From: Nanoarchaeum equitans Kin4-M
Lineage (GTDB): Archaea > Nanobdellota > Nanobdellia > Nanobdellales > Nanoarchaeaceae
Reading direction: 5' to 3'
NCBI GenBank assembly: GCA_000008085.1
Contig: AE017199.1
Span: 120,001-152,000 of the forward strand
Length of the DNA stretch: 32,000 nucleotides
Translations under genes and position numbers: made by a program
Part shown: positions 1 through 32,000 of the stretch, in pieces
Layout of the letters: every line of letters begins with the position of its first letter
Numbering within the stretch: position 1 is the first letter of the stretch
Notes under the pieces: generated by a model
The model's input: only the letters and a program-made list of their open reading frames with translations
What the model was told of the DNA's origin: nothing
Database searches by the model: none

Positions 1-114
1 AGGGATTATTATCTTATAGCCTTCGTAACCAGTTTTGTTTAATGGCTTTACTTCTATTCCTAAGTTTTCTAGCATTTCTATGTATTTATCTATAGCCAAT
101 TTCGCAACCCTCAT
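1..114 (-). CDS. 5' end of an unidentified protein-coding gene that runs off the left edge (MRVAKLAIDKYIEMLENLGIEVKPLNKTGYEGYKIIIP...)
   Basis: ATG at 114..112, with the frame open to the window edge. Its first base lies exactly 21 nt from the TTTAAA hexamer at 135..140. It is absent from the ORF track because it is truncated. Confidence 0.45.
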   Translation of the reverse strand, partial: MRVAKLAIDKYIEMLENLGIEVKPLNKTGYEGYKIIIP

Positions 115-134
115 AACACTGTTATATATGGGCA

Positions 135-140
135 TTTAAA
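135..140. promoter_or_regulatory. Shared palindromic TATA-like hexamer (TTTAAA) for the divergent pair 114(-)/161(+)
   Basis: 135-21=114 and 140+21=161, the first bases of the two ATGs. The spacer 115..160 is exactly 46 bp. Confidence 0.6.
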
Positions 141-160
141 TAATTTATAATAGTAACCGC

Positions 161-718
161 ATGTTACCCAATTTGGATAACCTAAAGGAAGAATATCAAA
201 AATTGGAAGAAAAGAAACAAGAAATTGTTGACCGTAGTATTAGAATGTCTAAGCTATCGAAATCTCTTATTTATTCTATGATTAGAGAAGATTACAAAAG
301 TGCCGACAAATATAAAGAAGAGCTAACTAATTTGGCAAAAACCCAAATTGAAGAGTTAAAAAAGTATCCAATGTTTTATTCTAACGGTTTTATAGGCTTA
401 CAAGAATATGTAGAAGCGCTGGCCTTATATTATTACATAAAAGAAAATAGAATCCCATCAAAAGAAGAGCTTGGAGTAGACACATGGGTTTATTTATTCG
501 GTATCGGCGATATAGCTGGGGAAATATTGAGAAAAAGCAGCGAAGAACTAATTAAAGGCAATATCGAATATGCTAAAAAGGCTAAACAAGATTTAGAAAG
601 CTTATATTTGGATTTGCTTTATATAGAGTTAAAGAATTTCGATTTGAGAAGGAAATTAGATTATGTAAGCAATATAATAAACAAGCTAATAGAGTTCATT
701 ATATGGAAATCCAAATAG
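161..718 (+). CDS. Translin-family (COG2178-like) predicted nucleic-acid-binding protein
   Basis: 185 aa. GLQEYVEALALYYY...YLFGIGDIAGEILRK resembles the translin-family core (QEY.EA ... G..D..GE..R). Recognised from memory, not searched. Confidence 0.55.
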   Translation: MLPNLDNLKEEYQKLEEKKQEIVDRSIRMSKLSKSLIYSMIREDYKSADKYKEELTNLAKTQIEELKKYPMFYSNGFIGLQEYVEALALYYYIKENRIPSKEELGVDTWVYLFGIGDIAGEILRKSSEELIKGNIEYAKKAKQDLESLYLDLLYIELKNFDLRRKLDYVSNIINKLIEFIIWKSK

Positions 719-790
<72 letters not shown>

Positions 791-810
791 AGAGGTTGTA
801 ATGTATGGAC

Positions 811-816
811 TTTAAA
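811..816 (-). promoter_or_regulatory. TATA-like box for tRNA-Ala (AAAATTTTTTAAAG on the minus strand)
   Basis: TTTAAA occupies -26..-21 relative to tRNA nucleotide +1 (790). Confidence 0.65.
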
Positions 817-867
817 AAATTTTGAGAGGTTATAAATATTTTTAATATTTAAATACAAATTTCAACC

Positions 868-1935
868 ATGGAAGAGTTTATCCGAGCTGCACAGGAAAGA
901 GCAAAGATGGATGAAAAACAACAAATAGATGAATATCTTAATAGAATAAAGAAAAAAATTAAAGTTATTGGTGTCGGGGGTGCTGGATGCAATACTATTA
1001 ATAGGTTATATGAATTAGGCTTACAAGATGTTGAACTAATTGCAGTTAATGCAGATGTAAAAGATTTGGCTAAAATAAAAGCTCATAAAAAAGTATTAAT
1101 AGGAGAAGAAGTTACTCGTGGTTTGGGTACAGGAAGAGACCCCGAATTAGGAGAACAAGCTGCAAGGGAAAGTGAGAAAGTAATAAAAGAGCTATTGCAA
1201 GGAACAGATATGGTTTTTATTACTTTTGGCCTTGGTGGGGGCACAGGAACTGGGGCTGGCCCAGTTATTGCTGATATAGCCAAACAAATGGGTATACTAA
1301 CAGTAGCCGTAGTGAGTTGGCCCTTTTCTAGTGAGGGTAATTTAACATTAAGAAACGCCCAATGGGGATTAGCAAGATTAGAAGAAACTACCGATACACA
1401 TATAGTTATACCAAACGATAAATTATTAGAAATAGCGCCTAATTTACCAATTGCTGTAGCATTTAAATTAAGCGATGAAGTTTTAGCTAACACTATTAAA
1501 AAAACCACAGAGTTAATATTAAAACCTGGCCAAGTCACAAGAGATTTCGCAGATTTGAAAGTAATATTAGAGAATGGCGGTTTAGGTATGGTTGGCTTTG
1601 GAGAATCCGATTCGGAAAACAAAGCATTAGAAGCTATTGAGAGAGCAATAAACAATCCATTATTGGATACAGATGTTAGTGGGGCGAAAAGGGCTTTGTT
1701 GCACATAGTTGCAGGCCCCGACTTTAAAACAGAGGAATTAAACAAAATATTAGAATATGTTAGCAATAAACTAGACCCAGAAGCGAAATTATTATGGGGT
1801 CTATGGATTGAAGAGGAAAAGAAAGGCAAAGTCGAAATAATGATTTTAGTAACAGAGCTAAAGAATGTACCCGATTATCTAAAAATAAGCGAAAAAAGAA
1901 AGAAGAAAGATGAATTAGGAATAGATGTTATCTAA
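868..1935 (+). CDS. ftsZ: Cell division GTPase FtsZ
   Basis: GVGGAGCNTINR and the tubulin signature GLGGGTGTGAGPVIA, plus VIPNDKLLEI. TTTAAT at 841..846 lies at -27..-22. Confidence 0.95.
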   Translation: MEEFIRAAQERAKMDEKQQIDEYLNRIKKKIKVIGVGGAGCNTINRLYELGLQDVELIAVNADVKDLAKIKAHKKVLIGEEVTRGLGTGRDPELGEQAARESEKVIKELLQGTDMVFITFGLGGGTGTGAGPVIADIAKQMGILTVAVVSWPFSSEGNLTLRNAQWGLARLEETTDTHIVIPNDKLLEIAPNLPIAVAFKLSDEVLANTIKKTTELILKPGQVTRDFADLKVILENGGLGMVGFGESDSENKALEAIERAINNPLLDTDVSGAKRALLHIVAGPDFKTEELNKILEYVSNKLDPEAKLLWGLWIEEEKKGKVEIMILVTELKNVPDYLKISEKRKKKDELGIDVI

Positions 1936-2527
1936 TTTTGTTCGCTCTTAGTACAATCTCTTTATTTTTTTCGTCTCTAAAACAAGAGTATATGTACTTT
2001 TCTGCACAGTATATTTGAGAAGTATCACAACTCTCCTCCGAAGGAACTATAAGGATATACCCCCTACCACTTATAAATTCACCACCTATAATTTTACAAA
2101 AATATCTTCCATATTTTCCTAAAATTGTTGCATGATATATGTACACTACCTTAGATTTGTTTGCTTCTATGTAGATAGGATAAAAACAAACCACTTCTCT
2201 ATATAGCTCCGTAATTTTTGAAGGTAAGTTCTTTTTTAGTTTGTTTGTAAGGGCAACTAAATCAAGATATTTTCCAGTCTGATTTCGAATAGTGGAATCT
2301 TCTATATAATACCTTAAAAGGTAGCCTGCACTTACTTTTACAGCTTTGCATGCCATCTCTGCCTCTCTAACATCGTACAGAAAATCTAAAAAGTTTTGCT
2401 TGTTTGCTTGGAGTTTGTCAACTATGATACCTAAAGCAAAGATCACCCATATTAAAATGTAAAAAAATAAAGTTATATACGCTAGCATTGTATATAACCG
2501 CCATATTTTATGCTTTTTATATTGCAA
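1928..2527 (-). CDS. Cys-rich membrane-anchored hypothetical protein (operon member E)
   Basis: One N-terminal hydrophobic helix, 6 Cys, and the motif RYFCKIIGGEFISG shared with its neighbours. An alternative ATG at 2488 overlaps the upstream stop (ATGCTAG). Its 3' end overlaps ftsZ by 8 nt. Confidence 0.6.
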   Translation of the reverse strand: MQYKKHKIWRLYTMLAYITLFFYILIWVIFALGIIVDKLQANKQNFLDFLYDVREAEMACKAVKVSAGYLLRYYIEDSTIRNQTGKYLDLVALTNKLKKNLPSKITELYREVVCFYPIYIEANKSKVVYIYHATILGKYGRYFCKIIGGEFISGRGYILIVPSEESCDTSQIYCAEKYIYSCFRDEKNKEIVLRANKIR

Positions 2528-3342
2528 CTATACTTTTTCCCATTTATTATAGTTTCCATTGTCGGAACACCAGTTACAGGGCTCCCTTCAATATATTTTT
2601 TTACTTCCTCCTTATTAGATGTAGAAATGGAGTCACAGCTACCTTCAATTTTCCCGTTTTTTATCTCAAAATTCCCTTGACATAGTATAGTAGTAATTTC
2701 TATAGTGCTGGTTTTTTCTTCAATTTTGATTGGAGGATTGTTGTAAATTATCTCATCAAATGGATTGCAAAAATAGTTTTGTGCGAATTCCCCTCCAATG
2801 TTGTTACAAATTTCTTTAGAAACAGGAGAGATACAGAAATAGTATTCATTACCTGCACTCCTTTTTACTAAGCAACTACCTTCATCTTTGGATGGTATTA
2901 CATTATTGTATTCGAACACATCTTCACAATACAAGTATTGGGGTAATAACTTATAGGGATTAACGTTATAATATAGAATATCGAAGGTGTTTAGCTTTAT
3001 GTAAGTAAATAAACATATTGTTTTTTTGCCTTTTAATGCTAAACTTACTGGTATAACAATATAGGGCAGGTCATTTATACATTTAGCGTATAGCTGGGGT
3101 AAAACAGAAACCAAATCTTTATAACACATGTGCAATATTTTTGGATTTTTTAATATAGAACAATCTAAAGAGAATTTATAGTTAGCACATATCTGTTTAG
3201 CGTGCTCTTTAATTATATTTGATTCCCATTGCTTCGATGGAATTTTAGTTTTTTCGAAAACACTATTCATTAATATTAAAGAGAATGCTGCCCCTATTAG
3301 TCCAATAAGAATATATACTATTGTGCTAATCGCGCCTCGCAT
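2482..3342 (-). CDS. Cys-rich hypothetical protein with a prepilin-like N-terminus (operon member D)
   Basis: Starts MRGAISTIVYILIGLIGAAFSLIL. 14 Cys. The motif EYYFCISPVSKEICNNIGGEFAQNYFC is encoded at 2767..2844. Confidence 0.65.
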   Translation of the reverse strand: MRGAISTIVYILIGLIGAAFSLILMNSVFEKTKIPSKQWESNIIKEHAKQICANYKFSLDCSILKNPKILHMCYKDLVSVLPQLYAKCINDLPYIVIPVSLALKGKKTICLFTYIKLNTFDILYYNVNPYKLLPQYLYCEDVFEYNNVIPSKDEGSCLVKRSAGNEYYFCISPVSKEICNNIGGEFAQNYFCNPFDEIIYNNPPIKIEEKTSTIEITTILCQGNFEIKNGKIEGSCDSISTSNKEEVKKYIEGSPVTGVPTMETIINGKKYSCNIKSIKYGGYIQC

Positions 3343-4844
3343 GTTTCTAAATCAATAACACATACATCTCCGGTTTCGATTTTGTTACTTTTATCAATAA
3401 TAGCCTCTCCACTATTCTGTATATGTAAATATCTTTCTTCGATAGTATCCAATGGTTTACCATTGTTGAACAAATTTCCTATATCGCAGTATACTTTTTT
3501 TTGATTAACTATTGCATCTTTTACCCTAGAGAGCAAGGTGTTAAAATCCAAATTTTTCTTTTCGGCGCATTCTTTTATTTTTCTAATACAATCTATTTTC
3601 AATGTATAAAAGTTATTAACATGTATAGCATTGTCCCTTAGTATTGCTATATTATGCAATAATGTGTTGATTGCTTTCACATAGCAGTTATAATTTTTTT
3701 TGAAGTTATTGATGTTATCATTACTCTTCAAATCATCTTTGTTTAAACAAAAATCGTTTAAGACATCGGAGAGCCTTTTGTCAGAACTAAGACACCTCAC
3801 TGGAGTATCAATGGTATCGACAATGTTATCTTCTATAATCTTGCACCCCAACAAATTATTTATCTCGTTAGCTAGATTGTATAATTTACTGTTAGAACCT
3901 GTTTTAAAACCACTACCGCAATCAAAATAGTCTTTTATAGCACTTTCTAAACTATTGGCCAAGCTTTCAAAAAAGTCTCTCCTCTTTTGGTTTTCATAAT
4001 TAGTAATAGCAGTAAAGATGTCACAATCTTTACCACTACAGTAATCTATAGTTTTTTTATAATCATTCAGCCTACCCTCTAATCCAAGGCTTCCTATCCA
4101 ACTGCTAAAAGCATTTTGTATATCTTTATTTTCCACTCTAGTCCCATCGGAAGAGTCTATGTGGTACTGAGTATCATAGTATACTTCTGTGTTTATAGCA
4201 TAGAGGAAACTAGTGCAAAACCTTAGAGGCATAGGTTTTCCAAAATGTTTACAAACCTCTAATGGAACAGGGGTAACACAATAATATTGTTTATTGTATA
4301 CATAACAATCTACTAAAGTATTACCCAATTTTAATTGTTCTAAGAAATAGGTTATAAAACCTTCCTTTTCGGATAAAGCTTTATAACAAGTTAAATAATA
4401 ATTGTAATTGTCAATATTTGTTATAACCGCTTTTTTTAATTTCGTTTTGTCCTCTTCTTTTATATTTTCCCTATAAATAAACTTATATACTGCTTGTATG
4501 CAATGGTTATCTTTTGTTACAGCCAATGGCAAATAAAACCCTTCTGGAAGGTCTTCTCTAAATAATATTTCTAAAGCTTTTATTTTGTTATACCTATCTT
4601 CTAACCTAGCTATGGGTTGTAAATTAATTGGATACTCTATATTAATAGTAGGGTTTTCTTTTGGTGTGGCAAATTTTACCAATTCCACGCTAGTAAGTTG
4701 TTCTATGTTCTTTTTACTTTTCAATGTTGAAAAAGATAAATAACCAACTATTGCAATAGCCAATAATATTAGTATTATATATTTAATTTCATCGAATATC
4801 GCTCTCATTTTATTATATTTTGGTTGGTTTTTAAATAATAGCAA
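3318..4844 (-). CDS. Cys-rich hypothetical protein with a prepilin-like N-terminus (operon member C)
   Basis: 18 Cys and the motif QYYCVTPVPLEVCKHFGKPMPLRFC. The likely true start is the ATG at 4808, which forms an ATGA overlap with the upstream stop (4805..4808) and gives MRAIFDEIKYIILILLAIAIVG. Confidence 0.65.
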   Translation of the reverse strand: MLLFKNQPKYNKMRAIFDEIKYIILILLAIAIVGYLSFSTLKSKKNIEQLTSVELVKFATPKENPTINIEYPINLQPIARLEDRYNKIKALEILFREDLPEGFYLPLAVTKDNHCIQAVYKFIYRENIKEEDKTKLKKAVITNIDNYNYYLTCYKALSEKEGFITYFLEQLKLGNTLVDCYVYNKQYYCVTPVPLEVCKHFGKPMPLRFCTSFLYAINTEVYYDTQYHIDSSDGTRVENKDIQNAFSSWIGSLGLEGRLNDYKKTIDYCSGKDCDIFTAITNYENQKRRDFFESLANSLESAIKDYFDCGSGFKTGSNSKLYNLANEINNLLGCKIIEDNIVDTIDTPVRCLSSDKRLSDVLNDFCLNKDDLKSNDNINNFKKNYNCYVKAINTLLHNIAILRDNAIHVNNFYTLKIDCIRKIKECAEKKNLDFNTLLSRVKDAIVNQKKVYCDIGNLFNNGKPLDTIEERYLHIQNSGEAIIDKSNKIETGDVCVIDLETCEARLAQ

Positions 4845-5575
4845 TAGCCTTTAGCGCTATCGGATGAAGCTCTATACACAGTAATTATCTTTCTAACTTC
4901 TGTATCTATTTGTACATTGCTTGGTCTGCTATAGAAATAGCAGACATAATAGTTAACAGTAAGCAATTTCATTGTTGGCGATCCATCTACTATATACCCA
5001 GAAGGAGTATAATAGTATATATTATCTTTTTGAATTGGGAATAGGCTATCTAAAACTATTACTAATTCATCAATGGATGGTAAGCTATTTATATAATCTA
5101 TACAGTGCCTCCATCTAAGGATTTTACCTCCAATCCTATAACAATAGGGTTGGTTTGCTTCTAATAATATTGTACCTTTAGAACTGTCGACCCTACAACA
5201 ATAGCTATCTACTACTGGTTTAGTTCCTACTATACCATATCTTATTAAAGCCAATAAATTACCTCTATACTCTTTTGGTATTAGCCTATCGCTTTCCCAT
5301 AGGCCTAAAGAGTCGTGGGCTAATAAATAGGATACCTTTGCGTAAGGCATAGGGGATTCATCGATAGCATAAGGGTAAAAAGTATCGCTTATAATTAAGA
5401 AATACCTATAAGGATTATAATCAAATTCCAAAGGTTTTATCTTATCGCTTATTCCTTTGGTTGTTTTATTTATGGATTGGGCTGTGTTGTTGAATACTAT
5501 ACTAACTACTCCTAAAAACATTATTAGTATTATTAGAGAACCTAACCAAGAGATCATTTTACTAAATCTAAACAA
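4805..5575 (-). CDS. Cys-rich membrane-anchored hypothetical protein (operon member B)
   Basis: 6 Cys, including a CC doublet and PYCYRIGGKILRWRHC. An alternative ATG at 5557 forms an ATGA overlap with the upstream stop (5554..5557). Confidence 0.6.
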   Translation of the reverse strand: MFRFSKMISWLGSLIILIMFLGVVSIVFNNTAQSINKTTKGISDKIKPLEFDYNPYRYFLIISDTFYPYAIDESPMPYAKVSYLLAHDSLGLWESDRLIPKEYRGNLLALIRYGIVGTKPVVDSYCCRVDSSKGTILLEANQPYCYRIGGKILRWRHCIDYINSLPSIDELVIVLDSLFPIQKDNIYYYTPSGYIVDGSPTMKLLTVNYYVCYFYSRPSNVQIDTEVRKIITVYRASSDSAKGYCYYLKTNQNIIK

Positions 5576-7263
5576 TCACGCTCTACCCAAATACCTGTGC
5601 AACCAGCTGGATCGTTAGAAGTGTTAAAGAGTAACTGTTCTTTAATGTTATCCCATTTAATGCAACAAAATCCATTATCTATTGATTCGTTAACTGTTAC
5701 TTTTATATTACCCCAGTTTTCCTTGTTTATAATCAAATAGTTTTTGTAGATCCCATTACCCTCTTTAGGAAGAGTTTTTATTGTTTCGCAATTATTAATG
5801 TATGCGGGAAACACATATATGTTGGGATAACCGAATTTAATAAGTTTTACTATTAATAGGCCATTCTTTTCTTCTATAGGCAAAATATCGATTTGTCCAT
5901 TTAAGGCATTACATATCTCTTCTGGAGCTTCTATAGCTATTAAGCCTTTTTCACAAGGTATTTTGCAAACTTTCCCACTATCGATAATATTTAAATCGTA
6001 TATGCTATATTTAAACTCGGTATTGGCTTTTTCGAAATATTTACTTACTATATTCTCTATTTTCTCTTCTTCAATCCAACAAAGTTTTCCGAATTCCCCT
6101 ATTGTGTAAGAGGTTTTTACTGGCACGTTATTGGCAATTTGTTTGGCAGGGGCAAAATATTGGTTACATATATATACCTTGTTCATACTATTTACTAAGT
6201 CCTTGTATCCTTCATCTTTTGGAGAAATAACATCTACTTTGGTTAAAAATATCTCACTTTCCCAACCGTTTATTGTTTTTCTTGGTATGTCTGGGGAAAC
6301 AGCTTCCAATAGATTGTTTTTAATTATAAAACCTCTATCTACCTTGTACATAAATTCGTTGTAGTCTAAGAATAGCCAATAGAATCTATCAGGATTTAAT
6401 TGAGACCACACCAAATCTCTATATCTAACACAAAAATCTCTATTAGATGGGAAAACTTTTTTATCAGCGATTTCGCCTTTTTTGATAAACGCTACGCATT
6501 TTCCTACTTTTAATGCGTCTACTTTTAGATCCAAATCAGGAGTACGTGAGATCGTTTCAGCTTTTTCCTCTAAAAAATTAATTTTTTCGTTTTCATCCTT
6601 TTCTATAAATTGCTTCAGAATATCTCCATTCCGTAAACTATTAATTTTTACTCCATCTTTTATTTTATAACATAGAGTTGAAACTTTCACATAATTGTCT
6701 GCCTCATTGGGATTCATCTTTATTAATTTTCTGTTTGTATCGTCATATAAAAACAATATATAGCCTTTGTATTGTTTATTGCGTTCATCATAAGATATAT
6801 TATGTATATAGCCTTGGCTGAATAGTTTCAAACAGTCATCAAATTTTATGTTTATCTCACTTATTCCATTATATATAGCGTAAACTATATTTAATTTTCC
6901 TGCACTTATGTCTATATTTTTAGTTTTAGGATGATCATCTTTATCAACAAAGTTAATTTCGAAAGAATTAGAAGAGAGCAAAGTTTGGGAAAGTTTCCAA
7001 GTGTATTTCTCTAGTATAGGCTTACTATAAGGGGGAGCCCTCCTAAAGGGATCATATTTATAAGATAAAGTAAACTCTATGGGCTTCTCCTCTATAGATG
7101 GGGCAAAATTCTCTGTAGCAGTTTCTCCAACTTCTTTTGCTTGTTTAGATAAAGCCGCTAATGGATTTACTGTTTTGAAAAAACTGAAAGATATTATTGC
7201 TATAGACATTAGAGCAACAACTATTGCAGAGATTAGCCATATTATATTGGATAGGGCCCTCAC
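5554..7263 (-). CDS. Large Cys-rich hypothetical protein with a prepilin-like N-terminus (operon member A, first gene)
   Basis: GTG start giving MRALSNIIWLISAIVVALMSIAII. 14 Cys. VCKIPCEKGLIAIEAPEEICNALNGQI. TTTAAA at 7285..7290 lies at -27..-22. Confidence 0.65.
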   Translation of the reverse strand: MRALSNIIWLISAIVVALMSIAIISFSFFKTVNPLAALSKQAKEVGETATENFAPSIEEKPIEFTLSYKYDPFRRAPPYSKPILEKYTWKLSQTLLSSNSFEINFVDKDDHPKTKNIDISAGKLNIVYAIYNGISEINIKFDDCLKLFSQGYIHNISYDERNKQYKGYILFLYDDTNRKLIKMNPNEADNYVKVSTLCYKIKDGVKINSLRNGDILKQFIEKDENEKINFLEEKAETISRTPDLDLKVDALKVGKCVAFIKKGEIADKKVFPSNRDFCVRYRDLVWSQLNPDRFYWLFLDYNEFMYKVDRGFIIKNNLLEAVSPDIPRKTINGWESEIFLTKVDVISPKDEGYKDLVNSMNKVYICNQYFAPAKQIANNVPVKTSYTIGEFGKLCWIEEEKIENIVSKYFEKANTEFKYSIYDLNIIDSGKVCKIPCEKGLIAIEAPEEICNALNGQIDILPIEEKNGLLIVKLIKFGYPNIYVFPAYINNCETIKTLPKEGNGIYKNYLIINKENWGNIKVTVNESIDNGFCCIKWDNIKEQLLFNTSNDPAGCTGIWVERDCLDLVK

Positions 7264-7284
7264 TAAGATAAATAAATAACCCCA

Positions 7285-7290
7285 TTTAAA
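7285..7290. promoter_or_regulatory. Shared palindromic TATA-like element (ATTTAAAT) between 7263(-) and 7309(+)
   Basis: 45-bp spacer. The hexamer ends 22 nt from the GTG at 7263 and 19 nt from the ATG at 7309. Confidence 0.45.
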
Positions 7291-7308
7291 TACTAAGTGC
7301 AGTTAAGT

Positions 7309-8406
7309 ATGAAGCCTATAATAGAATACTATTTGCAAAAATATAACAAAACAATCAATATAAGCGATATAGCAAAATTGGTTAAACATAACTCTAACAT
7401 CTCCATAAAGAATATAACTATTGAGAATAACATCTCTATAGGCATACCAAAAAGCCCTAGTATAGATTTTAATCTATCCTATTTGTTTGTTTTGGCGATT
7501 ATTATTTTTCTTATAAAGTTTAGGGGGTTGTTTAGCCCCAACCCATTGAAAAGGTTCATTTATTTGCTAAAATTGCTAGGCAAAAAATATTATGAATCGA
7601 ATAGAGAATTTATTAGAAAATCCATATTTAAGAAATATTTAGAAAAGAAAAATAGATTATTCGAAAAACATATATTCCTTCTATTTTTGTTTGGAGGTTT
7701 CTCGAAGACAATTTTAATAGAAAAAGACCAATTTTTATGTAATCCTAATTATTCTATCTTAAATTATATAGATAAGGATTTGCTTAAGCGATACCCAGAA
7801 TATTCAATGTTTTTTGTTTACAATGGGTATATTTTTAATATGGCTTCCGAAGTTGAAGGTATTCCAATATTAAAGGGCTATTTTGGGATATGGAATTTCA
7901 GTTCTAAAAAATGTGAAAACTATAAAGAAAGAACTTTGATAGCGTATAAAGACAATAATATAATAATTGGAGACAAAGAGTTTTTCATTTATAATAAAAA
8001 GTTAAATATAGACTTTAATGCCTTGGATTTGGCCAAATTTCTATATAACCAATTCAAAAACATAAACATTCCAATAAACATAAATATTTACCAATATATA
8101 AAGGGATTGTCTATACCAATAGCTTATTTGTTTTATGTTTTTATGACTATGTTTTTGCTGTTTAGGATCAAAAATATTAAAATAAGAAAGCCGAAAGTAG
8201 ATATTAATTTTTGGGGGTTGGAGTTATACAAATTAACTGGAGATAAAAAATATTTGGAAAGAAAAATTAATGTTTTGTTTTATATTATAGAGCGTATAAA
8301 ACTTCTTTCAAATAATAATAAACAGCTATCGTTAAGGCAATCCCTAACAAGGTTAAAATTAGGCCTGCCCAAAAGTATAAATCGGTTTTTGGTAAAAAGG
8401 GGCTGA
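7309..8406 (+). CDS. Hypothetical membrane protein (about 3 hydrophobic segments)
   Basis: The ORF track starts at GTG 7297, but the ATG at 7309 fits the promoter spacing better. No family recognised. The last ~40 codons overlap the convergent gene 8285..8998. Confidence 0.45.
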   Translation: MKPIIEYYLQKYNKTINISDIAKLVKHNSNISIKNITIENNISIGIPKSPSIDFNLSYLFVLAIIIFLIKFRGLFSPNPLKRFIYLLKLLGKKYYESNREFIRKSIFKKYLEKKNRLFEKHIFLLFLFGGFSKTILIEKDQFLCNPNYSILNYIDKDLLKRYPEYSMFFVYNGYIFNMASEVEGIPILKGYFGIWNFSSKKCENYKERTLIAYKDNNIIIGDKEFFIYNKKLNIDFNALDLAKFLYNQFKNINIPININIYQYIKGLSIPIAYLFYVFMTMFLLFRIKNIKIRKPKVDINFWGLELYKLTGDKKYLERKINVLFYIIERIKLLSNNNKQLSLRQSLTRLKLGLPKSINRFLVKRG

Positions 8407-8998
8407 TCCCTATAAGGTTATAAACCAAAGTAGATAGTATATTATTAATTAAAGGCTCTATATAGAAATAATTTATTAGCAAAGCTATCCCGATGGGAAT
8501 TAAAATAGAGACCAAAAAATATAATTGATAGCTATTCTCTTCTAAGGCCCTTTTTATAAATACTGCTATCGATATTATAGCTAAAACCAAGGGGATAAAC
8601 AGTTTATTTAATATAGACTTTAATCTATTCGCTATAGAATCATAAGAGTTTTGTAATATAGCATACCATTTGTTTGCTAAAAATGTTAATATATTATTTT
8701 TAACCACTTCGGGTTTTTCTAATAAGTCTTTACAACTAACTTCGTATGGGTATTCTAGATTTTCTTTAACATATTGCTTTAGCAAAGGTTCTGTATATTT
8801 AGGATTAATCCTACAACTATATTGGTATTGCATTAACGATATTACCATTGGCATATAGAATTGTTTCCTATTGTTTTCGATTAGTTGTTTTACTTTGTTC
8901 GGGGCATTATCTATTATTGGATAGGCAAATAAAGGGGTTAAACCGATAGTTAATAATATAAGACCAATTATTAGCTCTATCATTTCCAGAATTGCCAC
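8285..8998 (-). CDS. Polytopic membrane protein, unknown function
   Basis: Several hydrophobic helices. The probable start is the ATG at 8983, which forms an ATGA overlap with the upstream stop (8980..8983). Confidence 0.55.
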   Translation of the reverse strand: MAILEMIELIIGLILLTIGLTPLFAYPIIDNAPNKVKQLIENNRKQFYMPMVISLMQYQYSCRINPKYTEPLLKQYVKENLEYPYEVSCKDLLEKPEVVKNNILTFLANKWYAILQNSYDSIANRLKSILNKLFIPLVLAIISIAVFIKRALEENSYQLYFLVSILIPIGIALLINYFYIEPLINNILSTLVYNLIGISPFLPKTDLYFWAGLILTLLGIALTIAVYYYLKEVLYAL

Positions 8999-9858
8999 TC
9001 TCTAAAGTAAAAGTCGTTCGACACTATTATGTATAACTCTTTTGGATTAAGTATTTTTCCGTTTTGGGGCTCAAAATAAGTACAATTGTTTTTTTGGTTT
9101 GGCAATAATGGTTTGTCACATATAGCTGTAATACAATGGCCCAAGGTTTCATTTATTTTATAGCAAACTATCGATGGGTTTTTTATTTCTATTGTATAAG
9201 CTTTAGCGTTGGGCAAATAATATATAGTATTACCTTCTTTGTATAAATAAAGCTTACTATTGTTCTGTTTAACATAAAAAGTTATTTTCTTATAACCGTT
9301 TCTAGCTAAATAATATATTAGGGAATAAGCAAACAAACTCCAATCTTCACAATCCCCTCCTTTAGTTCTAATAAATTCGTCAACACTTTCTAAATAATCG
9401 CCGCTCTCTTTTTTATAAGAGAAACCCAATTTATTTTGCATTATATTAACTAGGCAAGCGTAGTTAAGGGTATCATTGTTGGTACATTTATCTAATGGCA
9501 AATCTGTAAAATTATAGTTTTGCGCTTTTATTAGGAATTTAATTCTATCATTGTTAGAATACTGTGATTCCAGATTGGTTAATTTTAACCTTAAATAATA
9601 ATTCTCGGATTCTAATTTTTTGTTTTGTTCTTCCAATTTTTTTATAGTTTCGTTTTTAGTCTCTAATAAACCAATAGTTTGGTTATATTTTTTTAAAAGA
9701 CTACCATATTGGCTTTTCAAACTGTTTAGATTATCCAATAGGGTTTTTAGTTTGTGCTCTTTATATTTAAGCTGGAAATATAAATAACCACCTATAGCTA
9801 ATAACATAATTAATGGCAAAGCAAATAGTAAACGAAATATCTTAAATATGAAGAACAT
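8980..9858 (-). CDS. Membrane-anchored coiled-coil protein with a possible transglutaminase-like / papain-fold cysteine peptidase domain
   Basis: N-terminal helix, then a heptad-like stretch (LKTLLDNLNSLKSQ...LESENYYLRLKLTNLESQ), then GGDCEDWSLFAYSLIYYLARNGY (Cys170), later GHCITAI and YFEPQNG. This resembles the C...H...D/E layout of the transglutaminase core. 7 Cys. Confidence 0.4.
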   Translation of the reverse strand: MFFIFKIFRLLFALPLIMLLAIGGYLYFQLKYKEHKLKTLLDNLNSLKSQYGSLLKKYNQTIGLLETKNETIKKLEEQNKKLESENYYLRLKLTNLESQYSNNDRIKFLIKAQNYNFTDLPLDKCTNNDTLNYACLVNIMQNKLGFSYKKESGDYLESVDEFIRTKGGDCEDWSLFAYSLIYYLARNGYKKITFYVKQNNSKLYLYKEGNTIYYLPNAKAYTIEIKNPSIVCYKINETLGHCITAICDKPLLPNQKNNCTYFEPQNGKILNPKELYIIVSNDFYFREWQFWK

Positions 9859-9878
9859 TAAAATTTAGATTGAGTCTA

Positions 9879-9884
9879 ATTAAA
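9879..9884 (-). promoter_or_regulatory. TATA-like box (TTTAAT) for gene 8980..9858
   Basis: The hexamer ends 21 nt before the ATG at 9858. It sits directly after the thermosome stop codon. Confidence 0.5.
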
Positions 9885-9887
9885 AAT

Positions 9888-11510
9888 TTATTCTTCTTCT
9901 GGTAATTCTGGTTCTTTCTTGGATTCGCCCTCTTTCTTGGTTGCGGCTATAACATCGTCTATCCTTAATATCATTATTGCTGCCTCAGTTGCGGATTTTA
10001 TTGCTTGGGATTTTACTCTGAATGGTTCTATAACACCTTTTTCCCACATATCTGCTACTTTGCCTTCGAATACATCTACACCAGCCCATTTTTCTCCTTT
10101 TTCGTGCCTACTTCTTAGTTCGGCCATTATTTCTATTGGGTCTAAACCTGCGTTTTCTGCTAAGGTTTGTGGTATTATTTCTAAGGAATCAGCAAACTTC
10201 AATGCTGCTAATTGTTCTTTAGATGGTAATTGTTGTGCCCATTCTCTTAGTCTTTTTGCTAGTTCTACTTCTACTGCTCCACCCCCAGCAACTACTTTAC
10301 CATCTTTTAATGCAACTGCCACATCTTTCATTGCATCAGTTAATGCTCTTTCTATTTCATCAACTATATGTTCTGTACCACCCCTAATTAATATAGTAAC
10401 TGCCCTTGGATTCTTGCAACCTGTTACAAATACCATGCTCTCTCCAGCAACTTTTCTTTCTTCTACCAATTCAGCTTCTCCTAGATCCTCTGGGGTTAGG
10501 TCTTCTACATTTGTTACTATCCTAGCACCAGTTGCTTTAGCTAATTTTTCCATATCGGATTTCTTAACCCTTCTTACTGCGAATATTCCATATTTAGCTA
10601 AATAGTATGCTGCTAAATCATCTATACCTTTTTGTACGAATACGACATTAGCGCCCACTTCTTTTATTTTGTCGACCATTCTCTTTAGCATCTCTTCTTC
10701 TTTTCTTAAGAAAGCATCCAATTGTTCGGGAGAGGTTATATTTATCCTAGCGTCTATTTCTGTTTCTTTAACTTCTAATGCTCCATTGATTAAAGCTATT
10801 TTTGCATTTTTGACTACTTTAGGCATTCCTGGATGGACTCTTTCTTTGTCTATTACCACACCATCAACTAATTCAGTATCTTCTACACCTCCACCAATTT
10901 TCTTTTCTATTTTTATAGAATCTATATCTACTACTGTTTTACCATCAACTTCGTATGTTACTTTTCTAACAGCATCAACTACCAAGTCTGCTAAGAAGTC
11001 TCTTGCTAATTCTGCTACTTTTCCAGTCATTGCTGTTTTAGCTATTTTCTTTAGAACCTCTACATCATCTTTTGTTATTTTTTCTGCTATTTCGTCTAAT
11101 TCTTTTAATGCCCTATCTGCAGCTTTTCTGTAACCTTCAGCTATAACAGTTGGATGTACACCCATGTCTAATAATTCTTCAGCGTTCTTTAGCAATTCAC
11201 CAGCGATTACTACAGCTGTAGTAGTACCGTCTCCTACTTCTTCTTCTTGGGTTTTTGCTACTTCAACAATTAATTTCGCTGCAGGGTGTACTACTTCCAT
11301 TTGTTCTAATATTGTTACACCGTCGTTTGTTACAGTTATATCTCCTAATTCGTCTACAAGCATTTTATCCATCCCTCTAGGACCTAAAGTAGTTCTTACA
11401 GTTTCCGCTACTAATCTTGCAGCCATGATATTTGTTCTTAAAGCGTCTCTTCCTACTGTTCTTACATAGTTTTCGGGCAAAATTATTACGGGTTGTACGG
11501 ATTTGGTCAT
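9888..11510 (-). CDS. ths: Thermosome subunit (group II chaperonin)
   Basis: 540 aa. [25 protein letters not shown] and [10 protein letters not shown], with an acidic C-terminal tail. Confidence 0.95.
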
Positions 11511-11530
11511 ACGTAATAAAATGTTATGCT

Positions 11531-11536
11531 ATTAAA
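11531..11536 (-). promoter_or_regulatory. TATA-like box (TTTAAT) for the thermosome gene
   Basis: 11531-21=11510, the first base of the ATG. Confidence 0.55.
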
Positions 11537-11630
11537 AACATTATGGCTAAAATTATAGCTTTTTTGTCCGAGCAAATCTATTACAATCGTTTAGCCGAAA
11601 ATAAAAAATAAAATGGTCTATTAGTATATT

Positions 11631-11636
11631 TATAAA
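11631..11636 (+). promoter_or_regulatory. TATA box (TATAAA) for top6B
   Basis: 11636+21=11657, the first base of the GTG start. Confidence 0.55.
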
Positions 11637-11656
11637 CTAATAATAAAATAATACAA

Positions 11657-13360
11657 GTGAGGAGAACCTTCAGAGAAGCTACTATTGCTGAGTTCTTTGA
11701 GAAAAATAAACAATTCTTAGGGTTTGATAGTCCAAGAAAAGCTTTAGTAATGACTGTTAAAGAGCTAGTAGATAACGCCCTCGATGCTACAGAGGAAGCG
11801 AGAATATTGCCTACAATCAAAGTTACATTAAAAGAAGGCAAATATATGACAGTTAGAGTCGAAGATAACGGACCTGGAATACCTTTTAACGAAGTTCCAA
11901 ATGTTTTTGGCAAATTCCTATATGGTACAAAATTCCATGTGTTGAAACAAAATAGAGGCCAACAAGGTATTGGTGCTGCGGCAATAACATTGTATTCCCA
12001 ACTAACAACGGGTAAACCAATTAGGGTATGGGACAAACCAATAGATTCAAACAAAGCTTATTATTATGAAATAATGATTGATACAAAAAGGAACGAGCCT
12101 GAAGTATTAGTAAAAAAGGAAGTAAAACTAAACATAAAACATGGACTAATTGTTGAAGCAGACATAAAGGGAGAATACACAAAAGGAAAACAAAGCGTAG
12201 ACCAATATTTAAAATTAACAGCAGTTGCTAATCCCCATGCAGAAATAATATATAGAACTCCAAAAGGAGAATACATAGTTTTCAAAAGAGGCACAAATGA
12301 ATTGCCTCCCTTGCCTAAAGAAATAAAACCCCATCCCCATGGTATAGAATTGGGACAACTAAAGAAAATGGTTAGCGAACATAAAGGCGATCTAATGGAT
12401 TTCTTAATAAAGAATTTTTCTTCTGTAGGAGAAGACAAAGCAAAAGAAATACTAGCTAGATATATATTCTATAAAGAAGGCAAAGAGGATTTTGAAAAGT
12501 TCTTTAAAAGATTTAGAGGGAGAAAAATTGATATAAAATCATTAACTAGTGAAGATTTGGAATTATTGCTAAAAGCAATGAGAGAGACCAAATTAAAAAT
12601 GCCTTCAGCCAAAGCTTTAATACCGATTGGAGAAAAAAATTTGCAAATTGGTATTACTAAAGAGTATGATGTAGAATATTTGGCAGTAAAAACTAGGAAA
12701 CCTAAAGTATATTCCGGGGGTATACCATTTTTGGTTGAAGTAGCTATAGGCTATGGAGATTTTGAAAAAGCTGAAATATTAAGGTTTGCCAATAGAACCC
12801 CATTATTGTATAAAGCAGGAGAATGTGCAATAGTTAAAGCTATAAAAGATATAAACTGGAAACGCTATGGTTTTGAGGTAGAGAACAATTTGCCAAAAAA
12901 TGCTTTGATATTAGTACATATTGCCAGTGTTAAAGTCCCATATACTAGTGAATCAAAAGAGGCAATTGCAGATATACCAGAGGTAAGGGAAGAAATAAAA
13001 AGAGCTTTACAAGAAGTCGCAAGAAAAGTTCAGATATATATTAAAAAGAAAGAGGAAACCAAAGAATTGGCAGAGAAATATTTAAGATTTTATGCCTATG
13101 GAAAAGAGATAGAAAGATATTTGCCTAAGCTTATTGACAAAGATGTTGATTCAGTAGTAACTAAAACCATATTAAAGAGATTAGAAGAAGAGCTATTAGA
13201 AAGGATAAAGAACAACAAAACCATTGTAACACATATAGAGAATAAAGACTACGAAACTGCTAAAAAGCTAATAAAGAAAATGGTGATGCCATTGATTAAG
13301 AAAAAAATAATTGATGAAAGCTTTATAGATAGGTTAATCCAACTCTACAATGTCTCCTAA
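11657..13360 (+). CDS. top6B: DNA topoisomerase VI subunit B
   Basis: AEFFEKNKQFLGF, the Bergerat-fold N box ELVDNALDA, and NRGQQGIGAAA. GTG start. Confidence 0.9.
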   Translation: MRRTFREATIAEFFEKNKQFLGFDSPRKALVMTVKELVDNALDATEEARILPTIKVTLKEGKYMTVRVEDNGPGIPFNEVPNVFGKFLYGTKFHVLKQNRGQQGIGAAAITLYSQLTTGKPIRVWDKPIDSNKAYYYEIMIDTKRNEPEVLVKKEVKLNIKHGLIVEADIKGEYTKGKQSVDQYLKLTAVANPHAEIIYRTPKGEYIVFKRGTNELPPLPKEIKPHPHGIELGQLKKMVSEHKGDLMDFLIKNFSSVGEDKAKEILARYIFYKEGKEDFEKFFKRFRGRKIDIKSLTSEDLELLLKAMRETKLKMPSAKALIPIGEKNLQIGITKEYDVEYLAVKTRKPKVYSGGIPFLVEVAIGYGDFEKAEILRFANRTPLLYKAGECAIVKAIKDINWKRYGFEVENNLPKNALILVHIASVKVPYTSESKEAIADIPEVREEIKRALQEVARKVQIYIKKKEETKELAEKYLRFYAYGKEIERYLPKLIDKDVDSVVTKTILKRLEEELLERIKNNKTIVTHIENKDYETAKKLIKKMVMPLIKKKIIDESFIDRLIQLYNVS

Positions 13361-13780
13361 ACTGTATAGCTCTTCTTTCGCTTTTTCTTGGGATAAAGCC
13401 ACTTTTTTCTTTTCCATTATTTTTATGCCCAATAGTTTCTCTATTTTTTTAGCTAGCTTCTCACTAGGATAATAATCCCCGCTCTCTATTTTACTTATTG
13501 TATTTATATCTGTGTGTAATAGCTTTGCTAAATCTGATTGAGTTAAACCCTTTTCTTCTCTAGCCTTCTTTATTAGTTCATTAAAATTGGGCACAAACTC
13601 TATTATTTCTTCAACAATTGGTTTGCGTTCCTCTTTAGATATTGTTTTTTTCAAATCTATTATTTCTAGGATTTTACCATAGCTAGAACAGCTTTTGCAA
13701 ACTTTTAGCTTGGTGCCTTCTATTTCTATAATGTAAAGTTTGTCTCTAATGGGATCTCCACAAATTTCACAATAATACAT
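13334..13780 (-). CDS. mbf1: Archaeal multiprotein bridging factor 1 (zinc ribbon plus XRE-type HTH)
   Basis: CEICG...CKSC at the N-terminus and GLTQSDLAKLLHTDINTISKIESG at the C-terminus. Its 3' end overlaps top6B by 27 nt. Confidence 0.8.
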   Translation of the reverse strand: MYYCEICGDPIRDKLYIIEIEGTKLKVCKSCSSYGKILEIIDLKKTISKEERKPIVEEIIEFVPNFNELIKKAREEKGLTQSDLAKLLHTDINTISKIESGDYYPSEKLAKKIEKLLGIKIMEKKKVALSQEKAKEELYSLGDIVELD

Positions 13781-13800
13781 GTTATGGCTATATAGTATTT

Positions 13801-13806
13801 TTTAAA
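13801..13806. promoter_or_regulatory. Shared palindromic TTTAAA for the divergent pair mbf1(-)/rpl4(+)
   Basis: 13801-21=13780 and 13806+21=13827. The spacer is exactly 46 bp. Confidence 0.6.
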
Positions 13807-13826
13807 ACCTTTGCTAGTTAAGACCA

Positions 13827-14633
13827 ATGGAAGTACCTTTATACAATTTACAAGCCTCGCAAGTGGGCAATATAGAATTGCCCCCACAATTTAATGAAAA
13901 AATAAGATTTGATGTTATAAAAAGGGCTTTCTTAGCTATACAATCCCATAAAAGACAACCTTATGGGGCAAGCCCTATTGCTGGTAAACAACATAGTGCA
14001 TGGACTTCTAAGAGAAGGAGAAGCTGGAGAACTAGCTATGGAAGAGGTATATCAAGGGTTTCCAGGGCTATATTAAGAAGGCATGGCGCATTATTTTATT
14101 GGGTAGCTAGAAACATAGCACAAGCTGTAAAAGGTAAAAAAGCCCACCCCCCAAAGGCTGAAAAGGATTGGTATGAAAAAATAAACAAAAAAGAGAGAAG
14201 ACTAGCAATAAGGTCTGCTTTAGCCGCAACTAAAGAATTAGATTTAGTAAAAGCTAGGGGACACATAATAGATAAGCCTGTTCCAATAGTTGTAGATGGG
14301 TTAGAACAATTGAGAAAAACAAAAGAGATACAACAATTATTATTAAAATTGGGATTAGAAAAGGAATTAGAAAGGGTATATGAAATCAAAAGGAGGGCTG
14401 GTAAAGGTAAGAGAAGAGGTAGAGCATATATAGAAAGAAAAGGCCCATTAATTGTGGTAAATGACTATAACGAACAACTATTCAAAGCTGTAGATAACAT
14501 TCCAGGGTTAGATATAGAGGAAGTCCCTAATTTGAATGTAGAACTACTCGCCCCCGGGGCGAAACCAGGAAGGCTATTAATTATTTCTAAAGATGCTTTA
14601 GAAACTCTTAGAGAGAGGAAACTTTTCTTTTAA
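13827..14633 (+). CDS. rpl4: 50S ribosomal protein uL4 (L4P/L1e)
   Basis: QPYGASPIAGKQHSAWTSKRRRSWRTSYGRGISRVSR is typical of archaeal L4. Confidence 0.9.
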   Translation: MEVPLYNLQASQVGNIELPPQFNEKIRFDVIKRAFLAIQSHKRQPYGASPIAGKQHSAWTSKRRRSWRTSYGRGISRVSRAILRRHGALFYWVARNIAQAVKGKKAHPPKAEKDWYEKINKKERRLAIRSALAATKELDLVKARGHIIDKPVPIVVDGLEQLRKTKEIQQLLLKLGLEKELERVYEIKRRAGKGKRRGRAYIERKGPLIVVNDYNEQLFKAVDNIPGLDIEEVPNLNVELLAPGAKPGRLLIISKDALETLRERKLFF

Positions 14634-15251
14634 CTTTCTATAAGCTTTAAAATATTGCCTTAAAATATATAGTTTGCTCACATTGGCTGCATACTCCATT
14701 ATTGGATCTTTTATTTTAGAGGTTACCATCCCTAAGGCAGGCCCTATAGTTAAAGACCAAACCAAATATGGAGGAAACAATTCTTTGAATTTCTCTTTGA
14801 AACTAATGTCTTTCCCTCTATATTTCTCCAACAAACTATCTAACAATGCGACATACCCAACAAACAATGCTTCGCTAATAATGTTATCCAATGGGTATCC
14901 GAAATTTGTTTTGGGCATGTGAGAATCTATTATATAATAAGTTCCAATTATTCCTAGGTAATCAAACAAAATGTTTGCTAAATATTTAGCTATGCTTTTT
15001 CCTATATATTTTGACTGCATATCCCTTATGTGCTCTAAATATGGATCCTTATTGGGAGTTTTTATTGAAATATAGTCTACAATCTCTTGAGTTGGCAACA
15101 ATACTATATCTTTTTCGTTATCTGAAGTAATCATAAATAAACCATATGGTTTTGCAATTCTTCCATCTTTTAATTTATAATGATCTATTTGGTAATTAGA
15201 AAGCAAATCTTGTAATAACAAATCGTTTACCCTTAGAACATATTCTGGCAT
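14598..15251 (-). CDS. Hypothetical protein
   Basis: 217-aa ORF with an exact -21 TTTAAA promoter (15272..15277). No family recognised. It overlaps the rpl4 3' end by 36 nt. Confidence 0.55.
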   Translation of the reverse strand: MPEYVLRVNDLLLQDLLSNYQIDHYKLKDGRIAKPYGLFMITSDNEKDIVLLPTQEIVDYISIKTPNKDPYLEHIRDMQSKYIGKSIAKYLANILFDYLGIIGTYYIIDSHMPKTNFGYPLDNIISEALFVGYVALLDSLLEKYRGKDISFKEKFKELFPPYLVWSLTIGPALGMVTSKIKDPIMEYAANVSKLYILRQYFKAYRKLKEKFPLSKSF

Positions 15252-15271
15252 TTACTACTATTAAGTGATAA

Positions 15272-15277
15272 TTTAAA
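15272..15277 (-). promoter_or_regulatory. TATA-like box (TTTAAA) for gene 14598..15251
   Basis: 15272-21=15251. It lies between the tRNA-Pro 3' end and the ATG. Confidence 0.55.
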
Positions 15278-15279
15278 AA

Positions 15280-15353
15280 TGGGGCCGCCGGGATTTGAAC
15301 CCGGGACCTCCGGCGCCCCAGGCCGGCGCCCTACCAAGCTGGGCCACGGCCCC
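15280..15353 (-). tRNA. tRNA-Pro (anticodon GGG)
   Basis: The reverse complement folds as GGGGCCG/TG/GCCC-AGCTTGGTA-GGGC/G/CCGGC-CTGGGGC-GCCGG/AGGTC/CCGGG-TTCAAAT-CCCGG/CGGCCCC/A. No encoded CCA. Confidence 0.95.
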
Positions 15354-15372
15354 AAGCATAATATAAAAACTA

Positions 15373-15378
15373 TTTAAA
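15373..15378 (-). promoter_or_regulatory. TATA-like box for tRNA-Pro
   Basis: TTTAAA lies at -25..-20 relative to tRNA +1 (15353). It overlaps the stop codon region of the YjbQ gene. Confidence 0.55.
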
Positions 15379-15775
15379 GATGTTTTATTATAATTTTTCT
15401 CTCCCTTGGGCCATCAAATTCTAAGAATAATACTCTCTGCCATGTTCCTAATTGTAAATCGTTATTCTCTACAGGTATAAAAATCGAATGCCCAAATAAA
15501 CTGGCTAACAAATGTGCATCTGCATTATTGTCTATTAGATTATGCTTATATGGGTAATCGGTTGGCATTATCCTTTCGAACAAATTATAAAAATCCTCTA
15601 TTAAATTGGGTTCATATTCGTTTATTGTAATAGCTGTGGTAGTGTGAGGGATAAACAAAAACAATATTCCATCTCTTATTTTTATGTTTTCTCTAACTAA
15701 ATCAGTAATATCAATTATTTCTCTCCTTTTGTGGGTTTTTATTTTGATTATCATTTTTATTTGTTTGTTCATCAT
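15374..15775 (-). CDS. YjbQ/UPF0047 family protein (secondary thiamine-phosphate synthase-like)
   Basis: HTTTAITINEYEPNL, NADAHLLASLFGHS and LGTWQRVLFLEFDGPRERK. The start may be the ATG at 15754 (MIIKIKTHKRREIIDITD). Confidence 0.8.
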   Translation of the reverse strand: MMNKQIKMIIKIKTHKRREIIDITDLVRENIKIRDGILFLFIPHTTTAITINEYEPNLIEDFYNLFERIMPTDYPYKHNLIDNNADAHLLASLFGHSIFIPVENNDLQLGTWQRVLFLEFDGPRERKIIIKHL

Positions 15776-17045
15776 TTATACATCTATTGGGGATTGGCCC
15801 ATAGTATCCTGTAGCCTCTTCATAATTCTCTTTTATCAAACTATGCAATTTATTAGACAATTCTATTTGTTTTACCCATTCTCCTTCTAATTTTGATTGG
15901 CGAGCCATAGTTCCTAAAAATCTAACCATCTCTTTAGATAAAGGCTTTGGCTTACATAAAGCCCATGGTGTACCGGGTAAGGGCATAAAATAATGAGCCC
16001 TTACTTTCCCTCCTTTAGAAATAATCCATTTCATCAATTCTATAGTATTTCTATCGCTTTCTTCATCTTCATAAGGAGTACCGACGATAAAATCGACTAT
16101 TGGAGTAAACCCATATTCTATAGAATATTCTACAGCCCTCTTTATTGTTTCCACATCATGTAGTCTATGCATTAGTTTTAGTATTCTATTATCACCACTT
16201 TGCGCCCCAATAATTATTTTTCTATTGTCAGCATATTTTAATAACAATTCTAAAGTTTCTGGTATAACGAATTCTGGTCTTACTTCACTAGGAAAAGTTC
16301 CGAAAAATAGCCTTCTTCCTTCTTTTCTTAGAGGTTGTAACGCCCTAAGCAAAGCCTCTAGTTTTTCCAAAACCAATATAGCACCTGGGGATCCATAAGC
16401 AAAAGCGTTAGGAGAAATGTAACGCATATCTCTTAGATAGCGGGAATGTTTTACTATTTGGTCTATAGGTCTATGTCTCATTCTAAATCCCTTAAAGAAT
16501 GGGGTTTGACAATAATTGCAACCAAAGGGACAACCCCTACTAATCTCTATAGGGCCTACCATTCTTATAGATTCTGCGAATGGTGGATATTTATAAAAAT
16601 CTTCTACTTTTGCAAAACCTGTAAATTTGTAACCATTTAAATTAAAAGCTAACCCTCTAATAGTTAACAAATCCTTATTGATTGCTTTGTTCTTTTTTAG
16701 ATTTTCCAATAAATAATATAAAGTTTCTTCTCCTTCTCCTACTACAGCGATATCGAAACCCATCTTTAATGTATGTCTAGGCATAGCACTAGCATGGTAA
16801 CCTCCAGCGATGGCTATAGCATTTATTTTGCTTTTTAGCATTTGGATTTCTTTTTTTACTTCCCAAACCTCTGTGCTATAGAAAGAATATAAAACAATTT
16901 TTGGTTTTGTTTTGATTAGATCTTCGAAGCTTCTCGCTATTGCTATTTCATTTATATCAAAGCCTTGTTTCTCTAATGCGCCTAATAGATAAGAAAAAGC
17001 ATTTCTATTGTTTTTAGTTAACCTTATAGCTATCACAGTATGCAT
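15711..17045 (-). CDS. Radical SAM protein with an N-terminal B12-binding-like domain
   Basis: SRGCPFGCNYCQTPF (CxxxCxxC) preceded by a Rossmann-like domain. TATAAA at 17057..17062 predicts a leaderless in-frame GTG start at 17036. Confidence 0.75.
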   Translation of the reverse strand: MHTVIAIRLTKNNRNAFSYLLGALEKQGFDINEIAIARSFEDLIKTKPKIVLYSFYSTEVWEVKKEIQMLKSKINAIAIAGGYHASAMPRHTLKMGFDIAVVGEGEETLYYLLENLKKNKAINKDLLTIRGLAFNLNGYKFTGFAKVEDFYKYPPFAESIRMVGPIEISRGCPFGCNYCQTPFFKGFRMRHRPIDQIVKHSRYLRDMRYISPNAFAYGSPGAILVLEKLEALLRALQPLRKEGRRLFFGTFPSEVRPEFVIPETLELLLKYADNRKIIIGAQSGDNRILKLMHRLHDVETIKRAVEYSIEYGFTPIVDFIVGTPYEDEESDRNTIELMKWIISKGGKVRAHYFMPLPGTPWALCKPKPLSKEMVRFLGTMARQSKLEGEWVKQIELSNKLHSLIKENYEEATGYYGPIPNRCINDEQTNKNDNQNKNPQKERNN

Positions 17046-17071
17046 ATAAATGTCTATTTATATTTTCGTAT

Positions 17072-17365
17072 ATGGATTTAGAAGAGATTAGAAAAAAGAA
17101 ATTGGAAGAATTAAAAAAGGAAGAAGCAAAGAGAAAATTGTTAGAGCAATTAGAATCGAATGTTATGCAGTATCTAACTTCGGAAGCAAAACAAAGGTTA
17201 TATAATATAAAAATGGCCCACCCTGAAAAATATGAATTGGCATTACAAATATTATATAGGGTAATACAGCAAACCCCAACAATTATTGATGATACAACAT
17301 TAAAAAAGCTATTGGCTAAGCTATTCCAAAAAAGGGAGCCAAAGATAAGATTTATAAGGAAGTAA
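17072..17365 (+). CDS. PDCD5/TFAR19-like DNA-binding protein (COG2118)
   Basis: 97 aa with a basic coiled N-terminus and LTSEAKQRLYNIKMAHPEKYELALQIL. TATAAA at 17045..17050 lies at -27..-22. Confidence 0.65.
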   Translation: MDLEEIRKKKLEELKKEEAKRKLLEQLESNVMQYLTSEAKQRLYNIKMAHPEKYELALQILYRVIQQTPTIIDDTTLKKLLAKLFQKREPKIRFIRK

Positions 17366-17894
17366 CAAATTCAATAAATTCGTTTACCGCTTTTTCTAAT
17401 TCTATGTTTTCTATTATTTTTACTATTTTTTCTTCAAACAAAATAGGAATTAACATATTCATAGAAAGGGTTAACCATTTCTCCAAATCGTTTATATTTA
17501 TTTCAGGCCTTTTTCTTTTGTCTTTTTTTCTTCTTTCTAATATTAGTTTTGGAGGCGCATATATGTATGTTACAGCTCTAACATTTAAATTGTTAACAAA
17601 ATCTCTAGTAACACCAGGAATCAATATATTGTTTTTGTAAAATAATAAATGTGTATCAACAATAGTTAACCCTTTAGCTCTTTTTTTAATCGCTTTTTTT
17701 AAGATATCTTGCATTTTTCTATAAAGGGAAGGACTTTTGATGTATAAATCTAAAATTTTGTCCCTATCCATTTTTAAAAAAGAAGAAACAATATCGCCGG
17801 CATTTATGTAAGTGAAATTAATTCTTTTCATTGCTTCCTTTATTATTGTTGTTTTTCCCACTCCTGGTAAACCTGTTACTAGTACAACCTTCAT
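17352..17894 (-). CDS. adkA: Archaeal-type adenylate kinase
   Basis: P-loop MKVVLVTGLPGVGKTT, IVDTHLLF...IPGV and ILERRKKDKRKRPE resemble the AdkA layout. The start overlaps the upstream stop by 4 nt. Confidence 0.7.
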   Translation of the reverse strand: MKVVLVTGLPGVGKTTIIKEAMKRINFTYINAGDIVSSFLKMDRDKILDLYIKSPSLYRKMQDILKKAIKKRAKGLTIVDTHLLFYKNNILIPGVTRDFVNNLNVRAVTYIYAPPKLILERRKKDKRKRPEININDLEKWLTLSMNMLIPILFEEKIVKIIENIELEKAVNEFIEFVTSL

Positions 17895-18190
17895 TGGAAT
17901 AATTCGCTAAAAATCTTTTTTATTTGTGAACCTGTTAGATACATCGATGCTACTCCTGCTATTACGAATGCAGACCTATCGCTAGACAATGGTTTTAACC
18001 ATTCCCATTGGAATACTCCATACAAAATAAAAAATATACCCATCATAAAAGTAGTACCTACAGAAAATGTAGAAATAAACTCGCTCATAGGCAAATTTTC
18101 CCCAACAGTTATTTTTTTAATTAAATAATGTAATAAAGCTAGCAACACCCCAAATAAAACTGCTATAGTTTGATAATCCAATCCATTCAC
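17891..18190 (-). CDS. Small membrane protein, unknown function
   Basis: Three hydrophobic segments. The track starts at TTG 18193, but the GTG at 18190 lies exactly 21 nt from TTTAAA 18211..18216. Confidence 0.45.
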   Translation of the reverse strand: MNGLDYQTIAVLFGVLLALLHYLIKKITVGENLPMSEFISTFSVGTTFMMGIFFILYGVFQWEWLKPLSSDRSAFVIAGVASMYLTGSQIKKIFSELFQ

Positions 18191-18210
18191 CAAAAATTAT
18201 AATGTTTTGA

Positions 18211-18216
18211 TTTAAA
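18211..18216 (-). promoter_or_regulatory. TATA-like box (TTTAAA) for the operon 18190..17352
   Basis: 18211-21=18190 (GTG). It lies 8 nt from the tRNA-Lys 3' end. Confidence 0.5.
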
Positions 18217-18223
18217 ACTATAG

Positions 18224-18297
18224 CGGGCCCGGCGGGATTCGAACCCGCGACTTCCGGGTTAAAAGCCCGGCGCTCTTCCAGGCTGAGCTACGGGCCC
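18224..18297 (-). tRNA. tRNA-Lys (anticodon UUU)
   Basis: The reverse complement folds as GGGCCCG/TA/GCTC-AGCCTGGAA-GAGC/G/CCGGG-CTTTTAA-CCCGG/AAGTC/GCGGG-TTCGAAT-CCCGC/CGGGCCC/G. No encoded CCA. Confidence 0.95.
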
Positions 18298-18301
18298 AGA
18301 G

Positions 18302-19480
18302 TTAGGTTGGGTTATTATTTAAAAATTTTATAGACTCTATTTCCGGGTATACTTTTTTTATGTCATATACACTAAAGGTTTTGTTTATTATGGTATATAA
18401 CCTACCGTCTTCCCTAATAAAGAATTTATTGTGTTTTTCTAGGAACTTGTCCAAATTAACCCACGCCGGAGGTCCCAAATGTTTTGTTTTTATTGTTATT
18501 TTCTCACAACAAACCCACAAATAGGATTTGTTTTTGTCAAAATCTATAGTATAGGCATAAACTTCAATACCATTTTTTTCTAAATAATTAACGATTTTTC
18601 TAGTTAATCTTGAAATTTTAGCATTTTTTATGTCTTCTTTAGTTTCTTCTACTCTAAAGGTTATTTCTAACATGGTTTCAAAATCGGATTTATTGATTTT
18701 GTACAAAATGTTATTATTTAAATACAAATAAGAATTCGCTATTATCAAAGCGAAGTTTTTATAGCTTAAAGAAGCCGCAACATTCCTTGTTTTATCTACT
18801 GGGTCTATTAATATTAATGGAGAAGCTGTTTTGTCTTTACCCAATTCATTTATTGCTTCTTTTATATTAGAATAATGCTTTTCTATATCGATAAAAACCT
18901 TGGGTTTCCATTTTAGAATACCTTTTAACAAATTAGTAAACCCTTTGTAATGTATAGTTAAAATCTCGCAAGCATATCCAGATAAACCACCTAAATAGGA
19001 TTCGGCCCCATAAGTGTTAATTAGTTTGTTAAAAATTTTGAAATATTTTGCATCATTTTCTAAACCTTTTATGTTCTTTTTTACCCATTCCACATGGAAT
19101 TGCGAAATATCTGTAACGAATTCCCTTTCTAAGGGGCTATCCAATTTTAATATTGGAACTATTTCGATTTTTAATCCCTCATAAAAGGTTTGGAAATAGT
19201 CCCTACTTCCATGTAGTTTTATATAAGGAACATTATGTTCTTTCAAAGTTTGCTCTATGTATATACTTATGTTTTGCCCTTTGTATTTTTTAGGAAACCT
19301 AACAAATATATCGATGTCTCTGCCCAACCAAGTGCCTTTTGCGTAGGAACCCCCTACAAAAACATCATAAATATGGGGAGTTTTCTCTAAAATGGGAATT
19401 ATGTAGTCTAAAGCTTTTTTAGCTTTTTCATAATCTTCTTTTTTTGGTAAAAATTGCTCAAAATTTGGTTTAAAATACAT
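18302..19480 (-). CDS. cca: CCA-adding enzyme (archaeal class I tRNA nucleotidyltransferase)
   Basis: VGGSYAKGTWLGRDIDIFVRFP nucleotidyltransferase motif. The start shares a TAATG overlap with the upstream small ORF. Confidence 0.8.
   Translation of the reverse strand: MYFKPNFEQFLPKKEDYEKAKKALDYIIPILEKTPHIYDVFVGGSYAKGTWLGRDIDIFVRFPKKYKGQNISIYIEQTLKEHNVPYIKLHGSRDYFQTFYEGLKIEIVPILKLDSPLEREFVTDISQFHVEWVKKNIKGLENDAKYFKIFNKLINTYGAESYLGGLSGYACEILTIHYKGFTNLLKGILKWKPKVFIDIEKHYSNIKEAINELGKDKTASPLILIDPVDKTRNVAASLSYKNFALIIANSYLYLNNNILYKINKSDFETMLEITFRVEETKEDIKNAKISRLTRKIVNYLEKNGIEVYAYTIDFDKNKSYLWVCCEKITIKTKHLGPPAWVNLDKFLEKHNKFFIREDGRLYTIINKTFSVYDIKKVYPEIESIKFLNNNPT
18318..18323 (-). promoter_or_regulatory. 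TATA-like box for tRNA-Lys, embedded in the last codons of cca
   Basis: AAAATTTTTAAATAA on the minus strand. TTTAAA lies at -26..-21 relative to tRNA +1 (18297). The same bases encode K-F-L-N-N of the cca C-terminus. Confidence 0.65.
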
Positions 19481-19761
19481 TATTCTGTTTTTTCTTTCTT
19501 TTCTAACAATTTTAGTATCTTTTCTTCTAGTTTCTCTATTTTTTCAGTATTTTGTTCTACTTTTAGCTCAATGCTTAATAATCTTTCCTCTAACAATAGC
19601 ATTTTCTTTATTACAACTACTAATCCAATAAACATGCCAACAGAGATTGCTGCGCTAACATATATGTAAGGGATTAACTGCAAATGCGGTAACAAAGCTA
19701 ATAAATTTTGGTTCACTTCTTGGATTGATTTGTATACCATATCTAAGGTAACGTTTTGCAT
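19480..19761 (-). CDS. Small membrane/coiled-coil protein, unknown function
   Basis: One hydrophobic helix and a K/E-rich heptad tail. The track starts at TTG 19770, but the ATG at 19761 lies exactly 21 nt from TATAAA (19782..19787). Confidence 0.45.
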   Translation of the reverse strand: MQNVTLDMVYKSIQEVNQNLLALLPHLQLIPYIYVSAAISVGMFIGLVVVIKKMLLLEERLLSIELKVEQNTEKIEKLEEKILKLLEKKEKTE

Positions 19762-19781
19762 TATAATCAAAATCGAAATAA

Positions 19782-19787
19782 TTTATA
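19782..19787 (-). promoter_or_regulatory. TATA box (TATAAA) for the 19761..18302 transcription unit
   Basis: 19782-21=19761. Confidence 0.5.
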
Positions 19788-19791
19788 AATT

Positions 19792-20154
19792 TTAGTGAGC
19801 TTTTACGGATTTATAGAATTTTTTGAATACAGAGCATAGAGTTGCTACTACTGCTACTATAACGATTAACAATTCTAACAAATCTATGTATTTTGTATAT
19901 GCTGCTACTCCTGCAAAGCCCTTAGCAACTCCAAAAGACAATAATACTCCTGCTAATAATAGCTTTAACAACTCTAAGAAAGAGTTAACCAAATATAATG
20001 CTCCAATCTCTTCGTTTACAACATATTTGGATAATAGGTAAAATAAATAGAAAGATGTCGCTAATGCTAATGATGGTGCCCCTATTACTGCTGCTACTGC
20101 CATTGCTATTACAAATACCAAACCCAAAACCACATCTCTCATTTCGAGGTTCAT
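19792..20154 (-). CDS. Small polytopic membrane protein, unknown function
   Basis: Ala/Val/Leu-rich helices. The track starts at 20172, but the in-frame ATG at 20154 (MNLEMRDVV...) lies exactly 21 nt from TTTAAA 20175..20180. Confidence 0.5.
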   Translation of the reverse strand: MNLEMRDVVLGLVFVIAMAVAAVIGAPSLALATSFYLFYLLSKYVVNEEIGALYLVNSFLELLKLLLAGVLLSFGVAKGFAGVAAYTKYIDLLELLIVIVAVVATLCSVFKKFYKSVKAH

Positions 20155-20174
20155 ATAATTAATTGCAATCATCT

Positions 20175-20180
20175 TTTAAA
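20175..20180 (-). promoter_or_regulatory. TATA-like box (TTTAAA) for gene 19792..20154
   Basis: 20175-21=20154. Confidence 0.5.
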
Positions 20181-20259
20181 AATTATTACGGCTTTATCTA
20201 TTGATAGGGAATGATAGCCTTATTTAAATTGTGCTATAAAACAAGGGTTTAACAAAATT

Positions 20260-23145
20260 TTAAATAACATAAAAGTTGCCTTGTTTTAGAAGTTCTATCT
20301 TTTCTTTTGGTAGTTGTATTTTATATAGATCAATACATCTTAGTATTTCTTTTGCGTCTCTAGCTAAATATATACATCTTTTCCATTCAGGAATAGAGAA
20401 ATTGTTCGGATAAATTGTTTTGTAAATTTTTATTGGTTGTATTTCCCATGTTATGGCATGTTTATTATAGAGGGTTAACAAACTATATATATTCCTTATG
20501 TTTCTGCCTATTGCTCTATAGCCATCGTAAAATTTAAAGTATTTAGAATTGTCAAAGAAATAAAGCTTAACCCATAGCATATTTTCTGCTTTATTCATAA
20601 AGAATCCATAGAAATACCAGTTTGCATAAGAAGGCTTTTTAAATTCCATTGCTTTGCCAAACAATAATGTATTTTCCAAATCTATAGTTGGAGCTAAATA
20701 CAAACAACCATAGCCATTTTTGTTTAGTATTATCTTTTTATCAAAGATATAAACGCATCTTAATGGATAAGCCCTTTCATTTATTGCTTTAATTCCATAC
20801 GGGGTAGGTATTATGTCATACATGTATATTGTGCCATTAACTGGAATAGCATATTTCAAATCATTTGAAGTCAATACTACTAGTTTTTTCCCAAATTTAA
20901 CCCAAGGGTTTGCATAGCCTATTTCTGTTTTATACAAAGTGTGCGCTATATAATAATATTGGGTTGCAGTTCCATTTATTATTGGTTTGTCAAATTCTAG
21001 TTTTATTTTTAGAACATGTGAACAATAATTGCCATTAACATCTGGTATGCATTTTTCACCATAGTTTTCATCATCGTTCGGGAAATCTAATATATATTCT
21101 ATAGTATTATTGTTTATTACTTTTGCTTTCGCCCTTGTCACTATAGTAAATATATCGTAGTTTTCGTTACTTCCTAATTTAAGGAAAGCTTGGCTTTTAC
21201 CTATATCGGTATAATGTATTAATAAATATGTAGGTCTCGTCCCATTATAATTGTATTTAACATTTACTCCGAACCACTCTTTTAGTTTCTCTTTTATTGT
21301 GCTATTAAAGTTGGCATGTGCATATAATAATTCTAATGCCTCTGTTTCATTGTATGTGCCTAAAACATACCTACCAAATAGATGGTTCCAATAGGGATAA
21401 TAATTACCCCCATCTAAAAAAGTAACTCTATTTGTTTTGCCCAATATATTAGCAAAATATTGAGTTATATATCCATAATCCCACCAATGCGTTATTAAAG
21501 CATCTTTTTCCATTTTGTTAAATATTTGTTTTAACCCTATCCAATCTATTTCGCCTAAAGCGAATACTGGTTTTACAAAATAACCAGTAACAAATAATAA
21601 AGAAGCAAACAATATAGAACTAATAGATGGGAATAAGAACATAGCTAATATTGTTGTACCTACTGGTATAGCAGTTATTGGGTTTATATGTTTGTAATAC
21701 ACTAGAATTATTAGTATGGACAAAGCTATCGATACATATTTTATATATTTCTTGTTTATGTTCAAGTTTTCCAATTTTTTAAAAGCGTAACCAACAAGAA
21801 TTGGGACAGCAAAAGCACTGTAAAATATGGTTCTAACTGCTATTTGCCCTATAGCTAAGAAAAACATATTGCTTAATACAAATATTTTAGATAAGTTGGG
21901 CTTAGTGTAAAATATATTATACAAAATTATAACTAAATAAAATAATAAACTAGGTTTAAAACCAATTACATAGAAAGAGGCTAGTACATAGAACGCTAAT
22001 AAAATACTTTCCGTTAATGTTTCTCCAGCCAAGAATGCAGATATTACGGTAAAAGCTATACCAACCCATTCTAATGAATCATACCAATCTATAAATTGAG
22101 TGGGTCTTGCCTCAGCTACTGTGGACATAAATCTATTACCTGAATAAATATTAGACATTTTTAGTCTTTCAATTATAGATGGGAATAGGGGCATCAAAAA
22201 TAACAACGATAATATTGTATATAACATTAGTTTGTGGGTTTTGTCTTTTATTTTTAGCCTAGTTTCTAAAAATTCAGCTAATCCTAATGTGAATAATAAT
22301 ATACCACTAGCATATTGGGATGTATGCAAAACCCAAGGGGTTATATTTAAAGCGTAAGCGATAGCCATAACAAAGAATATGCTTAAACCCGGTATAACAA
22401 ATTCTTTTATTGGCTTATTGTGTATCCATCTTAATAACTCCATTATTTCTAGAGCGAATATAAATACAGCAGAGCCACCCCATGCTAAATAAAGAGAAAC
22501 AATCGATACTAATAAACTAATGGAATATAAAATTTTGTATTTTGGATTTGTTTCTTTTATTAGCCTATAATAAAGGAATAAAATTAAAATATAAAGAAAA
22601 GAAGCAATTGGTTCCTTTTCGAATCTTCCTGCTAATAATCTATAACCATTAGCAGGAAATACCGCAAATAGCAAAGCTGGTAGCCCAGTTCCAACCAATT
22701 CTTTAGATATATAATAGTATAAGATAACAGACAAACCGAAAAAGAATGGATTAGCTAATAATACAACCAAATTTTCGTAATTGTATATAGAAGTATTTAG
22801 ACCGAAAAAGTTTGCTATTAGCGATAAAAGCATAGTTAAGGGTTTTAGAAAATATAATACTATTGGATATAGAAAATGAACAGGATGTGGTGGAGTACTA
22901 CAGAAAGGAACATAGGCTAAACAATCTGGGAATATATTTATACCATGTAATACACTAAGGAAATATCTATAAGCCCTATAAGGATCTGGGCCGAGCAATT
23001 CTTCGGGATAAAGAGAACCTATTGTTACCGCTTTAAATAGAAATCCAGATAGAAATAACAGAATTAAAAATACAGGTTCTTTGTATTTTTCAATTTTTTC
23101 TAGCATTTTTAATCGAATTTGTGTTTTAGTCTTAGTCTGGGCCAT
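20260..23145 (-). CDS. aglB: Archaeal oligosaccharyltransferase AglB (STT3 family)
   Basis: 961 aa with a long polytopic N-terminal region followed by the catalytic motif THWWDYGY. The start overlaps the rpoB' 3' end; an alternative ATG lies at 23106. Confidence 0.85.
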   Translation of the reverse strand: MAQTKTKTQIRLKMLEKIEKYKEPVFLILLFLSGFLFKAVTIGSLYPEELLGPDPYRAYRYFLSVLHGINIFPDCLAYVPFCSTPPHPVHFLYPIVLYFLKPLTMLLSLIANFFGLNTSIYNYENLVVLLANPFFFGLSVILYYYISKELVGTGLPALLFAVFPANGYRLLAGRFEKEPIASFLYILILFLYYRLIKETNPKYKILYSISLLVSIVSLYLAWGGSAVFIFALEIMELLRWIHNKPIKEFVIPGLSIFFVMAIAYALNITPWVLHTSQYASGILLFTLGLAEFLETRLKIKDKTHKLMLYTILSLLFLMPLFPSIIERLKMSNIYSGNRFMSTVAEARPTQFIDWYDSLEWVGIAFTVISAFLAGETLTESILLAFYVLASFYVIGFKPSLLFYLVIILYNIFYTKPNLSKIFVLSNMFFLAIGQIAVRTIFYSAFAVPILVGYAFKKLENLNINKKYIKYVSIALSILIILVYYKHINPITAIPVGTTILAMFLFPSISSILFASLLFVTGYFVKPVFALGEIDWIGLKQIFNKMEKDALITHWWDYGYITQYFANILGKTNRVTFLDGGNYYPYWNHLFGRYVLGTYNETEALELLYAHANFNSTIKEKLKEWFGVNVKYNYNGTRPTYLLIHYTDIGKSQAFLKLGSNENYDIFTIVTRAKAKVINNNTIEYILDFPNDDENYGEKCIPDVNGNYCSHVLKIKLEFDKPIINGTATQYYYIAHTLYKTEIGYANPWVKFGKKLVVLTSNDLKYAIPVNGTIYMYDIIPTPYGIKAINERAYPLRCVYIFDKKIILNKNGYGCLYLAPTIDLENTLLFGKAMEFKKPSYANWYFYGFFMNKAENMLWVKLYFFDNSKYFKFYDGYRAIGRNIRNIYSLLTLYNKHAITWEIQPIKIYKTIYPNNFSIPEWKRCIYLARDAKEILRCIDLYKIQLPKEKIELLKQGNFYVI

Positions 23146-24920
23146 ATTCCTAGGGAAGTTAACTCATCTAAAAATAGTTTAAATGCATAGCTCATTTCTA
23201 CATAACTTATTTTCTCTGTTTCTCCACAAACTGGGCAATAAGCAGTGCCTTTTTCTTTGTTTTCTATTGCTATAGCCCCACATTTTTCACATACTGGGAC
23301 TTTTACTAAATCAGAACCAAATCTTTCATATAAACTAATTGCTGCACCATGAGATAAAATTACATCAGTTTCCATTTCTCCAAATCTTAAACCACCTTCT
23401 CTGGATTTACCTTCTGTAGGTTGCCTTGTAAGTATAGCCATGGGCCCTCTAGCCCTTGCATGCAATTTGTTTGCTGCTAAGAATTTCAATTTATGATACC
23501 ACATCACTCCTACAAATATTTTTACTTTGTATTCCTCCCCAGTTATTGGGTCATACATTGTTTCTGTGCCATCCTCTCTAAAACCTAATCTTAATAATTG
23601 TTTTCTTAAATCTTCTACAGGCTCTTCTTCCCATGGGGTACCATCAACAGCTTTCCCTCTTAAAGAAGCAACTTTTCCTGCTACCAATTCTATTATTTGC
23701 CCTATTGTCATCCTACTAGGCAAACCATGGGGGTTAAATATTAGGTCTGGCACTATACCACTCGCAGTAAATGGCATATCTGATGGAGGTACAATTAACC
23801 CTATAACACCTTTTTGACCATGTCTAGATGAAAACTTATCTCCAATCTCTGTAGGTCTTTCCATTCTTATTCTAACTCTTACTTTTAGATTGCTGTCTTC
23901 TCCTTCAGTAACTAATACACTATCAACAATACCCTCTTCTTCGCTTCTAACTGTTATAGAGGAATCTCTTTTTTGCAATGTTGCAGCTCCAAGCAATGCT
24001 AGTTCTCCCCCTTCTAAAAACCTTGGTGGGGAAATTCTACCAATTAATACATCTTTTCCTTTAACTTCTGCTTCTGGGTATACAATACCATCACTTTCTA
24101 AATGTCTATAATGTTTTTCTCCCTTGTAGCCTCTAACATCGGGACTTGGCACAGTTATTTCATCACTTAATCCTAAAGCATATTTCCTTTCTACTGCTTC
24201 ATAAGGTCTAAAGTACATTGTTCTAGTAAAACCAAAGTCTATAGCATTTCTATTAATTACTAAAGCATCCTGTGTGTTGTAACCTTCGTAAGCCATTACT
24301 GCAACAACCATATTATAGCCTGCGGGTCTTTCATCAAACCTAATTAAATCATGCACTATTGTTCTAACCAAAGGTTTTTGTAATGTTTGTGCTACATGCA
24401 CATCGGATTCGAATCTTAATGGGTAAGCCACACTATATAAACCTAGGGCCTGTCTTTGAGTTCTTTCTCCTCTATTTAGCCTAGCAGATTGGTTAAACCT
24501 CGCATATGGAACTGCAGCGGATAATATTCCTAAAATTACTTGAGGACCTATTTCTAAATGTGTATGTTCTGGAGTTAAATCCTCTATATCTAATGCTATA
24601 TATGCGTTTTCTTCTTCAGCAGCATCTAAATATTCTATAATACCTTGTTTAACTAAATCATCCCATTTTAGTTTGCCTTGTGCTAATAACTCTATATGCT
24701 TTTGAGTTAATTTTGGTTTCCCATTCTCTACAACAATTAAAGGTCTAACTATTCTACCTCCATCTGTATAAATATAAATATCATTTTGTTCATCCAGATA
24801 AATATTAACTGTTTCGGGCAAATAACCTAAACGTCTTTTTTTCCTAAATTCTTGAACGAACTTTTCAGGGTTATCGGTTTTGCCTATATATTTGCCATTC
24901 AAATATATATCGCCAACCAC
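23109..24920 (-). CDS. rpoB1: DNA-directed RNA polymerase subunit B' (C-terminal part of the split B subunit)
   Basis: SSRHGQKGV, NPHGLPSRMTIGQ, RFGEMETDVILSHGA and the C-terminal zinc ribbon CEKCG...CPVCG. GTG start. Confidence 0.9.
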   Translation of the reverse strand: MVGDIYLNGKYIGKTDNPEKFVQEFRKKRRLGYLPETVNIYLDEQNDIYIYTDGGRIVRPLIVVENGKPKLTQKHIELLAQGKLKWDDLVKQGIIEYLDAAEEENAYIALDIEDLTPEHTHLEIGPQVILGILSAAVPYARFNQSARLNRGERTQRQALGLYSVAYPLRFESDVHVAQTLQKPLVRTIVHDLIRFDERPAGYNMVVAVMAYEGYNTQDALVINRNAIDFGFTRTMYFRPYEAVERKYALGLSDEITVPSPDVRGYKGEKHYRHLESDGIVYPEAEVKGKDVLIGRISPPRFLEGGELALLGAATLQKRDSSITVRSEEEGIVDSVLVTEGEDSNLKVRVRIRMERPTEIGDKFSSRHGQKGVIGLIVPPSDMPFTASGIVPDLIFNPHGLPSRMTIGQIIELVAGKVASLRGKAVDGTPWEEEPVEDLRKQLLRLGFREDGTETMYDPITGEEYKVKIFVGVMWYHKLKFLAANKLHARARGPMAILTRQPTEGKSREGGLRFGEMETDVILSHGAAISLYERFGSDLVKVPVCEKCGAIAIENKEKGTAYCPVCGETEKISYVEMSYAFKLFLDELTSLGIWPRLRLKHKFD

Positions 24921-24940
24921 CGAGGTTTTATATAGTATAG

Positions 24941-24946
24941 ATTAAA
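24941..24946 (-). promoter_or_regulatory. TATA-like box (TTTAAT) for rpoB'
   Basis: 24941-21=24920, the first base of the GTG. Confidence 0.5.
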
Positions 24947-24953
24947 AGCATTA

Positions 24954-24999
24954 TCAGCAATCCGCCTTTTCATCATTGTTCAGCCTTTTTCTTCATCAC
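24954..24999 (-). ncRNA. Candidate C/D box sRNA overlapping the 3' end and stop codon of the Nog1-like gene
   Basis: Minus strand reads GTGATGA (C, 24999..24993), a 9-nt spacer AGAAAAAGG, CTGA (D', 24983..24980), ACA, ATGATGA (C', 24976..24970), a 12-nt spacer AAAGGCGGATTG, then CTGA (D, 24957..24954). All four boxes match consensus. Confidence 0.55.
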
Positions 25000-25932
25000 T
25001 TCTATAGCCTTATTCATTAGATACTCTTTAAGCTCTTTTGGGTTAGTAAAACCCTTTATATTTAATTTCTTATACAAAGCCCATTCTTTGTCTGTAAATA
25101 GATCGGTTTTAGAGAAATAGATTATTGGATTGCCAAACTCTTTTTTAATTTGTTCTAATAAGTTTAGTTGGTTCTTTAATGGGGCGCTAGTTTCGGTTAG
25201 GTCTATAATATATATTATATCGTCGGCTAAATACCTTAAAGCTAGGACTGCTCTTTTTTCTATTTTATTTATTTTATCTAATGGCCTATCCAATATTCCA
25301 GGGGTGTCTATTACTGCTATATCTCCGAAAGGGGTTTTGATTTTACCAATCAAAATTTGTTTTGTTGTAAATGGGTAATTCGCAGTTTTTACTTTATTGT
25401 TTGTTAATATATTTAACAAAGTGGATTTACCCACATTCGGCAACCCACTAATTACCACATTGTATATAGAATTCCCAATATAAGGGAACTCTTTTAAGTT
25501 TTTTTCTATTTCTCTTAGCTCGTCAAATGGCAACTCTTTTATTATAGAAGATACTCTCCCATAGAAGGATTTTCTTGCATTTCTTATTTGCTCTATATTA
25601 GATGCGCCTTTAATTTTATTTTTGTATTGTTGGAATAGCTTATCAATAAAATCTGCACTGTATTTGAATTTTGCTAAAGTTCCTTTATATTTTTTAATTC
25701 CTATATAAGTATCTAATAGCTCAACATAAAATATTGGCATATCCTTTATTCTAGGAAAGCTCTCAACTATTTTATTTAATTTAGATACTAAATAATCTCT
25801 TACTACTTTTATTCTATTGATTTCGGTTTCCTTTATTTTAGCTAATCCTTTTTTCTTTGATTGTCTATATACCGCTTGAGAAACAATTCTTGCTTTTTCG
25901 AATGCTTTATCTAATAGTTTAGACGCATCCAC
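24973..25932 (-). CDS. Nog1-like GTP-binding protein (COG1084)
   Basis: G1 motif GLPNVGKSTLLN, YPFTTK, and DTPGILDRP, with a Nog1-type N-terminal helical domain. GTG start. Confidence 0.8.
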   Translation of the reverse strand: MDASKLLDKAFEKARIVSQAVYRQSKKKGLAKIKETEINRIKVVRDYLVSKLNKIVESFPRIKDMPIFYVELLDTYIGIKKYKGTLAKFKYSADFIDKLFQQYKNKIKGASNIEQIRNARKSFYGRVSSIIKELPFDELREIEKNLKEFPYIGNSIYNVVISGLPNVGKSTLLNILTNNKVKTANYPFTTKQILIGKIKTPFGDIAVIDTPGILDRPLDKINKIEKRAVLALRYLADDIIYIIDLTETSAPLKNQLNLLEQIKKEFGNPIIYFSKTDLFTDKEWALYKKLNIKGFTNPKELKEYLMNKAIEVMKKKAEQ

Positions 25933-25965
25933 CTCGTTAGTTATAAAATATAGAGATTTAAAAAC

Positions 25966-26014
25966 TCAGTCTCCGGGTTCTTCTTCATTTATCTGAGTAG
26001 TCTAGCGTCATCAT
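25966..26014 (-). ncRNA. Candidate C/D box sRNA in the divergent intergenic region
   Basis: Minus strand reads ATGATGA (C, 26014..26008), a 12-nt spacer CGCTAGACTACT, CAGA (D' variant), TAA, ATGAAGA (C' variant), a 12-nt spacer AGAACCCGGAGA, then CTGA (D, 25969..25966), followed by GTTTTT. Confidence 0.6.
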
Positions 26015-26042
26015 TTATAATTGGGCTTTCGCTTTTACGATT

Positions 26043-26624
26043 GTGAAAAACCTAGAATTTAAAGGAGAATATAAAGATCTAATAATTAGTGGTAAAAAGG
26101 TTGCTACAATTAGGATTGGTAAGCTACCAATAAAAAAGGGACAAAAATTATATATACATTCTGGGGGCTATGTTATTGGAGAAGCGATAGTAAAAGATGT
26201 TAAAATAATAAGGCTAAAAGATATAGATAACGATATGGCAAAAAAAGACGGATTTGAATCGAAAGAAGAGTTAATAGCTAAACTTAAAGAGCATTATCCT
26301 TTTTTAAAAAAGGACGAGCCATTAACTTATATAGAGTTCGAGTTTAAACCATATGAAAATCCTATCCCTAGTGAAGACTTTGCTTGGCAAGGTTTCGAAA
26401 AAAACCCAATAGAGATTGCTAAAATCGGAATAGAAAAGAAAGATGAATTATTGTTATCAAACAAAGAAGTTGAATTGCTTAAAATTCTAATCGAAGAGGG
26501 CTCTATAAGAAAAGCAGCATTAAGGTTAGGAAATCTAAAGAAGAGAGAGATATTTAGAAGGATATTAAGAAAAATAATGCGACGCCTTCAATCTATGGAG
26601 TCAACTAAGGATTTAAGTGAGTGA
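26043..26624 (+). CDS. ASCH (PUA-like) domain protein with a possible C-terminal HTH
   Basis: The N-terminus FKGEYKDLIISGKKVATIRIG...LYIHSGGYVIGEAIV...DAKKDGFES is ASCH-like. The C-terminus LSNKEVELLKILIEEGSIRKAALRLG is HTH-like. GTG start. Confidence 0.5.
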   Translation: MKNLEFKGEYKDLIISGKKVATIRIGKLPIKKGQKLYIHSGGYVIGEAIVKDVKIIRLKDIDNDMAKKDGFESKEELIAKLKEHYPFLKKDEPLTYIEFEFKPYENPIPSEDFAWQGFEKNPIEIAKIGIEKKDELLLSNKEVELLKILIEEGSIRKAALRLGNLKKREIFRRILRKIMRRLQSMESTKDLSE

Positions 26625-26731
26625 CCAGTTTTAATTGCAGTTTTGCTTGCATTCGATGTTAAAGTAGTACTAATTAAAATTAATGCCAAGGATAAAACCA
26701 AAATAATTATATAATTAACTATCGCTCTCAT
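26588..26731 (-). CDS. Untracked 47-aa ORF with a prepilin-like N-terminus (MRAIVNYIIILVLSLALILISTTLTSNASKTAIKTGHSLKSLVDSID)
   Basis: I translated this by hand. Its ATG (26731..26729) forms an ATGA overlap with the PEBP stop (26730..26728). It fills an otherwise unexplained 103-nt gap and is below the ORF-track size cut-off. Confidence 0.45.
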   Translation of the reverse strand: MRAIVNYIIILVLSLALILISTTLTSNASKTAIKTGHSLKSLVDSID

Positions 26732-27267
26732 CTTCCATATAAATAAACAAATTCTTGCTTTTCTAATGCGTGCTCTTTGACAAACTTTATTATATCGGTT
26801 TTTTCTATTATGTCTTTATCCGGTTTGCTGTCCAATTTATATACTTCGAATACATATCTATGGGGTTTCCCTTTTGGAGGGCAAGGTCCATCGTAGCCAA
26901 TTCCTTTAATATTGCCAGTAATATAATTATAATAGTAGAAATCATTGTAGGTTTGTATAAAGTTTTCACCTTTGTGTGTTTTTGGTAACCCCTCTAGTAT
27001 CTCTTTGCCCCAAAATATTATTCCCCAATGGAACCAATCGCCCGCGGGAGCATCGGGGTCATGCATTATTATAGCATAAATACCTGGCTCGTTAAACTCT
27101 ATTCTTGGATTAATGTTTTCGCCATCACAAGTATATTTTTTAGGCATGAATTCACTATCTATATATATTTTGGCAAACCCCATATTATTTGAGGGAGGCG
27201 AAAAATAATAAAATATGAAACCAACGGATAGTAGTAAAGGGATCGCTATTAAAACTTTTTTCTCCAT
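26728..27267 (-). CDS. PEBP (YbhB/YbcL, Raf-kinase-inhibitor-like) family protein with an N-terminal signal or anchor
   Basis: YTCDGENINP, HDPDAPAGDWFHW, and GYDGPCPPKGKPHRYVFEVYKLD. Confidence 0.8.
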   Translation of the reverse strand: MEKKVLIAIPLLLSVGFIFYYFSPPSNNMGFAKIYIDSEFMPKKYTCDGENINPRIEFNEPGIYAIIMHDPDAPAGDWFHWGIIFWGKEILEGLPKTHKGENFIQTYNDFYYYNYITGNIKGIGYDGPCPPKGKPHRYVFEVYKLDSKPDKDIIEKTDIIKFVKEHALEKQEFVYLYGR

Positions 27268-27272
27268 ATATT

Positions 27273-27278
27273 TTTAAA
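27273..27278 (+). promoter_or_regulatory. TATA-like box (TTTAAA) for gene 27299..28270
   Basis: 27278+21=27299. Confidence 0.55.
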
Positions 27279-27287
27279 TTTTATACA

Positions 27288-27293
27288 TTTAAA
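27288..27293 (-). promoter_or_regulatory. TATA-like box (TTTAAA) for the PEBP gene
   Basis: 27288-21=27267. Confidence 0.55.
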
Positions 27294-27298
27294 GCTAT

Positions 27299-28270
27299 AT
27301 GTTAGTAAGAATTGCTGAGGAAATTCTTGAAAACACTTTAATTAGAGTTGAAGATAAAATTAGAACTGGGACTTTTCCCACTTTTTTAACTATCCAAGTT
27401 TTCGTTTATTTGTTTTTTATATCTTTTATATTAACGATTGCAGCTTTTGTAATAATGTATTATTTGGTTAACTTTTTAATACCAAATGTAAATGCTAGCT
27501 TAATAACTTTGTTATCATTGGTTGTTATTGTGCCTATATTAACTATAGTGACTGCCCGATTAATTGTTTGGCTATTAGAAGGGTTTAGAGTTGATAATTT
27601 ATCTCAATCACTAAGAAAAAGTTTTTTTGTTTTGTTTTCTTTATTGGGTTTATTCCTTGGGCCTTTCATTTCTAGTGGTTATATACTAACGCTATTCCAA
27701 AATTCTACTCCTGTTTTAGCCCAAACGAGTTTTGTTTTGCCAGCAATAGCCCAATATTTTAGTATATCAATTCCTATGTTTTTGAAAGTGCTAACCCATA
27801 ATTTAAGTGTAGCAGGAGTTTTATTATTATTAGCCATATTTTTGGGAGAAGACGCATTTTTCATACTATTATATAATGCTGTAGCGTTAGCAACATTAAT
27901 TACAGATTTATTACCGAAAACAGATCTAGCCCATGCAATAGCGAATTGGTTGTTATTCACAATAATGTCCCTCCCCCATATGATACCAGAATTTTTAGGG
28001 TTTTTGGCTTTCTATTTATTAGGAGTCTACATTAGTTTTAGATATTGGGAACCATTAAAAGAATGGCTAAAAGAGAATGGTTTATTATTAAGATCCGAAG
28101 TGTATAAAGAATTAGAAGAAGAAATAGATATAATAGAAAGATGGCAAAAGAAAATGAGTGGGTATTATGTTTTAATGATGTTCATACTAGGAGTAATATT
28201 AATAATAGTTGGAGCAATTATTGAAGTCTTTGTAACAGCCCCAATAATTAGGGCCATACTAAAAATATGA
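27299..28270 (+). CDS. Polytopic membrane protein, possibly DUF95/SpoIIM-like
   Basis: THNLSVAG...LLYNAVALA and LPHMIPEFLGFLAFYLLG resemble SpoIIM-family motifs. Family call from memory only. Confidence 0.45.
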   Translation: MLVRIAEEILENTLIRVEDKIRTGTFPTFLTIQVFVYLFFISFILTIAAFVIMYYLVNFLIPNVNASLITLLSLVVIVPILTIVTARLIVWLLEGFRVDNLSQSLRKSFFVLFSLLGLFLGPFISSGYILTLFQNSTPVLAQTSFVLPAIAQYFSISIPMFLKVLTHNLSVAGVLLLLAIFLGEDAFFILLYNAVALATLITDLLPKTDLAHAIANWLLFTIMSLPHMIPEFLGFLAFYLLGVYISFRYWEPLKEWLKENGLLLRSEVYKELEEEIDIIERWQKKMSGYYVLMMFILGVILIIVGAIIEVFVTAPIIRAILKI

Positions 28271-29250
28271 AACCTATCTTAATTTTATTAGCTGTAGTAT
28301 TAATTATAGTATTTTTTATTTTGTTGCCTTTTATTCCTTACATAGCTACTGGGGCAGTAATAGCCTATTTTCTATGGCCCTTATATAAAAGGCTATCCAA
28401 ATTTGTCCCAAAAAGAATTGCGGCCCTTGGTTTAATAATTGTTTTGGGCTTAATAATTGGAGCTACAACTTATTACTCCTCTTTAGTTTTGTATGTTGAG
28501 TTGTCTAAATATTTACCCACCATAATAAAACAATATAGCTCTAACCAAATGGTTGGAAAATATTTACCAATCGTTTTACAAAAACTTTATCCAACCATAT
28601 TAGATTATGCTACTTCTCTGATAAAGCTATTGCCAGACATGTTTTTAGGCATATTTATAGCGATGCTAAGCGCTTACTATTTCTTATTGGATGGACAAAA
28701 AGCAATAGATTATATAATCAATTGGATTGCTGAAAGTAAAGAGGATAGAAACCAAATAATTAATACAACCAAATCTTATCTAGATGCAGTAATAATTGGT
28801 ACTATATTTGGGGCTCTAGCCCAAGCGGTTGTGTCCTATATTGGTTTCTTAATATTAAACATAAAACTTGCTTTAGTTTTATCTATATTGGTTTTTATAG
28901 TAGCGATATTGCCTATTGTAGGTCCATCAATGATATGGGTTTTGTTAGCCCTATATTATTTTATGCAGAATAACATTAGTTTTACAATATTTTCTTTAGT
29001 ATATGGCTTATTCGTTGTGGGATTGATAGATAATATTGTAAGAATGTTCACAGTTTCGTCTAAAGCAGATATACATCCTTTGTTAGCGGCATTATCCATG
29101 ATTGGGGGGTCTATACTAATGGGATTTGCCGGCCTATTTTTGGGCCCAGTATTAGTTGGTTTAGCCTTATCTCTTATTGATTATATAAAAAACAAAAGAA
29201 TTTATTCTTCTTCAATTTCTTCGAGCTCCTCAAATTCTTCGTCAATGTAA
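28267..29250 (+). CDS. AI-2E family transporter (PerM/UPF0118-like)
   Basis: Eight or so helices. PIVGPSMIWVLLALYYF and GLIDNIVRMF...IHPLLAALSMIGGSILMGFAGLFLGPVL. The ATG forms an ATGA overlap with the upstream stop (28267..28270). Confidence 0.65.
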   Translation: MKPILILLAVVLIIVFFILLPFIPYIATGAVIAYFLWPLYKRLSKFVPKRIAALGLIIVLGLIIGATTYYSSLVLYVELSKYLPTIIKQYSSNQMVGKYLPIVLQKLYPTILDYATSLIKLLPDMFLGIFIAMLSAYYFLLDGQKAIDYIINWIAESKEDRNQIINTTKSYLDAVIIGTIFGALAQAVVSYIGFLILNIKLALVLSILVFIVAILPIVGPSMIWVLLALYYFMQNNISFTIFSLVYGLFVVGLIDNIVRMFTVSSKADIHPLLAALSMIGGSILMGFAGLFLGPVLVGLALSLIDYIKNKRIYSSSISSSSSNSSSM

Positions 29251-29420
29251 TAATCATCTTCTTCCTCTTCTACTTCTTCATATAGATCTTCCATATATTC
29301 TTCATATTCCTCATCGTACTCCTCTTCTTCTTCCTCTTCGGGTAATTTCTTTTTATCTAAGATGTCCATGGCACTATTTATGATGGGATTTTGTTTAAAA
29401 GTTAGTATTTTTAAATACAA
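29202..29420 (-). CDS. Small poly-acidic Glu/Tyr-rich protein
   Basis: ...MDILDKKKLPEEEEEEEYDEEYEEYMEDLYEEVEEEEDDYYIDEEFEELEEIEEE. The start is uncertain (TTG 29420 or ATG 29369). It is the last gene of the CaCA-like operon. Confidence 0.45.
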   Translation of the reverse strand: MYLKILTFKQNPIINSAMDILDKKKLPEEEEEEEYDEEYEEYMEDLYEEVEEEEDDYYIDEEFEELEEIEEE

Positions 29421-29716
29421 CGAATATCTTTTTTATTATAAACATATAGAATGGGTTTGCCATTTTTTAGCTTAACAAAGCCAAATCCCTCAATTTTTAC
29501 ACAATTAATCTTTATGCCTTTCATTTCTATGCATTTGTCATAGCAAATTCGATAGTAACACCAATCGTTAATACATTGTTTGTATTTTATTTCGCCCATA
29601 AATTTTACCCTTTCTCCCATATACTCTTTTATATCTCTAAAATTTATGGGCTTTTGCAAATTTTGTATAATAAATAAAATTGCTATGCCAAAAACTGCCA
29701 ATAAGTTATACCGCAT
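29411..29716 (-). CDS. Small secreted or anchored Cys-rich protein, unknown function
   Basis: Starts MRYNLLAVFGIAILFII and has 6 Cys (CINDWCYYRICYDKC...). It overlaps the upstream gene by 11 nt. Confidence 0.5.
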   Translation of the reverse strand: MRYNLLAVFGIAILFIIQNLQKPINFRDIKEYMGERVKFMGEIKYKQCINDWCYYRICYDKCIEMKGIKINCVKIEGFGFVKLKNGKPILYVYNKKDIRCI

Positions 29717-30581
29717 GCACCAAATAGGTAAACAACGCTATCAACATTATAATTATCTCTTCTTTATCTATTTTGCCTAGTTTCCCTGCTACTAATAGCA
29801 TATAGGATGTTATTATAGACAAATATATCAAAGAAAGCTCAGTAGGTTTTAGTTTTATTTCTCCGTATAGCAAAGGAATAATACCTAAAGCCAAAGTTAA
29901 TAGAGTTATTGTGCTACCAACGCTTTCTTCTAAAGTATGTTTATCCGATACCAAAGCAGAAACTAATTGGGGAACTACCGATACTAAACCTAATAAAAGA
30001 CCAACCAAATTCGGGGATAAATTAGTTCTAATAACATAGTATAGAACAATGTTTATAACCAAAGACATAGTTACCATCCCTAATAGAATGGGTGATATCT
30101 CATTGTAAAAAGTGGAAAAATCAATCTTCTTACCCCTACTTTCATATAAAGTTGCTAACAATATTAAAAAGTAAGCTAATACTAATAATAAACCATCTAA
30201 TTCTGTTATTATTCCATCAACTACTGCTAAGAATGGCAAAAACAAAGCAAAAACTATTAAATCTAAATAGCCTTCTATATGTTTAAGGGAAACTTCTTTT
30301 TTCCCTTTTATATAATAGATTAACATAGAGAATACTACTCCAAACAATGCAGAAGTAGTAATTATGTATAATGGAGTTTTATAATTAAAAATGTTGTTGC
30401 CGAATACGATTAATAACAACTCTGGGATAGACATTATCAAAGAGGCTAAAACGAAACCCGATAAATGCTCTAACATGTTTACTTTTTTTAGGAACGATTT
30501 TATCGATACTGTTACTAAAGAACTGGCCAAAGCAACAACGAAAGAGGATAAAACTATGTTAATAAATATATTATAGTCCAT
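29706..30581 (-). CDS. Polytopic membrane protein, likely a Ca2+/cation antiporter (CaCA, YrbG-like)
   Basis: Two alpha-repeat-like segments, SGFVLASLIMSIPELLLIVFG and VGLLLGLVSVVPQLVSALVS, in about 10 helices. Confidence 0.5.
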   Translation of the reverse strand: MDYNIFINIVLSSFVVALASSLVTVSIKSFLKKVNMLEHLSGFVLASLIMSIPELLLIVFGNNIFNYKTPLYIITTSALFGVVFSMLIYYIKGKKEVSLKHIEGYLDLIVFALFLPFLAVVDGIITELDGLLLVLAYFLILLATLYESRGKKIDFSTFYNEISPILLGMVTMSLVINIVLYYVIRTNLSPNLVGLLLGLVSVVPQLVSALVSDKHTLEESVGSTITLLTLALGIIPLLYGEIKLKPTELSLIYLSIITSYMLLVAGKLGKIDKEEIIIMLIALFTYLVHAV

Positions 30582-30601
30582 TTTATATTTAGCAATAGAT
30601 A

Positions 30602-30607
30602 TTTAAA
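30602..30607. promoter_or_regulatory. Shared palindromic TTTAAA for the divergent pair 30581(-)/30628(+)
   Basis: 30602-21=30581 and 30607+21=30628. The spacer is exactly 46 bp. Confidence 0.6.
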
Positions 30608-30627
30608 TTTTGATCACACCAAAGCAT

Positions 30628-30831
30628 ATGATAGATATATCTAAAATAAAATTGCCCAAAAACATCGATATTAAACAAATCAAGGAATTGCCTAAAAAAA
30701 TACCCATAAAGGTAAATCTTAAAACGGATTTGGTTAAAATAAACAAAGATAAAGGGACTATCTATATTAACGACAAAAAAATAAAAGAGAAGCTATCAAA
30801 TTTGCTCTCTAAGATCCCCTTTAAGAAATAA
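30628..30831 (+). CDS. Small, very basic Lys/Ile-rich protein (67 aa), unknown function
   Basis: MIDISKIKLPKNIDIKQIKELPKK.... The track starts at TTG 30610, but the ATG at 30628 lies exactly 21 nt from the shared hexamer. Confidence 0.45.
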   Translation: MIDISKIKLPKNIDIKQIKELPKKIPIKVNLKTDLVKINKDKGTIYINDKKIKEKLSNLLSKIPFKK

Positions 30832-31422
30832 CACATTAATATAATGTTTTTTCTTTGTGTGGAAAAAATATATGGGCTTTATTGGAAATTGGTACCTTTT
30901 TATTATTTTAATATCGTAATCCTTTAACTTTTTTAGTTTTTTATATTGCGATTCCTCCCATAATAAATATACAGTTTTGGGCTTGTTTTTTTCTATAAAA
31001 TGAAAAAACTTTCTATATTCATTGCTATTGTGCCCAAATGGTGGGTTAGCAATCACATTTTCTATATTTAATTCCAAATCGCCCACATCTTTTATTAATA
31101 TTTCTACATTATTTAAACCCAAAAGTTCCTTGTTTTTATATAATATTTCTTCTTGCTCAGGATCTTTTTCTATTAAATATACTTTATTCCAACCCACTAG
31201 GGCTAAAGCTAATCCTAATATGCCATTGCCAGAACCCAAATCTGCTATTTCATCTCCAATAGGTATAGCCCACGCTATATCTGCAGCTATTTCAGAAGGG
31301 GTTTGGTATTGCTCCAATTCATATTTAGGATTTTTTATAGGAAGTAGTTTAGATAATATTATCGCTAGTTCTTTCTTGGATAGCTTTCTCGATTCTAATG
31401 ATGGTTTCTCTTTCTTCATCAT
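30796..31422 (-). CDS. SAM-dependent methyltransferase (COG2263 / METTL5-like putative RNA methylase)
   Basis: LEQYQTPSEIAA, motif I DLGSGNGILGLA, and motif IV VIANPPFG. Confidence 0.7.
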   Translation of the reverse strand: MMKKEKPSLESRKLSKKELAIILSKLLPIKNPKYELEQYQTPSEIAADIAWAIPIGDEIADLGSGNGILGLALALVGWNKVYLIEKDPEQEEILYKNKELLGLNNVEILIKDVGDLELNIENVIANPPFGHNSNEYRKFFHFIEKNKPKTVYLLWEESQYKKLKKLKDYDIKIIKRYQFPIKPIYFFHTKKKHYINVLFLKGDLREQI

Positions 31423-31945
31423 CCAAATATTGCCTTATCTCCTTTATATGTCTCTCTACATTTGGTATTAGTTTTTTCTCCAAATAGAGTTTTTTTCTTT
31501 TGGTTTTACCTATCTCTACTAATAATTTTCTAACTGCATCCTCTTCGCTAGCAATTTTTAATATTATTTCTATGGCCTTTTTAAGCTCTTCACTAGCCTT
31601 TTTAAGGTTTTCATCTATATAATAATGAGGTTGCTCTTTAACATTACTCTCCAAATCGAATACTTTAACTCCCATTATGTTTATGGTTTTAGTTTTTATG
31701 GAATAATCTAAAACATCTAAGGAAGAGTATAAAATACCTCTACTTGTTGCGAACTTAAAATAATGGTCATACATGCTTTTTATAATAGGTTGGAGTTCTT
31801 TTCTATATTGTTTTATCTTTTTTAATCTTTTTATTAATTCGAAAACCAAAACATTGAGCTTTTTTTCTAAAATAGATTGGCCCTTTTTGTATAGTTTTAA
31901 CTTTCTTTTTAATTCAATTAGAGTTGTTTTATTCTTGGCATACAC
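31349..31945 (-). CDS. atpD: A/V-type ATP synthase subunit D
   Basis: TTLIELKRKLKLYKKGQSILEKKLNVLVFEL plus a coiled-coil C-terminus. The GTG start lies exactly 21 nt from TTTAAA 31966..31971. Confidence 0.7.
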   Translation of the reverse strand: MYAKNKTTLIELKRKLKLYKKGQSILEKKLNVLVFELIKRLKKIKQYRKELQPIIKSMYDHYFKFATSRGILYSSLDVLDYSIKTKTINIMGVKVFDLESNVKEQPHYYIDENLKKASEELKKAIEIILKIASEEDAVRKLLVEIGKTKRKKLYLEKKLIPNVERHIKEIRQYLDDEERETIIRIEKAIQERTSDNII

Positions 31946-31965
31946 CTATTATTTATAGAAAAATT

Positions 31966-31971
31966 TTTAAA
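31966..31971. promoter_or_regulatory. Shared palindromic TTTAAA for atpD(-) and a plus-strand tRNA-like gene
   Basis: 31966-21=31945 and 31971+21=31992. The spacer is exactly 46 bp. The AAAATTTTTAAAT context is identical to the tRNA-Lys promoter. Confidence 0.6.
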
Positions 31972-31991
31972 TATCTATCTATTGCAATCTC

Positions 31992-32000
31992 GGGGCCGTA
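31992..32000 (+). tRNA. First 9 nt of a tRNA (or tRNA half) gene cut by the window edge
   Basis: GGGGCCGTA matches an acceptor stem plus positions 8-9, as in the other tRNAs here. It starts exactly 21 nt after a tRNA-type promoter hexamer. Confidence 0.4.

Follow-up and report, generated by a model that had tools for sequence, protein, structure and literature searches.

Five consecutive genes of Nanoarchaeum equitans Kin4-M, coupled at their junctions, appear to encode a Nanoarchaeum-lineage-specific set of single-pass, N-terminally anchored proteins that would be stabilised by disulfides outside the membrane and probably form one hetero-oligomeric complex beneath the S-layer. Judged from sequence, we give this reading slightly better than even odds (a probability of roughly 0.55), and we infer complex formation from the gene coupling only. 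The window analysed is the 32,000-nt stretch at positions 120,001 to 152,000 of contig AE017199.1, and coordinates are counted from its first letter.

Organisation of the locus

The five minus-strand open reading frames, here called A to E, are identical in sequence to NEQ137, NEQ136, NEQ135, NEQ134 and NEQ132, and their positions in a preliminary description of this DNA proved correct. They and the two promoter-like boxes discussed below are as follows.

Gene A (NEQ137), 5554..7263, minus strand: 569 aa, GTG start, 14 Cys, helix at residues 3-29
Gene B (NEQ136), 4805..5557, minus strand: 250 aa, ATG overlapping the A stop (ATGA), 6 Cys
Gene C (NEQ135), 3318..4808, minus strand: 496 aa, ATG overlapping the B stop (ATGA), 18 Cys, begins MRAIFDEIKY...
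Gene D (NEQ134), 2482..3342, minus strand: 286 aa, ATG 25 nt inside C, 14 Cys, begins MRGAISTIVY...
Gene E (NEQ132), 1928..2488, minus strand: 186 aa, ATG within ATGCTAG, 6 Cys, N-terminal helix
Box A upstream of A, 7285..7290, minus strand: TTTAAA, 5' end 27 nt upstream of the A GTG
Second TTTAAA, 4830..4835, minus strand: inside the 3' end of B, 5' end exactly 27 nt upstream of the C ATG

All four junctions overlap as originally reported, by ATGA at 5554-5557 and 4805-4808, by 25 nt at 3318-3342 and by ATGCTAG at 2482-2488, and the 3' ends of E and ftsZ overlap by 8 nt. The coupled starts of B and C are backed by an uncultured relative, in which the A/B ATGA overlap is conserved (L011, L012 and L013) and the C-like protein begins M-K-V-R-A-I-V-D-E.

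A single transcript of about 5.3 kb had been proposed from these overlaps and from a promoter-like box said to occur only upstream of A. The overlaps stand, but the uniqueness of the box does not, and because an internal box A precedes C, one transcript is not assured. TTTAWA occurs 13 times on the minus strand, and TTTAAA alone six times on that strand in 5.5 kb. Relative to the transcription starts mapped in N. equitans, the box A consensus TTTAAA sits at -26/-27 (PMC3491384), and the identical 27-nt spacing before A and C matches this measured position. The upstream box, which is palindromic and sits in the 33-nt gap to a divergent plus-strand gene, predicts by its spacing a leaderless mRNA beginning at G 7263. 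The internal box, not kept as TTTAAA in the uncultured relative, is a candidate promoter for a leaderless C-D-E transcript.

N-terminal helices and comparison with pilins

Each product contains a single strongly hydrophobic segment, located at the N-terminus, and A, C and D begin MRA, MRA and MRG, both as first described. The published proteome's predictions class all five as transmembrane, with a signal peptide only in NEQ136 and NEQ137 (PMC3149612), and predicted N-terminal membrane anchoring is supported for all five.

The preliminary description had called these N-termini prepilin-like. Taken in full, that would make the proteins true type IV pilin-like subunits, with class III signal peptides whose minimal MR-G/A leader is processed by a membrane peptidase; a short pilus or pseudopilus would be built from them by one of the two type IV pilus ATPase/TadC systems that are orphans in N. 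equitans, and they would act as a minor-pilin or tip-like complex attaching to Ignicoccus. We consider this unlikely. In A, C and D, an R at -2, G or A at -1 and a hydrophobic +1 (residues 2-4) lead directly into about 20 hydrophobic residues, and the same site is found in the B-like (MRG-I/V) and C-like (MKVRA-I) proteins of the relative, the R-A site of C being kept despite the change of leader length from MRA to MKVRA. It is the residues at -2, -1 and +1 that count for archaeal prepilin peptidases (PMC3387779). A strict FlaFind-type pattern is satisfied by D but failed by the other four; B of N. equitans has its N-terminal helix without a leader (M-ISWLGS...) and E lacks a K/R-G/A site. Among the Pfam and NCBIfam models for archaeal pilins, archaellins and class III N-termini none matched, even when the isolated 50-residue N-termini were searched. 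The prepilin-like character is not established.

Archaeal class III pilin-type proteins share with A-E a very short basic N-terminus, the globular domain that follows the hydrophobic stretch and the arrangement of several genes in tandem; they differ in that the A-E leader has just three residues and the A-E proteins are large and very rich in Cys. At 186-569 aa and with 6-18 Cys, the products are atypical of archaeal pilins, and we know of no reports of pili on N. equitans.

As stated in the preliminary description, the window holds no ATPase, PilC-like/TadC or prepilin peptidase gene to which A-E could be linked. For the genome as a whole, the literature reports two type IV pilus ATPases without assigned pilins, and a review credits it with pilus-biosynthesis homologues and FlaFind-positive substrates. 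There is also expression of NEQ267 and NEQ268, proteins of Flp-pilus type. A prepilin peptidase has not been reported in the N. equitans genome, and a census found none of the A24 type in the two nanoarchaea that it covered (PMC4858521). The five proteins are about 50-fold less abundant than the S-layer protein, which argues that none is a major filament subunit.

The bacterial GspH-I-J-K (type II secretion) and FimU-PilV-W-X (type IV pili) sets consist of four to five consecutive, often overlapping, helix-first genes whose products assemble into one low-abundance complex, and the resemblance of A-E to these operons favours the pilin interpretation. There is, however, no homology; A-E lack a conserved Glu at +5, the N-methylation motif and adjacent machinery genes, are much larger, and belong to another domain of life.

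Cysteine content and sidedness

The Cys counts initially given for A to E (14, 6, 18, 14 and 6) are correct and amount to 2.4-4.9% Cys, whereas the window's recognisable cytoplasmic proteins contain 0-1.1%, except for a 148-aa HTH protein with four (2.7%). High Cys and an N-terminal helix coincide in A-E, in NEQ140 and in a 101-aa protein; the HTH protein is the sole Cys-rich exception in the window. Compared with the uncultured relative, 24 of 31 aligned Cys are conserved (A 11/13, B 6/6, C 7/12), against 30-38% of the non-Cys residues in the same comparison. Because the Cys are so much better conserved than other residues, and with neither CxxC nor other metal-binding spacings in A-E, they fit a role in structural disulfides rather than metal sites. 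The hot, sulfidic, reducing habitat of N. equitans is one in which disulfides outside the cell cannot be taken for granted.

Generic type II signal-anchored proteins with disulfide-rich ectodomains are like A-E in their single uncleaved N-terminal helix, strongly conserved Cys throughout the remainder and even Cys count. This is a description rather than a family, and leaves the R-G/A site, the juxtamembrane motif and the gene coupling unexplained.

The proteins might instead be tethered to the membrane but face the cytoplasm, or lie away from the surface, with their Cys binding metals or forming intracellular disulfides in some internal membrane-associated function. Several hyperthermophilic archaea are known to form disulfide bonds inside the cell. 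The charges flanking the helices, as read from the N-terminal sequences, are ambiguous under the positive-inside rule; in A and C the lysines that follow the helix outnumber those that precede it, and an N-in orientation is not clearly favoured. The five show no enrichment of N-glycosylation sequons, and C is depleted in them (0 found where 4.7 were expected, p = 0.007), but there is no such depletion in the relative. The SignalP-type predictions, positive for NEQ136 and NEQ137 only (PMC3149612), also leave room for this arrangement. We nevertheless judge it improbable, given the Cys-poor cytoplasmic proteins of the window, the N-terminal helix on all its Cys-rich proteins but the HTH protein, the missing metal-binding spacings, and a combination of fast divergence and lineage restriction that is typical of surface proteins.

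Shared Cys module and proposed paralogy

The Cys motifs quoted in the preliminary description are present in the products, at the following positions.

Cys module of A, 5890..5967, minus strand, aa 433-458: CKIPCEKGLIAIEAPEEICNALNGQI
Cys module of B, 5102..5200, minus strand, aa 120-152: CCRVDSSKGTILLEANQPYCYRIGGKILRWRHC
Cys module of C, 4215..4307, minus strand, aa 168-198: CYVYNKQYYCVTPVPLEVCKHFGKPMPLRFC
Cys module of D, 2767..2874, minus strand, aa 157-192: CLVKRSAGNEYYFCISPVSKEICNNIGGEFAQNYFC
Short motif of E, 2027..2098, minus strand, aa 131-154: CKIIGGEF...C

When the B family was aligned by hhalign with A, C, D and E, and the C family with D, the top match fell on the quoted module every time, at E-values between 3.8e-4 and 0.09. 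The module of A gave E = 0.0086 with that of the B family and the C family gave E = 3.8e-4 with D, the C and D modules also being paired by BLASTP (E = 0.003). Both pairs scored above shuffled controls (A-B p ~0.002, C-D p ~0.003). With leave-one-family-out HMMs, the score was reached by 1/1000 shuffles for the A module, 0/1000 for D and 91/1000 for E, whose motif is weak alone. The membership of E and the link between the A/B and C/D pairs were each individually non-significant in the shuffle tests and leave-one-family-out HMMs.

The pattern C-x3-G-G, defined post hoc after the data had been seen, occurs in three of the five proteins (B, D and E; shuffle P = 1.5e-4), with variants in A and C; occurrences of C-x2-[ILVF]-[GN]-G anywhere in the window are confined to A, B, D, E and one antisense ORF. 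Gene A also encodes the juxtamembrane motif EKPIEFTLSYKYDPFRR, and a common juxtamembrane motif links the A and C families (E = 0.0012). The claim of a paralogous family is well supported for A with B and for C with D; the five-way motif is suggestive only, and the case for E is weak. Two structure predictions (mean pLDDT 49.8 and 39.5) were too poor for comparison of folds or modules.

Expression and relatives

That the products belong to no known family was confirmed, as PDB sequences, Pfam, NCBIfam and PHROGs gave no match for any of the five. A, B and D were compared by word-indexed search with 5.8 billion proteins, and C by exhaustive phmmer with 1.8 billion representatives; the only relatives to emerge came from one uncultured hydrothermal-vent lineage. 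These sole relatives keep the A-B-C gene order at 28-38% identity (A 28%, E = 1e-57; B 38%, E = 5e-56). The C-terminal half of A is conserved in the family, as is the N-terminal domain of C to about aa 262; the Cys-rich C-terminal part of C is poorly conserved, in a comparison where the relative's truncated contigs cover only part of that region. D returned no homologue in the word-indexed search, and E has no known relative.

Mass spectrometry of purified N. equitans cells yielded spectra for each of the five proteins, 145 for A, 24 for B, 248 for C (the most abundant of the five by this measure), 43 for D and 2 for E (PMC3149612 and its supplement). Other lineage-specific envelope proteins of N. 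equitans without assigned families, detected in the same proteome and encoded elsewhere in the genome, are 10-50 times more abundant. The detection of all five products, together with a dN/dS of 0.10-0.37 within the vent lineage, supports A-E as real, expressed genes.

That some or all of the frames are artefacts of annotation, or genes under decay as the genome shrank, as the near-absence of homologues from databases and the two spectra and missing relative of E might suggest, is very improbable in view of the peptides for all five, the conserved Cys, gene order and identity of A, B and C, the dN/dS values, and intact frames of 186-569 codons despite the frequent stop codons of a 31% G+C genome. 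For A-D this explanation is effectively refuted already; E has its ORF, helix, short motif and two spectra behind it, and almost nothing else.

Proposed assembly and role

On the reading of A-E as an anchored, disulfide-stabilised complex, transcription would begin 26-27 nt downstream of TTTAAA, giving a leaderless mRNA at the A GTG and probably a second at the C ATG. The overlaps suggest that termination-reinitiation at the overlapping stop and start sites would serve to translate B, D and E, as well as C wherever a transcript reads through, and that this coupling would keep subunit synthesis coordinated. Each product would be inserted by its N-terminal hydrophobic helix and expose most of its chain on the outside, where the conserved cysteines, going by their conservation and spacing, may hold the ectodomains together.

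Old duplications may have given rise to the A-B and C-D pairs, and since the proteins share a juxtamembrane motif and the C-x3-G-G module, side-by-side packing is probable. As a contact surface specific to the lineage, the best candidate would be the C-terminal half of C, which is Cys-rich and diverges fast. It is plausible that A-E are part of the cell surface or host-attachment machinery of N. equitans and, more speculatively, that their role may be contact with Ignicoccus.

Gene layout and genomic setting

The five coupled minus-strand genes at 1928–7263, here called A to E, encode products that match NEQ137, NEQ136, NEQ135, NEQ134 and NEQ132 of Nanoarchaeum equitans exactly. Reading the strand confirmed all five open reading frames, their coordinates and the four overlaps reported in the preliminary description. 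From the coupled starts, the cluster is laid out as follows.

5554–7263, minus strand: A (NEQ137), 569 residues
5554–5557, minus strand: A/B junction, TGA of A overlapping ATG of B (ATGA)
4805–5557, minus strand: B (NEQ136), 250 residues
4805–4808, minus strand: B/C junction, TGA of B overlapping ATG of C (ATGA)
3318–4808, minus strand: C (NEQ135), 496 residues
3318–3342, minus strand: C/D junction, ATG of D 25 nt inside C
2482–3342, minus strand: D (NEQ134), 286 residues
2482–2488, minus strand: D/E junction, ATG of E overlapping TAG of D (ATGCTAG)
1928–2488, minus strand: E (NEQ132), 186 residues

Each product has one strongly hydrophobic segment, located at its extreme N-terminus as described previously, and recounting the cysteines again gave 14, 6, 18, 14 and 6 for A to E. 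With the exception of its promoter statement, the preliminary description is essentially correct.

The window also holds ftsZ, a translin-like gene, orphan membrane proteins, a thermosome (NEQ141) and topoisomerase VI B, with ftsZ bounding the cluster on one side, and three further orphan membrane-protein genes followed by the thermosome on the other. A mobile or viral island was rejected, given this flanking by ftsZ and the thermosome, a G+C content equal to that of the flanks, and no PHROG match. The 3′ ends of E and the convergent ftsZ overlap by 8 nt (1928–1935), which leaves no space for a separate terminator in either gene.

Expression and distribution

A to E are real genes. In whole-cell proteomics of purified N. 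equitans, NEQ137 was detected with 145 spectra, NEQ136 with 24, NEQ135 (C, the most abundant of the five) with 248, NEQ134 with 43 and NEQ132 with 2; all five are flagged as transmembrane and none is assigned an arCOG (PMC3149612 supplement). A literature search by locus tag returned no paper on these genes besides this proteomics table.

Searches of Pfam, NCBIfam and PHROGs gave no credible match for any of the five (nor anything meaningful for their neighbours), sequence and profile searches of the PDB were empty, and a word-indexed search of 5.8 billion proteins with A, D and a B-family profile returned only N. equitans itself and a relative from hydrothermal vents, bearing out the earlier statement that the proteins belong to no known family. 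The same searches showed no member in terrestrial nanoarchaea. Scanning GTDB genomes twice and JGI metagenomes twice added no confirmed locus, a weak negative given that the scans depend on a few exact peptide patterns and also missed N. equitans itself and two JGI contigs of the relative (L012 and L013). Going by the family, PDB and homologue searches, the Nanoarchaeum lineage is the sole known source of these proteins.

An exhaustive phmmer search of 1.8 billion cluster representatives identified a single distant relative of C (E = 1.7e-10). The relative's 3.3-kb vent metagenome contig carries A-like, B-like and C-like genes in the N. equitans order, with A-like 28% identical to A (E = 1e-57) and B-like 38% identical to B (E = 5e-56), and the same arrangement is found on three further short contigs from other vent samples. 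The samples with the relative are ERZ23491583, ERZ940667, JGI 3300006082 and 3300041960. The ATGA overlap between A and B is kept, and the G+C content is 30%, as in N. equitans. Between two variants of the relative, dN/dS was 0.18 for A-like, 0.10 for B-like and 0.30–0.37 for C-like. The relative's contigs stop within the C-like gene, short of any D-like or E-like position, and every other contig with D comes from N. equitans itself, in mock communities or co-cultures.

In two samples of the relative, an A-run just past the membrane helix of the C-like gene is longer by one A (L011, 2285–2460; L014, 143–320), and nearby substitutions provide an in-frame ATG (MGSTIM...) directly 3′ of the frameshift, giving a 57-residue helix peptide and a 234-residue product that lacks the helix. 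Two other samples have the gene intact (L012 from 1429, L013 from 959). The split form may represent a genuine allele, a pseudogene or a site of slippage.

Transcription

The N. equitans box A consensus is TTTAAA, 26–27 nt upstream of mapped transcription starts (PMC3491384). Three features of the cluster relate to this consensus.

7285–7290: TTTAAA, beginning 27 nt upstream of the GTG of A
7264–7296: 33-nt gap between the start of A (7263) and a divergent plus-strand gene
4830–4835: TTTAAA inside B, beginning exactly 27 nt upstream of the ATG of C

From the spacing of the first box, the mRNA of A is predicted to be leaderless, which favours the GTG start. The second box contradicts the earlier statement that the only promoter-like box lies upstream of A, and calls into question the single transcript of ~5.3 kb. 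The minus strand holds six TTTAAA in 5.5 kb, and we estimate the chance of one at −26/−27 of any of the four internal starts at ~0.01; the relative does not keep the second box as TTTAAA. A single 5.3-kb transcript is no more likely than two units (A-B and C-D-E), or than read-through combined with an internal promoter.

The box at 7285–7290 is its own reverse complement and, lying between divergent genes, may serve two divergent leaderless transcripts. Other gene callers start the plus-strand gene at an ATG at 7309.

Relationships among the five proteins

The preliminary description proposed one paralogous family sharing a Cys-rich segment, here called the module. BLAST among the five aligned only C162–201 with D155–195 (E = 0.003, in a tiny database). 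With the helices removed, Smith-Waterman scores against 300 composition-preserving shuffles were significant for A-B (z = 4.3, p ~0.002) and C-D (z = 4.0, p ~0.003), and not for the other eight pairs. In hhalign comparisons of the B family with A, C, D and E, and of the C family with D, the module was the top match each time (C family against D, E = 3.8e-4; A family against B family, 0.0086; B against D, 0.014; B against E, 0.03; B against C, 0.09). For the A family against the C family, the top match was instead a juxtamembrane motif (A 48–64 and C 48–63, E = 0.0012). The KP[IL]EF...P[FY]R motif noted earlier in A and B is present, and is echoed in the relative's B-like protein (FVLSENPNRY compared with FTLSYKYDPFRR).

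In each round of a leave-one-family-out HMM test, the module was located in the protein left out, with empirical ranks of 1–3/1000 for A, 0/1000 for D, 21–147/1000 for B, 45–136/1000 for C and 91/1000 for E, which are optimistic because the segments had been chosen by similarity. A minimal motif, C-x3-G-G, is carried by B, D and E (shuffle P = 1.5e-4, for a motif defined after seeing the data). A has the variant C-x3-N-G, C has C-x3-G-K, and G-G is found in both the C-like and the B-like protein of the relative. Across six frames of the 32-kb window, the motif is confined to the cluster genes and one antisense open reading frame.

The proposed family thus stands in part: A and B, and C and D, are probable paralogue pairs, and a common origin of A, B, C and D is likely from these comparisons, while the remaining pairs were not significant against shuffles and E ranked at 91/1000. 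Structure prediction was too poor for use (AlphaFold2 pLDDT of 49.8 for B from a family of three sequences, and 39.5 for C from two), also for recognising a pilin fold, in which a long N-terminal helix packs on a β-sheet domain. The PDB matches of the B model in Foldseek were meaningless, none lying below E = 0.28.

Our favoured reading, to which we assign a probability of about 0.55, is that A to E are lineage-specific, co-translated, N-terminally anchored and disulfide-stabilised envelope proteins that arose by duplication and probably form one complex.

N-terminal sites and the pilin question

The main competing reading, which we consider doubtful, takes the proteins as carrying class III (prepilin-type) signal peptides. 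The layout proposed earlier is present in A (RAL), C (RAI) and D (RGA), where K/R at −2, G/A(/S) at −1 and a hydrophobic residue at +1 lead directly into a hydrophobic stretch of ~20 residues. It recurs in the relative's B-like (MRG-I/V; RGI/RGV) and C-like (MKVRA-I; RAI) proteins, and C and C-like retain the site despite leaders of differing length. These positions are the ones that matter to archaeal prepilin peptidases (PMC3387779). Two Flp-pilus-type proteins, NEQ267 and NEQ268, are expressed, and a review mentions FlaFind-positive proteins in the genome.

Against this, the site is absent from N. equitans B and E at either start of each, and B has no leader. A strict FlaFind-type pattern, [KRDE][GA][ALIFQMVED][ILMVTAS]x3, attributed to Szabo et al. 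2007, is passed by D alone (RGAIST); A, B, C, E and the relative's B-like and C-like proteins all fail it. None of Pfam Pilin_N, Class_IIIsignal and Arch_flagellin, or the NCBIfam archaeal flagellin N-terminal-like domain, matched the full proteins at E ≤ 1 or the isolated 50-residue N-termini at E ≤ 10. As stated earlier, the 32-kb window holds no A24-family prepilin peptidase (PibD/FlaK/EppA), VirB11-type assembly ATPase or TadC/PilC-like platform gene; VirB11-type ATPases are present elsewhere in the genome. A published census lists no A24 peptidase in the two nanoarchaea it covers (PMC4858521). The size, cysteine content and modest abundance of the products are also unlike those of a filament subunit.

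A specific form of this reading, which we regard as unlikely, is that A to E would be pilin-like subunits so far missing from two orphan type IV pilus machineries. They would bear a minimal three-residue MR-G/A leader and assemble into a short pseudopilus or tip complex, braced by disulfides, through which the cell would attach to Ignicoccus hospitalis. A leader cut by an unrecognised peptidase, or left uncut, would explain the missing A24 peptidase in nanoarchaea.

Cysteines and the location of the proteins

Between N. equitans and the relative, cysteines are conserved at 11/13 aligned positions in A, 6/6 in B and 7/12 in C (all of the latter within the N-terminal domain), at a non-cysteine identity of 30–38%. 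High cysteine content in the window coincides with an N-terminal helix, namely in A to E, NEQ140 and a 101-residue protein, and recognisable cytoplasmic proteins have 0–1.1% cysteine, with the single exception of a 148-residue HTH protein (four cysteines, 2.7%). This pattern is as structural disulfides of exported domains would give, and does not prove location. Orientation towards the cytoplasm, or metal binding, is improbable; metal-binding proteins were rejected, as CxxC spacing is absent from A to E. That A to D are artefactual open reading frames is excluded, since peptides were detected, the genes are conserved and dN/dS is low.

The part of C beyond residue ~262 (3318–4100) holds 10 of its 18 cysteines and is mostly helical in the low-confidence AlphaFold model. 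Over the stretch covered by the relative's incomplete C-like contigs, it is poorly conserved, with few cysteines in the relative. The whole of C lacks N-x-S/T sequons, where 4.7 would be expected (p = 0.007); as a topology test, sequon statistics disagree between N. equitans and the relative.

Neighbouring genes

Five further genes of the window encode membrane-associated or cysteine-rich products.

7297–8406, plus strand: two hydrophobic segments, eight sequons against 2.7 expected
8285–8998, minus strand: multi-pass membrane protein
8980–9858, minus strand: NEQ140, N-terminal helix, coiled coil (residues ~30–105) and Cys-rich domain
20260–23145, minus strand: 961-residue multi-pass membrane protein
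29411–29716, minus strand: 101 residues, N-terminal helix (MRYNLLAVFGIAILFII), six cysteines (5.9%)

The Cys-rich domain of NEQ140, with KGGDCEDWSLFAY ... GHCITAI ... FEPQNG, looks like a transglutaminase-like Cys-His-acid core, for which the sole support is a weak PDB match to 4fgo ('Periplasmic protein', E = 0.12), an entry we take to be LapG, an adhesin-cleaving protease. NEQ140 has seven N-x-S/T sequons against 2.8 expected, and its gene shares 4 nt with the next membrane-protein gene. As a putative surface protease or cross-linker adjoining the cluster, it could be functionally linked to it. In purified cells, it was detected with 147 spectra (PMC3149612).

The first two genes overlap convergently by 122 nt (8285–8406), and both products were detected at a low level (PMC3149612). 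The 961-residue protein matches the STT3/AglB core domain only below threshold (E = 3.4e-4; 21.6 bits, cutoff 23) and is probably a divergent oligosaccharyltransferase, a candidate that bears on whether neighbouring surface proteins carry glycans. The 101-residue protein lacks the C-x3-G-G motif, and is probably another small Cys-rich exported protein.

Implications for host contact

To our knowledge, the question of how N. equitans holds on to and recognises Ignicoccus dates from 2002, and the parasite has no identified adhesin or contact protein. A putative host-contact role for A to E is plausible, and the cluster offers a short list of concrete candidates that are expressed, membrane-anchored, lineage-restricted and under purifying selection, among them C, whose outer half is diverging fast.

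The cluster also touches a published gap, in that N. equitans has two type IV pilus ATPases, yet no pilins or prepilin peptidase have been found. Were the pilin reading true, its importance would lie in giving these orphan ATPases the substrates they lack. With processed R-G/A N-termini, the proteins would represent a new class of pilins whose leader is minimal; with unprocessed ones, they would still be a new family of disulfide-rich envelope proteins, in a hyperthermophile from a reducing habitat.

What the first reader, a model, noticed from the sequence alone, without database searches (positions are those of the whole stretch)
13780..13827. Exact 46-bp bidirectional promoter cassettes: one palindromic TTTAAA placed 21 nt from both divergent start points
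Seen: four divergent pairs have spacers of exactly 46 bp (20+6+20), each with a single central TTTAAA.
- 114(-)/161(+), hexamer 135..140.
- 13780(-)/13827(+), hexamer 13801..13806.
- 30581(-)/30628(+), hexamer 30602..30607.
- 31945(-)/31992(+, a tRNA-like gene), hexamer 31966..31971.
A fifth pair, 7263/7309, has a 45-bp spacer.

The same rule holds for unidirectional units. A hexamer of TTTAAA, TTTAAT or TATAAA ends 21 nt before the first base of the start codon at 9858, 11510, 11657, 15251, 24920, 27267 and 27299. It also ends 21 nt before tRNA +1 at 790 and 18297, and 20 nt before it at 15353. Several of these leaderless starts are GTG (11657, 24920, 31945).

Established: archaeal TATA boxes are centred about 26-27 nt upstream of the transcription start.

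Inference: nearly every transcription unit here is leaderless, and a symmetric TATA element is read in both directions. That makes a fixed-length minimal divergent promoter.
Basis: partly seen in the sequence, partly recalled or inferred. Interest (0 to 1): 0.65.

Follow-up and report, generated by a model that had tools for sequence, protein, structure and literature searches.

The report
Shared-TATA divergent promoters, Nanoarchaeum equitans
In the tiny genome of Nanoarchaeum equitans, back-to-back genes often share one palindromic TATA box placed exactly 20 bases from each start point, which gives a 46-base gap; the pattern is real and tidy, but it follows from promoter rules already known in archaea.

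Summary
The window is Nanoarchaeum equitans Kin4-M: its L4 protein is NEQ146 at 100% identity.

- Four divergent pairs (114/161, 13780/13827, 30581/30628, 31945/31992) have 46-bp spacers with TTTAAA at 20+6+20. Automatic gene calls and two tRNA finders give the same start points.
- CAY-N20-TTTAAA-N20-RTG occurs 3 times against 0.03 expected.
- Across 51.8 kb, exact TTTAAA lies 20 nt before 19 of 64 starts. Every other offset has 0-3.

The length is a mode, not a law. The 16 divergent spacers also include 47, 48, 50, possibly 45, a crossed 31-bp form, and 60-146 bp. Relatives show 46-52 bp.

The mechanism is largely known.
- TTTAAA 26 nt upstream of the transcription start is published for N. 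equitans tRNAs, which have no leaders.
- About 72% leaderless genes were predicted for this genome.
- Divergent starts around one shared TATA, 49-52 bp apart, are documented in Pyrococcus and Thermococcus.

So 46 bp is the geometric result of two leaderless starts sharing one palindromic box. mRNA start sites were not mapped here. This is a new member of a known kind, of modest interest.

The parts
13781..13826 (.). Focal 46-bp divergent spacer between the MBF1-like HTH gene (13334-13780, minus strand) and ribosomal protein L4 / NEQ146 (13827-14633, plus strand)
   Evidence: The independent gene calls in L009 (9954/10001) give the same starts.
13801..13806 (.). Palindromic TATA box (box A) TTTAAA, 20 nt from both start codons
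115..160 (.). 46-bp spacer between the SufBD-like gene (minus strand, start 114) and the translin-like gene (161-718, plus strand). TTTAAA lies at 135-140.
30582..30627 (.). 46-bp spacer between a 291-aa membrane protein gene (29706-30581, minus strand) and a 67-aa ORF (30628-30831, plus strand). TTTAAA lies at 30602-30607.
   Evidence: (L005 6638/6685).
31946..31991 (.). 46-bp spacer between the ATP synthase subunit D gene (31349-31945, minus strand, GTG start) and an 87-nt intron-containing tRNA that starts at 31992 (plus strand). TTTAAA lies at 31966-31971.
27268..27298 (.). 31-bp divergent spacer with two crossed TATA boxes (27273-27278 serves the plus-strand gene at 27299; 27288-27293 serves the minus-strand gene at 27267). 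Each box is 20 nt from its own start and 5 nt from the other start.
7264..7308 (.). Possible 45-bp shared-TATA spacer with TTTAAA at 7285-7290 (21 nt to GTG 7263, 18 nt to ATG 7309). The start at 7263 is uncertain.
811..816 (-). TTTAAA box 20 nt upstream of tRNA-Ala +1 (790). It serves as a calibration promoter.
   Evidence: PMC3491384.
18318..18323 (-). TTTAAA box 20 nt upstream of tRNA-Lys +1 (18297)
15373..15378 (-). TTTAAA box 19 nt upstream of tRNA-Pro +1 (15353)
9879..9884 (-). TTTAAT box at -26..-21 of the ATG at 9858 (unidirectional unit)
11531..11536 (-). TTTAAT box at -26..-21 of the thermosome gene ATG at 11510
11631..11636 (+). TATAAA box at -26..-21 of the topoisomerase VI subunit B gene GTG at 11657
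15272..15277 (-). TTTAAA box at -26..-21 of the ATG at 15251
18211..18216 (-). TTTAAA box at -26..-21 of the GTG at 18190
24941..24946 (-). TTTAAT box at -26..-21 of the GTG at 24920 (C-terminal half of RNA polymerase subunit B)

Best explanation
These are minimal archaeal core promoters in the compacted genome of Nanoarchaeum equitans.

- A TATA box (box A, consensus TTTAAA, often T-extended on its 5' side) binds TBP. With TFB and RNA polymerase it sets initiation at a purine 26 nt downstream of the first base of the hexamer.
- In this organism the first gene of most transcription units has the A of ATG, or the G of GTG, at exactly that position. The mRNAs would therefore be leaderless, just as the tRNAs are.
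- TTTAAA is its own reverse complement and TBP binds it almost symmetrically. One box can therefore nucleate a pre-initiation complex facing either way.
- When two divergent leaderless units share the box, the gap between their start points must be 20+6+20 = 46 bp, with the two starts 47 bp apart.
- Which way a given complex faces is presumably set by the flanking BRE-like bases; an A at -31 is the only clear signal. The two complexes occupy the same DNA, so initiation in the two directions is mutually exclusive at any one moment.
- The fixed length is a consequence of geometry plus strong selection for short intergenic DNA. It is not a copied sequence module.

Shown here: the spacing statistics, the equal distance for tRNA +1 and start codons, the purine at +1, the absence of Shine-Dalgarno motifs, the lack of homology among the spacers, and recurrence in relatives.

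Taken from the literature: the distance from TTTAAA to the transcription start in N. equitans, and shared-TATA bidirectional transcription in Thermococcales.

Inferred: the mRNA transcription starts, actual use of the box in both directions at these loci, and the role of the flanking bases.
For: - Identity: NEQ146 at 100% identity, contig length 490,885; NEQ121.
- Geometry.
- Exact TTTAAA sits at gap 20 before 19 of 64 starts, with 0-3 at other gaps.
- The five tRNAs with a TATA-like hexamer at gap 20 and the 22 protein genes that share it align in one register. Position +1 is A in 17 and G in 10, never a pyrimidine.
- The cassette pattern occurs 3 times against 0.03 expected.
- Close relatives have single central TATA boxes in divergent spacers of 46, 47, 49, 49, 51, 52, 52 and 52 bp. 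In L012 and L013 the L4 gene again has a 46-bp spacer, but with a different neighbouring gene.
- Shine-Dalgarno-like 4-mers occur upstream of only 6 of 57 genes.
- Literature: N. equitans has box A TTTAAA 26 nt upstream of tRNA starts and 27 nt upstream of the CRISPR-leader start, with RNA-seq confirming no tRNA leaders (PMC3491384). 71.8% leaderless genes were predicted for N. equitans (PMC3160421). In P. furiosus a BRE-TATA-BRE arrangement gives two transcripts 49 bp apart from one TATA in vitro (PMC6640164). In T. kodakarensis divergent starts are predominantly 52 bp apart around a shared TATA (bioRxiv 10.1101/2020.01.31.928960).
Against: - No transcription start of any N. equitans mRNA was available, so leaderlessness and firing in both directions are inferred from spacing alone.
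- The BRE-like A at -31 is present on both sides in only one of the four cassettes (31945/31992) and on one side in the other three. One direction may therefore be weak or unused.
- 42 TTTAAA copies lie inside coding sequence in 48 kb, so the hexamer alone cannot be sufficient.
- About a quarter to a third of candidate first genes lack a box at gap 19-21. The radical SAM gene at 17045 is an example.
- Only about 60 kb, or 12% of the genome, could be examined.
Confidence: 0.75

Rival explanations
1. The central box serves only one of the two units. The other unit is transcribed from a different AT-rich element, or by read-through, and carries a short leader. On this view the mirror-image distance is tolerated rather than functional.
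For: - The BRE-like A at -31 is one-sided in three of the four cassettes.
- Each spacer holds further AT-rich runs, such as TTATATAT and TATATAG.
- Intragenic TTTAAA copies show that the hexamer alone does not suffice.
Against: - The distance is exact on both sides in five independent, non-homologous spacers.
- The other AT-rich runs lie 6-15 nt from the near start and more than 30 nt from the far start. Neither matches the sharp gap-20 rule.
- In one cassette the partner is a tRNA, and tRNA 5' ends in this organism are known to be primary (PMC3491384).
Confidence: 0.15
2. The result is chance or an annotation artefact. In a 31% G+C genome TTTAAA is common, and the reader may have chosen start codons that fit.
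For:
- Outside the window only 1 of 6 divergent pairs measures exactly 46 bp.
Against: - Automatic gene calls and two tRNA finders give the same starts.
- Shuffles give 0.03 cassettes against 3 observed, and 3.4 against 14 for the one-sided pattern.
- TTTAAA is actually under-represented in the window, at 46 against 82 expected.
- The annotation-free test peaks sharply at gap 20.
Confidence: 0.03
3. The 46-bp units are copies of one sequence module, that is, a duplicated or mobile promoter cassette.
For: All have the same length and the same central hexamer. In a relative, the L4 gene keeps a 46-bp spacer despite having a different neighbouring gene.
Against: - Outside the hexamer the four spacers are 7-19 of 40 positions identical in either orientation, which is about the level expected for AT-rich sequence.
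- Their arms are not self-complementary.
- The L4 spacer of the relative does not resemble the N. equitans one.
Confidence: 0.02

Closest known systems
N. equitans tRNA, tRNA-half, CRISPR-leader and H/ACA sRNA promoters (box A TTTAAA 26-27 nt upstream of the start; 'life without RNase P'; Randau 2012, PMC3491384, and the work it cites)
   Same: Same organism, same hexamer, same distance. Four of the six tRNAs examined have TTTAAA ending 21 nt before +1, and one more (tRNA-Thr) has TTATAA there. One of the four cassettes drives such a tRNA.
   Different: The published rule was stated for small RNAs. Here the same ruler lands on the first base of ATG or GTG in protein genes, and one box is shared by two divergent units.
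Shared-TATA bidirectional promoters of Thermococcales (P. furiosus, PMC6640164; T. kodakarensis, bioRxiv 10.1101/2020.01.31.928960)
   Same: One nearly symmetric TATA (TTTAAA core) lies midway between two divergent starts, and the separation is quantised. The separation equals twice the TATA-to-start distance. A rarer, shorter class (36 bp in T. kodakarensis) resembles the 31-bp crossed pair here.
   Different: - Separation is 49-52 bp there and 47 bp here.
- There the second transcript is mostly antisense or non-coding noise and the mRNAs have leaders.
- Here both products are genes and both appear leaderless, so the quantisation shows up directly in the distance between start codons.
- Transcription starts there are measured; here they are inferred.
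Leaderless mRNAs of archaea (Sulfolobus, Pyrobaculum, Haloferax); computational prediction of 71.8% leaderless genes in N. equitans (PMC3160421)
   Same: The TATA box sits at a promoter-like distance from the start codon rather than from an upstream transcription start. There is no Shine-Dalgarno motif. First genes of units follow the rule and internal genes do not (3 of 18).
   Different: The peak here is unusually sharp, at one dominant offset (19 at gap 20, 3 at gap 21). Close relatives peak more broadly at 21-23.
Bacterial bidirectional promoters with symmetric -10 elements (bioRxiv 10.1101/2020.01.31.928960)
   Same: The principle is the same: a symmetric core element read on both strands gives divergent starts at a preferred spacing.
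   Different: The machinery differs (sigma70 and the -10 element, 18-bp offset), and the element is not a TBP site.

Membership tests
Archaeal TATA/BRE (box A) core promoter | An A/T-rich TATA element at a fixed distance (about 25 nt) upstream of the transcription start | tested here: met
   The hexamer lies at -26..-21 of tRNA +1 for 5 of 6 tRNAs and one base closer for the sixth. tRNA 5' ends in this organism are published as primary starts (PMC3491384). The same offset applies to 22 protein genes.
Archaeal TATA/BRE (box A) core promoter | A purine-rich BRE directly upstream of the TATA box that orients TFB | tested here: inconclusive
   A at -31 occurs in 21 of 27 aligned promoters and A at -29 in 16 of 27. 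No stronger consensus emerges.
Archaeal TATA/BRE (box A) core promoter | Initiation at a purine | tested here: met
   Position +1 is A in 17 and G in 10 of 27 promoters, and no TTG start is among them. This concerns the predicted +1 only.
Archaeal TATA/BRE (box A) core promoter | TBP/TFB binding and a mapped primary 5' end | not testable with these tools
   No RNA or binding data for these loci were available.
Shared-TATA bidirectional promoter (Thermococcales type) | A single TATA element midway between two divergent start points | tested here: met
   Five spacers of 46 bp have the box at 20 and 20 nt. Further pairs have it at 20/21, 21/21 and 19/23.
Shared-TATA bidirectional promoter (Thermococcales type) | A preferred start-to-start separation equal to twice the TATA-to-start distance (49-52 bp in the described cases) | tested here: met
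   The modal separation is 47 bp, which is 2 x 20 + 6 + 1. It is predicted exactly by the one-sided rule. The starts are inferred, not measured.
Shared-TATA bidirectional promoter (Thermococcales type) | BRE on both sides (BRE-TATA-BRE) | tested here: inconclusive
   A at -31 is present on both sides only at 31945/31992, and on one side in the other three cassettes.
Shared-TATA bidirectional promoter (Thermococcales type) | Two divergent primary transcripts demonstrated | not testable with these tools
   This needs dRNA-seq or in vitro transcription.
Leaderless mRNA | The transcription start coincides with the first base of the start codon | not testable with these tools
   This is inferred from the equal box-to-+1 distance for tRNAs and start codons.
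Leaderless mRNA | No Shine-Dalgarno motif upstream | tested here: met
   Anti-16S 4-mers occur upstream of 3 of 27 genes with a promoter box at gap 20-21 and 3 of 30 other genes, and most of those are the trivial TGAT.
Repeated or mobile sequence cassette | Sequence similarity between copies beyond the core motif | tested here: not met
   Only 7-19 of 40 positions are identical outside the hexamer, in either orientation.

The most novel reading that the evidence does not exclude
N. equitans may have reduced transcription control of divergent genes to a hard-wired 46-bp unit.
- More than half of its divergent pairs would be served by a single TBP site, with both start codons (or a tRNA +1) at mirror-image positions accurate to the base.
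- The same very precise TATA-to-start ruler that lets this organism live without RNase P would also fix mRNA 5' ends on the start codon.
- Partner genes would then compete for one pre-initiation complex, with the split set only by a few flanking bases.

If so, this would be the shortest natural two-gene control region known and a clean system for studying how pre-initiation complex orientation is chosen.
Probability: 0.45. Interest if true: 0.45.

Novelty: new member of a known kind. Interest (0 to 1): 0.3.

Why it matters
- It shows how far genome compaction can push promoter architecture. Intergenic DNA shrinks to what one TBP site requires: 46 bp for two units, and 27-32 bp between tandem units.
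- It gives a simple rule, a box at -26..-21, that corrects start-codon annotation in Nanoarchaeota. Several automatic calls in this region are visibly wrong by that rule.
- It offers compact natural templates for testing how BRE asymmetry sets the direction of an archaeal pre-initiation complex.
- It does not change the current understanding of archaeal transcription, because every ingredient is already documented.

Tried and rejected
- **Genome-wide test.** This could not be run. N. equitans is not retrievable from the large collections.
  - An L4 peptide scan of genome contigs found no relative.
  - A pattern that matches two sites inside the window (TTTAAA-N20-GGGCCCGTAG) returned 41 genome loci and 77 metagenome loci, none of them N. 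equitans.
  - I extended the window piecewise instead, to about 60 kb.
- **Strain variation in the cassettes.** All contigs L001-L010 are 99.96-100% identical to the window. No test of substitutions without indels was possible.
- **Avoidance of TTTAAA inside genes.** The idea was that the hexamer is avoided to prevent spurious promoters. The window has 46 copies against 82 expected. However, a synonymous-codon shuffle shows the same depletion for AAATTT, TATATA, ATATAT and TAAATT, so the effect is not specific.
- **A repeated cassette.** Rejected.
- **Orthologous cassette in relatives.** A KaiC homologue search aimed at extending N. equitans returned only relatives of 92% identity or less as cluster representatives. 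In the three relatives fetched, KaiC has no S27 neighbour, so the 47-bp S27/KaiC cassette could not be compared between species.
- **Failed runs and unavailable papers.** A fuzzy-regex comparison and a first codon-shuffle script timed out. Torarinsson et al. 2005 and Randau et al. 2008 are not held, so I cite them only through papers that describe them.
- **Literature search.** No paper in the held library describes bidirectional promoters in Nanoarchaeum.
Full report
**Identity of the window**

The L4 protein encoded at 13827-14633 is NEQ146 of Nanoarchaeum equitans Kin4-M: 100% identity, longest contig 490,885 bp. A neighbouring gene just outside the window is NEQ121. G+C is about 31%. Contigs from several sequencing runs (L001-L010) are 99.96-100% identical to the window. 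I used them to extend it:
- 9.8 kb to the left and 9.9 kb to the right, giving a 51.8-kb composite;
- later a further 8.1 kb to the left (L136).

About 60 kb, or 12% of the genome, was examined in total.

**Check of the observation**

Every coordinate is right.
- The spacers 115-160, 13781-13826, 30582-30627 and 31946-31991 are each 46 bp, with a single TTTAAA leaving 20 nt on each side.
The collection's own gene calls give the same starts for the three protein-protein pairs.
- ARAGORN and Rfam both place the 5' end of an 87-nt intron-containing tRNA at 31992.
- The listed one-sided cases are also correct.
- The 45-bp 'fifth pair' depends on a GTG at 7263. On identical DNA the automatic caller accepts that start once and rejects it twice in favour of ATG 7209.

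**Is it more than chance?**

| Test | Observed | Expected or background |
|---|---|---|
| TTTAAA-N20-RTG in the window | 14 | 3.4 +/- 1.8 in dinucleotide shuffles |
| CAY-N20-TTTAAA-N20-RTG in the window | 3 | 0.03 |
| Exact TTTAAA at gap 20, among 64 called starts | 19 | 0-3 at every other gap from 0 to 64 |
| Same, with TTTAAT, TATAAA and TTATAA also allowed | 27 | – |
| Annotation-free test (any ATG/GTG opening an ORF of at least 80 codons) | 16 at gap 20, 5 at gap 21 | at most 2 elsewhere |

TTTAAA is not common here. The window has 46 copies against 82 expected.

**Divergent pairs**

With automatic calls plus tRNAs, the composite has 14 divergent pairs. Their spacers are 104, 50, 46, 77, 99 (or 45), 146, 46, 26, 110, 31, 46, 46, 18 and 47 bp.

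- The 18-bp pair consists of two TTG calls. In-frame ATG and GTG codons lie 21 nt either side of the TTTAAA, which gives a 48-bp spacer. The resulting N-termini look more plausible.
- L136 adds a 46-bp pair with TATAAA/TTTATA in the central six positions, and a 60-bp pair.
- So 5 of 16 pairs measure exactly 46 bp, and 8-9 of 16 are shared-single-TATA spacers of 45-50 bp.
- Under a uniform null over 18-146 bp, five or more of 16 at one preset value has a probability of about 1e-7 (my arithmetic).
- Outside the window, which is the fair test of a hypothesis generated inside it, the six spacers are 104, 50, 48, 47, 46 and 60 bp. The class is confirmed; exactness to the base is confirmed only in part.

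**What the arrangement is**

Aligning the 27 promoters shows:
- the hexamer at -26..-21;
- T enrichment at -28 and -27;
- A at -31 in 21 of 27 and A at -29 in 16 of 27, the only BRE-like signal;
- a G-poor stretch from -15 to -9;
- A (17) or G (10) at +1, never a pyrimidine.

tRNAs and protein genes fall in the same register. Shine-Dalgarno-like words are essentially absent.

Of 44 candidate first genes of transcription units, 25 have a TATA-like hexamer at gap 20 and 29 at gap 19-21. Among operon-internal genes the figure is 3 of 18.

Tandem intergenic spacers cluster at 27-32 nt. That is just enough for the box and a few upstream bases.

The four 46-bp spacers share no sequence outside the hexamer and are not palindromic overall. 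'Cassette' therefore describes a geometry, not a copied element.

**Calibration from the literature**

- For N. equitans, RNA-seq and earlier work place box A (TTTAAA) 26 nt upstream of tRNA and tRNA-half starts and 27 nt upstream of the CRISPR-leader start. They also confirm that tRNAs have no 5' leader, since the organism lacks RNase P (PMC3491384).
- A comparative computational study assigned N. equitans 71.8% leaderless genes, the top of its archaeal range (PMC3160421).
- In P. furiosus, a nearly symmetric TATA with a TTTAAA core and BRE elements on both sides yields two transcripts 49 bp apart in vitro, and this is common genome-wide (PMC6640164).
- In T. kodakarensis, divergent starts are predominantly 52 bp apart around a shared TATA, with a rarer 36-bp class (bioRxiv 10.1101/2020.01.31.928960).

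**Mechanism**

Given these points, the most economical reading runs as follows.
1. TBP binds the palindromic box.
2. TFB and its flanking contacts decide the direction.
3. Polymerase starts at the purine 26 nt from the near edge of the box.
4. The start codon or tRNA +1 sits exactly there.

Two divergent units sharing the box are then necessarily 46 bp apart.

The 31-bp pair at 27267/27299 is the alternative compact solution. It has two boxes, each 20 nt from its own start and 5 nt from the other. It parallels the shorter class seen in Thermococcus.

Pairs of 60-146 bp have room for separate boxes.

In both compact forms the two pre-initiation complexes overlap, so initiation in the two directions should be mutually exclusive at any instant. 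That last step is inference.

**Relatives**

Contigs from related Nanoarchaeota were examined. Their L4 proteins are 74-75% identical to NEQ146 and their KaiC proteins 79-92% identical to the N. equitans protein.
- Divergent spacers with a single central TATA measure 46, 47, 49, 49, 51, 52, 52 and 52 bp.
- The box-to-start offset is broader there, mostly 21-23 nt.
- In L012 and L013 the L4 gene again has a 46-bp spacer, although its divergent neighbour is a different gene and the spacer sequence is unrelated.
- The 323-aa membrane protein gene at 27299 has a 31-bp crossed spacer in N. equitans. Its counterpart in L012 has a 51-bp shared-TATA spacer with yet another neighbour.

The architecture is therefore re-created after rearrangement rather than inherited as a block. 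The sharp 46-bp mode is a feature of N. equitans, and the wider class belongs to the group.

**What remains unproven**

- No mRNA 5' end was available.
- The A at -31 is present on both sides in only one cassette, so one direction may be weak.
- 42 intragenic TTTAAA copies in 48 kb show that the hexamer alone is not sufficient.
- The genome-wide distribution could not be computed, because N. equitans is not retrievable from the large collections.

**Verdict**

All the ingredients are published: box A at -26 in this organism, predominance of leaderless genes, and shared-TATA bidirectional promoters with quantised spacing. I found no paper in the held library that describes the 46-bp start-to-start quantisation in N. 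equitans itself.

I class it as a new member of a known kind, of modest interest. Its practical uses are start-codon correction and a compact template for studying how pre-initiation complex orientation is chosen.

Noticed in passing
window 27268-27298: A 31-bp divergent spacer holds two TTTAAA boxes in a crossed arrangement. Each box is 20 nt from its own gene's start and only 5 nt from the other gene's start, so the two pre-initiation complexes must overlap. It resembles the rarer 36-bp class reported for T. kodakarensis.
   Followed up: partly
L006 about 3626-3675 (equivalent to window 38271-38320, just outside the window): The N-terminal half of RNA polymerase subunit B and a glycosyltransferase are both called with TTG starts 18 bp apart. 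In-frame GTG and ATG codons lie 21 nt either side of the TTTAAA, which gives a 48-bp shared-TATA spacer and more plausible N-termini.
   Followed up: partly
window 20142-20180: On identical DNA the automatic callers give two different starts for this gene, 20172 and 20142. The promoter rule (TTTAAA at 20175-20180, gap 20) points to the in-frame ATG at 20154 instead.
   Followed up: partly
composite of L001 + window + L006; for example window 9859-9887 and L006 9837-9867: Same-strand intergenic spacers cluster at 27-32 nt, and the upstream stop codon lies just before the TATA box. The SecY promoter box begins 5 nt after the 3' end of the tRNA that starts at 31992.
   Followed up: partly
whole window: TTTAAA is under-represented, at 46 copies against 82 expected from dinucleotide shuffles. 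A synonymous-codon shuffle shows similar depletion of other AT-only hexamers, so this is not specific avoidance of promoter boxes.
   Followed up: yes
window 1928-7263, minus strand: Five consecutive overlapping ORFs (186-569 aa) have no Pfam match. They look like they start with a hydrophobic N-terminal segment (judged by eye) and contain many cysteines. Four of the five carry a short motif such as C..IGGEF, and they are only weakly similar to one another (best E about 1e-3). They may be a lineage-specific family of secreted or surface proteins in one operon.
   Followed up: partly
window 23109-24920 (minus strand) and L006 2157-3638: RNA polymerase subunit B is split into two genes about 13 kb apart on opposite strands. 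Each has its own TATA box at the standard distance.
   Followed up: no
window 15353-15378: tRNA-Pro is the one tRNA whose box is 19 nt rather than 20 nt from the 5' end given by Rfam. ARAGORN adds one more base at the 5' end. Its true first nucleotide is therefore unclear.
   Followed up: no
L133 6800-7150 (GCA_964573185.1, a relative with 88% KaiC identity): This relative encodes an RNase P protein subunit (Rpp14 family). Not all close relatives share the RNase P-free state of N. equitans. Its box-to-start offsets are broader, at 21-23 nt.
   Followed up: no
L001 891-1391 and 898-969: A called 166-aa ORF starts 7 nt upstream of tRNA-Gly, overlaps it on the same strand, and shares its promoter box. 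It is either a spurious call or a tRNA-mRNA co-transcript.
   Followed up: no
window 17045-17072: This 26-bp divergent spacer fits the rule only on one side. The plus-strand gene has TATAAA at gap 21, overlapping the other gene's start codon. The radical SAM gene at 17045 has no box at the standard distance.
   Followed up: partly
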